Of a stretch of DNA of 64,000 nucleotides, positions 1 to 64,000 are shown piece after piece (within the stretch, counting starts at the first letter, position 1; every line of letters begins with the position of its first letter). This DNA is from Alphaproteobacteria bacterium. GTDB lineage: Bacteria > Pseudomonadota > Alphaproteobacteria > UBA7985. The notes below the pieces were generated by a model. That model was given only the letters and a program-made list of their open reading frames with translations, was not told the DNA's origin and did no database searches. The stretch is from the NCBI GenBank assembly GCA_965660945.1, contig CBFIBS010000001.1, positions 63,961 through 127,960 of the forward strand, given 5' to 3'. Made by a program: the position numbers and the translations under genes.

Positions 1-49
1 TTAATATGTAAGGGCAATCCAACCCGTTTCGTCAAGGATAACATCACCC

Positions 50-481
50 ATGGACTGGAACAATTTCACCCCAATCGCTGCGGCTTTTGGCGGCGCTCTG
101 ATTGGCGCGGCTTCGCTGATGCTGCTGCTGTTCAATGGTCGCACCGCTGGTGTCAGCGGCATTGCAGGCGGCGTCTTGCGCTTCAGCCTGCGAGACCTCG
201 ATTGGCGGCTGGCCTTTCTGGGCGGGCTGATCATCGCCCCCGTCGGCTGGGGGCTGCTGCGTGGCGGCATGCCCGTGGTCGAAATCACTGGCAGCATCGG
301 CCTATTGATCGCCGGGGGCCTGCTGGTTGGCTTCGGCACTCGGCTGGGCAGCGGCTGTACCAGTGGACACGGCATCTGCGGCATGGGCCGGATTTCACTG
401 CGCTCCGCCGTCGCCGTCCTGACCTTCCTCGTCGTTGGCGTCGCCACGGCAACGCTGGCACGCCTTGGGGGGCTTTCGTGA
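50..481 (+). CDS. YeeE/YedE-family membrane protein (sulfur-containing compound transporter-like), first half-size unit
   Basis: 143-aa hydrophobic, Gly-rich ORF resembling YeeE/YedE (DUF395) thiosulfate-transporter-type proteins. Its stop overlaps the next start as TGATG. Confidence 0.55.
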   Translation: MDWNNFTPIAAAFGGALIGAASLMLLLFNGRTAGVSGIAGGVLRFSLRDLDWRLAFLGGLIIAPVGWGLLRGGMPVVEITGSIGLLIAGGLLVGFGTRLGSGCTSGHGICGMGRISLRSAVAVLTFLVVGVATATLARLGGLS

Positions 482-915
482 TGCGGGCTCTGTTTGCTGC
501 TCTTGCCGGGCTGATCTTCGGGGTTGGCCTGACGATCTCTGAAATGGTGAACCCGGCCAAGGTTCTGGCCTTTTTAGACGTTTTCAGCGGGGCCTGGGAT
601 CCGTCGCTGATGTTCGTCATGGGGGCTGGTGTCGTCGTCTACGCCGTCGGCTACCATCTGATCATCCGCCGCAACGCACCGCTGGTGGCGCCGTCCTTCA
701 GCGTGCCAACGGCGAACCAGATCGACCCGCCACTCATCGGCGGTGCCGTTCTTTTCGGTGCGGGATGGGGGCTGGTCGGGCTGTGCCCGGGGCCGGCGTT
801 TTCGGCGCTGGGTCTGGGCGGCGCCCCGGTCCTGATCTTCATGGCAGCAGTGGTCGCCGGCATGCTGGTTTTCGAGTGGCTCTGGACGCCGCTCCAGAAC
901 CGCGCTTCGGCCTGA
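481..915 (+). CDS. YeeE/YedE-family membrane protein, second half-size unit
   Basis: In-frame Met (residue 94 of ORF 202..915) at 481 overlaps the upstream stop. Hydrophobic 144-aa product with a GxxxG-rich YeeE-like sequence. The longer upstream extension is Arg-rich and was rejected. Confidence 0.55.
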   Translation: MRALFAALAGLIFGVGLTISEMVNPAKVLAFLDVFSGAWDPSLMFVMGAGVVVYAVGYHLIIRRNAPLVAPSFSVPTANQIDPPLIGGAVLFGAGWGLVGLCPGPAFSALGLGGAPVLIFMAAVVAGMLVFEWLWTPLQNRASA

Positions 916-940
916 AAGGGTCTGTCGAAGGGTAAATGAA

Positions 941-1675
941 ATGGGCGAAGTTCCCTCGCTGTCTCGGATAAGCGGCCATCGCGGCGCGCCTTCGCTGGCG
1001 CCGGAAAACACGCTGACCAGCTTTGAGGCAGCCTGGCAGGCCGGCGCGGGCTGGACCGAGACCGACGTCTGCCTGCTCGGCGATGGCACGGCGGTGATGT
1101 TCCACGATGACAGTCTGGACCGCTGTACCGACCGCAGCGGTTCGATCGAACAGCTCACGCGCGAAGACCTCGCCCAAGTCAACGCCAATCGGCAGTTCCC
1201 CGATAGCCCCTTCACCCCGATACCGACGCTGGCAGAGGCACTGATCCACGCAGAGGCAACCGGCATGGGGCTGAACATCGAGCTCAAGCGGCACGACCAC
1301 GTCACTGCGGCGGCACTGGTCGAGGCCGCGGTTCCGGTCCTGCGCCAGCATCCGCTGAAACCCGGTCAGCTGATGTTGTCCAGCTTCGACTTTGACGCCC
1401 TGCGGCTGGCAAGGGCGGCGATGGATGGCGTGCCGATGGCGGTGATCGCCGAAGACCTGTCTGATGAGATGATCACCGTTGCCCACGAGATCGGCGCCCA
1501 CAGCCTGAATCTGTGGTGGGAAACCCTGCGCCAAGACCTTGTGGCACAGGCGCTGGACGAGGGGTTTCAGGTCAACGTCTGGACGGTCAATGACCCTGCG
1601 CTGGCCCCGGCGCTGTTTGGCTGGGGCGTGTCCTGCATCATCACCGACAGACCACAGGACTTCGACGGCCTCTGA
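941..1675 (+). CDS. glycerophosphodiester phosphodiesterase family protein
   Basis: N-terminal HRG...PENT motif and a mid-protein E/D-rich catalytic region typical of GDPD/UgpQ-like enzymes. Confidence 0.7.
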   Translation: MGEVPSLSRISGHRGAPSLAPENTLTSFEAAWQAGAGWTETDVCLLGDGTAVMFHDDSLDRCTDRSGSIEQLTREDLAQVNANRQFPDSPFTPIPTLAEALIHAEATGMGLNIELKRHDHVTAAALVEAAVPVLRQHPLKPGQLMLSSFDFDALRLARAAMDGVPMAVIAEDLSDEMITVAHEIGAHSLNLWWETLRQDLVAQALDEGFQVNVWTVNDPALAPALFGWGVSCIITDRPQDFDGL

Positions 1676-1687
1676 GCGCCTGCCGGA

Positions 1688-2875
1688 TCAGGATGCCGCG
1701 GCCGCCTCTTCTGCAATGATCGTTGCGATTTCAGCGCAGTCTTCCACGCTGAAAGTCAGCGGAACCCGCAGGTCGACGGTCGTGGCCAGCGCCTCGAGGG
1801 TTCTGGGCAGCGGCGGCACGTCGCCGAAGTACTGCCAGCTGTCGTAACGGCTGGTGAAGGCGACCGGGTCGGCCGCCCCAAACCACTTCAACTCGACCCC
1901 GCGCTGTCCGCAGGCCAAAACGAAACCGGAGATATCGGCAACGTCGGCGTGAAACTGGAAGCTGGAGCCGACGTAGGCTTCGTGCTGGGGTCTTTCTACC
2001 ACACGCAAACCGTCAACACCGCGAAGGCCAGCCTCAAGCGCCTGATAACGTGCATTCCAGCGCGCGCAGTTCTCGTCGAGCCGTCCCAGCTGTGCCCGCA
2101 GGATCGCGGCGCGCAGGTTGTCTAGCCGCGCCGAGCAGTTTGGCGTTTCCAGTCGGATGGTCTCGAACACTGCTGGGGCCGGCGCAGCGCCGTGGCGCTC
2201 ATAGAGCATGTAGGAGCCGGAGAGGATGATCGCCCGGGCTGCAATTTCCGGGTCGTCGGTGGTCAGGAACCCGCCCTCGCCCGAATTCATGTGCTTGTAG
2301 GTCTGGGTCGAGAAACAGGCGACGCTGCCGAAGTTGCCCGACCGAGTCCCCTGCCACGACGCCCCCATGGTGTGCGCGCAGTCTTCGATCAGGGTGATGC
2401 CAAACTCGGTACAGATCGCGGTGATCGCCTCCATATCGGCGATATGCCCGCGCATGTGGGAGAGCATGAAAAATCGTGCACCGCTTTCAGCTGCCTTAGC
2501 CCGCAGGTCGTCGAGGTCCGTCAGCCAGTCTGGCCCGATCTCCACGAACACAGGCACCCCGCCGCACGCGTGGATCGCACCGGGGACGGGCGCCAGCGTG
2601 TAGGCGTTGGCAAGGATGGCATCACCGGGCTTCAGTCCGGCCGCGCGCAGGGCAATCTGCATGGCCTGCCCGCCCGAGGTTACGGCAAGGCAGTAAGCTG
2701 AACCCTGATAGGCCGCGTACTCCTCTTCGAGGCGCGCGACCTCCGAGACTTCGCCCGGACCGGTATTGTAACGGTGCAGGCGTCCGCTGCTGAGCACAGA
2801 AACGGCAGCCTCGATCCCGTCCGCCGGGATGGCTTCCTGCTGGGTGAAGGACTTATCAAAGCTTTTCATAGTCAT
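1688..2875 (-). CDS. DegT/DnrJ/EryC1/StrS-family PLP-dependent aminotransferase
   Basis: Full-length similarity pattern to sugar aminotransferases, including the conserved Lys region (SFQ..K-like) and Gly-rich PLP fold. Start chosen at Met24 or Met26 of the ORF; Met1 adds a poorly coding Arg-rich extension. Confidence 0.65.
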   Translation of the reverse strand: MTMKSFDKSFTQQEAIPADGIEAAVSVLSSGRLHRYNTGPGEVSEVARLEEEYAAYQGSAYCLAVTSGGQAMQIALRAAGLKPGDAILANAYTLAPVPGAIHACGGVPVFVEIGPDWLTDLDDLRAKAAESGARFFMLSHMRGHIADMEAITAICTEFGITLIEDCAHTMGASWQGTRSGNFGSVACFSTQTYKHMNSGEGGFLTTDDPEIAARAIILSGSYMLYERHGAAPAPAVFETIRLETPNCSARLDNLRAAILRAQLGRLDENCARWNARYQALEAGLRGVDGLRVVERPQHEAYVGSSFQFHADVADISGFVLACGQRGVELKWFGAADPVAFTSRYDSWQYFGDVPPLPRTLEALATTVDLRVPLTFSVEDCAEIATIIAEEAAAAS

Positions 2876-3012
2876 AGGTGTAGGCCAGAGCACGCGACGG
2901 CGAAAGCCTGCGACCGACTTTCGCGCGCCGCAGACCGACCCCAATCAGGTGACTTGCCAAGCCCTGCTGGCCCGCGCCATAAGGCAGCACCACCAAGGAG
3001 AAGGCCCTGCCC

Positions 3013-3996
3013 ATGTCCACGCCGTACCGTATCGATGGTCTGCAGTACGCCAACTGGTCGCCGAAGATCTTCGCGCAGATGGCCGAGGGCAGCGTTCACG
3101 CCGTGCACGTCACCATCGCCTATCACGAAAACTTTCGCGAAATGGTGCTGCAGGTCGAGCGCTGGAACCGCTACTTCGAGCAGCACCCGGACCGGCTCAT
3201 GATGGGCCGCACGGCCGCCGACATCGACACCGCCAGGGCCACCGGTCGCACGGCGGTCTTCTTTGGCTTCCAGAACCCCTCACCCATCGAGGACGATATC
3301 GGCCTGGTCGAAATCTGCCACAGCCTCGGCGCCCGGTTCATGCAGCTGACCTACAACAACCAGTCACTCCTCGCCACCGGCTGCTATGAGGACGAAGACC
3401 CCGGCGTGACCCGCATGGGACGGCAGGTTATCGCCGAGATGAACCGGGTCGGGCTGGTCGTCGATATGAGCCATTCGGCGGAGCGTTCCACGCTCGAAGC
3501 TATCGACATCTCCCGTCGCCCCATCGCCATCACCCACGCAAACCCTGCCTGGTGGCACCCCGCCCGACGCAACAAATCCGACGAGGTGCTGCGCGCCCTG
3601 ACCGAGCGCGGGGGCATGCTCGGCTTCTCGGTCTACCCCCACCACTTGCGCGATGGCTCCGCGTGCAGCCTGCAGAGCTTTTGCGAGATGATCGCGGAAA
3701 GCGCCGATCGCTACGGGGCGGAAAACCTCGGGATCGGTACCGATCTCTGTCAGGACCAGCCCGACAGCGTGGTCGAATGGATGCGGGTCGGTCGCTGGTC
3801 CAAGGAAATCGACTACGGCGAAGGAACCGCCGATAACGCAGGCTTCCCACCAATGCCCGGTTGGTTCGAGGACAACCGCCACTTCGGCAACATCGAAAAC
3901 GGGCTGCGGAACGCCGGTCTGAGCGAGGAAGACGTGGCCGGAATCATGGGCGGCAATTGGTATCGGTTCTTCGCCGAGAATTTTGTGCCAGAATAG
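3013..3996 (+). CDS. membrane (renal-type) dipeptidase, peptidase family M19
   Basis: Conserved M19 segments (HVxxxxxYHENFRE, LTYNNQS, VDMSHS, ITHANP). Confidence 0.75.
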   Translation: MSTPYRIDGLQYANWSPKIFAQMAEGSVHAVHVTIAYHENFREMVLQVERWNRYFEQHPDRLMMGRTAADIDTARATGRTAVFFGFQNPSPIEDDIGLVEICHSLGARFMQLTYNNQSLLATGCYEDEDPGVTRMGRQVIAEMNRVGLVVDMSHSAERSTLEAIDISRRPIAITHANPAWWHPARRNKSDEVLRALTERGGMLGFSVYPHHLRDGSACSLQSFCEMIAESADRYGAENLGIGTDLCQDQPDSVVEWMRVGRWSKEIDYGEGTADNAGFPPMPGWFEDNRHFGNIENGLRNAGLSEEDVAGIMGGNWYRFFAENFVPE

Positions 3997-4000
3997 TCCC

Positions 4001-5689
4001 ATGTCATACGTTCACGCCAACGAGACCGCGCAGGAAATGCGCTCACCGGACACCGTAATGCGGTTGGCCCGGCTGGGGTCAGCTTTTCCGACCCGGCTGA
4101 GCTTCGGCCGCTCGCTGATCCGGCGACTGATCGAAGACCGCTCTACCGTCGAGCGGCGGCTGTGGTCGATTGACGAGCGGGGCTTCGGCCGCGCCGTCTA
4201 CCGGGTGGAAATCGGGGGGCATGCCTATTCTCTGGTGGCCTTTGCGACCGCCCTCGCCGACGAAGACCGCTCCGATCGGGTCATCGCCGAGGCCTGGGAC
4301 GCAAGTTTCGCCCTCTTTGACGGCGACCCGGAAACCGCCGACCTTGAGCGCCTCGAAGCCAACCTACCCAAGCAAGAAGCGGGTCGCTACACCGAGCGCG
4401 AGTTGGTAATCAGCCGCTCGAACAAATCCGTCCGCCTGTTCAGCCACGTCGCTGACGCGCTGGCTCAGGGGCAGCAACCCGACATCGATATGGTCGACAG
4501 CATCGGATATCTGATGCGGACCACGGCCGTCTACGGCAATGGAAAGTTCGGCATCGCCGACCGTTTTGTATTCGCTGACCGCCCGGGGCTGCAGGGGCCC
4601 TTTGCCGCTGAGATGCTGACTGTGTGGCTGATCCGGACTTTCACCCACGACCTGGTCGAGCATGTCGCCCAGATGCGCGGTGGAGACAGCGCCGTTCGGC
4701 TCGATCCGGAGATCAAGCGCCACCTCGGGATCGGCAACTCGACTGGTCTGGGGATGGCGCCGTTTCTGGTGTACCACCCTGAGCTGATCCATAACTGGCT
4801 GCACGCCCGAGAAACCGCACTGGCTCGGGTCCGCGCCCTGTCCGAGGTAACGACGGAGACAGCCGAGCGCCTGCGAGCCCTGTTTAACCGCGCCCGGGCG
4901 CACGTCGAACACTGGCAGGTTCCGGACGCGCTGCAAGCCGAGCGCCTCGTGACCCTGCGCGCCGAGTTGGAGCAGGCGATCGAAAGCGCGCCGTTGGACT
5001 GCGCCGGCCCCTACCCGATCAAGGCGCTGATGGATTGGAGCGACCAGCACTCGCTGGAGTGTCAGGAGCTGATCCGCGCCCTCTGTCTGGAGCCCTTCGG
5101 CGACCTGATCGATGAGCTCACCGCTGAGATGGCGTTCAATGCAAAACCGCAGTTCCTGCCCGGCATGAGCCTGATCGAGCTGAGCGGACTGATCGATCAG
5201 CACTACCAGTGGTGCGGCGAGGTCGATTTCGAGACCAGCATCGCGAGCCAGAAGTTCTGGTACGTCTCCGAGGCCAAGCTCGAACCCCGGCTGGGCGATC
5301 GCTACGCCGAAGACGGCGCGGACCGGGAGCAGCCGCTGGACGTCGCCCGGCAGGTGCAGGCGCTGCGCGTTGCCATTGCCAGCGTTGACCCAGACGAGGC
5401 CAGGGTCTGCGACCTGCTCGCCCGTCACCCGGAACACCGCAATATCGTCAAACGCGTGCAGTCTTCCGCACAGCGGCCCTTCGCTGAAATCCGCGATAAT
5501 CTGATCGATCAGTCCATGCGTCCGATCGATATGCTGCGCTGCAAGCTGGCCTTTTTTGGCGCGGTCAAGTTTGATCCGAAATCCGATCTCTGGACCCGAA
5601 TTACCCTGTTCCAGGGCGCACCGATGTGCGATGAGCTGCAGGCTCGGGGCGATGATTGGTGGCTCTCCACCCGTCCGGACGCTGCCTGA
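4001..5689 (+). CDS. hypothetical protein (562 aa, no recognisable family), co-operonic with the M19 dipeptidase
   Basis: Long ORF with coding-like composition. Start Met lies 5 nt after the dipeptidase stop. No nucleotide-binding, metal or transmembrane motif recognised. Confidence 0.5.
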   Translation: MSYVHANETAQEMRSPDTVMRLARLGSAFPTRLSFGRSLIRRLIEDRSTVERRLWSIDERGFGRAVYRVEIGGHAYSLVAFATALADEDRSDRVIAEAWDASFALFDGDPETADLERLEANLPKQEAGRYTERELVISRSNKSVRLFSHVADALAQGQQPDIDMVDSIGYLMRTTAVYGNGKFGIADRFVFADRPGLQGPFAAEMLTVWLIRTFTHDLVEHVAQMRGGDSAVRLDPEIKRHLGIGNSTGLGMAPFLVYHPELIHNWLHARETALARVRALSEVTTETAERLRALFNRARAHVEHWQVPDALQAERLVTLRAELEQAIESAPLDCAGPYPIKALMDWSDQHSLECQELIRALCLEPFGDLIDELTAEMAFNAKPQFLPGMSLIELSGLIDQHYQWCGEVDFETSIASQKFWYVSEAKLEPRLGDRYAEDGADREQPLDVARQVQALRVAIASVDPDEARVCDLLARHPEHRNIVKRVQSSAQRPFAEIRDNLIDQSMRPIDMLRCKLAFFGAVKFDPKSDLWTRITLFQGAPMCDELQARGDDWWLSTRPDAA

Positions 5690-5734
5690 CCCCTGCCGAC
5701 CCCCGGTAAGATGTAATGGAACAGGGACGCCACG

Positions 5735-6145
5735 GTGAACTTTTCCCTGAACGAAGTGCATATGACGCTGCGCAAGGCCCTTTGCGGACGCGGGCTTGGC
5801 TTTGGCGCTGCCGATGACTGGGGCGCGGTCGGGGCGCGGATCAGTGCAGCCGGGGCTGACGGCATTGCGCTGGTGCTGGCGCAGGACAACGACGCCCTCC
5901 ACCGACTTTTGACCGAGGCCGACGCCCGGCTTGCATCCGGCAAAGCCTTGGACCACGAAGGCGCGGACTTACAGGCCGCCCTCCTCGCCCATCTCACCAG
6001 GGCACCCTTCGATCGACAACGCGCGGGGGGCATCGCTGCGCAAAGCTGGCAAGCCGCCCTCGACCTCGCCCAGAACACCTACGTCCCCGAAAGCGATGCC
6101 TCGCGGCTGGGCGGGGCTGGTGCCGGAACCAACGACAACGACTGA
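5735..6145 (+). CDS. small hypothetical protein (Ala/Gly-rich, about 130 aa)
   Basis: ORF fills the gap between the 562-aa protein and the Ldh_2 gene on the same strand. GTG start with a weak RBS; an alternative ATG lies at 5762. Low-complexity composition lowers confidence. Confidence 0.3.
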   Translation: MNFSLNEVHMTLRKALCGRGLGFGAADDWGAVGARISAAGADGIALVLAQDNDALHRLLTEADARLASGKALDHEGADLQAALLAHLTRAPFDRQRAGGIAAQSWQAALDLAQNTYVPESDASRLGGAGAGTNDND

Positions 6146-6168
6146 CCCCTTCGACGGAGACCCAAACC

Positions 6169-7167
6169 ATGGATATGACCCTGACCCTCGATGAGGTTTA
6201 TGCCCTCGCCGTAGACCGCCTGACCGACGCCGGGGCCAGCGCAGAGAACGCAGCCTCCGTCGCCCGCTCCACGTGGCGCGCCGAGCGCGACGGTATCCGC
6301 TCCCACGGCCTGATGTACGTGCCGATCTACGCCGAGCACGTCCGCTGCGGCAAGGTCATCGGCGATGCTGAACCTGTGGTGTCCCGCCCCCGTCCGGGCG
6401 CCGTACACGTCGACGCGGCGAACGGTTTCGCCCACCCGGCGATCGATGCGGGCTGGGAAAGCTTCACCAGCGCAGCTTGGGAGAACGGGGTCGCGTCTCT
6501 GACCCTGAACAACTCCTATAACTGCGGCATCCTCGGGCACCACGCCGAGCGTCTTGCCGAGGTTGGGCTGGTGGGGCTGTGCTTCACCCATGCCCCCGCC
6601 TCGGTCGCGCCTGCGGGCGGGATCAAGCCCATTGTCGGCACCAACCCCTTTGCACTCGGGGTTCCCGATGGCAATGGCGGGGCGGCCATGGTCATCGACC
6701 AGTCGATCTCGGTGGTGGCCAAGTCGGAGATTGTCCTGCGCAACAAGAACAACGAACCGATCGAAGAAGGCTGGGCCTTTGGCCCGGATGGCGAGCCGAC
6801 CACCGACGCTGCTGTCGCGCTCAAGGGCACCATGGCCCCAAGTGGCGGCTACAAGGGTTTCGGACTGGGGCTGACGGTAGAGATCCTTGCCTCCTGCCTC
6901 TCCGGCGCCTTGCTTTCAACCGAGGCCTCACCCTTTGCCGGCACGGCAGGAGGCCCACCCTCGACCGGCCAGTGCTTCATCGCTTTTGACCCGACGGGCT
7001 ATGCCGGAGAGCGCTTCTTCGCCCAGGTCGAAGCGCTGGTGGCCAGCATCCGCGCGCAGGATGGTGCTCGGGTTCCCGGTGACCGGCGCAAAGCCAACCG
7101 CGTGAAGACCGAGCGCGATGGTGTGGTGGTCAATCCCGCGCAGCAGGCTTCACTCGGCCTCTCGTAA
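6169..7167 (+). CDS. Ldh_2-family (malate/L-lactate/sulfolactate dehydrogenase type 2) NAD(P)-dependent oxidoreductase
   Basis: Ldh_2-family hallmarks: HG(L/I)MYVP, NPFALGVP, GYKGFGL. Same family as ComC (R)-sulfolactate dehydrogenase and Pyr2C reductases. Confidence 0.75.
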   Translation: MDMTLTLDEVYALAVDRLTDAGASAENAASVARSTWRAERDGIRSHGLMYVPIYAEHVRCGKVIGDAEPVVSRPRPGAVHVDAANGFAHPAIDAGWESFTSAAWENGVASLTLNNSYNCGILGHHAERLAEVGLVGLCFTHAPASVAPAGGIKPIVGTNPFALGVPDGNGGAAMVIDQSISVVAKSEIVLRNKNNEPIEEGWAFGPDGEPTTDAAVALKGTMAPSGGYKGFGLGLTVEILASCLSGALLSTEASPFAGTAGGPPSTGQCFIAFDPTGYAGERFFAQVEALVASIRAQDGARVPGDRRKANRVKTERDGVVVNPAQQASLGLS

Positions 7168-7282
7168 AGACAGGCCGAGCCTGCCGCTTACTGACTGATT
7201 TGATGCACTAACCGGAAAGGCCCCGGGTGTCCGAACCGGACTGCCCAGGGGCTAATATGGGGCCAATTGTGGGCCAAACGCC

Positions 7283-8587
7283 CTACTCTGCTGCGACAGC
7301 CGCCAGCGCCTCGGCCGTATCGACCTTCTTGCCCGACAAGCGTGCTTCCATCACTGGTCGGAAGTTGCGGATCAGGCCCTGAACCGGCCACGCTGCGGCA
7401 TCGCCCAGCGCACAGATGGTGTGGCCTTCGATCTGGTAGGAGACGTCGAGCAGCATGTCGATTTCTTCGACTTCTGCCTGGCCCTTGGCCATACGATCGA
7501 GAACGCGGTGCATCCAGCCCGTGCCCTCACGGCACGGCGTGCACTGGCCGCAGCTCTCGTGCTTGTAGAAGTGCGCGAGGCGGCCGATGGCCTGAATGAT
7601 GTCGGTCGACTTGTCCATGACGATCACAGCTGCCGTACCCAGACCGGACTTCACCGCCCGCAGGCTGTCGAAATCCATGCGAATATCGCTGCAGACATCG
7701 TGGGTGATACAGGGTACCGACGAGCCGCCGGGGATCACGGCGAGCAGGTTATCCCAGCCACCCCGGACGCCGCCTGCGTGCTTATCGAGCAGCTCGCGCA
7801 GGGGAATGCCCATCTCTTCTTCGACGTTGCAGGGGCGCTCGACGTGCCCGGAGATGCAGAACAGCTTGGTGCCGCGGTTCCGCTCCGGCCCCAGCCCAGT
7901 CCACCAGTCGACGCCGCGACGCAGGATTTCCGGCACCACCGCAATGGTCTCGACGTTGTTCACCGTTGTCGGACAGCCATAGAGGCCTGCGCCCGCGGGG
8001 AACGGCGGCTTCAGGCGCGGCTGGCCCTTCTTGCCTTCCAGCGATTCGAGCAGCGCGGTTTCTTCACCGCAGATGTACGCACCCGCACCCCGGTGCAGGT
8101 GGATATCGAAGTCCCAGCCGTTGGTCTTCTCGGATTTGTCACCCAGCAGCCCGGCTTCGCGAGCTTCGAGGATCGCCTGTTCGATGTTCGAGGCTTCGTT
8201 GTAGAACTCGCCACGGATGTAGATGTAACCGGTGTTCGCACCCATGGCGAAGCCGGCCAGCACCATGCCTTCGAGCAACCGGTGCGGATCGAAGCGCAGG
8301 ATATCGCGGTCCTTACAGGTGCCCGGCTCGGATTCATCGGCGTTGACGACAAGGTAGTGCGGCAGCGCGCTTTCCTTGGGCATGAATGACCACTTGAGAC
8401 CGGTGGGGAAGCCCGCACCGCCGCGCCCGCGCAGGTCGGACTGCTTGACCAGATCGATCACCCGGTCGCGCCCAAGCGAGACCATGGCCTTGGTATTATC
8501 CCAGACCCCGCGCGCCTTGGCGCCGGGCAGGCTCCAGTCGTGCTGACCGTAGAGGTTGGTAAAGATTCGATCCTGATCCGCAAGCAT
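7283..8587 (-). CDS. nuoF: NADH-quinone oxidoreductase subunit F (51 kDa, NADH/FMN/4Fe-4S subunit)
   Basis: Canonical NuoF motifs ([36 protein letters not shown]) in a 435-aa product. Start at Met45 of the ORF (8587). Confidence 0.85.
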
Positions 8588-8739
8588 GGGCCTGTCCGCG
8601 TTCTGGTAAAAAGAGTGTTGCAGCCTTATGCCCGCAAAGCGCCGGGTTGAAAACCGCCCTGATGTCGCGACACCTGTTCGCCCAGCGCAGACGATAGCGA
8701 GCCCTTGAGGGCGCTCCAATCTGCCCTGAAAACGGCTGA

Positions 8740-9387
8740 TCAGGCCGTCAGACCGCCCAGATCCTCGATGGTGGCAATGATCTCGTCCACGCCCTGCCCG
8801 TGCTTGACCTGCGCGAACAGGAACGGGCGCTCGGCGCGCATGCGCTTGGCATCCTCGTCCATGACGCTCAGGCTTGCTCCCACCATCTCGGCGAGGTCGG
8901 TCTTGTTGATCACCAGCAGGTCCGAACGCGTGATCCCCGGCCCGCCCTTGCGCGGGATTTTCTCCCCCGCTGATACGTCGATCACGTAAATGGTGATGTC
9001 CGCCAGCTCCGGGGAGAAGGTTGCCGAAAGGTTGTCGCCACCGCTTTCGACGAACACGATGTCGAGGGCGCCCAGGCGCTCGACCATCTGCTCGACCGCG
9101 CGCAGGTTGATCGACGCATCTTCGCGGATAGCCGTATGTGGGCAGCCGCCGGTTTCCACGCCCATAATCCGGTCGGCATCCAGCGCCCCGGTCCGCGTCA
9201 AGATTTGCGCGTCTTCCTGGGTGTAGATGTCATTGGTGATGGCGGCGATCCGGTAGCGGTCGCGCAGGCGCTTGCACAGCTGCTCAAGCAGCGCCGTCTT
9301 GCCCGAGCCTACCGGTCCGCCAATGCCGACGCGAAGCGGAGCGGCAAGGTCTGCGGCGGCGGTAGCCGTCGAAGGGTTTGTCGTCAT
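8740..9387 (-). CDS. ureG: urease accessory protein UreG (GTPase)
   Basis: P-loop GPVGSGKT and conserved UreG C-terminal motifs. Start Met overlaps the ureF stop (ATGA). Confidence 0.9.
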
Positions 9388-10052
9388 GATCTGAACAACC
9401 TCGAATATTGTGTTTCGTGTTTGACCGAGCACCAGTCGGCGACCAGCGCTGTGCTAAGGGGGGGCTGGCTGTGGTCGGCTTCAGGTTGGCTCAGGCTGGC
9501 AGCGAGGGCCGCGATATCCGACTCAAAGGCCGCCATGATCCGCTGGCCGTCGGTCTGCCCCAGCGGGATCACGCGGCAGGCGACCGATACCTGATTGGCC
9601 AGCCAAGCGTGCAGGAAGGCTGCCAGCGCCGCCTCCATGTCGATCCCGAATTGCCGGGCCGCCAATGCAAACAGCACCGGATAGGCCTTGTCACCCACCA
9701 TCCCGGCGGGCAGTTCCAGCCCCCAGACCCCGACCATCACCTTGGCGAAGGCATCGCCAAGCAGGGCCACTTCCTGCCGGGTTTCCCGGGTCTGACGCAG
9801 CGCGAGGCTGGTCTGGTTGATCCGTTCAGGCGCTTGAGCACCGGAAAGCGTGGCAACCAGCGCCCAGGCGTCTTGCCGCGCTGCCCCGGCCTGGAGGTGG
9901 AACCGGCACCAGTCGCCGAGGCTGTCGCGGTCGGCGACCAGCCCTTCCTCGATGACCGCTTCAAGCCCGCCAGAATAGGAGAAAGCCCCGATCGGGAAGG
10001 ACGGCGAGGTCCAGGACAGCAACCTTTGCAGCGCGAGGGTGTCAGTGGTCAT
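9384..10052 (-). CDS. ureF: urease accessory protein UreF
   Basis: UreF-like helical protein. Start set at Met66 of the ORF; the upstream Thr/Ala-rich extension is antisense to the ureE His-tail and is an artefact. Confidence 0.8.
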
Positions 10053-10596
10053 GACCGCCCTCTCCCTGATCGGCGTGGGAATGGCTGTGGCCGTGGCTAC
10101 GGTCGTGGCTATGGTCGTGGCTGTGGTCGTGGCGGTAGCTGTGATCGTGGCCGTAGGTGGGACCGCCGCCGTAGGCGCCGCCTTCGGGCGCAAACGGCGC
10201 CTCGCAGAACAGCGGCTCGGCGCCCAATCCCGCCAGCATGTCGGCAATCACCGGATCAGCGGCGATGCGCAGCCCCGTGGTGCCGATGAACTCAACCGGC
10301 AGATGACGGTTTCCCAGATGCCAGGCCCAACGCACAAGCCGAGCCGGATCATCGCTGCGCACCTCGATGACGGCTTCTACGGCAGCGCGTACGTCGATTT
10401 CCCCCTCTCCCGCGACCACCAGAGCCCCGCCGTGGTCCAGTTGGGTCACCTCGCGTAGGTCAAGCATGAACGGTTGGCCGTCGTCGAGACTCAGCCGAAT
10501 GCGCCGCCGGAAGCGATCGGAAAAGCTCAGGGTCACCGTGCCCAGACGTACGGCGCCGGGGTCGGGCTGAGGGCTATATCCGGTTGCACGCAGCAC
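10042..10596 (-). CDS. ureE: urease accessory protein UreE with a His-rich C-terminal nickel-binding tail
   Basis: UreE core plus a C-terminal HDHSHDHSHDRSHGHSHSH tract encoded by periodic repeats. Confidence 0.8.
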   Translation of the reverse strand: MLRATGYSPQPDPGAVRLGTVTLSFSDRFRRRIRLSLDDGQPFMLDLREVTQLDHGGALVVAGEGEIDVRAAVEAVIEVRSDDPARLVRWAWHLGNRHLPVEFIGTTGLRIAADPVIADMLAGLGAEPLFCEAPFAPEGGAYGGGPTYGHDHSYRHDHSHDHSHDRSHGHSHSHADQGEGGHDH

Positions 10597-10614
10597 AGCT
10601 TCCGCCCTTACCGA

Positions 10615-12320
<1,706 letters not shown>

Positions 12321-12321
<1 letters not shown>

Positions 12322-12629
12322 CAGTCCAGATCCCCCATAACATGCTGATTGAAGCCAAAGACCCTGCGCGCGCCAGTCAGTGCCACCAACTCGACCTCGC
12401 GTGTCTGACCGGGCTCGAAACGCACGGCTGTCCCCGCGGCGATGTTCAGCCGGAAGCCCCGGGCCGCCGTGCGGTCGAAATCAAGCGCCGGATTGGTTTC
12501 AGCAAAATGATAGTGACTGCCGACCTGAATCGGACGGTCGCCGGTATTGGCAACACTCAGGCTCTGCGTCTGCAGGCCCTCGTTAAGCTCAATCTCACCG
12601 TCGGCGAGAAGATATTCTCCGGGGATCAT
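12321..12629 (-). CDS. ureB: urease beta subunit
   Basis: 102-aa product with the conserved UreB sequence; stop overlaps the ureC start. Confidence 0.9.
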
Positions 12630-12672
12630 GGGTCGTGTTCCTCATCTGGACTGTCTTACGCGGTTGGGCGCG

Positions 12673-12975
12673 TCAGCGAATGGGGTTGTGGACGGTCACC
12701 AGCTTGGTGCCGTCGGGAAAGGTCGCCTCGACCTGGATCTCGTGAACCATTTCGGGAATGCCCTCCATCACCTGATCCCGGCGCAGCACCTCGGCGCCGG
12801 CACTCATCAGGTCAGCCACGCTGCGCCCGTCGCGCGCGCCCTCGATCACGAAGTCAGTGATCAGCGCGATGCTCTCCGGGTGGTTCAGCTTGACGCCGCG
12901 TTCCAGCCGTCCCCTCGCCACCATGGCGGCGAGGCTGACCAGCAGCTTATCCTTCTCGCGGGGGCTGAGTTTCAT
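12673..12975 (-). CDS. ureA: urease gamma subunit
   Basis: 100 aa beginning [12 protein letters not shown], the canonical UreA N-terminus. Confidence 0.9.
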
Positions 12976-13002
12976 CGCCTCGGCTCCTCTCTCTTTTTTG
13001 TC

Positions 13003-13914
13003 TCAGATGCTCCACAGCGCGGGAAGTTCGGAGCGGTAGCCGCCCATTTCCGCACGGAGGTGTTTCCAGATGTCGCCCAGCAAACGCCGGAGTTCATGCG
13101 CCGGGCTGCCAACAAGCCGCACAAGGCTGCACGGGCCCAGGCACGTGACCCCCATACGCAGGCCCTTGCCCGCACGCGCCACGCGCTCATCCCATTCCGG
13201 AGTGCGCAACAAGGCGACAACCCGCTCTGCCTCCGGCCCGGCATAAACCACGGTCGCAAAGGCTTCAGCCCCGGCCAGCCCGAAGGCATCGTCCCGTCCA
13301 CGCGCGACGGCGGCAGCGCCCTCAAACCCGAAGCGGTCCATCCACACCAGCTCGCCATCAATCTCGAGCTGCCACGTATCGCTGAAGGCGCCGTCGGTAA
13401 AATGCTCGCCCATGGCCAGACGCCCGAGCACAACCATGTCCCCGACCAGCGCGCGCGACTGCGCCGCCGTCCGGATCGAAAACCGCCGCTCAAGGCGCGC
13501 TTGATCGAACAGGATGGTTTCCTGCGGCACCCATTCGAGCCACCCGTCCTCGGCCAGAGTGAGTTCGACATCCTGCTCCGTCAGCGCGCCGTTGGACCCA
13601 TAAACCTTTTCGGCGGCCTGCCCGACCATCTGTGCGGCGGCACCCGCCTGCACGGCCAGGCTGAAACGCAGCTGATCCCCGCCGACCAGTCCGCCCGAGA
13701 GTGTGCTGGAGACCAGCGACAGCGGCTCGCCGGGCACTGTGCGCGGTGTGAAAATACGAAAGGGGTCGGAGAAATAGCGGGTATCGAGGAAGGAACGCCC
13801 TCGCGCTTCAGCCACGCTCAGGCTGGCACTGCCACGCCCAAGCGTGCCTTCGGCCTTGCTCGCTGCCCCGACCGTCTTGGGTGGGGCTAAAGTTTCGAGG
13901 CTGGAGACTGCCAC
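13003..13914 (-). CDS. ureD: urease accessory protein UreD/UreH
   Basis: UreD family by sequence and by position at the head of ureDABCEFG. GTG start with a GGAG RBS 6 nt upstream. Confidence 0.8.
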   Translation of the reverse strand: MAVSSLETLAPPKTVGAASKAEGTLGRGSASLSVAEARGRSFLDTRYFSDPFRIFTPRTVPGEPLSLVSSTLSGGLVGGDQLRFSLAVQAGAAAQMVGQAAEKVYGSNGALTEQDVELTLAEDGWLEWVPQETILFDQARLERRFSIRTAAQSRALVGDMVVLGRLAMGEHFTDGAFSDTWQLEIDGELVWMDRFGFEGAAAVARGRDDAFGLAGAEAFATVVYAGPEAERVVALLRTPEWDERVARAGKGLRMGVTCLGPCSLVRLVGSPAHELRRLLGDIWKHLRAEMGGYRSELPALWSI

Positions 13915-14070
13915 CTGGAACTCCCTGTCTTGCCTCTTTAATTGGCAGCAAATCCCTGTGCGTCCAGTGCTTCACCCGCGCTTTTACCGCCGATGACTGT
14001 AATTTAGGCAATGCCGATCAAAGCAGTGGCAGGGATTTGGTCGACGGCAGTGCAAGGCGGCCTTCGCCGC

Positions 14071-15375
14071 TCAAACCTCGCCGCGATAGGCCGCGATTTC
14101 GAAGGCCGAAACCGCCTCGGCAAAGGTGTCGATTTCCTGCTTCTTCGCCGCCACGAAAGCCCGTCTGAAGGCTGCTCCAAAGGTGCGCTCAACGAAATCA
14201 CTGTTCTGGAACACGAGCAGGGCATCGGTCCACGAGGTCGGCAGGCGCGGCAGATCCTGCTCGTAACTACTGCCTGTGAACGGCGCGGGCGGCTCTGCCT
14301 TTGCCTTGATGCCTTCGAGCGCGGCTGCCAGCACGGCGGCCAGCACCAGATAGGGGTTGGCATCGGCGCCCGCAACGCGGTGTTCGAACCGCCGGGCGAC
14401 CCCGGGTGAGGCCGGGATGCGCACAGCGGCTGTGCGGTTGTCGTGGCCCCAGGCCGCCATCGTGGGTGCGTGGGTGCCGTCTCGCAGCCTGCGGAAGCTG
14501 TTCAGATGCGGCGCGAATAGCAGCGTGCTTTCGGCCATGCTGGACAGCAACCCGGCGACTGCCGCACGAAGGGTCTCACCGCCCCATTCGCTACCGTCGT
14601 CGAAGACGTTCCCGCCCTCGGCGTCGAGCATGGAAGCGTGCAGGTGGAACCCGCTACCCGCGTCTTCGCCGTAGGGCTTGGCCATGAAGGTTGCACCCAG
14701 ACCATGCTTTCGCGCCACGCCGCGGACGATGAACTTGAACAACGCGGCGTCGTCGGCGGCTTTGACCGGATCCGCACAGTGCAGCAGATTAACTTCGAAC
14801 TGCCCCTGCCCGCACTCGGAAATCGCGGCGTCAGCGGGCACGTCCCAGGCCTCGCACGCCTGATACAGATCGTCGGTGAAACCCTTGAGTGCTTCCAGGA
14901 GGTCAATTGAATATAGGCCAGCATTGACCATGCGCTGATTGGTGCCCGGGACCAGCGGCGGCTGCATTTCGGATAGCTGTGGGTCAAACAGGTAAAACTC
15001 GAGCTCGGTGGCGCAGACCGGCGTAAGCCCGGCTTCCGCGCACGCGCCGGCGACGGCCTGCAGTTGGCCACGGCTGTCGATTGGGCTCAGCGGGCCTTCG
15101 TGGGTGTACATCTGGCACGGCAGAAAGGCGACATCGTCCTCAACCCACGTCAGCGGCAGCGGGCCGCGTTCGGTTGGTTTCACGGTGCCATCACGGTCTC
15201 CGGTTTCCAGCACCAGACCGCTGTCGATCGCGTCACGTCCGAAGATGTCGACGTGCAGGGTAGATGCGGGAAGCTTCAGGTTGCCCTTGAATACCTTCTC
15301 CGTTGCGCTGGCAGGCAGGCGTTTGCCGCGAAACACGCCGTTGATATCGACAACCACGGGATAGAGTGCAGTCAC
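14071..15375 (-). CDS. glutamine synthetase-family protein (GlnA type III / gamma-glutamyl-amine ligase-like catalytic domain)
   Basis: Conserved GS catalytic-domain motifs (glutamate and ATP binding: E..E.E, NPYL, R..R). GTG start preceded by GGAGGGG. Confidence 0.8.
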   Translation of the reverse strand: MTALYPVVVDINGVFRGKRLPASATEKVFKGNLKLPASTLHVDIFGRDAIDSGLVLETGDRDGTVKPTERGPLPLTWVEDDVAFLPCQMYTHEGPLSPIDSRGQLQAVAGACAEAGLTPVCATELEFYLFDPQLSEMQPPLVPGTNQRMVNAGLYSIDLLEALKGFTDDLYQACEAWDVPADAAISECGQGQFEVNLLHCADPVKAADDAALFKFIVRGVARKHGLGATFMAKPYGEDAGSGFHLHASMLDAEGGNVFDDGSEWGGETLRAAVAGLLSSMAESTLLFAPHLNSFRRLRDGTHAPTMAAWGHDNRTAAVRIPASPGVARRFEHRVAGADANPYLVLAAVLAAALEGIKAKAEPPAPFTGSSYEQDLPRLPTSWTDALLVFQNSDFVERTFGAAFRRAFVAAKKQEIDTFAEAVSAFEIAAYRGEV

Positions 15376-15391
15376 GCGCCCCTCCGAACAT

Positions 15392-15411
15392 AAAAAGGGG
15401 CGAGACGCCCC
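15392..15411 (-). terminator. intrinsic-terminator-like hairpin (GGGGCG-aga-CGCCCC plus U-tract on the minus strand) in the 5' leader of the GS-family gene
   Basis: Perfect 6-bp GC stem with a 3-nt loop followed by UUUUU on the minus strand. It ends 6 nt before the GGAGG RBS. A second GGGGCGC copy overlaps the RBS and could form an alternative pairing. Confidence 0.4.
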
Positions 15412-15564
15412 AATGAAAGACCGCGCGACGTTAGACGAAAGTCCGTGCCGTGCAAACTCAGTGCTGTGCCTTCGCGGGTGTCGAGCTCTTTAGACAAGAC
15501 TTGGCCGGGCTCCACTGGCATATTCCCTGAACGTTACCCGCCTTGTGATATTTGGGAGGTTCAA

Positions 15565-16182
15565 GTGCTCAAATCTACAATTCCAGCTCTGAACGGACGC
15601 ACCATGTCGGTCGTTTTTGCCGCATTGGCTTTAGCCCTAACCCTGTTATCGCCAGCCCGCGCGGACAATCATCATTGGGATCAGCTGACCTTTGAGCGGG
15701 TCGATGCGGTTGCTGAAGCCGTGTTGACGAAGGCGCAGGCACTGTCGCTGGCCAACAATCGCGAGTACTGCGGCTACATCGCCTTCAACGCCGACGACAA
15801 ACTGCAATTTACCGCCCCCACCCGTGGTGACATCGAGAGCTGCGAGCCACCCTTGGTCCCGGACAGTTGGGAGCTCATTGCCAGCTATCACACCCACGGC
15901 GCGCTGGACCCGAGCGACCCTGAGGCCAGCTTCGAGCTTCCGAGCAGCGGAGACCTCGAGAGCGACAGTGACGAAGGCGTAGATGGTTACCTCTCCACCC
16001 CAGGCGGTCGATTCTGGTTTATAGACACGGTCGATGAGGTCGTGATTCTCCTTGGCGATATCGGCTACTTCGAGTCCGATCAGCTATTTGTCGAGGACAT
16101 CGACTGCCCGCTGCAGGCCGAATACAGCTTTGAAGACATTTTCGTGATAGAAGACGAAAACCTCGCCGCGTGCGAGCTCTGA
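15565..16182 (+). CDS. secreted acidic hypothetical protein with a YHTHG motif (possibly DUF4329-like)
   Basis: GTG start 5 nt after a GGGAGG RBS; an alternative ATG is at 15604. Signal peptide ends ...LLSPARA/DNHH. The mature protein is rich in D/E with CGYI...YHTHG and paired Cys. A bidirectional terminator follows. Confidence 0.5.
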   Translation: MLKSTIPALNGRTMSVVFAALALALTLLSPARADNHHWDQLTFERVDAVAEAVLTKAQALSLANNREYCGYIAFNADDKLQFTAPTRGDIESCEPPLVPDSWELIASYHTHGALDPSDPEASFELPSSGDLESDSDEGVDGYLSTPGGRFWFIDTVDEVVILLGDIGYFESDQLFVEDIDCPLQAEYSFEDIFVIEDENLAACEL

Positions 16183-16200
16183 TCGTCCCTGCAAAGCAAA

Positions 16201-16229
16201 GGGGCGACGCCAATTTGTGGCATCGCCCC
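16201..16229. terminator. bidirectional rho-independent terminator between convergent genes
   Basis: GGGGCGACGCCA-atttg-TGGCATCGCCCC stem-loop (12 bp, 1 mismatch). On the minus strand a U-rich run follows, closing the pyrimidine/ABC operon. Confidence 0.5.
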
Positions 16230-16278
16230 CCTCGTTAGGCTCAGGCTCAAGCCTGTACCCTGAACTTCCGAAGACTGC

Positions 16279-17265
16279 TTACTTCAGCGCCGCGTCGGTG
16301 ATGGCGTGGGTCCAAGCGCCTTCTGGTGCTGCGGAAATAACCGCATCACCGCCAGCGAGCAGGGTCGCAACCGTACGATCGTAGTCGGCCGGGTCGAGAG
16401 CCCCGTTTGAACCAGCGGTCAGCTTGGCGATTTCACCCATCATACGGAACTGGTCTTCATAGGTCGCAGTGCCGGTGTCGTCATTTTCAAGAATGATCTC
16501 GACAGCTTCCTCAACGTTAGCTTCCGCATACTTCCAGCCCTTCATGGACGCTGAAACAAACCGGGTTAGCCGATCAGCAAATGCAGGATCGCTTAGGTTA
16601 TCTTCCAGCACGTAAAGACCGTCTTCAAGTGTTGCTACTCCTTGATCTTCGTACTTGAAGACGATCAGCTCGTCGGCGCTCAGGCCGCCGTCGATCACCT
16701 GCCAGTATTCGTTGTAGGTCATGGTGGACACACAGTCCGCCTGGCCGTTGAAGATCGGGTCAACGTTGAAACCCTGCTGCAGCACAGTCACACCGTTGTC
16801 ACCGCCATCGGTTCCCAGACCCAGCTGGGACATCCAACTCAGGAACGGGAACTCGTTACCGAAAAACCATACGCCGAGCGTCTTGCCGGCAAGATCGTCG
16901 GTCGAGGAAATGCCGGAATCACGGCGGCAGGTCAGCATCATGCCAGAAGACTTGAAGGGCTGCGCTACGTTAACCACAGGAAGACCATTTTCCCGAGCAG
17001 AGAGCGCGGATGGCATCCAGTTGACCATGATATCGGCACCGCCACCTGCGAGGATCTGCGGGGGTGCGATGTCTGGACCGCCCGGCCTGATGGTCACGTC
17101 CAGACCAACGGCATCGTAGAAGCCCTTGTCCTTAGCGACGTAGTAACCCGCAAACTGAGCCTGCGTTACCCATTGAAGCTGGATCGTAAATTTATCCTGC
17201 GCTTGGGCCACGGTGGCCGAAAGCGAGGCTGCAGCTGCAAGAGCTGCGACGAGTACTTTTTTCAT
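16279..17265 (-). CDS. ABC transporter substrate-binding protein, NitT/TauT (NMT1/THI5-like) family, with signal peptide
   Basis: N-terminal signal peptide (MKKVLVAALAAAASLSATVAQA) and an NMT1-like periplasmic binding fold. Confidence 0.8.
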   Translation of the reverse strand: MKKVLVAALAAAASLSATVAQAQDKFTIQLQWVTQAQFAGYYVAKDKGFYDAVGLDVTIRPGGPDIAPPQILAGGGADIMVNWMPSALSARENGLPVVNVAQPFKSSGMMLTCRRDSGISSTDDLAGKTLGVWFFGNEFPFLSWMSQLGLGTDGGDNGVTVLQQGFNVDPIFNGQADCVSTMTYNEYWQVIDGGLSADELIVFKYEDQGVATLEDGLYVLEDNLSDPAFADRLTRFVSASMKGWKYAEANVEEAVEIILENDDTGTATYEDQFRMMGEIAKLTAGSNGALDPADYDRTVATLLAGGDAVISAAPEGAWTHAITDAALK

Positions 17266-17289
17266 CTTCTCTCTCCTGTTGTGCTCTGG

Positions 17290-18129
17290 TCACCGTCTCT
17301 GCGAGGGGTGCCAGAAGGTTAGACTGCGTTCGACGATGAGCAGCAGTCCAAAAAATCCTGTGCCGGCAAGGGCTGCCACTATGATCTCTGCCCAAACGAG
17401 ATCCAAAGACAGCGAACCAACACTGGTTTTTATCCGGAAGCCCATACCAAAAGAGGGCGAACCGAAAAACTCAGCCACAATGGCCCCGATCAAGGCAAGC
17501 GGGGTGCAGACCTTGAGCCCATTGAGGATGAAGGGCATGGCCGCAGGCAGACGCAGTAAGCTGAGCTTCTGGACCGGTGTCGCGGCGTAGGTCTTGAACA
17601 AGTCGCGCTCGATAGCGCTGGTCGCGGCCAGTCCCTGCACGCTGTTCACCAGCATGGGGAAGAAGCACATCGACACGACGATCGCAGCCTTGGATTCCCA
17701 GCCAAACCCGAACCACATGACCATGATCGGAGCCAGGCCGACCACGGGCAGCGCGGCGACGAAGTTCCCCAGTGGCAACAAGCCACGGCGCAGGAAGTCC
17801 GAACGGCTGGCAAGAAAGGCGACGAACAGCGCCGCTGCACAGCCCATGATGTAGCCTGTGAGCGCACCCTTGAGGATGGTCTGCGCAAAGTCTCCCCAAA
17901 GCATCGGTAGACTGGTGAACAGGCGCGCCACCATTTCCGACGGTTTGGGCAGGATCACAAACGGCACTTTCAGCCCAGTGACAATCAACTCGACCATCAA
18001 CACGAGCGTCAGGCCGAAGATGATCGGCACCACAATCCTCGCCTGCCGCTCGTTCAGCAACCGCGCGAGCATGACGTTCAGCGCCCAAAGACCGATCCAG
18101 ACAACGATGCCAGTTATGGCCAAGGTCAT
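17290..18129 (-). CDS. ABC transporter permease (NitT/TauT family)
   Basis: Polytopic membrane protein with a BPD-transporter EAA-like loop. Co-operonic with the binding protein and ATPase. Confidence 0.8.
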   Translation of the reverse strand: MTLAITGIVVWIGLWALNVMLARLLNERQARIVVPIIFGLTLVLMVELIVTGLKVPFVILPKPSEMVARLFTSLPMLWGDFAQTILKGALTGYIMGCAAALFVAFLASRSDFLRRGLLPLGNFVAALPVVGLAPIMVMWFGFGWESKAAIVVSMCFFPMLVNSVQGLAATSAIERDLFKTYAATPVQKLSLLRLPAAMPFILNGLKVCTPLALIGAIVAEFFGSPSFGMGFRIKTSVGSLSLDLVWAEIIVAALAGTGFFGLLLIVERSLTFWHPSQRR

Positions 18130-19037
18130 GACGATGCCTCCGCCGCGTTACGGAAGCCCAGTCGCCGGTTCAGCGCGCGTTCGAGCAGACTGAAGGAAAC
18201 CACCAGCAGCCCGGCAAGAATTGCGGCAGCAATCAAGTTCGCCCACATTGGAATTGTCTCCGACCGGTAGGAGAAGACCAGCAGGCGCGCGCCTAGGCCT
18301 GCCCGCGCGCCCGATGGCAGCTCAGCGACAACAGCGCCGACAAGCGCAGCAGCCAACCCGATTTTCATTGCGGGGAACAGGAAGGGCAACGCCGATGGCA
18401 GGCGCAGCAGCCAGAAGGTCTGGAACGCCGTCGCCGACCAGGTCTTCATCTGATCCTCCAGGATCGGCTCACTCGAGCGCAGGCCCTTGGTCATGCCAAT
18501 GACGATGGGGAAGTAGCTAAGATACATGGAAATCACGCCCTTGGGCATCAGCCCCGTGAAACCCAGCGGGGCCATCAGCACGATGATCATGGGTGCGATC
18601 GCGATGATCGGGATGGTCTGCGAGGTAATCACCCACGGCATGACCGAAAAGTCCATAACCCGCGAATAGACGATAGCCAGCGACAGGCTGACCCCCAACA
18701 CCAGCCCCAGCGCAAAGCCCAGCAAGGTCGAAGAAAGCGTCACCCAAGTGTGGTAGATCAGCGAGCGCTTGTAGCCTCGCCGCTTCTCTTTCCAGATCCA
18801 AGAAAAGGTCGCCTGTTTCTTCACCTCGGCTACGATCTGATGCGGCAGGGGCAACTGCGGCTTTTTCTGTGACCAGGTATCGGCGACCAGCTCGCTGAAG
18901 GGTATTTCAGCGTCGTCCGGCGCCATCATGTAGGTTCGGGCAGAATTCATAGGAATGGCGGCCGCGTACCAGATCACGACGAAGGTCACCAGAATGGTGG
19001 CCACCGGCACAACAGAGTGCGACAGCCAGCGGATCAT
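18126..19037 (-). CDS. ABC transporter permease (NitT/TauT family), second subunit
   Basis: Polytopic membrane protein. Overlapping start and stop with its neighbours. Confidence 0.8.
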   Translation of the reverse strand: MIRWLSHSVVPVATILVTFVVIWYAAAIPMNSARTYMMAPDDAEIPFSELVADTWSQKKPQLPLPHQIVAEVKKQATFSWIWKEKRRGYKRSLIYHTWVTLSSTLLGFALGLVLGVSLSLAIVYSRVMDFSVMPWVITSQTIPIIAIAPMIIVLMAPLGFTGLMPKGVISMYLSYFPIVIGMTKGLRSSEPILEDQMKTWSATAFQTFWLLRLPSALPFLFPAMKIGLAAALVGAVVAELPSGARAGLGARLLVFSYRSETIPMWANLIAAAILAGLLVVSFSLLERALNRRLGFRNAAEASS

Positions 19038-19795
19038 TCGTCCATGCCCTCCCGTAGGGCTGCGCGCACCTCGGCGGCAACATCGAGAAAGGCCGTGGTT
19101 TCGCGCACGTCCAGCGGCCGGTCGGCGGACAGCGGGTTGTCAATGATCTTCGAAATCCGCCCAGGACGAGGTGACATCACCGCGATCTTGGTCGACAGGA
19201 AGACGGCTTCCGGGATCGAATGGGTGACGAACAGCACAGTTTTCTGGGTCGCCCGCCACAGCTCCAGCAGCTGCTCGTTCAGACGGTCGCGCACAATCTC
19301 GTCGAGCGCGCCAAAGGGCTCGTCCATCAGCAGCAGTTCGGCGTCGAAGGCCAGTGCTCGCGCGATCGATGCACGTTGCTGCATGCCCCCCGACAGCTGC
19401 CAAGGGAACTTGCTACCAAAACCATCGAGCTCCACCATCGTCAGCACGTCGGCGATCCGCCCGGCGGCTTCGGCCCGCTTCTGCCCCATGAGCGCCAGCG
19501 GCAGGAAGATATTGCCCTCGACCGTGCGCCACGGCAGCAGCCCGGGCTGCTGGAAGACGTAGCCATAGGCACGGGCCTGCCGCGCCTGCTCCGGTGTCTG
19601 CCCGGTGACCAGTACCGTACCGCCCGTGGGTTGTTCGAGATCGGCAACAACCCGCAGCAACGTGGTCTTGCCGCAGCCCGAGGGACCGATGAACGACACG
19701 AACTCCCCGGCCTCGATCGACAGATCGACGTTCTTCAGGGCTTCGATATTGCCCGGATAGGTCAGCGACAATCCCTGCGCCGAAACAACACTCAC
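19034..19795 (-). CDS. ABC transporter ATP-binding protein
   Basis: Walker A GPSGCGKTT, signature LSGGMQQR and Walker B LLLMDEP. Confidence 0.85.
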   Translation of the reverse strand: MSVVSAQGLSLTYPGNIEALKNVDLSIEAGEFVSFIGPSGCGKTTLLRVVADLEQPTGGTVLVTGQTPEQARQARAYGYVFQQPGLLPWRTVEGNIFLPLALMGQKRAEAAGRIADVLTMVELDGFGSKFPWQLSGGMQQRASIARALAFDAELLLMDEPFGALDEIVRDRLNEQLLELWRATQKTVLFVTHSIPEAVFLSTKIAVMSPRPGRISKIIDNPLSADRPLDVRETTAFLDVAAEVRAALREGMDE

Positions 19796-19798
19796 CGC

Positions 19799-21262
19799 TT
19801 AGACACCCGATGGAATGTTCAGGGGATCGCGCTCGATCTTGCGTGGGGTGTTCAGCTCTTTCCACTTGGTCAGCGCGGTGTTGACGGCCGCCTGCGACTT
19901 ACGCGGGACGAACCGACCCCGGCCGGGCTGGGGCTGGCTGTTCTTACCGTGTGCCCAGACCACGTCGCCGCGGCTGAGGGTGAAGCGAGCCTGTGCTGAA
20001 ACCTCGAAGCCCTCGAACACGTTGTAGTCGATGATCGACTTCTGCGTGGTCGCGGAGACCGTCTTGGTGATGCTCGGGTCCCAGACCACGATATCCGCGT
20101 CCGCGCCTTCGACGATCGCGCCCTTCTGCGGGTAGATGTTGAGGATCTTGGCGATGTTGGTCGAGGTCACGGCGACAAACTCATTCGGGGTCAGGCGACC
20201 GGTATCGACGCCCTTGGTCCAGAGCACGGACAGGCGCTCTTCGAGACCGCCGGTACCGTTGGGGATGAACGGGAAGCCCTTCAGACCCATGCGCTTCTGC
20301 TCGGTGCTGAAGGCGGCGTGGTCGGTGGCCACAACCTGCAGCGACCCAGCAGCCAGACCGGCCCAGAGGCCGTCCTGATGATCCTTGGAGCGGAACGGCG
20401 GCGACATCACCCGGCGGGCGGCGTAGTCCCAGTCCTTATTGAAGTACTCGGTTTCATCGAGTGTCAGATGCTGGATCAGTGGCTCGCCGAAGACGCGCAT
20501 GCCCTTCTGCCGCGCGCGGCGGATGGCTTCGTGCGCCTGCTCACAGGATACGTGCACGATATACAGCGGCACGCCGGCGGCATCAGCGATCATGATCGCG
20601 CGGTTAGCGGCCTCGCCCTCGACTTCCGGTGGGCGGGAGTAGGCATGGCCCTCGGGACCGGTCAGCCCCTGGTTCATGTACTTTTCCTGCAACTCGGCGA
20701 CGATATCCCCGTTTTCGGCGTGGACCAGCGGCAGTGCGCCGAGCTCGGCACAGCGCTTGAAGGAGGCGAACATTTCATCGTCCTCGATCATCAGCGCGCC
20801 CTTGTAGGCCATGAAGTGCTTGAAGGTGTTGACCCCGCGCTTCACCACGTCGGCCATCTCGTTGAAGATCTGCTCGGACCAGCCGGTGATCGCCATATGA
20901 TAGGAAATGTCGATACAGATCTGGTCGCGGGATTTGGCGTCCCAGTTATCGAGCGCGTTGAGCAGGGAGCCGTCCTCGCCCGGCAGGCAGAAGTCGACCA
21001 GCATGGTGGTCCCGCCCGCAGCAGCGGCGAAGGTGCCGCTCTCGAAGGTCTCGGCGGCGGTGGTCCCCATGAACGGCATTTCAAGATGGGTGTGCGGGTC
21101 GATCCCACCGGGGATGACGTAGGCACCACTGGCGTCGATCACTTCGTCGCCCTTGAGGTTCAGACCGATCTGCTTGATCTTCTCGCCCTCGATCAGGACG
21201 TCTGCCTCGTAGGTCCGGTCAGCGGTGACAACCGTCCCGCCCTTGATCACTTTTGTGCCCAT
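19799..21262 (-). CDS. dihydropyrimidinase / D-hydantoinase
   Basis: Cyclic amidohydrolase motifs (GGIDPHTH, carbamylated-Lys region, VATDHA). Start at Met10 with a GAGG RBS. Confidence 0.85.
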   Translation of the reverse strand: MGTKVIKGGTVVTADRTYEADVLIEGEKIKQIGLNLKGDEVIDASGAYVIPGGIDPHTHLEMPFMGTTAAETFESGTFAAAAGGTTMLVDFCLPGEDGSLLNALDNWDAKSRDQICIDISYHMAITGWSEQIFNEMADVVKRGVNTFKHFMAYKGALMIEDDEMFASFKRCAELGALPLVHAENGDIVAELQEKYMNQGLTGPEGHAYSRPPEVEGEAANRAIMIADAAGVPLYIVHVSCEQAHEAIRRARQKGMRVFGEPLIQHLTLDETEYFNKDWDYAARRVMSPPFRSKDHQDGLWAGLAAGSLQVVATDHAAFSTEQKRMGLKGFPFIPNGTGGLEERLSVLWTKGVDTGRLTPNEFVAVTSTNIAKILNIYPQKGAIVEGADADIVVWDPSITKTVSATTQKSIIDYNVFEGFEVSAQARFTLSRGDVVWAHGKNSQPQPGRGRFVPRKSQAAVNTALTKWKELNTPRKIERDPLNIPSGV

Positions 21263-21322
21263 GCTCTCTGCCTCTTTCAACTCAATCAAATGTGGACAAC
21301 CAGACGCCGCGGTTCCGCGGCG

Positions 21323-22573
21323 CTAGCTGACGATTTCCGCGGTTTCGACCACCGCGTGGAACAGCACGTTGGTGCCCGCCTCCGCCCATTCCCGGGAAAT
21401 GTCCTCGGCCTCGTTGTGGCTCAGCCCGTCAACGCAGGGACACATGACCATGGCCGTCGGCGCCACGCGGTTGATCCAGCAGGCGTCGTGCCCTGCCCCG
21501 CTGACGATGTTCATGTGGCTGTAGCCCAGCCGCTCGGCGGCACGCCGCACCGCGTCGATACAGCCTTCATCGAAGGTCACGGGGTCGAAGTGTCCGACGG
21601 TCTCGACTTCCCACTCCAGCCCTAGTTCCTCGGCAATATCCGCCGTGCCGGTGCGCAGCCGCTCTTCCATATCGCCCTGAATCTCGAAATCGGGCGAGCG
21701 GAAATCGATGGTGAAGACCACACGGCCGGGGATGATGTTGCGCGAGTTAGGGTAGACGTCACATTGCCCGACCGCGCCCAGCGCGTTGGGCTGGTGGCTC
21801 ATGGCGATCTCGTGGGCGAGCTGGGTGACCTTGGCCATGCCCAGACCCGCGTTGCGCCGCATGGCCATTGGGGTCGAGCCGGTGTGCTGTTCCTTGCCGG
21901 TCAGGGTGACCTGCAGCCAGTTCAGCCCCTGCCCGTGGGTGACCACACCGATGTCCTTGCCCTCGGCTTCGAGGATCGGTCCCTGCTCGATGTGCAGTTC
22001 GAAGAAGGCGTGCATCGCGCGCGCGCCGACTTCTTCCTCGCCGACCCAACCAATGCGCTTGAGCTCGTCGCCGAACTTCAGCCCCGCCGCGTCCTCGCGG
22101 TCGTAGGCCCAGTCCTGCGTATGCAGGCCCGCGAACACGCCCGAGGACAGCATGGGCGGCGCAAACCGTGTACCTTCCTCGTTGGTCCAGTTGGTGACGA
22201 CGATCGGGTGCTTGGTCTTGATGCCCAGATCATTGAGCGTCCGCACGATTTCCAGCCCCGAGAGCACGCCCAGAACCCCGTCGTACTTGCCGCCTGTCGG
22301 CTGGGTATCGAGGTGCGAGCCCACGTAAACCGGCAGCGCGTCCGGGTCCGTGCCCGGGCGGGTGGCGAACATGTTGCCCATGGTGTCCACGCCCATGGTG
22401 CAGCCGGCTTCCTCGCACCACCGCTGAAACAGATGGCGGCCTTCGCTGTCTTCGTCCGTCAGGGTCTGGCGGTTGTTGCCGCCGGCGATGCCGGGGCCGA
22501 TCTTCGCCATCTCCATCAGGCTGTCCCACAGCCGGGATGCATTGGTTTTCAGGTTGTCGCCGGGAGCACTCAT
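21323..22573 (-). CDS. Zn-dependent N-carbamoyl-amino-acid / beta-ureidopropionate amidohydrolase (M20 / allantoate amidohydrolase family)
   Basis: M20/AmaB-type metal-ligand motifs (GSHLDT, NEEG, HxE). Sits between dihydropyrimidinase and preA. Confidence 0.8.
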   Translation of the reverse strand: MSAPGDNLKTNASRLWDSLMEMAKIGPGIAGGNNRQTLTDEDSEGRHLFQRWCEEAGCTMGVDTMGNMFATRPGTDPDALPVYVGSHLDTQPTGGKYDGVLGVLSGLEIVRTLNDLGIKTKHPIVVTNWTNEEGTRFAPPMLSSGVFAGLHTQDWAYDREDAAGLKFGDELKRIGWVGEEEVGARAMHAFFELHIEQGPILEAEGKDIGVVTHGQGLNWLQVTLTGKEQHTGSTPMAMRRNAGLGMAKVTQLAHEIAMSHQPNALGAVGQCDVYPNSRNIIPGRVVFTIDFRSPDFEIQGDMEERLRTGTADIAEELGLEWEVETVGHFDPVTFDEGCIDAVRRAAERLGYSHMNIVSGAGHDACWINRVAPTAMVMCPCVDGLSHNEAEDISREWAEAGTNVLFHAVVETAEIVS

Positions 22574-22608
22574 CGGACACTACACTTTCGTCAGTCTGCG
22601 GTCGGGGG

Positions 22609-23916
22609 TCAGCGGGCCGCAGGGTTATTGGGGTGGGTGGTCCAGTCAGCAGCCTGCGCGGCCACAGTCTGGCCGGTGCGCTCGTCCATGGCGCCTGCGG
22701 GCAGACGCTCCATGGTGATGCACTGATCGACTGGGCAGACGTTAACGCACAGGTTACAGGCCACGCACTCGTCGTCCTTGACGGTGAAGATGCGCTCGCC
22801 GTCGTCCGTGACTTCCATGGCGATGGCCTGATGGCTCGTGTCCTCGCAGGAGGCGAAGCAGCGGCCGCAGCCGATGCAGCTTTCCTGATCGATCCGTGCC
22901 TTGGTGATGTAGTTGAGGTTGAGGTTCTGCCAGTCCGACAGGTTCGGCACAGCCCGGCCAACAATCTCGGACGTGCTGGTCAGCCCCTTCTGGTCCATCC
23001 ACAGCGACAGGCCGGAAATCATTTCCTGCACGATGTGGAAGCCATAGGTCATAGCGGCGGTACAGACCTGCACATTGCCTGCCCCCAGCGACATGAACTC
23101 GGCGGCATCACGCCAGGTCGAGACCCCGCCAATGCCGGAGATCGGCAGGTTCGCCATCTCTGGCGTGCGGGCAATCTCGGCGACCATGTTCAGCGCGATC
23201 GGCTTGACCGCCGGACCGCAATAGCCTCCGTGGGCGCCGCGACCATCGATGCTTGGCTCGGGCGAGAAGTCATCCAGATCGACCGACGTGATCGACGAAA
23301 TCGTGTTGATCAGGCTAACGGCATCCGCCCCGCCCTTGAGCGCCGCCATGGCGGGCTTGCGGATGTCGGTGATGTTGGGCGTCAGCTTCACGATCACCGG
23401 CATATTCGAATACTGCTTGCACCAGGCGGCAACCATCTCAACGTATTCAGGTACCTGCCCCACGGCCGAGCCCATGCCGCGCTCGGACATGCCGTGCGGA
23501 CAGCCAAAGTTCAGCTCGATGCCGTCAGCACCGGTGTCTTCGACCCGCGGCAGGATTTCCCGCCAGGCCGACTCTTCGCAGGGTACCATGATCGACGCCA
23601 CCACAGCCCGGTCGGGGTAGTCGCGCTTGACCCGGCGGATTTCATCGAGGTTGGTCTGCAGCGGCCGGTCGGTGATCAGCTCAATATTGTTAAGCCCGAG
23701 CAGGCGCCGGTCTGCGCCCCAGATCGCGCCGTAGCGCGGGCCGTTGACGTTGACGATCGGCGGGCCTTCTTCGCCCAGGGTCTTCCAGACCACGCCGCCC
23801 CAACCGGCCTCGAAGGCGCGGCGGACGTTGTATTCCTTGTCTGTTGGCGGCGCTGAGGCCAGCCAGAACGGGTTGGGAGATTTGATGCCAATGAAATCAG
23901 AAGTCAGGTCGGCCAT
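22609..23916 (-). CDS. preA: NAD-dependent dihydropyrimidine dehydrogenase subunit PreA (DHOD-like domain plus 2x4Fe-4S)
   Basis: TIM-barrel flavin domain plus C-terminal ferredoxin motifs CIGCGRC and CVACNLC. Confidence 0.85.
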   Translation of the reverse strand: MADLTSDFIGIKSPNPFWLASAPPTDKEYNVRRAFEAGWGGVVWKTLGEEGPPIVNVNGPRYGAIWGADRRLLGLNNIELITDRPLQTNLDEIRRVKRDYPDRAVVASIMVPCEESAWREILPRVEDTGADGIELNFGCPHGMSERGMGSAVGQVPEYVEMVAAWCKQYSNMPVIVKLTPNITDIRKPAMAALKGGADAVSLINTISSITSVDLDDFSPEPSIDGRGAHGGYCGPAVKPIALNMVAEIARTPEMANLPISGIGGVSTWRDAAEFMSLGAGNVQVCTAAMTYGFHIVQEMISGLSLWMDQKGLTSTSEIVGRAVPNLSDWQNLNLNYITKARIDQESCIGCGRCFASCEDTSHQAIAMEVTDDGERIFTVKDDECVACNLCVNVCPVDQCITMERLPAGAMDERTGQTVAAQAADWTTHPNNPAAR

Positions 23917-23918
23917 GG

Positions 23919-25256
23919 TCAGGCTCCTCCCATCATCGATGCGTGAATATCTTCAGCCGCGTCCCGGCCTTGCGCTACCGCGGTCACGGTCAGGTCGTCT
24001 CCGCCCGTGGCGCAGTCGCCGCCGGCCCAGACGCCCTCGAGGCTGGTGCGCCCGCTATCGTCAATTTCGATCTTGCCACCGCTGAGCTTGAGCCCACCGG
24101 CGATCCCTTCGACCAGCGTCTGGCCGATGGCCGTGAACACCTGATCGGCGGACAGCGTGAAGCCTTCTTCGCTCAGGCTGAGGCCAGCCTCACCGCTGAC
24201 GGTGTAGGCAAAACGCACGCCTTCGCCGTCGACCTCGGTCGGGGCCGCGTTGGTGATGATGCGGACACCGTTGGCGGCCGCGTGGTCCTGCTCGTGCACC
24301 GAAGCGCTCATCCGGTCCTTGCCACGACGGTAGACAATGGTGGATTCTTCTGCCCCGAGCAGCTTGGCCTGCACCGCTGCGTCAACGGCTGTCATGCCGC
24401 CACCGATAACCACCACACGGCGACCGATGGGCAGCGCGCTCAGGTTATCGGCCTGCCGCAGCTCCTCGATGAAATGGGTCGCGGGGATAACGCTGTTGTC
24501 GTTCTCACCCTTGGCCCCCAGCGCGTTCACGCCGCCCAGCCCGATGGACAGGAATACGGCGTCAAAGCAATCTGTCAGGCTCTCGACCGTCAGTTCGTCA
24601 CCCAGAGCCCGGCCGTTCTCGACCGTGATCCCGCCAATGCCGAGCAGCCAGTTCAGCTCGGACTGCGCAAAACCGTCGACGGTCTTGTAAGCAGCGATCC
24701 CGTACTCGTTGAGGCCACCGGCCTTGGGCCGGGCTTCGTAGAGCGTGACGCTGTGCCCGTGCATGGCCAGCCGGTGCGCAGCTGCAAGGCCCGCTGGACC
24801 CGCGCCGACGACGGCGACGTGCTTACCGGTTTCCGCGGCACGCGTGTAGGGGTGCTCGGGCCGGGCCATCAGCGTGTCGGTTGCAAAGCGCTGCAGCGCA
24901 CCGATTTCAACCGGCTTCTGCTCGGCCTTCTCCCGCACGCAGGCCTGCTCGCACAGGGTTTCCGTCGGACACACCCGAGCGCACATCCCGCCAAGGATGT
25001 TGCTGTCGAAAATGGTCTTGGCCGCCGCTTCGGGGGTCCCGGTCGCGATTTGGCGGATGAACAGTGGGATATCGATTTCCGTGGGACAGGCTGTGATACA
25101 CGGCGCGTCGTAGCAGAAATAGCAGCGATCGGCCGCAACACGGGCTTCGTGAAGGTCTAAAGCGGGGTGCACGTCACAGAAATTGTCGCTCAAAGTCTCG
25201 GGATCGAGCCGTCCTGCAACAATGCCGTCCTGATAAATGGGTGGCAAAGCAGTCAT
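23919..25256 (-). CDS. preT: NAD-dependent dihydropyrimidine dehydrogenase subunit PreT (GltD-like)
   Basis: GltD-like layout: N-terminal Fe-S Cys cluster (CYFCYDAPCITACP) and Rossmann motifs GAGPAGL and GGGMTAVD. Confidence 0.85.
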   Translation of the reverse strand: MTALPPIYQDGIVAGRLDPETLSDNFCDVHPALDLHEARVAADRCYFCYDAPCITACPTEIDIPLFIRQIATGTPEAAAKTIFDSNILGGMCARVCPTETLCEQACVREKAEQKPVEIGALQRFATDTLMARPEHPYTRAAETGKHVAVVGAGPAGLAAAHRLAMHGHSVTLYEARPKAGGLNEYGIAAYKTVDGFAQSELNWLLGIGGITVENGRALGDELTVESLTDCFDAVFLSIGLGGVNALGAKGENDNSVIPATHFIEELRQADNLSALPIGRRVVVIGGGMTAVDAAVQAKLLGAEESTIVYRRGKDRMSASVHEQDHAAANGVRIITNAAPTEVDGEGVRFAYTVSGEAGLSLSEEGFTLSADQVFTAIGQTLVEGIAGGLKLSGGKIEIDDSGRTSLEGVWAGGDCATGGDDLTVTAVAQGRDAAEDIHASMMGGA

Positions 25257-25552
25257 GGTCTTGTCAACGCTGTCAGTTGTCTCTCTCTGGACGCAAGGCT
25301 GTCATGTCGAGAACAATCAGGCAAGACCCTTTGTTTTAACGAGACATTTGGCGCCATTTCACAGGCACTTGCGCGAAAAACTGCTTCAAAATTGGACATG
25401 CGAGGGATTTCAGCCCAGTTTGATTCTGCAACGGTAAGGGACCGGCCAAGAACGAAGTGGCGTGCCTGCATGGCCGAAAACACGCCACGCGATCAGGGTC
25501 GCCGTGCCGCAGGCCGGACCGCTGGAAACCGGTGTGCTTTGCCGGTAGGCTG

Positions 25553-26296
25553 ATGGGAATTGGATCGGGGGATACAAAGGTGCAAACAGTCTTCGACCAT
25601 CTCAAGGAAATGCGAAATCTGCAGGTGCTGATGCCCTTCCTGCTGCTGGGCTGGGCGGTGGTGCTCTTCGCCTTCAGCCCCTGGATGCTCCTGGCCATCC
25701 TCTGGGGGGCTTTGCTGCAGTTCCTGTTCGAATACATCCTGCACCGCTTTGCCTACCACGGCCCCCCGCCGACCGATCAGGGGGCCTTCTCGAAACTCTA
25801 CCGCACCCACCTCGCCCACCACGAGTTTCCGGCTGACCCGCGGTTTTTTGCCGGTGACGCGCCCTGGTTCGGGGTTCGGGTCGCGGCGATAGTGGTGCTG
25901 CTCCACACACTGGCGCTATGGCCGCTGGTGGGCTTGGATCTGGCGGCCCGTCTGGCGTGCAGCGCGACCTTCGTCGGCGGCATCGGCGCCTACATCTTCT
26001 ATGAGTACTGCCACACGCTGGCGCACCTGAGCATTCCAAAGGGGCGCTTCGGCACATGGGTCACTCGTACCCACCTCGCCCATCATTTTCAGGACCATCA
26101 CGCGACCTTCCACGTCAGCGCGGGCATGGGCTGGATCGACCGGTTGCTGGGAACGGCCTTCGACAAGGCGCGGGCCCGGTCGCGTTACGATGCTGCGACC
26201 CACCAGACCGTCGGCCTGCAGCCCGACGACCCTCGCCTTGTTGCGGCGAGGGATGAACTGGGCCTGCCCCAGCACCAAAGCCGGCAGAAGGGCTGA
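25553..26296 (+). CDS. fatty acid hydroxylase superfamily (sterol desaturase-like) membrane protein
   Basis: Three His boxes (HRFAYH, HLAHHE, HLAHH) and hydrophobic segments. Start uncertain (Met33 at 25553 or Met52 at 25610). Confidence 0.6.
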   Translation: MGIGSGDTKVQTVFDHLKEMRNLQVLMPFLLLGWAVVLFAFSPWMLLAILWGALLQFLFEYILHRFAYHGPPPTDQGAFSKLYRTHLAHHEFPADPRFFAGDAPWFGVRVAAIVVLLHTLALWPLVGLDLAARLACSATFVGGIGAYIFYEYCHTLAHLSIPKGRFGTWVTRTHLAHHFQDHHATFHVSAGMGWIDRLLGTAFDKARARSRYDAATHQTVGLQPDDPRLVAARDELGLPQHQSRQKG

Positions 26297-26369
26297 AATC
26301 CGGTTGTCAGGCTGTATTCGAGCCGCTACACCTCGCGCTGCCCCGCGCGAACGCGACGGGCACAGGTTT

Positions 26370-26460
26370 GGAGGGATGGCTGAGCGGCTTAAGGCGGCGG
26401 TCTTGAAAACCGTTGTGGGCTGATACCCCACCGTGGGTTCGAATCCCACTCCCTCCGCCA
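26370..26460 (+). tRNA. tRNA-Ser (anticodon UGA)
   Basis: 91-nt cloverleaf: acceptor GGAGGGA/TCCCTCC, anticodon loop CTTGAAA, long variable arm, T-loop GGTTCGAATCC, 3' GCCA. Confidence 0.85.
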
Positions 26461-26591
26461 TCTGACTCAGCTCAGCTTGATTAGGCCGAAAAACATCGAC
26501 ACTCCAGTTACTTACCTTCTCCGCAGCCCTCTTGCGTTTTTGCATTCTTGTACCCACTTCCGGACCAAACTTCACGTCCGAGTAGTACTCG

Positions 26592-26861
26592 GTGGGCCAG
26601 CACAGAACAGTAACCCCAAAGCTTGCAGGCAGAGCCTGGAAAATCCGTCTTGTGGTTCCACAAGATTGTCGCAAGCACTTCGGTAAATCCGAGATCAAGT
26701 TATCCAAGCGTAATCTCAACCCAGCCCAGGCCAAGAAATGGGCGAGCGTATTTGGCGCTGCGCGAGTAAGCAAAGATCGAGAGCTCATTCGGTGGGGCAG
26801 CCCACGCACCAGGCTCTCACTGCTCCTTCAAGCTGCGGCGCTTGCCGCCGCACGGTTTTAA
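26592..26861 (+). pseudogene. remnant of a tyrosine-integrase N-terminal (arm-binding) domain
   Basis: About 90-aa ORF 130 bp after the tRNA with the pattern W.IRLVVP.D.....GKSEIK.S....N...A, typical of island-integrase N-termini. No catalytic domain follows. Lower GC. Confidence 0.4.
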
Positions 26862-26900
26862 CCAAAGTTGCAAGACGCTGATTGACCCTGGAACCAATGA

Positions 26901-27215
26901 TTGTTCTCTCGGGCATCACTCTTTCGTGTGCAGACGTCGCCTACTATGGACATCGCCAACGACATCCTGTTTTCACTGTCGTCACGCGCGGAGGCGGGCC
27001 ATGCGTGGCACCACTCCGACGAGGTGCTGTTCAACATTGTAAAATTTGGCCCTGTTTTTTACACGCCCGGCTACTCAGGAAAGATGCCTGCCTATGAAGC
27101 TCTTCTGGAGGATCGCGATATCACAGCGGTGAACTCTTGGATTGCCTCTACTTGGCCGACTGACATCCTGCTGGCTCAGCAGGAACGAACGCTTGCTTCC
27201 GAACAACTACAATAA
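26901..27215 (+). pseudogene. degenerate cytochrome-c-like fragment
   Basis: C-terminal part resembles class I cytochrome c (GKMPAY...AVNSWIASTWP) but no CxxCH is in frame. A neighbouring frame carries a possible disrupted N-terminus. Confidence 0.3.
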
Positions 27216-27230
27216 AGGCAGGATTACTTC

Positions 27231-27644
27231 ATGAAATCCATTCTCTCCGCACTTGCACTTCTGATGGCTGCTGCCGCAACTGCTGCCGCTCACTCGAAAA
27301 TGTCAGGCAGCACACCTCCTTCCGGCGACACCGTTGAAGTTGGCCTTGAAACGCTCTCGCTTACCTTTGATCGAAAGGTTCGTCTGACCCTCCTGAACAT
27401 GCACAAAGCCCCCGAAGGGCTGGACCTCGAAGCCATCATGGCATCAATGAGCGAGAATGCGGATCAAACTATCGAAGGGCAAAGGGCAGTGGAGATCACG
27501 TCGGACATCCCCAAGAGCTTTGTGGATGAAGCCTCGATCAATTTCGATGGGTTAGGGACAGGCGTCTACATGGTGCACTGGATTGCCGTTGCGATGGACG
27601 GGCACACGATGGAAGGCGATGTTCACTTCGCTGTCAGCGAATAA
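27231..27644 (+). CDS. copC: CopC-family periplasmic copper-binding protein
   Basis: Signal peptide followed by a mature N-terminal His (AAA/HSKMSGSTP) and a CopC beta-sandwich-like sequence with a Met-rich segment. Confidence 0.75.
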   Translation: MKSILSALALLMAAAATAAAHSKMSGSTPPSGDTVEVGLETLSLTFDRKVRLTLLNMHKAPEGLDLEAIMASMSENADQTIEGQRAVEITSDIPKSFVDEASINFDGLGTGVYMVHWIAVAMDGHTMEGDVHFAVSE

Positions 27645-27659
27645 GCTGAGAACCGTGCA

Positions 27660-28469
27660 GTGGAATATTTAGCCCCACTCCTGCGGCTGTTTCTTTACGG
27701 AGCAACGGTTCTCATCGCTGGATCTATCGCTCTGCGTACCACTCTCTCTGTCCCGATGGGCAGCCCGTTTAACAAGCGGTTGATGGTGCAAATTGGCTTG
27801 GGTTCGGCGGTCATTCTGAGCGTCGCACTCGCAATGGTCCTCCAGTTTCTGCTCACCATATCGGGCGGTGATTTGAGCATGGCGCTCTCGCCAGACTTCC
27901 TGGTTATCGCCGCACAAACCGCAGTTGGTCAGGCTGCGGTTTTGCGGATTGGTGCCGTTCTTGTCCTCGTCCTTTGTATCTTGGCGCCCTGGCGCTGGCT
28001 GGCGCTTCTGCCTGCTATTGCTGTGCTGATCAGTTTTGGGTTGGAGGGCCATAGTCTGAGCTACGGGCCTCGATGGCTGACATCTTCGCTGGTGGTGGTG
28101 CATGTCGCTATCGCGGCATGGTGGCTCTCGGTAATCGCACCTCTGCTCACTGTGTCCCGCGAAGAAAGAGACCGCTATGGCGAGGCCTTTGGCCGCCAGG
28201 CTGTCATTGCTGTCCCTGTCCTGCTCGTGGCCGGAAGTCTGCTCTTCGGTGTGTTTACGGGCTGGCAAATAGACTTCAGCCAAGACTACCAGCGGCGCAT
28301 GCTGATAAAGATCGTTGCGGTTGCAGTCATTCTCTCCATAGCCGCTGCGAATAAACTCTTTTTCACTGGGCGGCCGGGATTTATTTGGGCCCTGAGGGTA
28401 GAGGCCGTCGTAGCTCTGGGCTTGCTGGCTCTTACAGCCTTCCTGACGGCAACCGGACCCAAAATGTAA
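27660..28469 (+). CDS. copD: CopD-family copper resistance/transport membrane protein
   Basis: 269-aa polytopic membrane protein immediately after copC, with conserved His in the transmembrane helices. Confidence 0.75.
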   Translation: MEYLAPLLRLFLYGATVLIAGSIALRTTLSVPMGSPFNKRLMVQIGLGSAVILSVALAMVLQFLLTISGGDLSMALSPDFLVIAAQTAVGQAAVLRIGAVLVLVLCILAPWRWLALLPAIAVLISFGLEGHSLSYGPRWLTSSLVVVHVAIAAWWLSVIAPLLTVSREERDRYGEAFGRQAVIAVPVLLVAGSLLFGVFTGWQIDFSQDYQRRMLIKIVAVAVILSIAAANKLFFTGRPGFIWALRVEAVVALGLLALTAFLTATGPKM

Positions 28470-28848
28470 AGGGACTTTAGTGACACTCTAACGGATCCTT
28501 CTCGGCCAAATTCTTCTTTGGAGGCAACAGCAATCCAGTAGAACCTATTCCCAAAAATCTGCGTGCACAGAGGCGTCCACGGGTCTTCGAAATAGCGGCT
28601 ACCCTCGGCGTTTCTGCGGGACTGGGGAGGGGTGTTGGGCCAATGGAGCCAGGACTGGGATAAGTTGGGAAATTTGTTTGACTGATCAAGGAAGAGTAAG
28701 AGTTAGAGTAAGACTAGACTGGCGGACTGACCCCGGTACCATGTACCGTCAAGGATAGCTTGGCGATTGCTCCAGTCCTCACTATGCTGCGCTGTGATAT
28801 CTATAGGGTGCTCGATCGTGATGCACACTTGGATGAAGGAGCTCAACC

Positions 28849-29127
28849 GTGAGAACGATCAAGTTCATCGCAGCACTACTGATTGGCAGCTGTCTGATGG
28901 TCGTTATGACCCTTGGGCTAGCTGGAATCATCAATCAGTTCAGATTTACCGACGAATGGATCAACGCCAAATGGGTTGCGGTTCCGCTTGTTTCGCTCTT
29001 CATCATAATGGTTATTGGCTTCCGGCTTCCCAGTTCACCGTGGCGACTAGGGTTTCTACTGGGACCAATCGTACCGATCGCGGCCTTCGGCATTTTCTTC
29101 ATTTGGCTGGACAGCATCTACTCCTAG
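28849..29127 (+). CDS. small hypothetical membrane protein (92 aa, 3 predicted TM helices)
   Basis: GTG start 8 nt after AAGGAG; strongly hydrophobic. Located in the low-GC island segment. Confidence 0.35.
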   Translation: MRTIKFIAALLIGSCLMVVMTLGLAGIINQFRFTDEWINAKWVAVPLVSLFIIMVIGFRLPSSPWRLGFLLGPIVPIAAFGIFFIWLDSIYS

Positions 29128-29478
29128 TCGATGGGCAGGGCGTGAACCCGCCTCCAACGGAGAGTGTAGAGGTCTAACTCGATCGCCGACCGCAAGAGTC
29201 GACCGGGAACCCAAGGGAAAAATCTGGGACACCTAGGTGGGACTGTCGCTGTTTGCGGGGCGCTTCGTGCACGATATGCACCATTGTTTCGCGGGCACAC
29301 CGCCAGAAGCCATGTGGCAGTGCGAAAAACCTGCACCCGGGGCCCTGCCTGGCGTGAGACAGAAACGCGTGAAAATCAGATTGTGTGCATCGGCGCCAGC
29401 GGCTTGATCGATCCGGCTGAGCTGAAACGGAACCTGCTGGCTTGCCTGCATCAGGACAGCGACGCTGGCTAGGTCACC

Positions 29479-30657
29479 CTAGCCTGCGAGCCTGACGGGC
29501 AGGTTCAGTGGACCGCGGAAGCCAAAGCCCTTCCAAACTACGTCTTCGACAGGGTCCAACCGCATGTTCGGGAAGCGCTCGAACAACAGCGGCAGCATGA
29601 TCCCCGCCAGCATCCTTCGGGCGACGTGCATGCCCTGGCAGAAGTGAGGTCCGTTGCCGAACGCCTGATGCTGCACCTTCCCACGGCCCATGTCGAATAC
29701 CTCACCATTGTCGACCAGCTCCTCGTCCCGATTGGCGGAGGCCTGAATGGTCATCACGGTTTCTCCTTTCGGGATGTCCAGACCACCGATCTCGGTGTCT
29801 TCGAGCACCAAGCGTGATGAGACCTGAATTGGGGCAACCCAGCGCACACCCTCGTCGAAGGCAGCGCCCCAGTCTTCGGTTTCCAACGCCAAGGCGCGTT
29901 GCTCAGGGTCGGAGAGCAGGCCGAAGAGGATGGTCGCCAGCGCGTCGCGGGGTTCGTTCAACCCTCCACCGATGGCGATTTTGATGTTGGAGTAAACCTG
30001 CGACATCTCGATGGGCTCAGGTGCGTTCACCATGACCGAAAGCGCACTCATGTTCGGCTCAGCGCGCAGCACAGGAACAAGCTCGTCAAACAGTGCGTTC
30101 ATCTCAGCGTTGGCCTTGTCGGTCTCCGCGAACAACGCCGGCACGCCACCATAGTTCCCTGCCCCGTTGATAAGTGTCTGGCTCCAGTAGATCATCTCTG
30201 AGTCACTTGCAGCTTCGATCCCAAGCAAGTGCGCCAGCCCGCGCGCAGCAAAGGGCGCGCACAGGACCTTGAACAGGTCGACGGTCTCACCCTTTGGCAG
30301 GCGTGCGACGTAGTCCTCTGCCACCTGTTGGTAGACCGGCATCCAGCAACCAGTGATCGCCTTGCCGCCGAAGGCAGGCTGCATGGCCGACCGCTCGCGC
30401 ATGTGCGCCTTCCCATCCTTACGCATCAGGGTGTGAGCGTTGAAAGCCCGCTGCATGGGCGTGTTCGGATCATTGGAGCTGAACAGCGCCGGGTTATCCT
30501 TGACCGTCCGGGTATGCGTGGCCTTGGTCAGCATGGTGCGCCCGACCGCCTGCACGCGCAGCACGGGGCTTTCACGCCGCAGCCGCTTATAGATTGGATA
30601 GGGATCATTGGTCAGTGCGGCGATACTGATTTCAGTGTCCAGCGGCGCTAAAGCCAT
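29479..30657 (-). CDS. cytochrome P450
   Basis: Heme-binding loop FGNGPHFCQGMHVARR, the ExxR motif and an I-helix threonine region. Confidence 0.85.
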   Translation of the reverse strand: MALAPLDTEISIAALTNDPYPIYKRLRRESPVLRVQAVGRTMLTKATHTRTVKDNPALFSSNDPNTPMQRAFNAHTLMRKDGKAHMRERSAMQPAFGGKAITGCWMPVYQQVAEDYVARLPKGETVDLFKVLCAPFAARGLAHLLGIEAASDSEMIYWSQTLINGAGNYGGVPALFAETDKANAEMNALFDELVPVLRAEPNMSALSVMVNAPEPIEMSQVYSNIKIAIGGGLNEPRDALATILFGLLSDPEQRALALETEDWGAAFDEGVRWVAPIQVSSRLVLEDTEIGGLDIPKGETVMTIQASANRDEELVDNGEVFDMGRGKVQHQAFGNGPHFCQGMHVARRMLAGIMLPLLFERFPNMRLDPVEDVVWKGFGFRGPLNLPVRLAG

Positions 30658-30935
30658 GGCCTCTTTCCTTCGGTGAAAATGGGCATTCCTGAAGGCAGTC
30701 TAAAACCAACGCACTGAATTCCACAAATGCCGCTTCCCTGAAGGCCAGCTTCAGTAGCCTTCACAGCCTTATGTCGGCTGCTGCTTCTATATTTCAGTTT
30801 TTCAGTAAAATTCGAACATTTTACCAGACTCTTTATGCGATCAATTAAGAGTATTACTTGATCGAATTTCGCCAATCTCAATAACTCTTAATTAATACAT
30901 GCTGCTTAGTTTGATCTGGGTTGGGTCAGTCCAAA

Positions 30936-32795
30936 ATGAAGAAGTTCTTGCTAGTCGGAACTGCACTCGTGGGTGCTGTTGGCATCGCGGCAGCGGATTC
31001 CGTGGACGTGACGCTGGGTGCCAGCCTCGACATGGGTTGGGACTACGGCCTGGGTAAGGTCGCCTCTTCCTCCAACGGTTTCGGCATGCTGGCCCTCAGT
31101 GGCTACCAACAGATCACAGCCGAACTCGCGCTCGCTGGTACCACCGACGCCGGCCTGCGCTTCGGCGCTGAAGTTACGCTCTCGACAGCCGACGTCCTTC
31201 GCGCCCAGCCCTACGGGACAACGAGCTTTGCCCGCAAGTACGCTTTTCAACTGCGTAATAGCAGCAACGAGGTGAATATGCGGGGGGGTGGCTATAACAT
31301 CTCCGGGGGAGAGACCATATCGGCCGAGCAGATTGTCGCTGTAAAGATTAACTCGGAGTGGGCATCGAAGGAGGCTCCCGTCACGTCATACGCGCAGCAG
31401 CTTGATGGACTTGGAATCAACAACATCAGCAACATCTGCAAGCTTGCCGGGCGGTATGCCGATGATATGAACGGACGAGCAGCTACGGGATTCGGTTCGG
31501 CGCTCCCTGCCGGCGGTGCAGCTGTGGCACCAGTCTTCCGCACACTAGTCGGTAACGGCCGCGCCTTTGACGACGATATCCACGTCGATACAGGCGGCCT
31601 GTACGGACAGGTGCTGCGCCCAGGACAGTTCAAGGCCCAGCGTCAGATTTGGGCAACAGGCGCGGCCGGGGGTACAAACGTGGTGCCCCCACCTGTCGGT
31701 GGGCCGATAGGCGCCCGGATCTCGGTCAACCCTGTTCAGCCTTCGACCGTCGCAAGACCAGGCACCGCCGCTGCGGTATTCCAGACAGCTTTTCCAAGTC
31801 AGAGCTTCACAGCCAAGCAAATCGGCAGCAGCGGCTTTCCCCGGCTCTTAGCCTCTTCGGTTGCAAGCAGGTCCGCCACAGTTTTATTTTCACCAGGCAT
31901 CAACGAGCTCGCCGGTGAAAAAGTTAACCGCGCCAAGGTGTTCCTAGGCCCCTATATGAAAGCGCGGATGACCAGTTCCACGACAAAGCTGGTCGTTGGC
32001 GCGGTATGCCTCAGCCATCAACTTCAGCAGAGTGCGACACAGATCCACATGGATCTAGCCTCGCGCGTGCCGCAGGTGGGGAACGCATCAATCTTCGTCG
32101 AGGGCGGATTTGGCAAACTGACTTTGCAAAAGCACGCTTACCCCGGCGCAATCGATCCACTGGGGAACGCCGGCGACCGCGCAGGGATCGGCATTGATGG
32201 TGATAACGCCGGCCATAACCTCGGCAATGGGACTGGCTTACGCACAGCGATCGCAATTCTAGAAGACTTCTCCTTCCTAGGCCTTAAAGGATACGGCGCC
32301 GTTGATGTCTCAACTGTCAATCTGAGTGGTCGACCCAACTACATTCTGGGAACGTCCTTCGATTTGTTTGGACTGAAGATTGCCTTTGAAATCGAGGACA
32401 ATGTTGACCCCGATCCTGCAAACGAAAATCCTGAGGACGGCTACATCGACCATTGGGATGCAACCACAGGCCTTGAATGGCATGGTGTCGATTTAGACGT
32501 CGTGACGGATAGCGATGGCGACTGGGCGCTGGGGCTGGGATATGCCCTGTTCGGCTTCAGCGCAGAGGCGGTGATCGAGAACGTCGCCAAGGGCCAGAAC
32601 CAGAAGGCTGGCCTGAATATCGATGCGACGCTCGCTGCACAGATCGACGGTCTGGAAATCAACCTCAACCTGGATGAAGACCTCGCCTGGGGGCTCAGTG
32701 GCCGCTACAGCCTCGGCAATTCCGGGCTCGCGCTCTACGCCACCTATAACGCGAACGAAGCGGGCGGCTCCATCGGCTCCCGTCTGACCTTCTGA
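30936..32795 (+). CDS. large outer-membrane porin-like beta-barrel protein (619 aa) with signal peptide
   Basis: Signal peptide MKKFLLVGTALVGAVGIAAA/DS. Alternating-residue beta-strand pattern with Gly and aromatic-rich segments and a C-terminal ...SRLTF. Preceded by a 280-bp AT-rich promoter region. Confidence 0.6.
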   Translation: MKKFLLVGTALVGAVGIAAADSVDVTLGASLDMGWDYGLGKVASSSNGFGMLALSGYQQITAELALAGTTDAGLRFGAEVTLSTADVLRAQPYGTTSFARKYAFQLRNSSNEVNMRGGGYNISGGETISAEQIVAVKINSEWASKEAPVTSYAQQLDGLGINNISNICKLAGRYADDMNGRAATGFGSALPAGGAAVAPVFRTLVGNGRAFDDDIHVDTGGLYGQVLRPGQFKAQRQIWATGAAGGTNVVPPPVGGPIGARISVNPVQPSTVARPGTAAAVFQTAFPSQSFTAKQIGSSGFPRLLASSVASRSATVLFSPGINELAGEKVNRAKVFLGPYMKARMTSSTTKLVVGAVCLSHQLQQSATQIHMDLASRVPQVGNASIFVEGGFGKLTLQKHAYPGAIDPLGNAGDRAGIGIDGDNAGHNLGNGTGLRTAIAILEDFSFLGLKGYGAVDVSTVNLSGRPNYILGTSFDLFGLKIAFEIEDNVDPDPANENPEDGYIDHWDATTGLEWHGVDLDVVTDSDGDWALGLGYALFGFSAEAVIENVAKGQNQKAGLNIDATLAAQIDGLEINLNLDEDLAWGLSGRYSLGNSGLALYATYNANEAGGSIGSRLTF

Positions 32796-32868
32796 CACCG
32801 AAAACCGATCGTCCCCGAACATACCTTCATTGATCAATATTGCCTTTGGCCTGATGCGCGGCGGCAGA

Positions 32869-32916
32869 TTGACACCGATGTCGCATTTTTTTGAAATCAG
32901 TTTGACACCGGTGTCA
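32869..32916 (+). promoter_or_regulatory. two LacI-type palindromic operator sites (TTGACACCGATGTCGCA and TTGACACCGGTGTCA) upstream of aglE
   Basis: Direct repeat of a 14-bp palindrome (core TGACACCGGTGTCA, perfect in the second copy) with 33-bp centre-to-centre spacing, in the 517-bp leader of aglE. Confidence 0.45.
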
Positions 32917-33312
32917 TTCTGTGTTTCGCATATACGTGGGAGAGGAGCAATCGTGCGCGCCAATACAGCAAGCGCCCGGGTTCAGGCCGTCACTTTGATG
33001 GTGAAATCCAGCGATGCAAAACCGTGCCACAGCCGACAACCGCCCCAGCCGCTGCGGTGATTGTCGTCGAAGACAGAGATCCGGTGCGGCGGCGGCAGAC
33101 AACCCCCTCCCTACGAAACAACGCCAGGCCTTGGGGCGGCAGCAACCGCCTGAGTCTCGGCATCGATCTGCGTCGGCTCCTTGTCGTCGCGGGTGAAGTC
33201 CGACCCGGGCAAGACGCACGGCCCGGTGTGGAACGAAGCACAGAGAACCGCCGGCTTGGCGTGGTGCTTTGTGCAAACCAGCGCCCGGTTTCGGGCCATT
33301 TAGGAGGATAAC

Positions 33313-34650
33313 ATGCGTAAATTGTTTGTTGGCGGTCTGACTGGACTGACCGCTGTGGTCATGGGGGCGTCGTCCGCCATGGCAATGGACCACTGTAACA
33401 CCCCTTCGGGTATGCCAGAGCTTGCGAGCCTCTCCGGTGAAGTTGTCACCGTTGCCGGTCCGTGGGAAGGCCGCGACGAAGAGCTGGTAAACATGGTCTT
33501 TGACTGTTTCGAGAAGATCACCGGCGCTGACGTACAGTACAGCGGCTCGGGTGAATTCGAACAGCTGATCTCTACCTCTATCCGCGCCGGCAACGCCCCG
33601 AACGTCGCCGTATTCCCGCAGCCCGGTTTGGCTGCTGACATGGCTGCCGAAGGCGGTCTCGACCCACTGGGTGCTGACCTTGCTGCTTGGATGACCGACA
33701 ACTACGGCGCCGGCTCGTCCTGGGTTGACCTCGGCACCTACGCCGATGCTGACGGCAACGACCAGTTCTTCGCCTTCGCCTACAAGGTCGACGTCAAGTC
33801 GCTGGTCTGGTACTCGCCCGAGAACTTCGAAGACAACGGCTACGACATCCCTGAGTCCATGGAAGAGCTGATTGCTCTGTCCGACCAGATGGTTGCCGAC
33901 GGTCTCACCCCCTGGTGTATCGGCATCGAGTCCGGTGGCGCGACCGGTTGGACCGCGACCGACTGGATGGAAGACATCATGCTGCGCACGGCATCCCCTG
34001 AAGCCTACGACGCGTGGGTGTCTAACGAAATGCCGTTCAATAGCCCTGAAGTCGTCAACGCCATGGAAGTCTGGGGCTCCTTCAGCCGCAATGACGACTA
34101 TGTTGCGGGTGGTGCCGATGCTGTTGCCAGCATTTTCTTCGGCGATGCGCCAAACGGCCTGTTCACCACGCCAGCACAGTGCATGATGCACCGTCAGGCT
34201 TCCTTCATCCCATCGTTCTTCCCGAACCAGGGCCAGGAACTGGCTGATGGCGAAGCTGACTTCTTCTACTTCCCTGCTTTCGCTGAAGGCGATCTGGGCA
34301 AGCCAGTTCTGGGCGCAGGCACCCTGTGGGCGTCTCCAAACATGACGGACGCCACCATGGAGCTGTTCAACTACCTGACCTCCGCCGGTGCGCACGAAAT
34401 CTGGATGGCACAGTCCGGCTTCCTCACCCCACACCTGGGTGTTGATGCTTCAGCTTACGCAAACGACGCGCTGCGTGGTCAGGGCGAAATCCTGGCGAAC
34501 GCAACCACGTTCCGCTTCGACGCCTCTGACCTGATGCCTGGCCCAATCGGCGCTGGTGCCTTCTGGACCGAAATGACCGCTTTCGCGAACGGTCAGGACG
34601 CCCAGACCACTGCCGAAAACATCCAGGCTGCATGGGACGCCATCAAGTAA
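33313..34650 (+). CDS. aglE: alpha-glucoside ABC transporter substrate-binding protein
   Basis: Signal peptide and a family-1 sugar-binding fold. GGAGGA RBS. Gene order matches aglEFGA. Confidence 0.8.
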   Translation: MRKLFVGGLTGLTAVVMGASSAMAMDHCNTPSGMPELASLSGEVVTVAGPWEGRDEELVNMVFDCFEKITGADVQYSGSGEFEQLISTSIRAGNAPNVAVFPQPGLAADMAAEGGLDPLGADLAAWMTDNYGAGSSWVDLGTYADADGNDQFFAFAYKVDVKSLVWYSPENFEDNGYDIPESMEELIALSDQMVADGLTPWCIGIESGGATGWTATDWMEDIMLRTASPEAYDAWVSNEMPFNSPEVVNAMEVWGSFSRNDDYVAGGADAVASIFFGDAPNGLFTTPAQCMMHRQASFIPSFFPNQGQELADGEADFFYFPAFAEGDLGKPVLGAGTLWASPNMTDATMELFNYLTSAGAHEIWMAQSGFLTPHLGVDASAYANDALRGQGEILANATTFRFDASDLMPGPIGAGAFWTEMTAFANGQDAQTTAENIQAAWDAIK

Positions 34651-34674
34651 GGTACGGCAACCCGTGAACAAAGG

Positions 34675-34692
34675 CCCGGACCGGCGTCCGGG
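34675..34692 (+). terminator. stem-loop (CCCGGAC-cggc-GTCCGGG) after aglE, possible attenuator
   Basis: 7-bp GC stem 25 nt after the aglE stop with no U-tract, so weak. Confidence 0.25.
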
Positions 34693-34792
34693 TCACTCCG
34701 GAAAAGAGTCTGGCCGCGATTGCTCAGGTCAGACCCTTTTTCCCGCCATTCAGCGATATCCCAATCGCCCATAATTCTGCTTTAAAGGCACT

Positions 34793-36031
34793 ATGAGCCC
34801 GTCACCCACCGCCCCGTCTCAGTTCACCCCGATCCGGCAGCGTCGTTATCGTCTGCCGACGCTGGGCAACGCGACCGCGCTGCTGCTGACAATCGTGATT
34901 GTTCTGCCTGCTGCTGCCTTTGCACTTTTCGCGCTGACTTCGGTGCTCGATAGCCTGCTGGTCAGCGTGCCCGCCTTTCAGGCCGACGAGTTTGGCCGGG
35001 CAACGGACAACCAGCAACTCTACCTAACGCTATCCCGCATTCTGTTCGCCGTTCGGGTAATCACGATCGCTGTGGCGCTTAGTTTTGGCTACTACGCCCT
35101 CGCCTCGTGGCTGAATTTTGCCGGCGCGGGCGTCTTTGCCCGCAGCATGCAGGGACGCAACCGCGTGGTTGAAGCGATCCAGCCGTGGATCTTTGTCGGC
35201 CCTGCCGTGGTGCTGCTCAGCCTGTTTCTCATCTACCCGACGCTGGAGACCCTGCGGCTCAGCTTCGTTGGCGATGAGGGTTATAGTTTCGAGAACTACC
35301 GTTTTATCTTCGCCAGCAACCAGTTCTGGATCGCGATCCGCAACAGCGTGCTGTGGCTGGCGGTGGTGCCGGCGGCCTGCGTCGTGCTGGGGCTGATCAT
35401 CGCCGTTCTGACCGACAGCGTTCGCTGGGGTGTGATCGCCAAGAGCTTCATTTTCGTCCCACTGGCGATCAGCTTCGTCGGTGCGGCCGTGATCTGGCGC
35501 AACATCTACGCCAGCGGCGGGATCGAGCCCACCGACATCACCCCGGGCTTTCAACTCGGACTGCTCAACGCCCTACTCGGGCGCAGCGCCGATGATGGCC
35601 TGTTCTTCTACGAGGTCGAGTTCTGGGGCAATTTCTTCATGATGACGATTCTGATCTGGATCCAGACTGGCTTCGCCATGGTGATCTTTTCTGCAGCTCT
35701 CCGCGGCGTGCCCGAAGACACCATAGAGGCTGCCAAGATCGAGGGTGCCAACCCCTTCCAGATCTTCACGCGCGTTCAGGTTCCCCAGATCTACAGCACC
35801 GTGGTCGTGGTCTGGACCACGATCACCATTATCGTGCTCAAGGTCTTCGACATCCCCTACGCCCTGACCGCGAACAAGGACGACAAGCTGCTGCTCGCGA
35901 CCTTCATGCGCATCGTTCAGGACAAGTTCCGCGATGAGAACCAGGCCGCGGCCATCGCCATCATTCTGATGCTGACCGTGGTGCCGATCATGGCCTTTAA
36001 CATCTGGCGCATGCGCCAGGAACAGCGCTAG
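34793..36031 (+). CDS. aglF: alpha-glucoside ABC transporter permease
   Basis: MalF-like permease with a long N-terminal extension and an EAA loop. Confidence 0.8.
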   Translation: MSPSPTAPSQFTPIRQRRYRLPTLGNATALLLTIVIVLPAAAFALFALTSVLDSLLVSVPAFQADEFGRATDNQQLYLTLSRILFAVRVITIAVALSFGYYALASWLNFAGAGVFARSMQGRNRVVEAIQPWIFVGPAVVLLSLFLIYPTLETLRLSFVGDEGYSFENYRFIFASNQFWIAIRNSVLWLAVVPAACVVLGLIIAVLTDSVRWGVIAKSFIFVPLAISFVGAAVIWRNIYASGGIEPTDITPGFQLGLLNALLGRSADDGLFFYEVEFWGNFFMMTILIWIQTGFAMVIFSAALRGVPEDTIEAAKIEGANPFQIFTRVQVPQIYSTVVVVWTTITIIVLKVFDIPYALTANKDDKLLLATFMRIVQDKFRDENQAAAIAIILMLTVVPIMAFNIWRMRQEQR

Positions 36032-36042
36032 GAGGCCGAGGT

Positions 36043-37341
36043 ATGAGTGCACCGTCTGAGCAGCGCATGTCACCGCTCAAGCTCTTCGCCCATATCGCAG
36101 TGCTGGCCATCGTCATCCTGTGGGTGGTACCGTTCATCGGCCTTGCCACCACTTCGATGCGCCCGCAGAAGGACGCCAACGAAACCGGGTTCTGGCGCGC
36201 CTTTACCAGCATGGAACGGGGCCACGCCATCCGCACACTGGGCGGCGCGGAAGAGGGCTCGACGCTGATCGAAGGCAATATCTTCGACGACATCCGAAGC
36301 GCGCAGGACATCGACTTCGTGAAGGCCAACGAGCGCTCGCCGAACGCCCTGATCCCACGCGAAATGCCGATCGAGGGCGAAGTCACCGGCATCCTCGTGA
36401 TCGAGCGCGTGCCGGACCCGGCCGACCCTGACAAGACCGTCCGGCAGCAAGTCATCAAGCAGCCCGGTGAGACCTTCGAGGTCAAGAAGGGCCAGTTTAC
36501 CTACCAAGCCGACGGCAGCTACCAATGGGCCTTTGAGAAACCCTACAGCGGCAAGGGTAAGAAGCTCAGCGTCTTCATCCAGCAGCGTCCGCAGTTCGGC
36601 TGGAACTCCTACGTGCAGGTGCTGACCAACCGGCAAGTGCCCAACGCCCTGATCAGCAGCTTCATCGTCACCATCCCGGCGACCATCATCCCAATCATGA
36701 TCGCCGCCTTCGCCGCCTATGCCTTCGCATGGATGACCTTCCCCGGCCGAGACTGGATCTTCGTGATCGTTGTGGCGCTGCTTGTTGTCCCGCTGCAGCT
36801 GGCCTTCTTGCCGGTGCTGACGGGTTTCACGCAGGCGGCCAGCCTCGGCACCTGGCTCAATGAGTGGCTGACCGATTGCGAGGCGAGCAACTCGTGCAAG
36901 GTCAGCAGCGCGAACTTCGCCACGCTGTGGATTTCCCATACGGCCTTCGGCCTGCCGCTGGCGATCTACCTGCTGCGCAACTACATCGGCAACCTGCCCC
37001 GGGAGGTGCTGGAGAGCGCGCGCATCGACGGTGCCTCGCACCTGCAGACGTTTCTCCGTATTATTCTGCCGCTGAGTGTGCCGGCGCTGGCCAGTTTTGC
37101 TATCTTCCAGTTTCTTTGGGTCTGGAACGACCTGCTGGTCGCGCTATACCTCGGTCCCGATGGCGAAACCGACCGGGTGCTGCCGCGGATCATTCAGTCG
37201 CAACTGGGCACCTTCAAAAGCCAACTGCACCTGCTCAATGCCAGCGCGGTCATCTCCATGATAGTGCCCCTGATTGTCTTTCTGTCACTCCAGCGATACT
37301 TCGTACGGGGCCTGCTCGCCGGGTCGGTCAAGGGTGGCTGA
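36043..37341 (+). CDS. aglG: alpha-glucoside ABC transporter permease
   Basis: MalG-like permease with a large periplasmic loop. Confidence 0.8.
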   Translation: MSAPSEQRMSPLKLFAHIAVLAIVILWVVPFIGLATTSMRPQKDANETGFWRAFTSMERGHAIRTLGGAEEGSTLIEGNIFDDIRSAQDIDFVKANERSPNALIPREMPIEGEVTGILVIERVPDPADPDKTVRQQVIKQPGETFEVKKGQFTYQADGSYQWAFEKPYSGKGKKLSVFIQQRPQFGWNSYVQVLTNRQVPNALISSFIVTIPATIIPIMIAAFAAYAFAWMTFPGRDWIFVIVVALLVVPLQLAFLPVLTGFTQAASLGTWLNEWLTDCEASNSCKVSSANFATLWISHTAFGLPLAIYLLRNYIGNLPREVLESARIDGASHLQTFLRIILPLSVPALASFAIFQFLWVWNDLLVALYLGPDGETDRVLPRIIQSQLGTFKSQLHLLNASAVISMIVPLIVFLSLQRYFVRGLLAGSVKGG

Positions 37342-37423
37342 CCCCTCGCCATAGCGCGCGGGAGGGCTACCCCAGTTTCCCACGCCAAAACAAGAACAAT
37401 TCCAACAAGGTCAGAACGTCAAC

Positions 37424-38998
37424 ATGTCGCAAAATTGGTGGGATAACGCCGTCATCTATCAGATCTACCCGCGCAGCTTCGCCGACAGCAATGGCGATGG
37501 CGTCGGCGACCTCAACGGTATCACTGGCAAGCTGGACTACATCGCTGATCTGGGCGTCGATGCCATCTGGATCAGCCCGTTCTTCGTCTCGCCGATGAAG
37601 GATTTCGGCTACGACGTCGCCGACTACCGCGCTGTGGACCCGATCTTTGGCACCAACGCAGACTTTGACCGCTTGCTCGAGCAAGCGCATGCCCGGGGGC
37701 TGAAGGTGCTGATCGACATGGTGCTCGCGCACTGCTCGGACCAGCACCCCTGGTTCGTGGAAAGCCGCACCAGCCGCGACAACCCCAAGGCGGACTGGTT
37801 CTACTGGCTCGACCCCAAGGAGGATGCCACTGAACCGAACAACTGGATGAGCTTTTTTGGTGGCCGTACCTGGACCTGGAACACGGCCCGGCAGCAGTAC
37901 TATTTTCACAACTTCCTGCCCAGTCAGCCCAACCTCAACCTCTCCAACCCCGAGGTGCTCGACGCCATGATCGACACCTGCCGGTTCTGGCTGGATAAGG
38001 GCGTGGACGGCTTCCGGCTTGATGCCATGCACACCGCCAAGCTGGATAACGACTGGACCGATAACAGCCCGCGTCCGCGCCCAGGCGGAGCACGGCCCGA
38101 ACGCGAGTTCGACTATCAGGCGCAGGACAGCGCGCAACTCAACCAGCCGAGCATCCAGATCCTTTCTACCCGGCTGCGGGCCTTGGTCGACGAGTACGGC
38201 GACCGTTTCCTCATGGGCGAGCTCGACGGCGAGGACGCTGTCGCGGTCTCCAAGACCTTTACCGAGCCGGGCCGACTGCACTCGACCTACAACTTCAACC
38301 TGCTGCGGATGGAGGGAAGCACCGTGGCGGAGGTGCGGCACATCATCGGTGATCTCGCGCGGAACTTCAACGACAGCAACGCCATTTCGGTGGCCTGGTC
38401 CAACCACGACATCGCCCGGGTCTACGACCGCATGAAGCGCCGGATCGACGTGCCAGAAGCCTATGCCGACGACTTCGCGCACATGCTGTTCCAGCTGTCG
38501 ACCAGCCTGATCGGTTCCACCTGCGTCTATCAGGGCGAGGAACTGGGCTTGGACGATGCCGACCGGCTTACGCAGGATCAGCTGCAGGACCCCTGGGGCG
38601 TGGCGCGTTACTCGGACACCTTCAAGGGGCGCGATACCTGCCGCACGCCCATGCCCTGGACCCAAGCCCTGCCCAACACCGGGTTCAGCGGTGACGACCT
38701 CGTCGAAAGCTGGTTGCCGGTAGACGAACGCCACAAATCCAAGGGCGGATTGGACCAGCAGGGCAAGCAGGGCTCCATGTTCGAGCGAAACAAGGGCCAC
38801 CTCAGTTGGCGTCGAAACCAGCCGGCGCTCACACGCAACGGCCAGATCCAGCTCATCGATGGCGGGGATAATGTAATTGCCTTCAATCGGTTGAGCCACG
38901 ACCAGTCCGACACTATGCTGTGCCTGTTCAACTTTTCGTCGCAGGCGCAGTCTGTGGAGGGTGTTGACATCCCCCCCTGGTCATCCGCCTTCCGCTGA
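37424..38998 (+). CDS. aglA: alpha-glucosidase (GH13, oligo-1,6-glucosidase/sucrose-isomerase-like)
   Basis: GH13 conserved regions (DAIWISPFF, GFRLDA, EL.GED, NHD). Confidence 0.85.
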   Translation: MSQNWWDNAVIYQIYPRSFADSNGDGVGDLNGITGKLDYIADLGVDAIWISPFFVSPMKDFGYDVADYRAVDPIFGTNADFDRLLEQAHARGLKVLIDMVLAHCSDQHPWFVESRTSRDNPKADWFYWLDPKEDATEPNNWMSFFGGRTWTWNTARQQYYFHNFLPSQPNLNLSNPEVLDAMIDTCRFWLDKGVDGFRLDAMHTAKLDNDWTDNSPRPRPGGARPEREFDYQAQDSAQLNQPSIQILSTRLRALVDEYGDRFLMGELDGEDAVAVSKTFTEPGRLHSTYNFNLLRMEGSTVAEVRHIIGDLARNFNDSNAISVAWSNHDIARVYDRMKRRIDVPEAYADDFAHMLFQLSTSLIGSTCVYQGEELGLDDADRLTQDQLQDPWGVARYSDTFKGRDTCRTPMPWTQALPNTGFSGDDLVESWLPVDERHKSKGGLDQQGKQGSMFERNKGHLSWRRNQPALTRNGQIQLIDGGDNVIAFNRLSHDQSDTMLCLFNFSSQAQSVEGVDIPPWSSAFR

Positions 38999-39009
38999 GA
39001 CACAGAACC

Positions 39010-40065
39010 ATGCCGACGATCTACGATGTAGCACGCAAAGCCGGGGTTTCGCCGAAGACCGTAAGCCGGGTTCTGAACAAAGAGCCGAATGTACGCCAGA
39101 CGACGTTGGAGGCCGTGCAGCGGGCGATCGAGCACCTGGACTACCGACCTTCCACCGCTGCCCGTCTGATGAAAAGCCAGCGGACGCGCGTGGTGGGCTT
39201 TCTTACCGACCGTGTCGTGACATCACCCGAAGCCAATGCCATCGCGCGCGGGGTCTCCGAAGCTGCTCAGGCCGAGGGCTACACGGTGATCTTCCTCAAC
39301 GAGCTGTCTTCGAATGCGCCACTGGTCGGGCATGCGGTCAACCAGCTGATCGACCTGAATGTCGACGGCATGATCTACGCCTCCCACCTGCTCCGTCAGA
39401 TCGACGTCTCAGGCTATGCCGACCGGAGCAAGCCACTGGTTCTGGCGAACTGCTTCAGCGCCGAGAATACCTATACCTCCGTGATCCCCGACGACTACCG
39501 AGGCGGCCAGCTGGCTGGCGAAATGATCATCGAAAAGGGTCACCGGAGCGTCACCATGCTCAACCTCGACAAACCGAGCATTGCCGCAGGTGACCGCGCT
39601 GCGGGGTTCCGGAGTGCCTTTGCCGCAGCCGGCCTGCCTGCGCCCGAGGTCATTACCTCGATTTTTGAAGACGCAGGCAGCTGGGAAGAACACCGACATG
39701 TGCCCGGCATTCTGGACGAGGTACTTGCGCGGGCCGATCGCCCTTCGGTGCTGTTCTGCGGCAACGACAAACTCGCCATGGTCGTCTACGGCCTGCTGGC
39801 TCAGCGCGGTCAGCGTGTGCCGGACGATATATCCGTCGTCGGCTACGACGATTTCCCCCACATCTGCCAACTGCTGCGTCCACGCCTGAGCTCGGTTTCC
39901 ATCGCCCACGACGTCATCGGGCAGCGTGCCTTCACCGAACTGTTCCGGCAGCTCAACGGCCTCACCGAAACCCCGCTTGTTGCTGCCGCCCCCGGCCCTG
40001 CCCCGATCAAGGTCGCAGGCGCGCCCTTTGCCCGCGCGTCCCTGTCTCAACTGGAATCGACCTGA
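39010..40065 (+). CDS. LacI-family transcriptional regulator
   Basis: N-terminal HTH TIYDVARKAGVSPKTVSRVLN plus a periplasmic-binding-like sugar domain. Likely repressor of the adjacent agl operon. Confidence 0.8.
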   Translation: MPTIYDVARKAGVSPKTVSRVLNKEPNVRQTTLEAVQRAIEHLDYRPSTAARLMKSQRTRVVGFLTDRVVTSPEANAIARGVSEAAQAEGYTVIFLNELSSNAPLVGHAVNQLIDLNVDGMIYASHLLRQIDVSGYADRSKPLVLANCFSAENTYTSVIPDDYRGGQLAGEMIIEKGHRSVTMLNLDKPSIAAGDRAAGFRSAFAAAGLPAPEVITSIFEDAGSWEEHRHVPGILDEVLARADRPSVLFCGNDKLAMVVYGLLAQRGQRVPDDISVVGYDDFPHICQLLRPRLSSVSIAHDVIGQRAFTELFRQLNGLTETPLVAAAPGPAPIKVAGAPFARASLSQLEST

Positions 40066-40097
40066 AACCGGCCATGGGAGGCCAGCGCGGCGTCTGA

Positions 40098-41033
40098 TCA
40101 GGCCCGGCGCAGCCCCCGGACAGCTTTCAGATGGGCGAGGATCAGCGCATCACGCTCTGCGCTGAGTTCTTCCAGCGAACAGCCCTGCGCCTCATCTGCC
40201 AGACCGCTGGCGAGGACAGCGCCGGTTTCTGCATCCAGCCGAGGTTCGCCAAGGTCATCCCACCAGCGATGGAAGCTGGCCGCATAGCGATCACAGAAGG
40301 CCTCCATGCCGCCCTCTCCAGCCCCCAGATTGAAAAGCATGTGCGGCCCCATGGCACCCCAGCGTAGCCCGGGTCCGGCCCAAACCGCTGTATCAACATC
40401 TTCCACCGTCGCCACGCCCTCTTTCACCAGATGCACGGCCTCACGCCACAGCGCGGCTTGCAGGCGGTTGGCAACGTGTCCGGGCACCTCTTTGCTGACG
40501 CGAATGGTGACCTTGCCGACTTCCTCGTAGAAGGCCTCAGCAGCATCGATCGCCTCGGGTGCCGTCTGCTCATTGCCGATGACCTCGACCAGTGGGATCA
40601 GGTGGGGCGGGTTGAAGGGGTGCCCGAGAACGAAGTTTGACGGATCCTTCCAGCCAGCCTGCATCTCGCGCACCATCAGCCCCGAAGCCGACGAAGCGAC
40701 GATGCAGTTGTCTTTCAGACAGGGCTCGATCCGGCCGAAGGCGTCGAGCTTGAGATCAAGCCGCTCGGGCAGATTCTCTTGCACGAAATCGGCATCTTCG
40801 ACGGCGGCTTCCAGTGACCGTGCAACGCAAAAAGCGCCGCGCCTCCCATCCTGCGCCAATCCAAGTTCGAGGAGCGTGGGCCAGGCGCGATCGACGTAGT
40901 TGGTGACCTTTTCCGGCGCCTGTTCGTCAACATCAAAGACGCAGACATCCTTGCCTGCAGCCAGAAACAGCGCCGTCCAGCTCGCGCCGATGACCCCGCC
41001 CCCGAGGACAGCCGTTTTGTTGAATTCGCTCAT
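40098..41033 (-). CDS. 3-hydroxyacyl-CoA dehydrogenase-family NAD-binding protein (L-carnitine dehydrogenase-like)
   Basis: Rossmann GGGVIGASW plus a 3HCDH C-terminal domain. 311 aa from Met34 of the ORF. Start overlaps the upstream SDR stop (ATGA). Confidence 0.75.
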   Translation of the reverse strand: MSEFNKTAVLGGGVIGASWTALFLAAGKDVCVFDVDEQAPEKVTNYVDRAWPTLLELGLAQDGRRGAFCVARSLEAAVEDADFVQENLPERLDLKLDAFGRIEPCLKDNCIVASSASGLMVREMQAGWKDPSNFVLGHPFNPPHLIPLVEVIGNEQTAPEAIDAAEAFYEEVGKVTIRVSKEVPGHVANRLQAALWREAVHLVKEGVATVEDVDTAVWAGPGLRWGAMGPHMLFNLGAGEGGMEAFCDRYAASFHRWWDDLGEPRLDAETGAVLASGLADEAQGCSLEELSAERDALILAHLKAVRGLRRA

Positions 41034-41776
41034 CAGAACAATCCCGGGTTCAGGGGTGAAGACGCGGTCAGGCCGCCGTCGACGGTGAACAGCTGTCCCG
41101 TGGTAAACGACGACTGGTCGGAAGCCAGCCAAGCGGCCATGGCTGCAATATCCGAGGGCTGGCCGAAGCGCCCGGCAGGGTGCCGGGCCAGCGCGTCGGT
41201 TTTGGCGGCCTCGGGGTTATCGGCAACGGCAAAGGCCGCATCGACCATGCCGGTCATGATCCAGCCCGGACAGATGGCGTTGCAACGCACGGCGGGGCCA
41301 TGGTCCACCGCGATCGAGCGGGTCAGACCGTGCACGAAGGCCTTGGAGGCGTTGTAAATCGCAAGACCGGGGTCGGCCGTCTGGCCGCTGATCGAACCGA
41401 TGTTGATGATCGACCCGCCGTGGGACATCCGTGGGATCAGCGCGCGGCACATGAGGAACACGCCCTTTGCATTGGCGCCCATGAGCAGATCCCAGTCGGC
41501 ATCGCTGGTTTCGGTAATCGTCTTTTCGACCTGAATGCCGGCATTGTTGACCAGAATGTCCAGCCCCTCGATCCCGGCCGCGAGTTCCGCCACAGCCCCG
41601 GGGTCCGATACGTCCGAGCACGCCCAGGCAAAGTGCGCCGGCAGATCGTCGGGCCGCGCCCCACGCCCGGTGATGGTCACGCGCGCGCCCTCAGCGGCAA
41701 ATCGATCGGCGATGCCCCGGCCGATGCCCTGTCGTCCGCCGGTGACCAGCGCTGTCTTGTTCTCCAGCATAGCCAT
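41033..41776 (-). CDS. SDR-family oxidoreductase
   Basis: TGGRQGIG, NNAG and the YxxxK catalytic motif. Confidence 0.75.
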   Translation of the reverse strand: MAMLENKTALVTGGRQGIGRGIADRFAAEGARVTITGRGARPDDLPAHFAWACSDVSDPGAVAELAAGIEGLDILVNNAGIQVEKTITETSDADWDLLMGANAKGVFLMCRALIPRMSHGGSIINIGSISGQTADPGLAIYNASKAFVHGLTRSIAVDHGPAVRCNAICPGWIMTGMVDAAFAVADNPEAAKTDALARHPAGRFGQPSDIAAMAAWLASDQSSFTTGQLFTVDGGLTASSPLNPGLF

Positions 41777-41777
41777 A

Positions 41778-43196
41778 TCAGTGCGCCACCATCACGTGAC
41801 GCACGGCGGTATAGGCCTCCAGCGCGTAGATCGACATATCGCAGCCCGTGCCCGAACCCTTCATCGCCGCCCACGGCATTTCCGCCGTGCCAACGCCGTG
41901 GGTGTTGACCCAGGTGAAGCCGTAGCGCAGTTGCGCCGCCATCCGCATGGCGAGGCCCACGTCGCGGGTCCAGACCGAAGAGGCCAGCCCGTAACGCGAG
42001 GCATTGGCGATGCCCAGCGCTTCATCGGCGTCGCTGAACCGGGAAATCGTGACCACCGGGCCGAAGACTTCCTGACAGGCGATCTCGGCATCGTTGTCCA
42101 CGTTTGCGACCACGGTGGGGCTGTAGAAGAAGCCCTTGCCCTCCGGCACAGTCCCGCCGCAGGCGATGTCCGCCCCGGCCCGCGCCCGATCCACAAAGCC
42201 CGCGACCCGGTCGCGCTGTGCAGCGGAAATCAGGGGCCCCATTTCGGTTTCGGGGTCGTGTTGAGTGCCCAGACGAATGCTGCTGACAGCTGCTGCGGTC
42301 TCGGCCACCACGCGCTCGAACACGCCATCCTGCACCATGATCCGACACGGTTGGGCGCAGTCCTGCCCAGCATTGAAGAACGAGCCGCCCCGGATGGTCT
42401 CGACCACAGCATCGATGTCAGCATCGTCGAACACGATCACCGGCGCCTTGCCACCGAGTTCCAGATGTACGTGACGGATTTGCTCGGAGGCGGCTTTCAT
42501 CGCTGCCATTCCGGTCGCGGGCGAGCCGGTGATGGAGATCCCCTCGACCCCGGGGTTGTTGATCAGGGCGCTGCCCACGCCCGGCCCCGCACCGTGGATC
42601 ACGTTCACCACGCCGGCGGGCAGAACCTCGTTCATGATTTCGGCCATCCGCAGGGTGGCCAGCGGGGTCAGCTCGGAGGGCTTGAGCACCACCGGGCACC
42701 CGGCGGCCAGCGGTGCAGACAGCTTCCACGACGCCATCATCAGCGGATAGTTCCAGGGCGCGATCGATGCCACCGGGCCGATGGGGTCCTTGCGGATCAT
42801 CGAGGTATGGCCCTCGACGTACTCGCCCGCGGCCGACCCGGTCTGGGTCCGCGCTGCGCCAGCCATGAACCGGAAAGTATCGATGGTCAGCGGCATCTCA
42901 TCGTCGCGCGCGGCGGCAAAGGGCTTTCCGCACTCGAGGCTTTCCAGCTCGGCGAGTTCATCGTTGTGCGCCTCGATCGCATCGGCAACGGCCAGCAGCA
43001 TGCCGGCGCGGTCGGCCGGGGTCGTGCGGCCGAAGCTGTCAAAGGCCGCGGTGGCCGCGTCAACGGCGGACTGGATCTGGGCCGGACTGGCCTCCCTGAC
43101 CGATGCCACCTGCTCTCCGGTCGCAGGATCGAGAACCGGGGTTGCCGCGCCCCCGCCTTCAACGAGCTTGCCCTGGATCAATAGTTTCGTCTGCAT
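41778..43196 (-). CDS. NAD(P)-dependent aldehyde dehydrogenase (betaine/aminobutyraldehyde DH-like)
   Basis: ALDH glutamate (ELGGKAP) and cysteine (FFNAGQDC) active-site motifs. Confidence 0.85.
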
Positions 43197-43234
43197 GGGC
43201 TGTGACTTCCTTCGCTCACCTGTGTTTGTTCGGG

Positions 43235-44164
43235 TCAGAACCCGACCTGATCGCCGCCCTTGAGCCCGAGCCGCTCTCGCGCCTGCTCAGGCGTAGCCAC
43301 GCTCAGGCCCAGCGCTTCGACGATGCCGCGGATCTTTGTGACCTGCTCGGCGTTGCTCGACGCCAGTTTGCCCGGGCCGATGTAGAGGCTGTCTTCCAGA
43401 CCCACGCGTAGATTGCCGCCCAGCATGGCGGCCTGTGTCCCGAAGGACATCTGGTGGCGCCCCGCAGCCAGCACCGACCACTCGTAGTCTTCGCCAAACA
43501 GCTTGTCGGCGATGGTGTGCATGTGCATGAGGTTGTCGAGGTCGGCCCCTACGCCACCGAGCACGCCGAAGACCATCTGCACGAAGAACGGCGGTTCGAC
43601 CCAGCCCTGATCGATCAGCCACGCCAGATTGTAGAGGTGGCCCAGATCGTAGCATTCGAACTCGAACTTGGTGCCGTGCCCCTGCCCAAGCTCCTTCACC
43701 ACGTATTCGAGGTCGGCGAAGGTGTTGCGGAAGATGAAGTCGCGGGTCATGTCGAGGAACTGCGGTTCCCAGTCGAACTTCCACTCGCTGTATTTGTTCG
43801 CCATCGGAAAGATGCCGAAGTTCATCGAACCCACGTTGAGTGAGGCCATTTCCGGGCTGGCGCGGGTCGCAGCGCGCAGCCGTTCTTCCCGGCTCATGCC
43901 CAGCCCGCCGCCGGTCGAAACGTTCATCACCGCGTCGGTCGACTGCTTGATGCGGGGCAGAAAGTCCATGAACAGATCGGGGCTGGGGTCGGGCTTGCCC
44001 GTCTTCGGGTCGCGGGCGTGGAGGTGGATGATCGACGCCCCGGCCTCAGCTGCACCGATGGCGGCGGTGGCGATTTCATCGGGGGTGATGGGCAGGTGCT
44101 CGCTCATCGTCGGGGTGTGGATGCCACCAGTGGGCGCGCAGGTGATGATGACGGGTTTGGCCAT
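43235..44164 (-). CDS. BKACE-family (3-keto-5-aminohexanoate cleavage enzyme-like, DUF849) protein
   Basis: TIM-barrel BKACE motifs ([19 protein letters not shown]). Start at Met27 of the ORF. Confidence 0.8.
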
Positions 44165-44190
44165 GGTCTCGGTCTCGCTCTTTGCCGGCG

Positions 44191-44982
44191 CTAGAGTTTC
44201 ATCTGCTGCACCTGAGCCGACAGGCCGCCGTCCAGCACCCACAGCTGACCGGCCGCGTAGCGCGCCTCGTCCGAGGCCAGCCAGTTGACCAGATTGGCCA
44301 TGTCTTCAGGCTTGCCGAAGGTCCGCATGGGGTGCACGTCGCGCACGGCCTGCTGCAGGCTGTCGATGGTGCCGCCATCGCCGCCGCTGCCATCGCCCTC
44401 GAAGAAGGACTGCAGCATGGGCGTATCGACGTAGCCCGGGCAGATGGCGTTCACGCGAATGCCTTCCGGGCCGTGATCGCAAGCCATGGCCCGGGTCAGC
44501 GCGTGGACTGCGCCTTTGGTGGCGCAGTAGGCCGCCAGCCCGGGGTCTGCGATGAAGCCGTCGTAGGAGCCGAAGTTGATCACTGAAGCCCCGCCGCTGG
44601 CCTGCGACCGGCGCAGCAGCGGCAAGGCATGTTTGGACACCAGAAAGGTGCCGGTGACGTTAACCGCAAAGATGCGGTTCCACTCTTCGAGGCTGGTTTC
44701 CTCGATGGTCTTTTCGATCTCGATCCCCGCCGCGTTGACGAGGATATCGAGCCTGCCGTCTGCAGTTGCCGCGACGTGATCGAAGGCTGCGCGGACGCTG
44801 TCCTCGCTGGTCACATCCAGCTGAATGAAGTCATCCGTAGGCTGGTCCTCGGCCAGCGAACCCGCAGCCGTCAGATCAGCGGCAAAGACGCGGGCGCCTT
44901 CGCGGGCAAAGCGGGCGCAAATGGCGCGGCCGATGCCCCCGCGCCCACCGGTGACCAGCGCCGTTTTTCCTGCCAGCATCAT
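44191..44982 (-). CDS. SDR-family oxidoreductase
   Basis: TGGRGGIG, NAAG and YxxxK. Start MMLAGK at 44982 overlaps the Rieske gene stop. Confidence 0.75.
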   Translation of the reverse strand: MMLAGKTALVTGGRGGIGRAICARFAREGARVFAADLTAAGSLAEDQPTDDFIQLDVTSEDSVRAAFDHVAATADGRLDILVNAAGIEIEKTIEETSLEEWNRIFAVNVTGTFLVSKHALPLLRRSQASGGASVINFGSYDGFIADPGLAAYCATKGAVHALTRAMACDHGPEGIRVNAICPGYVDTPMLQSFFEGDGSGGDGGTIDSLQQAVRDVHPMRTFGKPEDMANLVNWLASDEARYAAGQLWVLDGGLSAQVQQMKL

Positions 44983-46121
44983 GGGTTCAGCGCCTTCTTG
45001 TAGGCATCCAGCACCAGCCCGTGAAAGTGATGGACCGCGTGCTCGGACTTGCCCGAGCCGTCGGGGTCGTGGACGATCCGTCCCTGCTCGAAGGCCGGGG
45101 TGTTCATGCCGCGCTGGACGCTTTCGACCAGCCCGATGTCCTCGACCTGCAGCACCTCGTCGAGGTAGCGGATGGCCTCGACCTCGGCCTCGTCCGGGCT
45201 CTGATCGACGAGGAAGAAGTCGTAGGTTTCCAGCGTGCGGTCGGGGCCGACGGGGATGATGTTCAGGATGATCATCGACGGCCGCCCCGGATAACGCATG
45301 ATGCATGTGGTCGGGTACAGCCACCAGACGGCGTGGGTGCGCACGGCAGCGTTGGAGACGTCGTAGGCGGTGTTGCTGCCCTGCCCGGCGTCGGCCATGT
45401 GGCTCGAGTAGATGCCGTGGGTGGTGACCTTGTAGGTATCCATATCCACCAGCGTGCAGAAATCCTTGTGTGCGGTTGGGCAGTGGTAGCACTCGAGGAA
45501 GTTGTCGACGACGTTCTTCCAGTTCGACTTGATGTCGTAGGTCAGCCGGTGGCCGAAGGTCAGCTCATCGACCTCCGGCGCCCAGTACATGATCTCGCGG
45601 CGCAGATCACCGGACTGCTCGGTCAGCGGCGCAGCATTCGGGTCGAGGTTGACGTAGACGAAGCCGCAGAACTCTTCGACCTGCACCTGATCGAGGCAGA
45701 TCTCAGACTTGTCGAAGCCCTTGAGCGACTTGGTGTGCGGCGCAACCTGCAACTTACCGTCGAGCCGGTAAGCCCAGGCGTGATAAGGGCACATGATGTG
45801 GCCGACCGTGCCTTCGCCCTGCAGCAGTTCGTGCGCCCGGTGCTTGCAGACGTTGTAGAATGCGCGCAGCGTGCCGTCTTTGTCCCGCACCACCATGATC
45901 GACTGCCCGGCGATGATCGTGGTCACATAGGCCCCCGGCTCGCGCAGCTTTTCAATATGACAGACCCACTGCCATGAGTGAGAGAACACGGCGTTCTGTT
46001 CGAGGCTGAACCACTCATTCTGTGTGTAAGCCTCGGCCTGCAACGACAGTGAGGACGCCGGGTCGGGGTCATAGCCCGCGCGGATGCGCTCAAAATCTGC
46101 GGCGTTGAGGGCGGTTATCAT
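44979..46121 (-). CDS. Rieske [2Fe-2S] non-heme-iron oxygenase alpha subunit (GbcA/CntA/Stc2-like quaternary-amine oxygenase candidate)
   Basis: Rieske CxH...CxxH (CKHRAHEL...CPYHAW) plus a mononuclear Fe site (ECYHCPTAH, D). Start taken at Met7, which has a GGAAAGAG RBS. No reductase gene is adjacent. Confidence 0.8.
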   Translation of the reverse strand: MITALNAADFERIRAGYDPDPASSLSLQAEAYTQNEWFSLEQNAVFSHSWQWVCHIEKLREPGAYVTTIIAGQSIMVVRDKDGTLRAFYNVCKHRAHELLQGEGTVGHIMCPYHAWAYRLDGKLQVAPHTKSLKGFDKSEICLDQVQVEEFCGFVYVNLDPNAAPLTEQSGDLRREIMYWAPEVDELTFGHRLTYDIKSNWKNVVDNFLECYHCPTAHKDFCTLVDMDTYKVTTHGIYSSHMADAGQGSNTAYDVSNAAVRTHAVWWLYPTTCIMRYPGRPSMIILNIIPVGPDRTLETYDFFLVDQSPDEAEVEAIRYLDEVLQVEDIGLVESVQRGMNTPAFEQGRIVHDPDGSGKSEHAVHHFHGLVLDAYKKALNP

Positions 46122-46165
46122 GGCTCTTTCCTGCTGCATCGGTATGGGTTCGGGGCGCCCGGCGG

Positions 46166-47704
46166 TCAGGCCGGATCGGTCTTGGGGAACCGAAAACGCT
46201 CGGCGGCGACAGTCCAGTCCATATGGTTGCGGACGTACTGCTGGCTGGCGTCCTTGGGCGGGTTGTAGTCCCAGGGTTCGGCGGCGCCCGCCTCCATGGC
46301 GGCGTGGATCGCCCGGCGCTGGCGCTGTGTGGCCATGACATCTTCGCGCAGTCTGGCGCTGTCCCAGCGGCCCGCGACCTCGGCTGCGAAGTCTGCTGCC
46401 ATGGCGGCATGCCCGGGATCGTCGACCAGATTGCGGGCCTCGCTGGGATCGTCTGCAAGGTTATAGAGCAAGGGCTTGTCGCCCTCGCAGGCGATATATT
46501 TGTACGGCCCGCGCCGGATCATGAACACGGGGTGGCCGGCCATTTCTGCGCAGTACTCACCGATGGCCTCGTCAACCCCGTCAGCCTCTCCTCGCGCCAG
46601 CGGCATCAGCGAGCGGCCGTCGATGGGCATGCCGAGCGCCGGCTGTGCGGTTCCCGCGCTGGCGGCAATATCGAGAATGGTCGGCAGGATATCGACGAGG
46701 CTGCAGGCATTGGCCGCCGCGCCCTGCCTGACCCCCGGCCCGGCGATGATCAGCGGCACCCGCGCGGAGTGTTCGAAGAAGTTCATCTTGTACCAGAGCC
46801 CGCGCTCGCCCAGCATATCACCATGGTCGGCGGTGATGATGAAGATCGTATCCTCGAGCATCCCCGCCTCGGCGATGGTCTGCACCAGCTCACCGACTTT
46901 GCTGTCGAAGTATGAGACGTTAGCGAAATAGGCGTGGCGTGCCTTGCGCACCTCCGCCTCGGTCAGCGGGACCGTCGAGGCCTCGATCCCGTCCATGACC
47001 CGGCGGGAGAAGCCGTCGTGCTCCTCGGGCGCCAGCACGAAGGCCGGCATGTCGATATCATCGCTGTCGTAGAGATCCCACCACTCCTGCCGCGCCACGT
47101 AGGGGTCGTGCGGGTGAATAAAGCTGGCAACCATGCAGAACGGCTGATCGTCGTCGCGGGCGTAGTCGAAAATCCGGCGCTTGGCGTAGAAGGCGACTTC
47201 TTCATCGTAGTCGATCTGGAAGGTCGCCGCCCCGATCCCAGCTTCCTTGACCGTGGCCATGTTGTGGTACCACTTGTCGATCCGCTCGTCGGGCAGTTCC
47301 CAGTCCGGGGTCCAGGCATAGTCCGACGGATAGATGTCGGTCGTCACCCGCTCTTCAAAGCCGTGCATCTGATCCGGGCCGACGAAGTGCATCTTCCCGG
47401 ACAGGCAGGTGCGGTAACCCATGAGCCGCAGGTAGTGGGCAAAGGTTGGGATCGACGCTGGAAATTCTGAGGCATTGTCATAGGCCGCAATGCGGGAGAT
47501 CAGCTGGCCCGACATGAAGCTGAACCGCGACGGCGCGCACAGCGGCGAGTTGCAGTAGGCGGCGTCATACCGCATGCCCCGCGCAGCCAGCGCATCGATG
47601 TGCGGGGTTTTGACCAGTGGATGGCCATAGGCGCCCGTAAACTGGGGGGCCAGCTGATCCGCCATGATCAGGACGATGTTGGGCGCGCGCTTGCTTGGCT
47701 GCAT
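46166..47704 (-). CDS. betC: choline-sulfatase
   Basis: Type I sulfatase with the formylglycine motif SPLCAPSR and a 512-aa length matching BetC. Start at Met42 of the ORF. Confidence 0.8.
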   Translation of the reverse strand: MQPSKRAPNIVLIMADQLAPQFTGAYGHPLVKTPHIDALAARGMRYDAAYCNSPLCAPSRFSFMSGQLISRIAAYDNASEFPASIPTFAHYLRLMGYRTCLSGKMHFVGPDQMHGFEERVTTDIYPSDYAWTPDWELPDERIDKWYHNMATVKEAGIGAATFQIDYDEEVAFYAKRRIFDYARDDDQPFCMVASFIHPHDPYVARQEWWDLYDSDDIDMPAFVLAPEEHDGFSRRVMDGIEASTVPLTEAEVRKARHAYFANVSYFDSKVGELVQTIAEAGMLEDTIFIITADHGDMLGERGLWYKMNFFEHSARVPLIIAGPGVRQGAAANACSLVDILPTILDIAASAGTAQPALGMPIDGRSLMPLARGEADGVDEAIGEYCAEMAGHPVFMIRRGPYKYIACEGDKPLLYNLADDPSEARNLVDDPGHAAMAADFAAEVAGRWDSARLREDVMATQRQRRAIHAAMEAGAAEPWDYNPPKDASQQYVRNHMDWTVAAERFRFPKTDPA

Positions 47705-47816
47705 GGCCTGAAACCTCCGGGAAACGTGACAGCGGGAGCTTGCAGGAAACCACGGGCACCACCTTGCATTTTTACGACATCCGCAGAGATTTTTCCGAGC
47801 CCTTTGATCTGTCCCG

Positions 47817-48839
47817 TCAGTCTTCACCTTCGGACAGGAAGCGAAGCTCGAACGCGACCTTTCCCCTCTGCCGGTGGCGGGTGGGGGTCAGGCCGAAGCG
47901 GCGCTTAAACACACGCGAGAAGTTTGCCGCCGAACCGAAGCCGCAGGCCAGAGCCACCTCCAGCATCGGCAAGGTAGTCTGTGTCAGCAGTTCTTGGGCG
48001 CGCCCAAGCCGGAGATCGAGGAAGTGACCCAGCGGCGTCCCCATACCAGCAGCCCTGAAGGCCCGCTCCAGCGCCCGCTGGTGCACGCCAAGGGTATCGG
48101 CGATTGCGGGGACTGAAACCGGCTCCTCGATATGAGCGCGCATGATTTGCTCAGCCTGCTCGATCAACCCCGCCGCCGACGCCGCACCGCCGATGCGCGG
48201 TTTGATACTGCCAGCGGGGTCATCGTCCGATGAGGCCTTAGGGCGACCCCCGGGGATTAACAGATAGTCACTGACCCTGTCGCGGGCGCGGTCCCCAAGG
48301 TCGCTTGCAATGACTGAAAGCGCACAATCGAAGGCGCCGCTGCCACCTGCACAGGACAGCACCAGCGGATCGTCGACCCAGCGCTCATCCAGAACGTCAA
48401 TTGCCGGGTAAAGTTCGCCAAGGGATTGCCGGTGCTCAGGGTGAACCGTAACCCGCCCCCGCGTCAGCAAGCCTGCTGAGCCGAGGACAAAGGCACCGGT
48501 ATCGATGGTCACCAGACGGGTTCCGGCCCGGTACCAGCGCCTCAGCGTCGCCAGCAATCTCGGCTGGGCCAGCGCCTCGGGCGTCCAACTGGTGGAGACC
48601 ACGAGAAAGTCCGGCGCCTGCCCGGCCGGATCAAATGGGCTGGTCTTAAGCTCGGCCGTGTTGGATGCCTGCAGCATTCCGCCGCCAACGCTCTGGAAGG
48701 CCCAGGCATAGCGACGCCCATAGAGGTAGTTGGCCACGCGAAAGGGATCGACGAAGGCCGTGGTCGCCGCAAGATTGAAGCTCGGAGCGGTCAGGATACA
48801 GAGTTGAACCAGATCGCTGCGGGGTTTGCTGGGTAGCAT
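47817..48839 (-). CDS. GlxA-family (GATase1-like/DJ-1 plus AraC-HTH) transcriptional regulator (CdhR/GbdR-like)
   Basis: DJ-1/PfpI-like N-domain and C-terminal AraC HTH (GFGSAANFSRVFKRRFGLTP). Heads the minus-strand operon. Confidence 0.8.
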   Translation of the reverse strand: MLPSKPRSDLVQLCILTAPSFNLAATTAFVDPFRVANYLYGRRYAWAFQSVGGGMLQASNTAELKTSPFDPAGQAPDFLVVSTSWTPEALAQPRLLATLRRWYRAGTRLVTIDTGAFVLGSAGLLTRGRVTVHPEHRQSLGELYPAIDVLDERWVDDPLVLSCAGGSGAFDCALSVIASDLGDRARDRVSDYLLIPGGRPKASSDDDPAGSIKPRIGGAASAAGLIEQAEQIMRAHIEEPVSVPAIADTLGVHQRALERAFRAAGMGTPLGHFLDLRLGRAQELLTQTTLPMLEVALACGFGSAANFSRVFKRRFGLTPTRHRQRGKVAFELRFLSEGED

Positions 48840-49083
48840 GGGGGCAATCCGGCAAAGCTATGGGATGACTGTCTGCGTTCTTGCACATTTTCGACAACTG
48901 GGCATCGATTTTTGGGGTGCCCAACAAAACCGACGAGACCAATCGGGAGCACTGCTGTAGTTGATGCTCCCCCCCTAAGCTCTTAAGCAGGCTTGTCCCC
49001 TGAAATTATTTTCGGAATATTGCGCAGCACCGAGGGCCCTGTTGTCCAACTGAAAACCCTTCTAAGCGGAGCAGAGAGCACGC

Positions 49084-50391
49084 ATGCCCGCATACCCAGC
49101 TTTGAGCGCGACATCCGCCTACGACGTCCTGATCGCCGGTGGTGGCATTTGCGGACTGGTCACCGCGCTGACCCTGCACCAGCTGGGCATCCCCTGCCGC
49201 GTGTTTGAGGCCGTCAGCGCCCCGCGCCCTCTGGGGGTTGGCATCAACCTGCAGCCCAACGCCGTCCGAGAGCTCTATGATCTGGGGATCGACGATGCGC
49301 TGCTCGATACCATCGGCATTCAGGCGAGGGAATGGGCGCTCGTGGGCCTCAACGGCAACGATATCTACGCCGAGCCCCGCGGCCTGCTCGCTGGCTATCA
49401 CTGGCCGCAGTATGCGGTTCACCGGGGTGAGCTGCACATGCTGCTCTACCGCGCTGTGCTCGAACGCCTCGGCCCGGATCGAGTCAGCCTTGGGCACCGC
49501 GCCCAAGGCTATCGCATCGAGGAAGACGGCAGCGGTGTCAGCCTGCTGGTCCAGACGCCCGGCAGCGATAAACTGTTGGCCATTGGCGGCAAACTACTGC
49601 TCGGGGCTGACGGTCTTCATTCCGCCATCCGCGCGCAGATGCACCCCGACCAGCCCCCCATCCACTGGGGTGGGACCATCATGTGGCGGGGTGTGACCCG
49701 TGCGCCCGCCATCCGCACCGGTTCTTCGTTTGTCGGCCTGGGCGAGGAAGACCGCCGGCTTGTCATCTACCCCATTTCCCAGCCCGACGCCGACGGCCTG
49801 TCGCTGATCAACTGGATTGCCGAGATCCGGGTCGACAGCCAGCAGGGCTGGGAAGGCACCGGCTGGTACAACGAAGTCGAGGTCGACAGCTTTCTGCACC
49901 ACTTCGAGGGCATGAAATACGATTGGCTCGATGTTCCGGCATTGCTGGCCCAGTGCTCGGTCGCCTTTGAAAACCCGATGATCGACCGCGACCCCGTCGA
50001 CACGTGGACCGATGGCCCGGTGCTGCTGCTGGGTGATGCGGCGCACCCCATGTATCCGACCGGCTCGAACGGCGCCAGCCAGGCCATCATCGACGCCCGC
50101 CGGCTGGGCGCCCTGTTCCTCGAACAGGGTGTCAACGCTGGCGCGCTGGCGGCCTTTGATCTTGCGCTCAACGGCCCGGTCAACGAGGTGGTGCTGCGCA
50201 ACCGCGGTGATGGTCCCTTCGGCCTGCTCAAGCTGGTCGAGGAGCGATGCGGCGGGCGCTTCGAGGATATCAACGCAGTGATCCCGGCCGATGAACGCCA
50301 GCAATTCATGCAGCGCTATCAGGCCGCAGCAGGCTTCGCCCGTGAAGCCCTTAATGCTGCGCCGCCAACAATCACGCCGAAATCCGACTGA
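49084..50391 (+). CDS. FAD-dependent aromatic-ring monooxygenase (salicylate / 3-hydroxybenzoate hydroxylase-like)
   Basis: GxGxxG (VLIAGGGICG), DG motif (GADGLHS), GDAAH. Confidence 0.8.
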   Translation: MPAYPALSATSAYDVLIAGGGICGLVTALTLHQLGIPCRVFEAVSAPRPLGVGINLQPNAVRELYDLGIDDALLDTIGIQAREWALVGLNGNDIYAEPRGLLAGYHWPQYAVHRGELHMLLYRAVLERLGPDRVSLGHRAQGYRIEEDGSGVSLLVQTPGSDKLLAIGGKLLLGADGLHSAIRAQMHPDQPPIHWGGTIMWRGVTRAPAIRTGSSFVGLGEEDRRLVIYPISQPDADGLSLINWIAEIRVDSQQGWEGTGWYNEVEVDSFLHHFEGMKYDWLDVPALLAQCSVAFENPMIDRDPVDTWTDGPVLLLGDAAHPMYPTGSNGASQAIIDARRLGALFLEQGVNAGALAAFDLALNGPVNEVVLRNRGDGPFGLLKLVEERCGGRFEDINAVIPADERQQFMQRYQAAAGFAREALNAAPPTITPKSD

Positions 50392-50538
50392 GCGGCCCTC
50401 GCTGCCAGATTGATTTCTGTCTCAAATCAACGTGTTTGTTGGAATCTCAGAGGCTTGCCTGCTTGTGCTGCCCATCCCTATGGACCTAGTATTAGTTCAT
50501 TCGCATTTTTGTTTGCGGATCTCAAAGGGAGAGACACC

Positions 50539-50904
50539 ATGAGTTCAATTGTTAAGAAGAATTTCGACAGTCCGGATGAAGTCCGCGCTCCTGACAAAGC
50601 CAAGGTACACGTCTGCCAGCTGGGCGATGTCGCCGCTGCGCGCCTGACGCTCGAGCCGGGCTGGAGCTGGTCCAGCTGCGTCAAGCCCATGGTGGGCGGT
50701 GACAGCTGCCAGGCCCGCCACGTCGGCACTGTGATTCAGGGCACGATGGTCGCCAAACACAACGACGGCACCACTCAGACCTTCAAGGCCGGTGACACCT
50801 ACATCATCGAGCCGGGCCACGATGGCTGGGTTGAGGGCGATGAAGCCGTGGTTGCCTTCGAGTTCAACTCGACCGCCGCGCAGACCTACGCCGCGACCAA
50901 GTAA
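50539..50904 (+). CDS. cupin-domain protein
   Basis: 121 aa with a cupin beta-barrel pattern and an AAGGGAGAG RBS. Confidence 0.6.
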   Translation: MSSIVKKNFDSPDEVRAPDKAKVHVCQLGDVAAARLTLEPGWSWSSCVKPMVGGDSCQARHVGTVIQGTMVAKHNDGTTQTFKAGDTYIIEPGHDGWVEGDEAVVAFEFNSTAAQTYAATK

Positions 50905-50976
50905 AAGGCGCTTGCGCCCAAAAGCAGACCCGTTCCCGGCGCAGCACCAGTCTGTGCCGGGGCAGTCGGCGCCCGC

Positions 50977-51969
50977 TCAGGTCATGAGCACGATTTTCCC
51001 CGCATCCACGCGGCCGGCGAGCAGGTCGTCGAAGGCCCCTGCCCCCTCACTCAGCGGACGCTGATCGACCCAATCGAAGCTACCGAACTTGCCGTCGAAA
51101 ATTGCCTGCGCGGTGTCGCGGAAGTCCTTCGCGCTGTAGGTATAGGTGCCGATGAAGCTGATTTCCTGCAGCGTCATCCGCCGGACATCGAGACCGCCTT
51201 CGTTATCCCCCAGACCGATGTGGGCAATGACCCCGCCGGGCCGGACGATGGTCGAGGCAATCTTTCGCGTTGGCGCGATCCCGACCGCGTCGACCACCAG
51301 ATGCGGCAGGGAGCCGCTGGTGTCCTCGAAGCTGGCCTGAAAATCGAACTGCGGCAGCGCCCGTCGCATTCTGTCGCGACGCGCCGCGTTGGTTTCCAGA
51401 ACCGTAATCCGGCTCACCCCCTGAATGGACAGGCTCAGCGCCGCACTGAGGCCGATGGCCCCGCCCCCCAGCACCACGGCCTCGATCCGCTCTGCGGGCT
51501 CCGGGGCCTGCTTCAGGGACAGTCGCACCGCGTGCCAGCCGCAAGCCATGGGCTCTGCCAGCGCAGCCTGCCACAGCGGCACGCCGTCGGGCACGGTGAC
51601 GAGGTTGCTCAGCGGCATGCTGATGCGCTCGGCAAAGCTACCCTCACGCGGGGGCATCGAGATGATCTGGCGCTCCTGGCACAGATTTTCCCGGTCGCTG
51701 CGGCAGAATTCACAGGTACCACAGCTGACCAGCGGGTTGATGGTGACACGGCGCCCGGCATCCGGGCCCAATGCAACCACGCCAGCGGCCTCGTGACCGA
51801 GGATCAGCGGCGCAGGACGGCGCGGATCGTGTCCGAGAAAAGCGTGCATGTCCGAGCCGCAGATCCCGGAGCAATCCAGATCGATCAGCACGTCGGTGCC
51901 CTGGGCCACCGGATCGGGAACGTCGCGGTAGTCGAGCTGCTTCGGTCCAGTGTAAACGAGCGCCTTCAT
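50977..51969 (-). CDS. Zn-dependent alcohol dehydrogenase (MDR family; HpsP-like candidate)
   Basis: GHEAAG, structural zinc Cys cluster CGTCEFC and a Rossmann GGGAIG. Confidence 0.8.
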   Translation of the reverse strand: MKALVYTGPKQLDYRDVPDPVAQGTDVLIDLDCSGICGSDMHAFLGHDPRRPAPLILGHEAAGVVALGPDAGRRVTINPLVSCGTCEFCRSDRENLCQERQIISMPPREGSFAERISMPLSNLVTVPDGVPLWQAALAEPMACGWHAVRLSLKQAPEPAERIEAVVLGGGAIGLSAALSLSIQGVSRITVLETNAARRDRMRRALPQFDFQASFEDTSGSLPHLVVDAVGIAPTRKIASTIVRPGGVIAHIGLGDNEGGLDVRRMTLQEISFIGTYTYSAKDFRDTAQAIFDGKFGSFDWVDQRPLSEGAGAFDDLLAGRVDAGKIVLMT

Positions 51970-52733
51970 TTGGCCGTGAACCCTCCATCAACGAACAGAA
52001 CCTGCCCGGTCACGTAGTCACTGGCCGAAGAGCACAGGAACCGCAACGGACCGGCGAGGTCTTCCATGGTGCCGTTTCGGCCGATGCAAGTCTGTTCCGC
52101 CAGCGCCTGTGTCTTGGCTTCATCGGCGAACACGGGGCCGGTCAATTCGGTTGGAAAGAAGCCCGGCGCCAGTGCGTTGCACAGCACCCCGCGCGCCGAC
52201 CAAGCCTCGGCCATGGCACGGGTCATCTGCTCGACCCCACCCTTGGATGCGCCATAGCTGATCCCGTTGGCAAAGGCCCGGCGGGACTGCAGCGAGGCGA
52301 AATTGACGATCCGGCCCCAGTTGCGCGCCGCCATGCCGTCGACCAGTTTCTGAGCGAGAAAGAACGGCACACTGAGGTTGAGGGTCAGGGTCTGGGACCA
52401 ATCTTCTGACGCCACGTCATCGGCGTGGACGCGCGTGTTGACCCCCGCGGCATTGATTAGGATATCCGGCGCGCCAAAGGGCTGCGCTACGGCCCGGGCC
52501 ACGGCTGTGCAGTCGCCTTCGGTCAGCAGGTCGGCGACGTGGACGGCGGTTTCCCCGTCGGTGTTCTCGGACCAGTCACGCAGTTGGTCCTCCCGTCGCG
52601 CAACCCCAACAACGCGGGCACCCGCCTGCGCAAGGATGGTGGCGCTGGCGCGGCCCAGCCCGCTGCTGGCGCCGGTCACGCAGGCGACCTTCCCAGCCAG
52701 CGAAAACAGCAGTTCGCTCGGCGCGAGGGCCAC
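51966..52733 (-). CDS. SDR-family oxidoreductase (HpsO-like candidate)
   Basis: TGASSGLG, NAAG, YGASK. Confidence 0.8.
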   Translation of the reverse strand: MALAPSELLFSLAGKVACVTGASSGLGRASATILAQAGARVVGVARREDQLRDWSENTDGETAVHVADLLTEGDCTAVARAVAQPFGAPDILINAAGVNTRVHADDVASEDWSQTLTLNLSVPFFLAQKLVDGMAARNWGRIVNFASLQSRRAFANGISYGASKGGVEQMTRAMAEAWSARGVLCNALAPGFFPTELTGPVFADEAKTQALAEQTCIGRNGTMEDLAGPLRFLCSSASDYVTGQVLFVDGGFTAK

Positions 52734-54047
52734 TCAGTCCTCGCTTTCAGCGCTGAGGTCGAAATTCTCACCGGGGAAATACTTGGCCAGCCGCACGTCA
52801 GCAGCCCGGGCATGACCCTCCATGCCTTCCAGCCGGGAGATGCGGGCTGTTGCCTGCCCCACCCCGCGCATGCCCTCACGGGTTGCGCGCTGCCACGTGA
52901 CAATCTTCATGAACTTATGCACTGAGAGGCCGCCAGTATACTTGGCAGCGCCGTTGGTCGGCAGCACGTGGTTCGGACCAGAGGCCTTGTCGCCAAAGGA
53001 TACGGTGGTTTCTTCGCCGAGGAACAGCGAGCCGTAGTTGCGAAGCCGCTGCAGCCACCAGTCCAGATCAGCCGCTTGTACGGTCAGGTGTTCGGGGGCG
53101 TAGCCATCGGAGACCGAGGCCATTTCCTCCCGATCCGAGCACAGCACCACTTCGGCGTAATCCCGCCAGGCTGCGGCCGCGTTCTCTCCGTTCTGCCCGG
53201 GCAGGTCTGCGATCAGCTCCGGCACGCGGGCGGTCACCGCGTGGGCAAGCTTCTCGTCGTTGGTGACCAACCACACCGGGGAGTTGTAGCCGTGCTCGGC
53301 CTGGCTCACCAGATCGACGGCAACGATCTCGGGGTCGGCGTCGCCGTCGGCGAGAATCAGGCTGTCGGTCGGACCGGCAAACATGTCGATCCCGACACGA
53401 CCGAAGAGGATGCGCTTGGCTTCAGCCACGAACTGATTACCCGGGCCGACGAGGATGTCTGCCTGGGGCAGATCGAACAGCCCGAAGGCCATCGACGCAA
53501 TGCCCTGCACCCCGCCCATGGCGAGGATCTGATTGGCGCCGCAGACCTTGGCCGCGTGCACGATCGCTGGGGCAATGCCGACGTCCTTGCGCGGAGGCGA
53601 GCAGGCGGTGATGTGCTGAACGCCGGCAACCCGTGCTGTGGTCACGGTCATGATCGCGCTGGCAATATGGCTGTAGCGGCCGCCGGGGATATAGCACCCT
53701 GCCGAGGAGACGGGGATCAGGCGCTGACCGGCCACCAGACCGGGGACAACCTCCATCTCGATATCCTGGATGGTATCTCGCTGACGCTCGGCGAAGCGGC
53801 GGACGTTGTCGTGGGCGAAGGCAATGTCGTCCTTGAGCTTCTGGCTCACCTGTGCCGAGGCAGCCTCGATATCCTCCTCGCTGAGCAGCAACGGGCCCTG
53901 GTACTGGTCGAAGCGCGCAGCGTAGGCGCGCGCGACGTCTTCGCCCCCGGCCTCGATCTCATCGAGGATTTTCTTGACGGTACCGCCGACTGACTCAGCT
54001 TCGGCCGAAGCCGTTTTGGCCGCACGTTTGAGGAAAACTACAGGCAC
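52734..54047 (-). CDS. histidinol-dehydrogenase-family paralog (HpsN-like sulfopropanediol dehydrogenase candidate)
   Basis: HisD-family motifs (SQAEHG, Zn ligands). Encoded next to a TRAP transporter rather than his genes. Confidence 0.8.
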   Translation of the reverse strand: MPVVFLKRAAKTASAEAESVGGTVKKILDEIEAGGEDVARAYAARFDQYQGPLLLSEEDIEAASAQVSQKLKDDIAFAHDNVRRFAERQRDTIQDIEMEVVPGLVAGQRLIPVSSAGCYIPGGRYSHIASAIMTVTTARVAGVQHITACSPPRKDVGIAPAIVHAAKVCGANQILAMGGVQGIASMAFGLFDLPQADILVGPGNQFVAEAKRILFGRVGIDMFAGPTDSLILADGDADPEIVAVDLVSQAEHGYNSPVWLVTNDEKLAHAVTARVPELIADLPGQNGENAAAAWRDYAEVVLCSDREEMASVSDGYAPEHLTVQAADLDWWLQRLRNYGSLFLGEETTVSFGDKASGPNHVLPTNGAAKYTGGLSVHKFMKIVTWQRATREGMRGVGQATARISRLEGMEGHARAADVRLAKYFPGENFDLSAESED

Positions 54048-54057
54048 AGCCTGCCTC

Positions 54058-55398
54058 CTATTTATAAATTTCCGGTAACAGGAAGGTGGACACCTGCGGG
54101 ACGAACGCGATCAGCAGCACGACAAGCAGCATGAAGAAAACGAAAGGTACAGCCCGTGCGGCAATTTTGAGCACGGACTCCCCTGTCAGACCGCTGACCA
54201 CGAACAGGTTGAGGCCAAGCGGTGGTGTGATAAAGCCAACCCCGAGCGCGGTGATCATCATCACGCAGAACTGAATTTCGTTCATCTCGATATTGTCAGC
54301 CAGCGGCTTCAGGATCGGCGCCAGAATCACGATGTTCGGCGTGGTCTCCATCACACAGCCCGCTGCAACCAGAATCCCGATCATCAGAATGATCAGCAAA
54401 TAGGGATTATCGGTCAGCGAGGTCACGCCGTAGACGAAGCCCTGCGGCACCCCCATGGCGGCGAGAGTCTGGGCCAGCGGCAGCGAAAACGCGATGATGG
54501 GCAGGATGACGCCGTTTACTTTGGCCGAGCTGATCAGCATGCTCGGAAAGTCTGAAAACCGCAGCGTCCCCATCATGAAGCCCATGATGATGGTTACGAC
54601 CACGGCCGTGGCCCCGGCCTCGGTGGGTGTAAACCGCCCTGAAAAAATGCCAACGAAGATGATCCCCGGCACGAGGAAGGCGTACCAACCCTGGCGCACG
54701 GCGATCCCGAGCTGCATCAACCATTCGCGGAAGCTGATCTGGTTACCGCTCTCGTAGGCCATGCGGCGGTTGACGATGATATTTGTAACGAGGATCGACG
54801 TCAGAATAAGCAGCCCGGGGATCAGCGCAGCCTGGAACAGCGTGGAGGCAGAAATCCCCAGCACAAGACCAATGACGATATAGGCGATCGACGGCGGGAT
54901 CAGGATGCCGGTACAGGCACCGGCCGCAACCAGCGCACAGGCGTAGGGACGCGGATAACCACTCTCGACCAGCCGGTCGATGGTCATGCGCCCGACGGCA
55001 GCAGCCCCGGCAGCGTCCGAGCCGGAAATCGCCGAAAACATGCCGCAGACGAGCACCGTCGCCGAGCCAAAACCGCCCCGTGTCCAGTTGGTCAGCGCCT
55101 CGGCCACATTGAGGAACTTTCGGCTCAGACCGGTGCGCACAAGCACATCCCCGGTCAGAATGAACAGCGGTATCGCGGTCAACGCGAAGGCATCGATCCC
55201 GTCAAACAGGGATTCGCCCAGCAGCGACAGCGGCAGCACGTCGCTCATCACCATCAGCGCGACCGCGCTCGAGCCGATTGCAGCCCAGATCGGAACGCCC
55301 AGCGCGCACAGCGCGACGAACAGAATTACCGGAATATAGAATGACCAGCCAAGCTCAACGCCTTGCTGGAGAGTTTGCCACAGCACGCTGAACCTCAA
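54058..55398 (-). CDS. dctM: TRAP transporter large permease subunit
   Basis: 446-aa polytopic DctM-family protein. Confidence 0.85.
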   Translation of the reverse strand: MRFSVLWQTLQQGVELGWSFYIPVILFVALCALGVPIWAAIGSSAVALMVMSDVLPLSLLGESLFDGIDAFALTAIPLFILTGDVLVRTGLSRKFLNVAEALTNWTRGGFGSATVLVCGMFSAISGSDAAGAAAVGRMTIDRLVESGYPRPYACALVAAGACTGILIPPSIAYIVIGLVLGISASTLFQAALIPGLLILTSILVTNIIVNRRMAYESGNQISFREWLMQLGIAVRQGWYAFLVPGIIFVGIFSGRFTPTEAGATAVVVTIIMGFMMGTLRFSDFPSMLISSAKVNGVILPIIAFSLPLAQTLAAMGVPQGFVYGVTSLTDNPYLLIILMIGILVAAGCVMETTPNIVILAPILKPLADNIEMNEIQFCVMMITALGVGFITPPLGLNLFVVSGLTGESVLKIAARAVPFVFFMLLVVLLIAFVPQVSTFLLPEIYK

Positions 55399-55910
55399 TC
55401 AAACAGTTTATTGCCCTCAAAGGGCGGGCGGCCGTGGATCAGGTCACGCGCATCGCGCACCAACGACTGAGCCAGCCGCAGGAGCACGAGCGCGAAGCCG
55501 ATCGGAACCGCCATCAGAAACCAGAACTTGGGCAGGCGCAGCCCATCGGTCACCGATCCAAATTTCAGACTCACCTGTACCGTTTCCCACGACCAGTACA
55601 GCGCCAGGACCGCGACAAAGACCATCACAAGATCACCGAAGATATAGAGCAGTGATTTGATCCGCTGCGGCACAAAGTGAAAGAGGACGTCGATGCGAAT
55701 GTGGGCCCGCTCCCGCACCGCAGCCGCCGCCGCGATCCACGCGAGGTAGATGAAGGCGTAGCGCACGATTTCCTCGCCCCATACGGAGCTGTAGGAAAAC
55801 ACTTCGCGACGCAGCACTTCCACCGCCATCGTAACGACCAGAATGACGTAGAACGCCAGCAGCGCCCACTTTTCCAGATCGCGGTTCAGAACACCGAAAC
55901 CGTTCCGCAC
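55395..55910 (-). CDS. dctQ: TRAP transporter small permease subunit
   Basis: 172-aa, 4-TM DctQ-like product from a GTG start at 55910 with a GGAGGAG RBS. The long Arg/Pro-rich upstream extension in the ORF track was rejected. Confidence 0.7.
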   Translation of the reverse strand: MRNGFGVLNRDLEKWALLAFYVILVVTMAVEVLRREVFSYSSVWGEEIVRYAFIYLAWIAAAAAVRERAHIRIDVLFHFVPQRIKSLLYIFGDLVMVFVAVLALYWSWETVQVSLKFGSVTDGLRLPKFWFLMAVPIGFALVLLRLAQSLVRDARDLIHGRPPFEGNKLFD

Positions 55911-56037
55911 GCCATCTCCTCCCCAAAAACACCGACAGGACCGACGCAGTCCCCTGACTGGCCGACCCTGTCGTAACGGCGTCCCTGATGAGGGCTCGGG
56001 CTCACGCACCGAGCCAGAGCCCCTGGGACTGAACGCC

Positions 56038-57192
56038 TTAGGCGTCGTGGACGTAGTAACGACCGCGGGTGTTGGCACCCTCTTCGAGCTTGGAGAAGGC
56101 ATCCATCGAGCCAGCAAGATCGACCTTGAACTCGTCCCACTCGCTGCGCTGGTAGCCACCGGCTGCCTGCCACTCTGCCAGCTGATCCTGCGACAGGCTG
56201 TGGAATTCCACGCCCGACTTGGCCAGCTCAGACATGGCATAGGACCGTGCTGCAGGCACTTTGGCAAGGTTCTGCTGCGAGGTGACTTCAGAGGCAAATT
56301 CGATGCCTTCCTGCACGTCACCCGGCAGGCTGTTGAACCACTCGAGGTTACAGCTGAACACCTGGCTGTCCGGAACAGCCTGAGTGAAGGTTACGTGGCT
56401 GAGGATATCCTTGAAGCCGAACACGTAAAGTGCGCCGACCGCTGGATCCAGAGCGTCTGCCACACCCTGCTTAATGGCAGAAGGCGTCTCGCCCCAGGCA
56501 ACCGGCGTCGGGTTTGCGCCGACCAAACGGTAGTACTGCTGCAGCATCTTCGAGCCTGGTACGCGGAACTTCACGCCAGCCAGATCGGACGGGGAGAGAA
56601 CAGCACCGGCGCCGCCCTTACGAACCGCGACAACCCGGGGGTCGATCACGACGTAGAACAGCGGCTTGAAGCCCTTGGCCTCAACCTTCGGGTGGACGTT
56701 GCTGATCCACGCATCGGAGTTCACCAAATTGGTGAAGCGCTGGTTCGCACCACAGAAGTAAGGCAGGTTGATCAGGTCAACCGCAGGCGCGAAGGGAGCA
56801 AAGTTGGACAGCGAGTGCTGTGCCGCCTGAATGGTACCGCTCTGCACCTTCTGCACCAGTGCACCACCGGCACCAAGCTGACCGCCCGGCGCGAGCTTCA
56901 CGTAGACCTTGCCGTTGGTGGCGTTCTGGATATTTTCCTTCAGGTCCAGCTGCATAATAGGATAACTGCGCGATGCGCCCAGAACGTAAGCGGTCGCAAT
57001 CAGCATGGTGTGATCAGCAGCAGCTTCGCGCTCACGCTCTTCAGCGGCGGTCTGCGCTACGGCCTCTTCCGACCACAGCGTGCCTGCGGCACCGGCAACC
57101 ATAGCCGCGGTGAAACCACCGGCAGCTGTGAGCTTGAGGAAATTACGGCGGGATGCCGACTCCAGCTCAGTCATTGTGTCATTCTTTTTCAT
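56038..57192 (-). CDS. dctP: TRAP transporter substrate-binding protein with Tat signal
   Basis: Twin-arginine signal SRRNFLKLTAAGG and a DctP fold. Start at Met8 with a GGGAGGG RBS. Confidence 0.8.
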   Translation of the reverse strand: MKKNDTMTELESASRRNFLKLTAAGGFTAAMVAGAAGTLWSEEAVAQTAAEEREREAAADHTMLIATAYVLGASRSYPIMQLDLKENIQNATNGKVYVKLAPGGQLGAGGALVQKVQSGTIQAAQHSLSNFAPFAPAVDLINLPYFCGANQRFTNLVNSDAWISNVHPKVEAKGFKPLFYVVIDPRVVAVRKGGAGAVLSPSDLAGVKFRVPGSKMLQQYYRLVGANPTPVAWGETPSAIKQGVADALDPAVGALYVFGFKDILSHVTFTQAVPDSQVFSCNLEWFNSLPGDVQEGIEFASEVTSQQNLAKVPAARSYAMSELAKSGVEFHSLSQDQLAEWQAAGGYQRSEWDEFKVDLAGSMDAFSKLEEGANTRGRYYVHDA

Positions 57193-57230
57193 CAGTTGAC
57201 CCTCCCAAGTCATAGATTTGCGGAGCGCTT

Positions 57231-57425
57231 TCAGTCGCGATGACGCATTGCTTCAAAAAACAAGGTCGAGGCAACGAACAGAACGCACGCCAGCACCAGC
57301 ACCAGCATCTCGCCTACATCGCTGAGCCAGACCGCGCCGAAGAAGGCACCGGACGCAATGCTGGCAAAGAAAAAGGCGAAGATGGCCAAAGCCGCCAATA
57401 GCGAAGAAACAGCCCAAATTTTCAT
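57231..57425 (-). CDS. small hydrophobic protein (64 aa, 2 TM) upstream of dctP
   Basis: ATG 4 nt after GGGAGG. Two hydrophobic helices. Stop lies 38 nt before the dctP start. Confidence 0.35.
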   Translation of the reverse strand: MKIWAVSSLLAALAIFAFFFASIASGAFFGAVWLSDVGEMLVLVLACVLFVASTLFFEAMRHRD

Positions 57426-57501
57426 ACTGCCTCCCTACGTTACCTTCATGAAAGCCCGCTCCCACCGAGCTGTCTCACCCAGCAACTATGTCAGGTTTTG
57501 T

Positions 57502-57516
57502 GCGCTTTGCAAGCGC
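57502..57516. promoter_or_regulatory. perfect palindrome GCGCTTTGCAAGCGC in the divergent promoter region between the TRAP operon and the LacI regulator
   Basis: 6-3-6 inverted repeat, followed by two CCCGCAAG direct repeats (57539-57546 and 57570-57577). Confidence 0.3.
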
Positions 57517-57678
57517 TTACATTTTGTAGTGACTGTAACCCGCAAGATCGGAGTTACCCGTACCATTATCCCGCAAGTTTGCACTTTGAGTAACTTTGAT
57601 GCATCAAAAATAGGGTTAAGCCACTTTCTTCGGGCTTATCCGGAACCAGCGCTTTGCGCAGCCGGCACCGGAGCAGAA

Positions 57679-58695
57679 ATGAACGGAAACGCACCAACTC
57701 TTGACGATGTCGCCCGGGCGGCTGGTGTATCCGCGGCGACGATTTCCCGGTGCATCAACTCGCCTGATCGCGTCGCTGAAAGCACCCGGCGACGGGTGCA
57801 GGACGCAATCGACCAGCTGGGCTACACCCCCAACTTTGGCGGACGGGCTCTGGCGACGCGTCGCACAAACATCGTGGGTGCCGTCATTCCGTCCATGGCC
57901 AACGCCATCTTCGCCGAGGGCATCCAGGCGTTTCAGGAGGAGCTGTCGCGGGAAAAGGTGACCCTGCTGATCGGCTCATCCAACTACGACCCCGACTATG
58001 AGTTTGAGCAGATCCAGACGCTGATTTCTCACGGCGCCGACGGTCTGTTGCTGGTGGGCAGCAATCGGCCTGAACGCACCCAGCGCTTCCTTGACGCCCG
58101 GCGGATACCGACCCTCAACGTCTGGTGCTATCAGCCCGGTTCTGACCAGCTGTTCGTCGGGTTCGATAACTGCCGTGCGGGTGCTGACATCGCGCACCTC
58201 GTAATCGAATCCGGGCACCGCAACCTCGCGATCGTCTCGGGGATCTGTGAAGGTAACGACCGGGCCGCTGATCGCCTCGCAGGGATGAAGCAGGCCATTG
58301 GTGCTAAGGGTATTGACCTGTCACAGGTGACGGTCCTGCAGACCAAGTACAGCTTCGAACACGCGGCCCGCGCTTTTGACACCATCATCGCACAATCGCC
58401 CCGGCCGACGGCGATCCTTGCGGGCAACGACGTGCTGGCGGTCGGCCTGATCGAGCGCGCGCGCAGCCTCGGCTTCTCTGTCCCCGGCGATCTGTCGGTC
58501 ACTGGTTTCGACGATATTTCCGTGGCGCAGTTTGTGGAGCCTGGGCTGACGACGGTTCGGGTGCCTCAGGTGCAGATGGGTCAGCGCGCAGCCGAGGAAC
58601 TGCTCGCTGAAATCCGACATCCCGGCTCGGGCAAGAGCGTGGAAATGCTGACCCACATCATCCGACGCGGCTCTCTGGGTCCGCCCTCGGCCTGA
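57679..58695 (+). CDS. LacI-family transcriptional regulator
   Basis: HTH LDDVARAAGVSAATISRCIN plus a PBP-like effector domain. GGAG RBS. Divergent from the TRAP operon. Confidence 0.8.
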   Translation: MNGNAPTLDDVARAAGVSAATISRCINSPDRVAESTRRRVQDAIDQLGYTPNFGGRALATRRTNIVGAVIPSMANAIFAEGIQAFQEELSREKVTLLIGSSNYDPDYEFEQIQTLISHGADGLLLVGSNRPERTQRFLDARRIPTLNVWCYQPGSDQLFVGFDNCRAGADIAHLVIESGHRNLAIVSGICEGNDRAADRLAGMKQAIGAKGIDLSQVTVLQTKYSFEHAARAFDTIIAQSPRPTAILAGNDVLAVGLIERARSLGFSVPGDLSVTGFDDISVAQFVEPGLTTVRVPQVQMGQRAAEELLAEIRHPGSGKSVEMLTHIIRRGSLGPPSA

Positions 58696-58704
58696 GTTGA
58701 AGGC

Positions 58705-59862
58705 TCAGGCGTCGGCCGTGGCCGCCTCTGCGCCTGCGATGATGGCATCCGGGCCGATATCCGCGATCCGCGTCTGTCCGACCATGGCCATGCCGACCGA
58801 CAACTCCGTTTTCACGCTGTCCCAGTACTCCCGCAGACCCTGTTCCCGTCGCGCAGCGATGGAGAACTGTAGCGGTCGGCCGAAGAAGGCAAAGTCGGCG
58901 CCCAGCGCCAGCACCTTGAGCACGTCCTCACCCGAGCGCAGTCCACTATCGTAGAACACCGGGAAATCCGGCCCCAGCGCAGCACGGACAGACGTAAGCG
59001 CGTGTATCGGGCTAAGCCCGCTGTCCAGTTGCCGACCGCCGTGGCTGGACACCTGAATGGCGTCGGCGCCCCGCTCCCGCAGGTCGAGCGCATCCGCCGG
59101 ATTGAGCACGCCCTTGACCACCAGATTGCCCGGCCACGTCTCCCGCAGCCGATCGAAAAAGGCCCAGTCGGCGCCTGCGCGGCTTTCGGTGCGATCGAAA
59201 ACGTGCCCGGCCAGGGCATCGGCGCTGGTGAAGTTGCCCAGCGCCGGCGACCCGTGCATCAGCGTGGTCAGCGACCAGCGCGGGTGCAGGGCAAAATCGG
59301 TAAACGCCCGCGCACCGATCCGGAATGGCATGCCAAAACCCTGCTTGACCTCCCGAGGCCGGCGGCCGACTTCCGGGACGTCTACGGTGAGCACGAGGGT
59401 CTGGTAGCCCGCTACCCGCGCCCGCTCCACCAGACGCAGCGTGCCGGAGCCATCACCGCTGTAGTAGAGCTGGAACCAGGCCCGGCCCTCAGAGAGCGTC
59501 AGCATCTCTTCGAGCGAGCTGGAAGCCACGGTGGAAACGCCGAGCGGAATGTTCTCGGCAGCGGCAAGCCGAGCCAGCATACGGTCCGCACCAGGCCAGG
59601 CGAGGTTGCACATGCCCATGGGGGCCACGCCAAAGGGCAGATCGTAGTCCTGCCCGAATATTTGCGTGGCGAGGCTGCGCTCCCGCACGTCCCGCAGGAT
59701 CCGGGGCTGAAGGCGGATGGCGCGGAGTGAGCGGCGATTGTCGGCCTCCCCGTCCCCCTGCCCTGCGGCGCCATCGATATAGTCAAAAATCAGCCGCGGC
59801 AGAGCCTGCCGCGCCCGGGCCCGCGCGTCGGCAGCATCGGTAACGGGGCTTTCGGGCAGCAC
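58705..59862 (-). CDS. FMN-dependent alpha-hydroxy-acid dehydrogenase (L-lactate dehydrogenase / glycolate oxidase family; SlcD-like sulfolactate dehydrogenase candidate)
   Basis: FMN_dh TIM-barrel motifs (SSHGGRQLD, catalytic His/Arg). Directly precedes comDE. Confidence 0.8.
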   Translation of the reverse strand: MLPESPVTDAADARARARQALPRLIFDYIDGAAGQGDGEADNRRSLRAIRLQPRILRDVRERSLATQIFGQDYDLPFGVAPMGMCNLAWPGADRMLARLAAAENIPLGVSTVASSSLEEMLTLSEGRAWFQLYYSGDGSGTLRLVERARVAGYQTLVLTVDVPEVGRRPREVKQGFGMPFRIGARAFTDFALHPRWSLTTLMHGSPALGNFTSADALAGHVFDRTESRAGADWAFFDRLRETWPGNLVVKGVLNPADALDLRERGADAIQVSSHGGRQLDSGLSPIHALTSVRAALGPDFPVFYDSGLRSGEDVLKVLALGADFAFFGRPLQFSIAARREQGLREYWDSVKTELSVGMAMVGQTRIADIGPDAIIAGAEAATADA

Positions 59863-59867
59863 GAAGA

Positions 59868-60422
59868 CTAGGCCTTTACCGCGTCCATGAACCGGTCGCG
59901 GATGCTCACCGGATCGCGGGTGATCACCGGAACCTTGACGTTCCCGGATTCAACCTTCGAGACGATAATGGTCATCTTGTCCCCTGCCAGAGCCGACTTG
60001 ACTGCCGCAGAGGTATCTGCGCCGGAGCATTCGACCACGTTCTCGCAGCCGCAGGCCCGCGCAACCTCAGTCAGAGACGTCTTCATCCCGGCATAGGTCG
60101 GCTGGTCACCCGTGGAGCCATAGGAGCCATTGTCGACGATCAGCAGCACGTAGTTGTCCGCGACATTGTTGGCGATGGTCGGCAGCGTGCCGAGGTTGGT
60201 CAGCACAGAACCGTCGCCGTCGATGACCACGACCTTCTTGTCCTGCGCCAGCGCCAGCCCCAGCCCGATCGACGAGGCCAGACCCATGGTGCCCAGCATG
60301 TAAAAGTTGGTCTCCCGGTCATCGATCATGTGCATTTCCTGGCTTGGGAGGCCGATGTTGCAGACAACGAGGTGATCGGCGATGACCGGTGCCAGTTCGC
60401 GAAGCAGTTCAGAGCGGATCAT
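59868..60422 (-). CDS. comE: sulfopyruvate decarboxylase beta subunit (TPP-binding C-terminal domain)
   Basis: TPP-binding GDG...N motif (VIDGDGS...NLG) in a 184-aa product. Confidence 0.75.
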   Translation of the reverse strand: MIRSELLRELAPVIADHLVVCNIGLPSQEMHMIDDRETNFYMLGTMGLASSIGLGLALAQDKKVVVIDGDGSVLTNLGTLPTIANNVADNYVLLIVDNGSYGSTGDQPTYAGMKTSLTEVARACGCENVVECSGADTSAAVKSALAGDKMTIIVSKVESGNVKVPVITRDPVSIRDRFMDAVKA

Positions 60423-60424
60423 GG

Positions 60425-60922
60425 TCAGTACCCCTTCCAGAAAGATGCATCGGTGAGGATGGCCACCGGCTTGTTACACATGAAGGTGTACTTCAGAATC
60501 TTGTCGAATTCCTCGACGTCTTCTTCCTGGTGGAAGTGATAGGTCGGGATATTCAGTTGCGCGAGCAAGGCTTTGGTGTGCACGGCCATCTCGACTTGAC
60601 AGGCCACTGGCTCGCCCAGCTCACCGCGATAGCTGATCAGCATGGGCAACGGCATCCGGTAGAACTGAGTCAGGGTCACCAGCGTATTTATGGTCACGCC
60701 GATCGCCGTGTTCTGCATGATGATCGCCGGGCGCTTGCCGCCCATGAAGGCACCGGCACACAGCCCCATGCCCTCGTCTTCCTTGTTGGCCGGGATGTGA
60801 TAGATCGCCGGATGGGCCTCCACGGCTTCGATCACGCCGCCCAGCTGCTTGCACGGCACGGTCGTGATGAAACTCACGTCATTCGCAACAAAGTCCGAAA
60901 CGATTTTTTCGCTGACGTCCAC
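60425..60922 (-). CDS. comD: sulfopyruvate decarboxylase alpha subunit (TPP-enzyme N-terminal domain)
   Basis: 166-aa product from a GTG start 6 nt after GGAGGA. TPP N-domain pattern (GVIEAV...NKEDEGMGL). Confidence 0.75.
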   Translation of the reverse strand: MDVSEKIVSDFVANDVSFITTVPCKQLGGVIEAVEAHPAIYHIPANKEDEGMGLCAGAFMGGKRPAIIMQNTAIGVTINTLVTLTQFYRMPLPMLISYRGELGEPVACQVEMAVHTKALLAQLNIPTYHFHQEEDVEEFDKILKYTFMCNKPVAILTDASFWKGY

Positions 60923-61041
60923 CCGCCATCCTCCAACTAAACGATAATGTAAGCGCTTGCATAACATGCCCCTGACACGTCGGAAAGGCACGCGTCAGAC
61001 ATAGGCGTCCTGAGCTGAGCGAGGGGGCTTGGCGGGCAGTC

Positions 61042-63048
61042 TTACCAGCCGCCCCCTCCCCCGCCACCGCCGCCGCCGCCGCTGAATGAGCTGCCACCGC
61101 TGCCGCTGCTCGACGACGGGCTGTAGTTCGCGGCCGACTGGAAGCCGCTCTCGAAGCTGTCCAGATTATCTTCGAAGCGGTTGTGATGCATTCCGTACCA
61201 GGGATCGACAACCGCACCGGCCGCCGCCCACGAGGCCATTTCATTGGCAAACTTTCCAGCCCAGACCGCGTTCAGCCCGAGGGCAAAGGCATAGGGGTAA
61301 ATCAGCGAAAACCGCCTGTAGTCCGGCTCCGGCTCTTCCTGCAGTTCGCCGTGCTCGGCCGCCTTGATATAGAGCTTCAGGCCCTCGAGCTCAGCCGCCA
61401 TCTCGGCCCCGGACTGGGTATAGTTCTTGAAGTGCCGGGGGATCATCATCAGCGCCACGGTCGACAGGCCAAAGGCCAGCATGACGGGGATATTGCTGAG
61501 CAGGCTCTGCACGTCAGCATTGCCCACCACGTTCAGCACGAACCCACCGACCTGGAAGATGAAGAAAATCGGCATGAGGATGAACCAGAACCAGCCTTTT
61601 CCAGCGGCACGGAAAACGCTGGAGAAGATCGGCGCGATCACCGACAGCACCAGCAGTAACATCGCCCAGGCAAAGATACTGTCGAGCGCGGAGGCAGCAA
61701 ACCCGGTCAACCAGATCAGGTTGAGCAGGATGATCATGCCCAGACTCCAGAACCAGTTGGTCCGGTAGGTGCTGCGGAATTCGTCCCTGATTTCGGTGAC
61801 GACAGCCTTGGCCGCCTTTTTCAGTTCGCTGGCCGTGGTCGTGTCTTTCTCGACGATGACATAGGTGTCGTCGGGCCGGTTGAGCCGTAGCGTGCTGAGC
61901 GCCATCTTTTCTGAGGGCGTCAGGGCTTCACCCCCGTCTTCGAGGCGGGTGATCAGCTTGTCTTCGAGCCGGATGTAGCCCTTGACCGACAAGCTCACCA
62001 GCACGGTGATCAGCATCTTGATGGTGCTGATGTTGCCCTGCCGGCTGATGAAGCGGGCCGCGCCAGCCCCAACGTTCTGCGGTGGATCGAAGCGCGGGTA
62101 GACCGGCGGCATCACCGCCTTTTCCCGTCCCAGCCGCATCCAGAGCAGGATGGCGAGCGCAATGAAGATCAGCACGGCGATCAGCAGGGCGATCCCGGCG
62201 ACCTGGGCGCGCTCCGCCTCGCGCGCGCGGCGCTCGGCCTCTGCTGCCGCGCGCTCTTCGGCGAGGCGGGCCTGCTCGGCGTAGTAGGCATCATTAATCA
62301 CGGGATAGTTGGCGCCCGGCGCCACCATATCGGGGGCGAAGGCCAGCACGAGGGTCACCCCTGCGAAAGCGGGCAGGCTGTCACCGCTGAGTGTGAAGCC
62401 GCCGTCCGCAACGGTCAGGACACCATTGTAGGGATTGCCTTCCGTCCCACGAGGACCACTGAGCACCCTCGAACCCAGCAATTCAGCGCCCGCAGGCGGG
62501 TTGAGGGTCACACGCCAGTTGCGGATCGGCACGGTCCAATCATGGGGAATGATGTTCCAGTCGAAGTTATCGGAGTCATCAAACTGCAAGATGCCGCGAT
62601 CGATGCGGTAGCGCAGGGTGTAGGTGTAGTACTGGTTGGTGGTCAGGAACACGTCTTCCTGCCCGAGATAGATCCGGTAGTTGCCGCCGGTGTATTCAGT
62701 GCGGGCGATGTTCTCGGCCTGGCCGTCGCGGAAGGCTGCCACGCTGCGGTACGGATTATCAGGCTGCCAGCCCTCGAGGCTGGAAAGCGGGAAATCACGG
62801 TAAATTCCACGCTTGAAAACGTCCCCCAGCACAAACACGCGGATGCGTTCTTCGATGGCGAGGCTGCCGTCGGCGCCGATATCGACGCTGACGTCGTAGC
62901 GGTCGATGTGCTCTCTGCTGAAATCCTGCGCCTGTGCGCTGCCCGCGAGACCGCCCCCGGCGAGCAGGAAGACGAAGGCGAGGAAGGCGAGACCAAGCCT
63001 GCGCAGGCGCTGCAGCCGGTCACTGAAGGGGTTCAGGCGCGTGGTCAT
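61042..63048 (-). CDS. DUF2207-family membrane protein with a C-terminal Ser/Gly-rich tail
   Basis: Signal/TM N-terminus, a large extracytoplasmic domain, several TM helices and a C-terminal SSSSGSGGSSFSGGGGGGGGGGGW tail. Confidence 0.7.
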   Translation of the reverse strand: MTTRLNPFSDRLQRLRRLGLAFLAFVFLLAGGGLAGSAQAQDFSREHIDRYDVSVDIGADGSLAIEERIRVFVLGDVFKRGIYRDFPLSSLEGWQPDNPYRSVAAFRDGQAENIARTEYTGGNYRIYLGQEDVFLTTNQYYTYTLRYRIDRGILQFDDSDNFDWNIIPHDWTVPIRNWRVTLNPPAGAELLGSRVLSGPRGTEGNPYNGVLTVADGGFTLSGDSLPAFAGVTLVLAFAPDMVAPGANYPVINDAYYAEQARLAEERAAAEAERRAREAERAQVAGIALLIAVLIFIALAILLWMRLGREKAVMPPVYPRFDPPQNVGAGAARFISRQGNISTIKMLITVLVSLSVKGYIRLEDKLITRLEDGGEALTPSEKMALSTLRLNRPDDTYVIVEKDTTTASELKKAAKAVVTEIRDEFRSTYRTNWFWSLGMIILLNLIWLTGFAASALDSIFAWAMLLLVLSVIAPIFSSVFRAAGKGWFWFILMPIFFIFQVGGFVLNVVGNADVQSLLSNIPVMLAFGLSTVALMMIPRHFKNYTQSGAEMAAELEGLKLYIKAAEHGELQEEPEPDYRRFSLIYPYAFALGLNAVWAGKFANEMASWAAAGAVVDPWYGMHHNRFEDNLDSFESGFQSAANYSPSSSSGSGGSSFSGGGGGGGGGGGW

Positions 63049-63614
63049 GAGAAGTCCACCTCGGTCACGGCCCGCTGCGCATCATCATCGATCTCGAAGA
63101 AGTCTGCCTTCACGAAGCCGAACATGTTGGCGATGATCACGCTGGGGAAGGACTCGACAGTAGTGTTGAAGGTGCGAACGGCACCGTTGTAGTAGCGACG
63201 TGCCTTCTGGATCGTGTCCTCGAGCGCGCTGAGCTCGCGCTGCAGCTCCAGGAAGTTGCCGTCAGCCTTAAGGTCCGGGTAGTTCTCCGACACCGCGAAT
63301 AGGTTGGCGAGCGCGCCGCTGACCTTGTTTTCAGCAGCGGCCCGGGCGACCGGGTCGTCGCTGCGGACCTCGGTGCGCATGTTGGTGACCTCCGCAAGGG
63401 TTTCGGCCTCGTGCTTGGCGTAGCCCTTGACCGTCGAGACAAGGTTGCCAACGAGGTTGAACCGCCGCCGGAGCTGGACGTCGATACCACTCCACCCTTC
63501 CGATACGTAGTTCCGCTGGGAGACCAGCGCGTTGTAGATGGCGATGGCGAGGAACGCGATGGCGACCAAACCAACGATGATCAGGATGACGATGATGAGC
63601 AGTGCGGTGAGCAT
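63045..63614 (-). CDS. lemA: LemA-family protein
   Basis: N-terminal TM helix followed by the LemA coiled-coil domain (SQRNYV...WSGIDVQLRRR). Confidence 0.85.
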   Translation of the reverse strand: MLTALLIIVILIIVGLVAIAFLAIAIYNALVSQRNYVSEGWSGIDVQLRRRFNLVGNLVSTVKGYAKHEAETLAEVTNMRTEVRSDDPVARAAAENKVSGALANLFAVSENYPDLKADGNFLELQRELSALEDTIQKARRYYNGAVRTFNTTVESFPSVIIANMFGFVKADFFEIDDDAQRAVTEVDFS

Positions 63615-63781
63615 GATGTAATTCCCGACCCGGAGTGCAAAGATGCGCTGACAAACAGAACCTCCATTATTGGTCGTATTTCACCCCGATTCAAGATTGC
63701 AGCCCAACCAATTCCATCATCGCGCCAGTTTGAGACGATGAAGCCCATCCATCCCAACCCCAGTTTGACGACTAAGCCTGT

Positions 63782-64000
63782 TCAATTGCCTGCCGCTTCC
63801 TGCTGCGCGAAGAACGACGTGTCCTCCGGGATCTCAGGCCGCAGCATCTCGTAGCTCGAGCAGCGTATCCGGCCCGTGACTTCGCCCCGCACCAGCTCGT
63901 GGGTCAGCGTGCTCGGCAGCGCGTTCGGGCTCAATTCCACCGCGTCTTCGGCATAGTAAGTCGTGATGTACAGCGTGCGCGGGCCATCGCTCAGATTGGG
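63782..64000 (-). CDS. partial CDS (C-terminal 72 aa) of an unidentified protein; the gene continues beyond the window end
   Basis: Open frame to the window edge ending at a TGA (63782-63784). Coding-like composition; no family recognised. Confidence 0.3.
   Translation of the reverse strand, partial: PNLSDGPRTLYITTYYAEDAVELSPNALPSTLTHELVRGEVTGRIRCSSYEMLRPEIPEDTSFFAQQEAAGN

What the first reader, a model, noticed from the sequence alone, without database searches (positions are those of the whole stretch)
40098..48839. Eight-gene operon combining choline sulfatase, a lone Rieske oxygenase, BKACE and a carnitine-dehydrogenase-like enzyme under a CdhR/GbdR-type regulator
This gene set mixes parts of three known quaternary-amine routes with non-canonical substitutions. 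The minus-strand run, all with overlapping or near-overlapping junctions, is: GlxA/AraC regulator, betC-like sulfatase, Rieske alpha subunit, SDR, BKACE, ALDH, SDR, HADH. In pseudomonads the GATase1-AraC regulators CdhR and GbdR control carnitine and glycine-betaine catabolism. BKACE plus an HADH-family L-carnitine dehydrogenase is the cdhCA pair. A Rieske oxygenase is GbcA/CntA-like. betC with an ALDH is choline-sulfate to betaine. Missing here are a Rieske reductase partner (GbcB/CntB), a betainyl-CoA thioesterase (CdhB) and a GMC choline dehydrogenase (BetA). Two SDRs occupy the positions where BetA or CdhB functions would be needed. It could encode a previously uncharacterised route for a sulfated or quaternary osmolyte (choline-O-sulfate, carnitine, or a related marine compound), possibly with an SDR-type choline dehydrogenase.
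Basis: partly seen in the sequence, partly recalled or inferred. Interest (0 to 1): 0.6.

Follow-up and report, generated by a model that had tools for sequence, protein, structure and literature searches.

The report
Uncharacterised quaternary-amine breakdown gene cluster
This is a real, widely conserved eight-gene cluster for breaking down a choline- or carnitine-like compound, built from diverged copies of the known enzymes around a CntA-like Rieske oxygenase. I found no paper that assigns its substrate.

Summary
The eight minus-strand genes are present as described: regulator, sulfatase, Rieske alpha subunit, SDR, BKACE, ALDH, SDR and HADH.

The set is not a chance mix. The same seven enzymes recur in 13 other loci (Rhodobacterales, Hyphomicrobiales). 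The six without the sulfatase recur in Pseudomonas, Mesorhizobium, SAR116 and Pacificispira. Sub-sets built around the Rieske gene reach Burkholderia and Actinobacteria.

The partners "missing" here sit inside the Pseudomonas, Burkholderia and Mesorhizobium versions: a reductase, plus a CdhB-like thioesterase and a betaine-type transporter component in most of them. So the SDRs are not substitutes for them.

Every protein is a diverged relative of a canonical quaternary-amine enzyme, not its orthologue:
- Rieske: 34% identical to CntA.
- Sulfatase: 45-51% to BetC, with altered gate residues.
- HADH: about 40% to L-carnitine dehydrogenase, below the model cut-off.
- BKACE: 33% to CdhC.

A CdhR/GbdR-style direct-repeat operator lies upstream of the sulfatase gene.

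Best reading, inferred: a route converging on glycine betaine. The Rieske enzyme hydroxylates a gamma-butyrobetaine-type betaine to a carnitine-type 3-hydroxy acid, taking the place of the 2-oxoglutarate-dependent hydroxylase BBOX. Dehydrogenation and BKACE cleavage follow. The sulfatase is a marine add-on.

The substrate is unproven, and I found no paper describing the cluster.

The parts
47817..48839 (-). GATase1-like/AraC (GlxA, GbdR/CdhR-type) transcriptional regulator, 340 aa
   Evidence: Pfam DJ-1_PfpI + HTH_18. The GbdR model gives 141 bits over nearly full length, below its 480 cut-off. It is 38-41% identical to the regulators of the Pseudomonas MPC6 module and of the Caballeronia cdh locus. 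A homologue lies next to the cluster in 36 of 84 loci, in variable orientation.
47770..47800 (-). Putative operator: two direct half-sites (GCTCGGAAAAAT / TGTCGTAAAAAT) with 21-bp period, 95 nt upstream of the sulfatase start codon
   Evidence: Direct repeats with an exact 21-bp period occur on the coding strand 70-122 nt upstream of the first enzyme gene in 13 of 84 loci. Shuffles give 0.25, and the reverse strand gives 1. CdhR, GbdR, SouR and ArgR sites have the same architecture, 6-bp direct half-sites with a 15-bp spacer (PMC5806209). The window site scores at the lowest threshold used (15 of 20). Binding was not tested.
46166..47704 (-). Choline-sulfatase-family sulfatase, cluster-specific clade, 512 aa
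   Evidence: TIGR03417 gives 703 bits against a 433 cut-off, and Choline_sulf_C is present. S. meliloti BetC (6FNY) matches at 500 bits. C-A-P-S-R, N75, W129, H145, H201 and K309 are kept, while W142K, N498D, L499W and D500T are changed and conserved in nearly all cluster-linked copies. Identity is at least 70% within clusters and 45-51% to bona fide betC.
44979..46121 (-). Rieske non-haem-iron oxygenase alpha subunit, group Va (CntA-like), 380 aa; no reductase gene in the window
   Evidence: Pfam Rieske + Ring_hydroxyl_A. The best PDB match is CntA at 250 bits over full length and 34% identity. The AF2 model has pLDDT 95, and Foldseek gives TM 0.88/0.91 to CntA. Phe sits at CntA Y203, and E210, C211/C214, H213, H218 and D328 are present. 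The family stays at 60% identity or more across phyla.
44191..44982 (-). SDR1, classical short-chain dehydrogenase (Asp after beta-2, NAD-type by sequence), 263 aa; the most constant neighbour of the Rieske gene
   Evidence: Pfam adh_short. Its start overlaps the Rieske stop by 4 nt. It lies immediately downstream of the Rieske gene, or of the sulfatase gene where that follows the Rieske gene, in 58 of 84 loci. No specific family assignment emerged.
43235..44164 (-). [quoted passage not shown]
   Evidence: Pfam BKACE at 349 bits. NF053538 gives 508 bits against a 430 cut-off. PDB matches are 3e02 at 432 bits and 8RIO at 378 bits. Identity is at least 69% within Rieske clusters (74% or more outside Burkholderia), about 60% to P. 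denitrificans BKACE15 and 33% to the canonical CdhC.
41778..43196 (-). Aldehyde dehydrogenase of the aminobutyraldehyde-DH (omega-aminoaldehyde) subfamily, 472 aa
   Evidence: PRK13473 gives 672 bits against a 615 cut-off. The BADH and SSADH models score below their cut-offs. It is 66% identical to the Pseudomonas MPC6 module ALDH and only 34% to the SSADH-type ALDH of the A. baumannii cnt operon.
41033..41776 (-). SDR2, classical short-chain dehydrogenase (Arg after beta-2, possibly NADP-type), 247 aa; always paired with the HADH gene
   Evidence: Pfam adh_short. It starts 1 nt after the ALDH gene and overlaps the HADH start by 1 nt. It is present in 43 of 84 loci. No specific family assignment emerged.
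40098..41033 (-). 3-hydroxy-acid dehydrogenase of the HADH / carnitine-dehydrogenase / lambda-crystallin group, 311 aa
   Evidence: Pfam 3HCDH_N + 3HCDH. The L-carnitine DH model gives 266 bits against a 414 cut-off, while a canonical CDH control scores 615. It is 35-42% identical to annotated carnitine dehydrogenases and 53-65% to HADHs of other Rieske clusters. The best PDB match is lambda-crystallin, which by background knowledge is L-gulonate 3-dehydrogenase, a free-acid 3-hydroxy dehydrogenase.

Best explanation
**General claim, well supported (about 0.85).** The locus is one copy of a conserved, sometimes plasmid-borne catabolic module for a trimethylammonium compound related to carnitine, gamma-butyrobetaine (GBB) and choline. 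It is built like the carnitine (cdh) and CntAB systems but from diverged relatives of their proteins.

**Specific mechanism, inferred (about 0.4).**
1. Where present, the BetC-like sulfatase removes a sulfate ester from a choline-sulfate-like precursor.
2. An SDR and the omega-aminoaldehyde-type ALDH oxidise a trimethylammonio-alcohol and its aldehyde to the betaine (GBB-type, or choline to glycine betaine).
3. The Rieske oxygenase, supplied by a reductase encoded elsewhere in this genome, hydroxylates the carbon beta to the nitrogen of the GBB-type betaine. The product is a carnitine-type 3-hydroxy acid. The Rieske enzyme thus takes the place of the 2-oxoglutarate-dependent GBB hydroxylase (BBOX).
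4. The HADH and/or SDR1 oxidise the 3-hydroxy acid to the 3-keto acid.
5. [quoted passage not shown]
6. A CdhB-like thioesterase, not present in this window, releases glycine betaine.
7. The adjacent GATase1-AraC regulator activates the operon from a direct-repeat operator.

**Shown:** gene content, family placement, conserved synteny and the operator-like repeat. **Inferred:** every substrate and the order of steps.
For: **Quaternary-amine context**
- The Rieske protein has the group-Va signature: an aromatic residue at CntA Y203, a bridging Glu, the CxxC pair and the 2-His-1-Asp triad (PMC7948474).
- Its model superposes on CntA with TM 0.88/0.91.
- OpuAC/betaine-type ABC transporter genes lie beside the cluster in 8-16 loci.
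- The Pseudomonas and Burkholderia binding proteins pass the choline-SBP model TIGR03414.
- The B. lata upstream SBP is 69% identical to the CaiX-position SBP of a canonical cdh locus and shares its binding-site signature.
- BetI-type TetR regulators sit next to the Rieske gene in 15 actinobacterial loci.

**The partners exist in other lineages**
- CntB-like reductases (35% identical to CntB) lie in the Pseudomonas and Burkholderia modules.
- A ferredoxin-reductase-type protein lies in the Mesorhizobium module.
- A thioesterase 41% identical to the canonical cdh-locus thioesterase (CdhB position) lies in the Pseudomonas module, and it matches the thioesterase domain of the long CDH model.

**A dehydrogenase follows the hydroxylase**
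- SDR1 or HADH lies within 9 kb of the Rieske gene in 66 of 84 loci.
- Minimal units are Rieske+SDR1, Rieske+HADH and Rieske+BKACE+HADH.

**Pocket residues point to a C4 carboxylated betaine**
- The two CntA tyrosines that make polar contacts with carnitine and GBB (Y225, Y295) are kept and invariant in the family.
- Tyr at the Y295 position is rare (5 of 74) in other homologues.

**The aldehyde and the acyl-CoA seem to keep the ammonium group**
- The ALDH is the omega-aminoaldehyde type. The true CntA operon has an SSADH-type ALDH.
- The thioesterase resembles the betainyl-CoA thioesterase.

**Precedent for the logic**
- An Arctic SAR11 island carries ADH, ALDH, BBOX, CDH, BKACE, thioesterase and a betaine ABC transporter (PMC12421898).
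- NetSyn's carnitine "route 1" context is HADH, betaine ABC transporter, AraC regulator and GBB dioxygenase, and it includes some BKACEs from outside the carnitine group.

**Regulation**
- A direct-repeat operator with 21-bp period is enriched on the coding strand upstream of the operon.
Against: - No enzyme was assayed.
- The BKACE belongs to the NF053538 subfamily. Its characterised relative, P. denitrificans BKACE15 (about 60% identical), is reported active on neutral C5-C6 beta-keto acids, with no mention of dehydrocarnitine (PMC11961710). It is only 33% identical to canonical CdhC.
- All characterised bacterial group-Va enzymes (CntA, OxyBAC) attack the carbon alpha to the nitrogen and release an amine. 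Only plant choline monooxygenase is known to attack the beta carbon.
- Two SDRs plus an HADH are more dehydrogenases than the scheme needs.
- No natural source of a trimethylammonio-alcohol other than choline was found in the literature searched. A 2025 study calls trimethylaminobutyraldehyde of unknown metabolic origin in P. aeruginosa.
- The sulfatase's altered gate residues suggest a substrate other than choline-O-sulfate, which the scheme does not identify.
- About 15 loci, mostly actinobacterial, carry the Rieske gene with none of the other enzymes nearby.
Confidence: 0.4

Rival explanations
1. Choline-monooxygenase reading. The Rieske enzyme is a bacterial counterpart of plant choline monooxygenase. 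The sulfatase turns choline-O-sulfate into choline, the Rieske enzyme makes betaine aldehyde hydrate, and the ALDH (or SDR1) makes glycine betaine. HADH, BKACE and thioesterase form a separate carnitine-like branch that also ends at glycine betaine, so the operon funnels two substrates.
For: The sulfatase gene always lies directly beside the Rieske gene in the alphaproteobacterial loci. Some family members are labelled choline monooxygenase by JGI. Choline-type SBPs and BetI-type repressors accompany the Rieske gene. B. lata has both a CaiX-like and a ChoX-like SBP flanking the cluster, so each enzyme there could be assigned to one of two branches. A canonical betC also sits next to a canonical cdh locus in Caballeronia.
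Against: The Rieske pocket keeps the two tyrosines that make polar contacts with the carboxylated substrates in CntA, and choline has no carboxylate. By background knowledge Pseudomonas and Burkholderia already carry BetAB, so a mobile choline module would be redundant. Rieske+HADH and Rieske+BKACE+HADH units in Actinobacteria are hard to explain with choline. The sulfatase is not a canonical BetC. I could not obtain a plant CMO sequence for direct comparison.
Confidence: 0.2
2. CntA-like C-N cleavage. The Rieske enzyme hydroxylates the carbon next to the nitrogen of a carnitine-like betaine and releases trimethylamine plus an aldehyde. The ALDH, SDRs, HADH and BKACE then process the nitrogen-free, hydroxylated carbon skeleton to acetoacetate and a small acyl-CoA.
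For: CntA is the closest characterised protein and structure. The reductases in the Pseudomonas and Burkholderia modules are CntB homologues. The BKACE belongs to a subfamily whose tested member accepts neutral beta-keto acids, which fits an intermediate that has already lost the ammonium group.
Against: Identity to CntA is only 34%, and four of seven pocket residues differ. The ALDH is of the omega-aminoaldehyde type, not the SSADH type found in the real cnt operon. A CdhB-like thioesterase is not expected for an ordinary acyl-CoA. For carnitine or GBB the aldehyde product needs only an ALDH, which leaves HADH, BKACE and two SDRs without a role.
Confidence: 0.15
3. The module degrades a quaternary (or sulfonium) compound not yet considered. 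Candidates are a longer homologue such as delta-valerobetaine or homocarnitine, homocholine or beta-alanine betaine, or a sulfated hydroxy-betaine. All the enzymes would then act in an order different from the schemes above.
For: Every component is a distinct relative of the choline/carnitine enzymes with invariant, family-specific pocket residues. The Pseudomonas MPC6 SBP keeps the ChoX aromatic box but changes both tail-contacting residues (N156D, D157G). The sulfatase gains a Lys and loses the gate Asp. No paper describing the cluster was found.
Against: No positive evidence points to any particular alternative substrate. 'Carnitine sulfate' and its variants occur in none of the roughly 8 million papers searched.
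Confidence: 0.2
4. The genes are unrelated neighbours, or they belong to an aromatic-compound or lysine-fermentation pathway, as the generic annotations 'ring-hydroxylating oxygenase' and '3-keto-5-aminohexanoate cleavage protein' would suggest.
For: PGAP product names in annotated records. The CORE-cycle paper guessed 'aromatic degradation' for a related BKACE from its genetic context.
Against: Synteny is conserved across four bacterial classes. The Rieske protein has the group-Va signature rather than an aromatic-substrate type, and it has no beta subunit. The cluster is linked to betaine-type transporters and regulators. The Kce model scores 228 bits against a 382 cut-off.
Confidence: 0.03

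Closest known systems
Carnitine-to-glycine-betaine operon caiX-cdhCAB with cdhR (Pseudomonas aeruginosa; canonical copy seen here in Caballeronia sp. M1242, L085)
   Same: Both have the same parts list: an OpuAC-type SBP, a BKACE, an HADH-family 3-hydroxy-acid dehydrogenase, a 4HBT thioesterase and a GATase1-AraC regulator with a direct-repeat operator of 21-bp period. The end product is probably the same, glycine betaine plus acetoacetate.
   Different: The proteins are diverged relatives: BKACE 33%, HADH about 40%, thioesterase 41%, SBP 48%, regulator 37%. The HADH fails the L-carnitine dehydrogenase model. The module adds a Rieske oxygenase (with or without a reductase), two SDRs, an ALDH and, in marine alphaproteobacteria, a sulfatase. 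In this window the SBP and thioesterase are absent.
Carnitine monooxygenase CntAB / YeaWX (Acinetobacter baumannii, E. coli)
   Same: Both are two-component group-Va Rieske systems acting on trimethylammonium compounds. They share the fold (TM 0.88-0.91), an aromatic residue for the pi-cation contact, the bridging Glu and the CxxC pair. Y225 and Y295 are conserved. CntB-like reductases are present in the Pseudomonas and Burkholderia modules.
   Different: Identity is 34%. F258T, N270M, Y315L and F319L change the pocket. The operon partners differ: the cnt operon has a BCCT transporter, an SSADH-type ALDH, a tartrate/D-malate dehydrogenase and a LysR regulator, and no BKACE, HADH or SDR. The reaction (C-N cleavage or C-hydroxylation) is unknown here.
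Choline-O-sulfatase BetC (Sinorhizobium meliloti betICBA; PDB 6FNY, 6G60)
   Same: It belongs to the same family (TIGR03417 passed), with the formylglycine motif, the sulfate-binding residues, the Trp129/His145 quaternary-ammonium clamp and the C-terminal extension.
   Different: It forms a separate clade (45-51% identity) with conserved W142K, N498D, L499W and D500T changes at the gate and the quaternary-ammonium contact. It is embedded in a Rieske/SDR operon rather than next to betA and betB.
BBOX-containing gamma-butyrobetaine/carnitine islands (NetSyn BKACE cluster 0; Arctic SAR11 genomic island)
   Same: The island combines an alcohol dehydrogenase, an ALDH, a GBB hydroxylase, a carnitine dehydrogenase, a BKACE, a thioesterase and a betaine ABC transporter under AraC-type control. 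This is the step order proposed here.
   Different: The hydroxylase there is a 2-oxoglutarate-dependent dioxygenase, whereas here a Rieske oxygenase would take that role. The BKACE and HADH subfamilies also differ.

Membership tests
Group Va quaternary-ammonium Rieske oxygenases (CntA / CMO / OxyBAC) | Rieske CxH...CxxH cluster ligands and the 2-His-1-carboxylate iron site | tested here: met
   C92/H94/C111/H114 and H213/H218/D328 are invariant or nearly invariant in alignments A1 and A2.
Group Va quaternary-ammonium Rieske oxygenases (CntA / CMO / OxyBAC) | Aromatic residue at CntA Y203 (pi-cation contact) rather than the Asn of clade Vb; bridging Glu; CxxC pair | tested here: met
   The motif DNF208-L-E210-C211-Y-H213-C214 aligns to CntA DNY203-M-E205-C206-Y-H208-C209. 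Phe is present in all 21 family members. The criterion comes from PMC7948474.
Group Va quaternary-ammonium Rieske oxygenases (CntA / CMO / OxyBAC) | CntA-like alpha-only fold | tested here: met
   The AF2 model has pLDDT 95. Foldseek gives TM 0.88/0.91 and rmsd 1.9 A to 6Y9C, with Stc2 next at about 0.78-0.81. No beta-subunit gene is present.
Group Va quaternary-ammonium Rieske oxygenases (CntA / CMO / OxyBAC) | Oxidises a quaternary ammonium substrate | not testable with these tools
   Needs an enzyme assay.
Carnitine monooxygenase CntA/YeaW (orthologue) | Orthologue-level similarity and a conserved carnitine pocket | tested here: not met
   Identity to CntA and YeaW is 34-38%, against 60% or more within the family itself. 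Pocket residues F258, N270, Y315 and F319 are replaced by T, M, L and L.
Carnitine monooxygenase CntA/YeaW (orthologue) | Operon with CntB reductase and an SSADH-type malic-semialdehyde dehydrogenase | tested here: not met
   The window has no reductase. The ALDH is PRK13473-type and 34% identical to the A. baumannii cnt-operon ALDH.
Choline-O-sulfatase BetC | Passes the equivalog model and has the Choline_sulf_C extension and the CxPxR formylglycine motif | tested here: met
   TIGR03417 gives 703 bits against 433. PF12411 is present, as is C-A-P-S-R.
Choline-O-sulfatase BetC | Choline-binding determinants of SmeCOSe: W129/H145 clamp, the Asn146-Asp500 gate, and Leu499 contacting the methyl groups | tested here: inconclusive
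   W129, W143, Y144, H145 and N146 are kept. W142 is replaced by K, N498 by D, L499 by W and D500 by T, and these changes recur in nearly all cluster-linked copies. Canonical BetC proteins have L-D at 499-500.
Choline-O-sulfatase BetC | Hydrolyses choline-O-sulfate | not testable with these tools
   Needs an assay. The clade is 45-51% identical to characterised or annotated BetC.
L-carnitine dehydrogenase (CdhA / LcdH) | Scores above the curated cut-off of the equivalog model | tested here: not met
   NF005471 gives 266 bits against a 414 cut-off, and NF005716 gives 238 against 592. The control, a canonical Caballeronia CDH, scores 615. Identity to annotated CDHs is 35-42%.
Dehydrocarnitine cleavage enzyme CdhC (BKACE carnitine group) | BKACE fold with Zn-site residues | tested here: met
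   PF05853 gives 349 bits over full length. The HLH motif is visible in the translation. Related structures are 3e02 and 8RIO.
Dehydrocarnitine cleavage enzyme CdhC (BKACE carnitine group) | Close similarity to a CdhC encoded beside a bona fide carnitine dehydrogenase | tested here: not met
   Identity to the Caballeronia CdhC is 33%. The protein instead passes NF053538 (508 against 430), which the canonical CdhC does not (198).
GATase1-AraC regulators (GbdR / CdhR / SouR / ArgR type) | N-terminal DJ-1/PfpI-like domain plus C-terminal AraC HTH | tested here: met
   Pfam. The protein aligns to the GbdR model over residues 9-325.
GATase1-AraC regulators (GbdR / CdhR / SouR / ArgR type) | Direct-repeat operator: two half-sites containing CG, with a 15-bp spacer | tested here: met
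   The site lies at 47770-47800. The same architecture occurs in 13 of 84 loci against 0.25 expected. Binding itself was not tested.
GATase1-AraC regulators (GbdR / CdhR / SouR / ArgR type) | Orthologue of GbdR | tested here: not met
   NF052371 gives 141 bits against a 480 cut-off.

The most novel reading that the evidence does not exclude
The module would encode an unrecognised aerobic route in which a Rieske oxygenase, not the 2-oxoglutarate-dependent BBOX, makes a carnitine-type 3-hydroxy acid from a gamma-butyrobetaine-type betaine. That would be a new reaction type for bacterial group-V Rieske enzymes, which otherwise release an amine or a methyl group. In marine alphaproteobacteria, a new clade of BetC-like sulfatase with a Lys and a Trp in the gate would feed it from a sulfated quaternary compound other than choline-O-sulfate, possibly one carrying a carboxylate.
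Probability: 0.25. Interest if true: 0.75.

Novelty: new variant of a known kind. Interest (0 to 1): 0.6.

Why it matters
Trimethylammonium osmolytes (glycine betaine, choline, choline-O-sulfate, carnitine) are major labile carbon and nitrogen currencies between phytoplankton and bacteria. They are also precursors of trimethylamine.

This module occurs in roseobacters, SAR116, Hyphomicrobiales, sponge-symbiont Acidimicrobiia, and soil Pseudomonas, Burkholderia and actinomycetes. One protein cluster of the family alone holds 328 member sequences from metagenome assemblies. Even so, automatic annotation files its key enzyme under "aromatic ring-hydroxylating oxygenase" or "choline monooxygenase".

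Assigning the substrate would have three consequences:
- It would correct the gene catalogues used to budget marine betaine and trimethylamine cycling.
- It could add a new reaction to the small group-V Rieske family.
- It could reveal the true substrate of a second choline-sulfatase clade.

The self-contained Pseudomonas sp. MPC6 plasmid copy carries its own reductase, thioesterase and binding protein, which makes the question directly testable.

Tried and rejected
**Literature.** Ten full-text searches found no paper describing this cluster. The searches covered BKACE, sulfatase and Rieske together, dehydrocarnitine and gamma-butyrobetaine with Rieske, group-V Rieske enzymes, homocholine, beta-alanine betaine and valerobetaine, trimethylaminobutanol, and carnitine sulfate. 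The NetSyn BKACE supplement lists carnitine contexts, but none has a Rieske gene.

**Comparison with plant CMO.** I could not obtain a plant choline monooxygenase sequence.
- The representative search and cluster look-up returned only generic names.
- A search seeded with a eukaryotic homologue found no plant protein.
- The afdb50 fold library was unavailable.

**Structure.** The first AF2 run, with a shallow alignment, gave pLDDT 46 and was discarded. The second run was good, but it only confirmed the CntA-like fold.

**SDRs.** PDB and NCBIfam searches gave only generic classical-SDR matches.

**Actinobacterial neighbours.** Neighbours of a lone Rieske gene (alpha/beta hydrolase, TetR, sigma factor, proline-racemase family, IclR) gave no consistent clue.

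**Neighbouring FAD genes.** The FAD-dependent monooxygenase at 49084-50391 and the 164-aa ORF beside the regulator were considered as possible partners and rejected. They recur only in the closest relative, L003, and the FAD protein is of the aromatic-hydroxylase type, not a Rieske reductase.

**P. denitrificans BKACE15.** It was considered as an orthologue and rejected. It is about 60% identical and sits in a different context.

Full report
**1. What is in the sequence**

Pfam and NCBIfam place them as follows:
- A DJ-1/PfpI + AraC regulator. The GbdR model gives 141 bits, below its 480 cut-off.
- A sulfatase that passes the choline-sulfatase equivalog model (703 bits against 433) and has the choline-sulfatase C-terminal domain.
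- A Rieske alpha subunit.
- A classical SDR.
- A BKACE that passes NF053538 (508 against 430).
- An ALDH that passes the aminobutyraldehyde-dehydrogenase subfamily model (672 against 615) but not the BADH or SSADH models.
- A second SDR.
- An HADH-family protein whose best model is L-carnitine dehydrogenase, but below cut-off (266 against 414).

Homologue lengths fix the starts of the sulfatase (47704), the Rieske gene (46121) and the HADH gene (41033). The seven enzyme genes are packed, with spacings from a 4-nt overlap to a 44-nt gap. The regulator is 112 nt upstream.

The window holds no PDR/VanB-type reductase, CdhB-type thioesterase or choline/carnitine-type binding protein by tblastn. 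A ferredoxin-reductase query finds only a weak match to an unrelated oxidoreductase. No GMC oxidoreductase appears among the larger ORFs scanned with Pfam.

**2. The set is conserved**

The Rieske protein belongs to a tight family: 75% identity or more among the 120 best database hits, and 60% or more into Pseudomonas, Burkholderia, Acidimicrobiia and actinomycetes.

I scored 84 loci with such a Rieske gene by tblastn with the window proteins.
- Neighbours within 9 kb: SDR1 in 58 loci, HADH in 45, SDR2 in 43, BKACE in 35, sulfatase in 34, ALDH in 23.
- All seven enzymes occur together in 13 loci (Rhodobacterales, Rhizobiaceae, other Hyphomicrobiales, Tepidamorphaceae).
- The six without the sulfatase occur in P. 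chlororaphis, Pseudomonas sp. MPC6 (plasmid), Mesorhizobium amorphae (plasmid), a Puniceispirillaceae MAG and Pacificispira.
- Minimal units are Rieske+SDR1 (Acidimicrobiia), Rieske+SDR1+SDR2 (sponge-associated Poriferihabitaceae), Rieske+HADH, and Rieske+BKACE+HADH (Streptomyces, other Actinobacteria).
- SDR1 or HADH lies near the Rieske gene in 66 of 84 loci.

The Rieske gene is therefore the core. A secondary-alcohol-type dehydrogenase is its usual partner. The sulfatase is an accessory, almost confined to marine alphaproteobacteria, where it always sits directly beside the Rieske gene.

**3. The "missing" partners are present elsewhere**

- In Pseudomonas sp. MPC6 the module lies next to an IS6 transposase on a conjugative plasmid. 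It reads GlxA regulator, Rieske, SDR, BKACE, aminobutyraldehyde DH, SDR, HADH, PDR/VanB reductase, thioesterase, choline-type SBP. P. chlororaphis has the same layout.
- B. lata has a CaiX-like SBP, then Rieske, BKACE, ALDH, reductase, HADH and thioesterase, followed by LysR and AraC regulators and a ChoX-like SBP.
- Mesorhizobium has a divergent betaine/proline/choline ABC transporter and, after the HADH gene, a ferredoxin-reductase-type protein and an SMR efflux gene.
- The PDR-type reductases are 35% identical to CntB.
- The thioesterase is 41% identical to the canonical cdh-locus thioesterase. It matches the thioesterase domain of the long carnitine dehydrogenase model at 112 bits, at least as well as the canonical one at 98 bits.

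The two SDRs therefore coexist with these partners and do not replace them. In this window and in most alphaproteobacterial loci the partners are simply not linked: a reductase is adjacent in only 5 of 84 loci.

**4. Quaternary-amine context**

- Marine alphaproteobacterial loci often carry an OpuAC SBP, a fused permease and an ATPase beside the cluster.
- Fifteen actinobacterial loci carry a BetI-type TetR next to the Rieske gene.
- The Rieske protein has the group-Va signature defined for CntA, CMO and OxyBAC: Phe at CntA Y203, the bridging Glu, the CxxC pair and the iron triad.
- A good AF2 model (pLDDT 95) superposes on CntA at TM 0.88/0.91, ahead of Stc2.
- Upstream of the first enzyme gene, 13 of 84 loci have two direct half-sites (about GKCGAAAAAT) exactly 21 bp apart on the coding strand. 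Shuffles give 0.25. The window site is at 47770-47800. This is the architecture of CdhR, GbdR, SouR and ArgR sites.

**5. Every component is a diverged relative, not an orthologue, of the known enzymes**

- Rieske: 34-38% identical to CntA and YeaW. Of seven CntA pocket residues, Y225 and Y295 are kept, Y203 becomes Phe, and F258, N270, Y315 and F319 become T, M, L and L. All seven are invariant in the family. Tyr at the Y295 position, a polar contact for the carboxylated substrates in CntA, is rare in other homologues (5 of 74).
- Sulfatase: at least 70% identical among clusters, but 45-51% to S. meliloti, Rhizobium, Ruegeria TM1040 and Burkholderia betC. It keeps the formylglycine motif, the sulfate ligands and the W129/H145 clamp. 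It has K for W142 and D-W-T for N498-L499-D500, which are the gate and quaternary-ammonium-contact residues of the solved enzyme.
- HADH: 35-42% identical to annotated carnitine dehydrogenases. A canonical control passes the model at 615 bits.
- BKACE: 33% identical to the CdhC of a canonical cdh locus, and at least 69% within Rieske clusters (74% or more outside Burkholderia). It is about 60% identical to P. denitrificans BKACE15, whose confirmed substrates are neutral C5-C6 beta-keto acids.
- ALDH: 34% identical to the SSADH-type ALDH of the A. baumannii cnt operon.

**6. Mechanism**

The firm conclusion is that this is a catabolic module for a trimethylammonium compound, built on the carnitine/CntAB plan.

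For the chemistry I favour a linear route ending at glycine betaine. A quaternary alcohol and its aldehyde are oxidised by an SDR and the omega-aminoaldehyde ALDH to a GBB-type betaine. The Rieske enzyme hydroxylates the carbon beta to the nitrogen to give a carnitine-type 3-hydroxy acid. HADH and/or SDR1 make the 3-keto acid. The BKACE yields acetoacetate plus a betainyl-CoA, and the thioesterase releases the betaine.

The reasons are:
- The constant pairing of the hydroxylase with a dehydrogenase.
- The Rieske+BKACE+HADH unit in Streptomyces.
- The B. lata cluster, which contains exactly these steps next to a CaiX orthologue.
- The retained substrate-contacting tyrosines.
- An ALDH and a thioesterase of the types that handle ammonium-bearing substrates.
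- BBOX-based islands with the same logic.

The weak points are:
- The BKACE subfamily.
- The absence of precedent for beta-carbon hydroxylation among bacterial group-V enzymes.
- A surplus of dehydrogenases.
- No known natural quaternary alcohol other than choline.
- The unexplained changes in the sulfatase gate.

The rivals are a choline-monooxygenase reading with two funnels, a CntA-like trimethylamine-releasing reading, and an unconsidered substrate. All remain open.

**7. Novelty**

Ten literature searches and the curated model libraries (NCBIfam June 2026, Pfam) give no specific assignment. The cluster is best described as a new variant of a known kind of system: uncharacterised, widespread and mis-annotated.

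Noticed in passing
window 50977-60991 (minus strand), with a LacI-type regulator at 57358-58695 (+): This looks like an organosulfonate cluster. It holds a Zn-ADH, an SDR, a histidinol-dehydrogenase-family protein, TRAP DctM/Q/P genes, an FMN-dependent 2-hydroxy-acid dehydrogenase, and sulfopyruvate decarboxylase beta and alpha subunits that pass TIGR03846 and TIGR03845. From memory it resembles the hpsOPN / hpsKLM / slcD / comDE set for 2,3-dihydroxypropane-1-sulfonate breakdown. The sulfatase operon therefore sits next to another sulfur-metabolite locus.
   Followed up: partly
window 49084-50391 (+) and 50410-50904 (+): A FAD-dependent monooxygenase (PRK07538 family, 561 bits against 400) is divergent from the regulator, followed by a 164-aa ORF with no Pfam or NCBIfam match. 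A homologue of the FAD protein (63% identity) lies near the cluster only in the closest relative, L003, where a betaine-type ABC transporter sits between them. That transporter is missing from this window.
   Followed up: partly
L083 (Pseudomonas sp. MPC6 plasmid pMPC6-328K) 7724-18561; L084 (Mesorhizobium amorphae plasmid): The module is plasmid-borne in several genera: Pseudomonas, Mesorhizobium, Roseovarius, Ruegeria, Shinella, Rhizobium and Alisedimentitalea. In MPC6 it directly follows an IS6 transposase, which suggests horizontal spread as a unit. In Mesorhizobium a qacG-like SMR efflux gene follows it.
   Followed up: partly
L001 (Roseovarius rhodophyticola) 3640-8837: The BKACE- and ALDH-less variant of the cluster is preceded by a TRAP transporter (DctPQM) and a 670-aa CocE/NonD-type (Peptidase_S15 + PepX_C) hydrolase. 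This hints at an anionic and possibly esterified form of the substrate in some roseobacters.
   Followed up: no
L071 11134-12378: In one Paracoccaceae MAG a 414-aa gene with only an N-terminal DUF6915 match is inserted between the Rieske and SDR1 genes.
   Followed up: no
L003 15068-15995: The HADH gene of the closest relative, a long-read MAG, is split into two reading frames near position 15535. This is probably an assembly indel rather than a pseudogene.
   Followed up: partly
L060 about 545-1423: In a sponge-associated Poriferihabitaceae genome a canonical CdhC-like BKACE (57% identical to the Caballeronia CdhC) lies about 8.5 kb from the Rieske+SDR1+SDR2 unit.
   Followed up: no
window 26000-34000: This stretch has lower G+C (0.57 against about 0.64). 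It holds a cytochrome P450 gene (29479-30657), a 624-aa ORF with no Pfam match (30921-32795) and a CopD-like ORF, and may be an acquired island.
   Followed up: no
window 33313-40065 (+): A sugar ABC transporter (SBP_bac_1 plus two permeases), a GH13 alpha-amylase-family enzyme (best model beta-galactosidase BglA, 565 bits against a 900 cut-off) and a LacI regulator converge on the 3' end of the operon. They appear unrelated to it.
   Followed up: partly
window 7283-25256: Nitrogen-scavenging genes: urease alpha subunit (10615-12321), a glutamine-synthetase-like gene (14071-15375), an NMT1-type binding protein, an amidohydrolase, an M20 peptidase, and a Fer4_20 + Pyr_redox_2 protein of the dihydropyrimidine-dehydrogenase type, which suggests reductive pyrimidine breakdown.
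   Followed up: no
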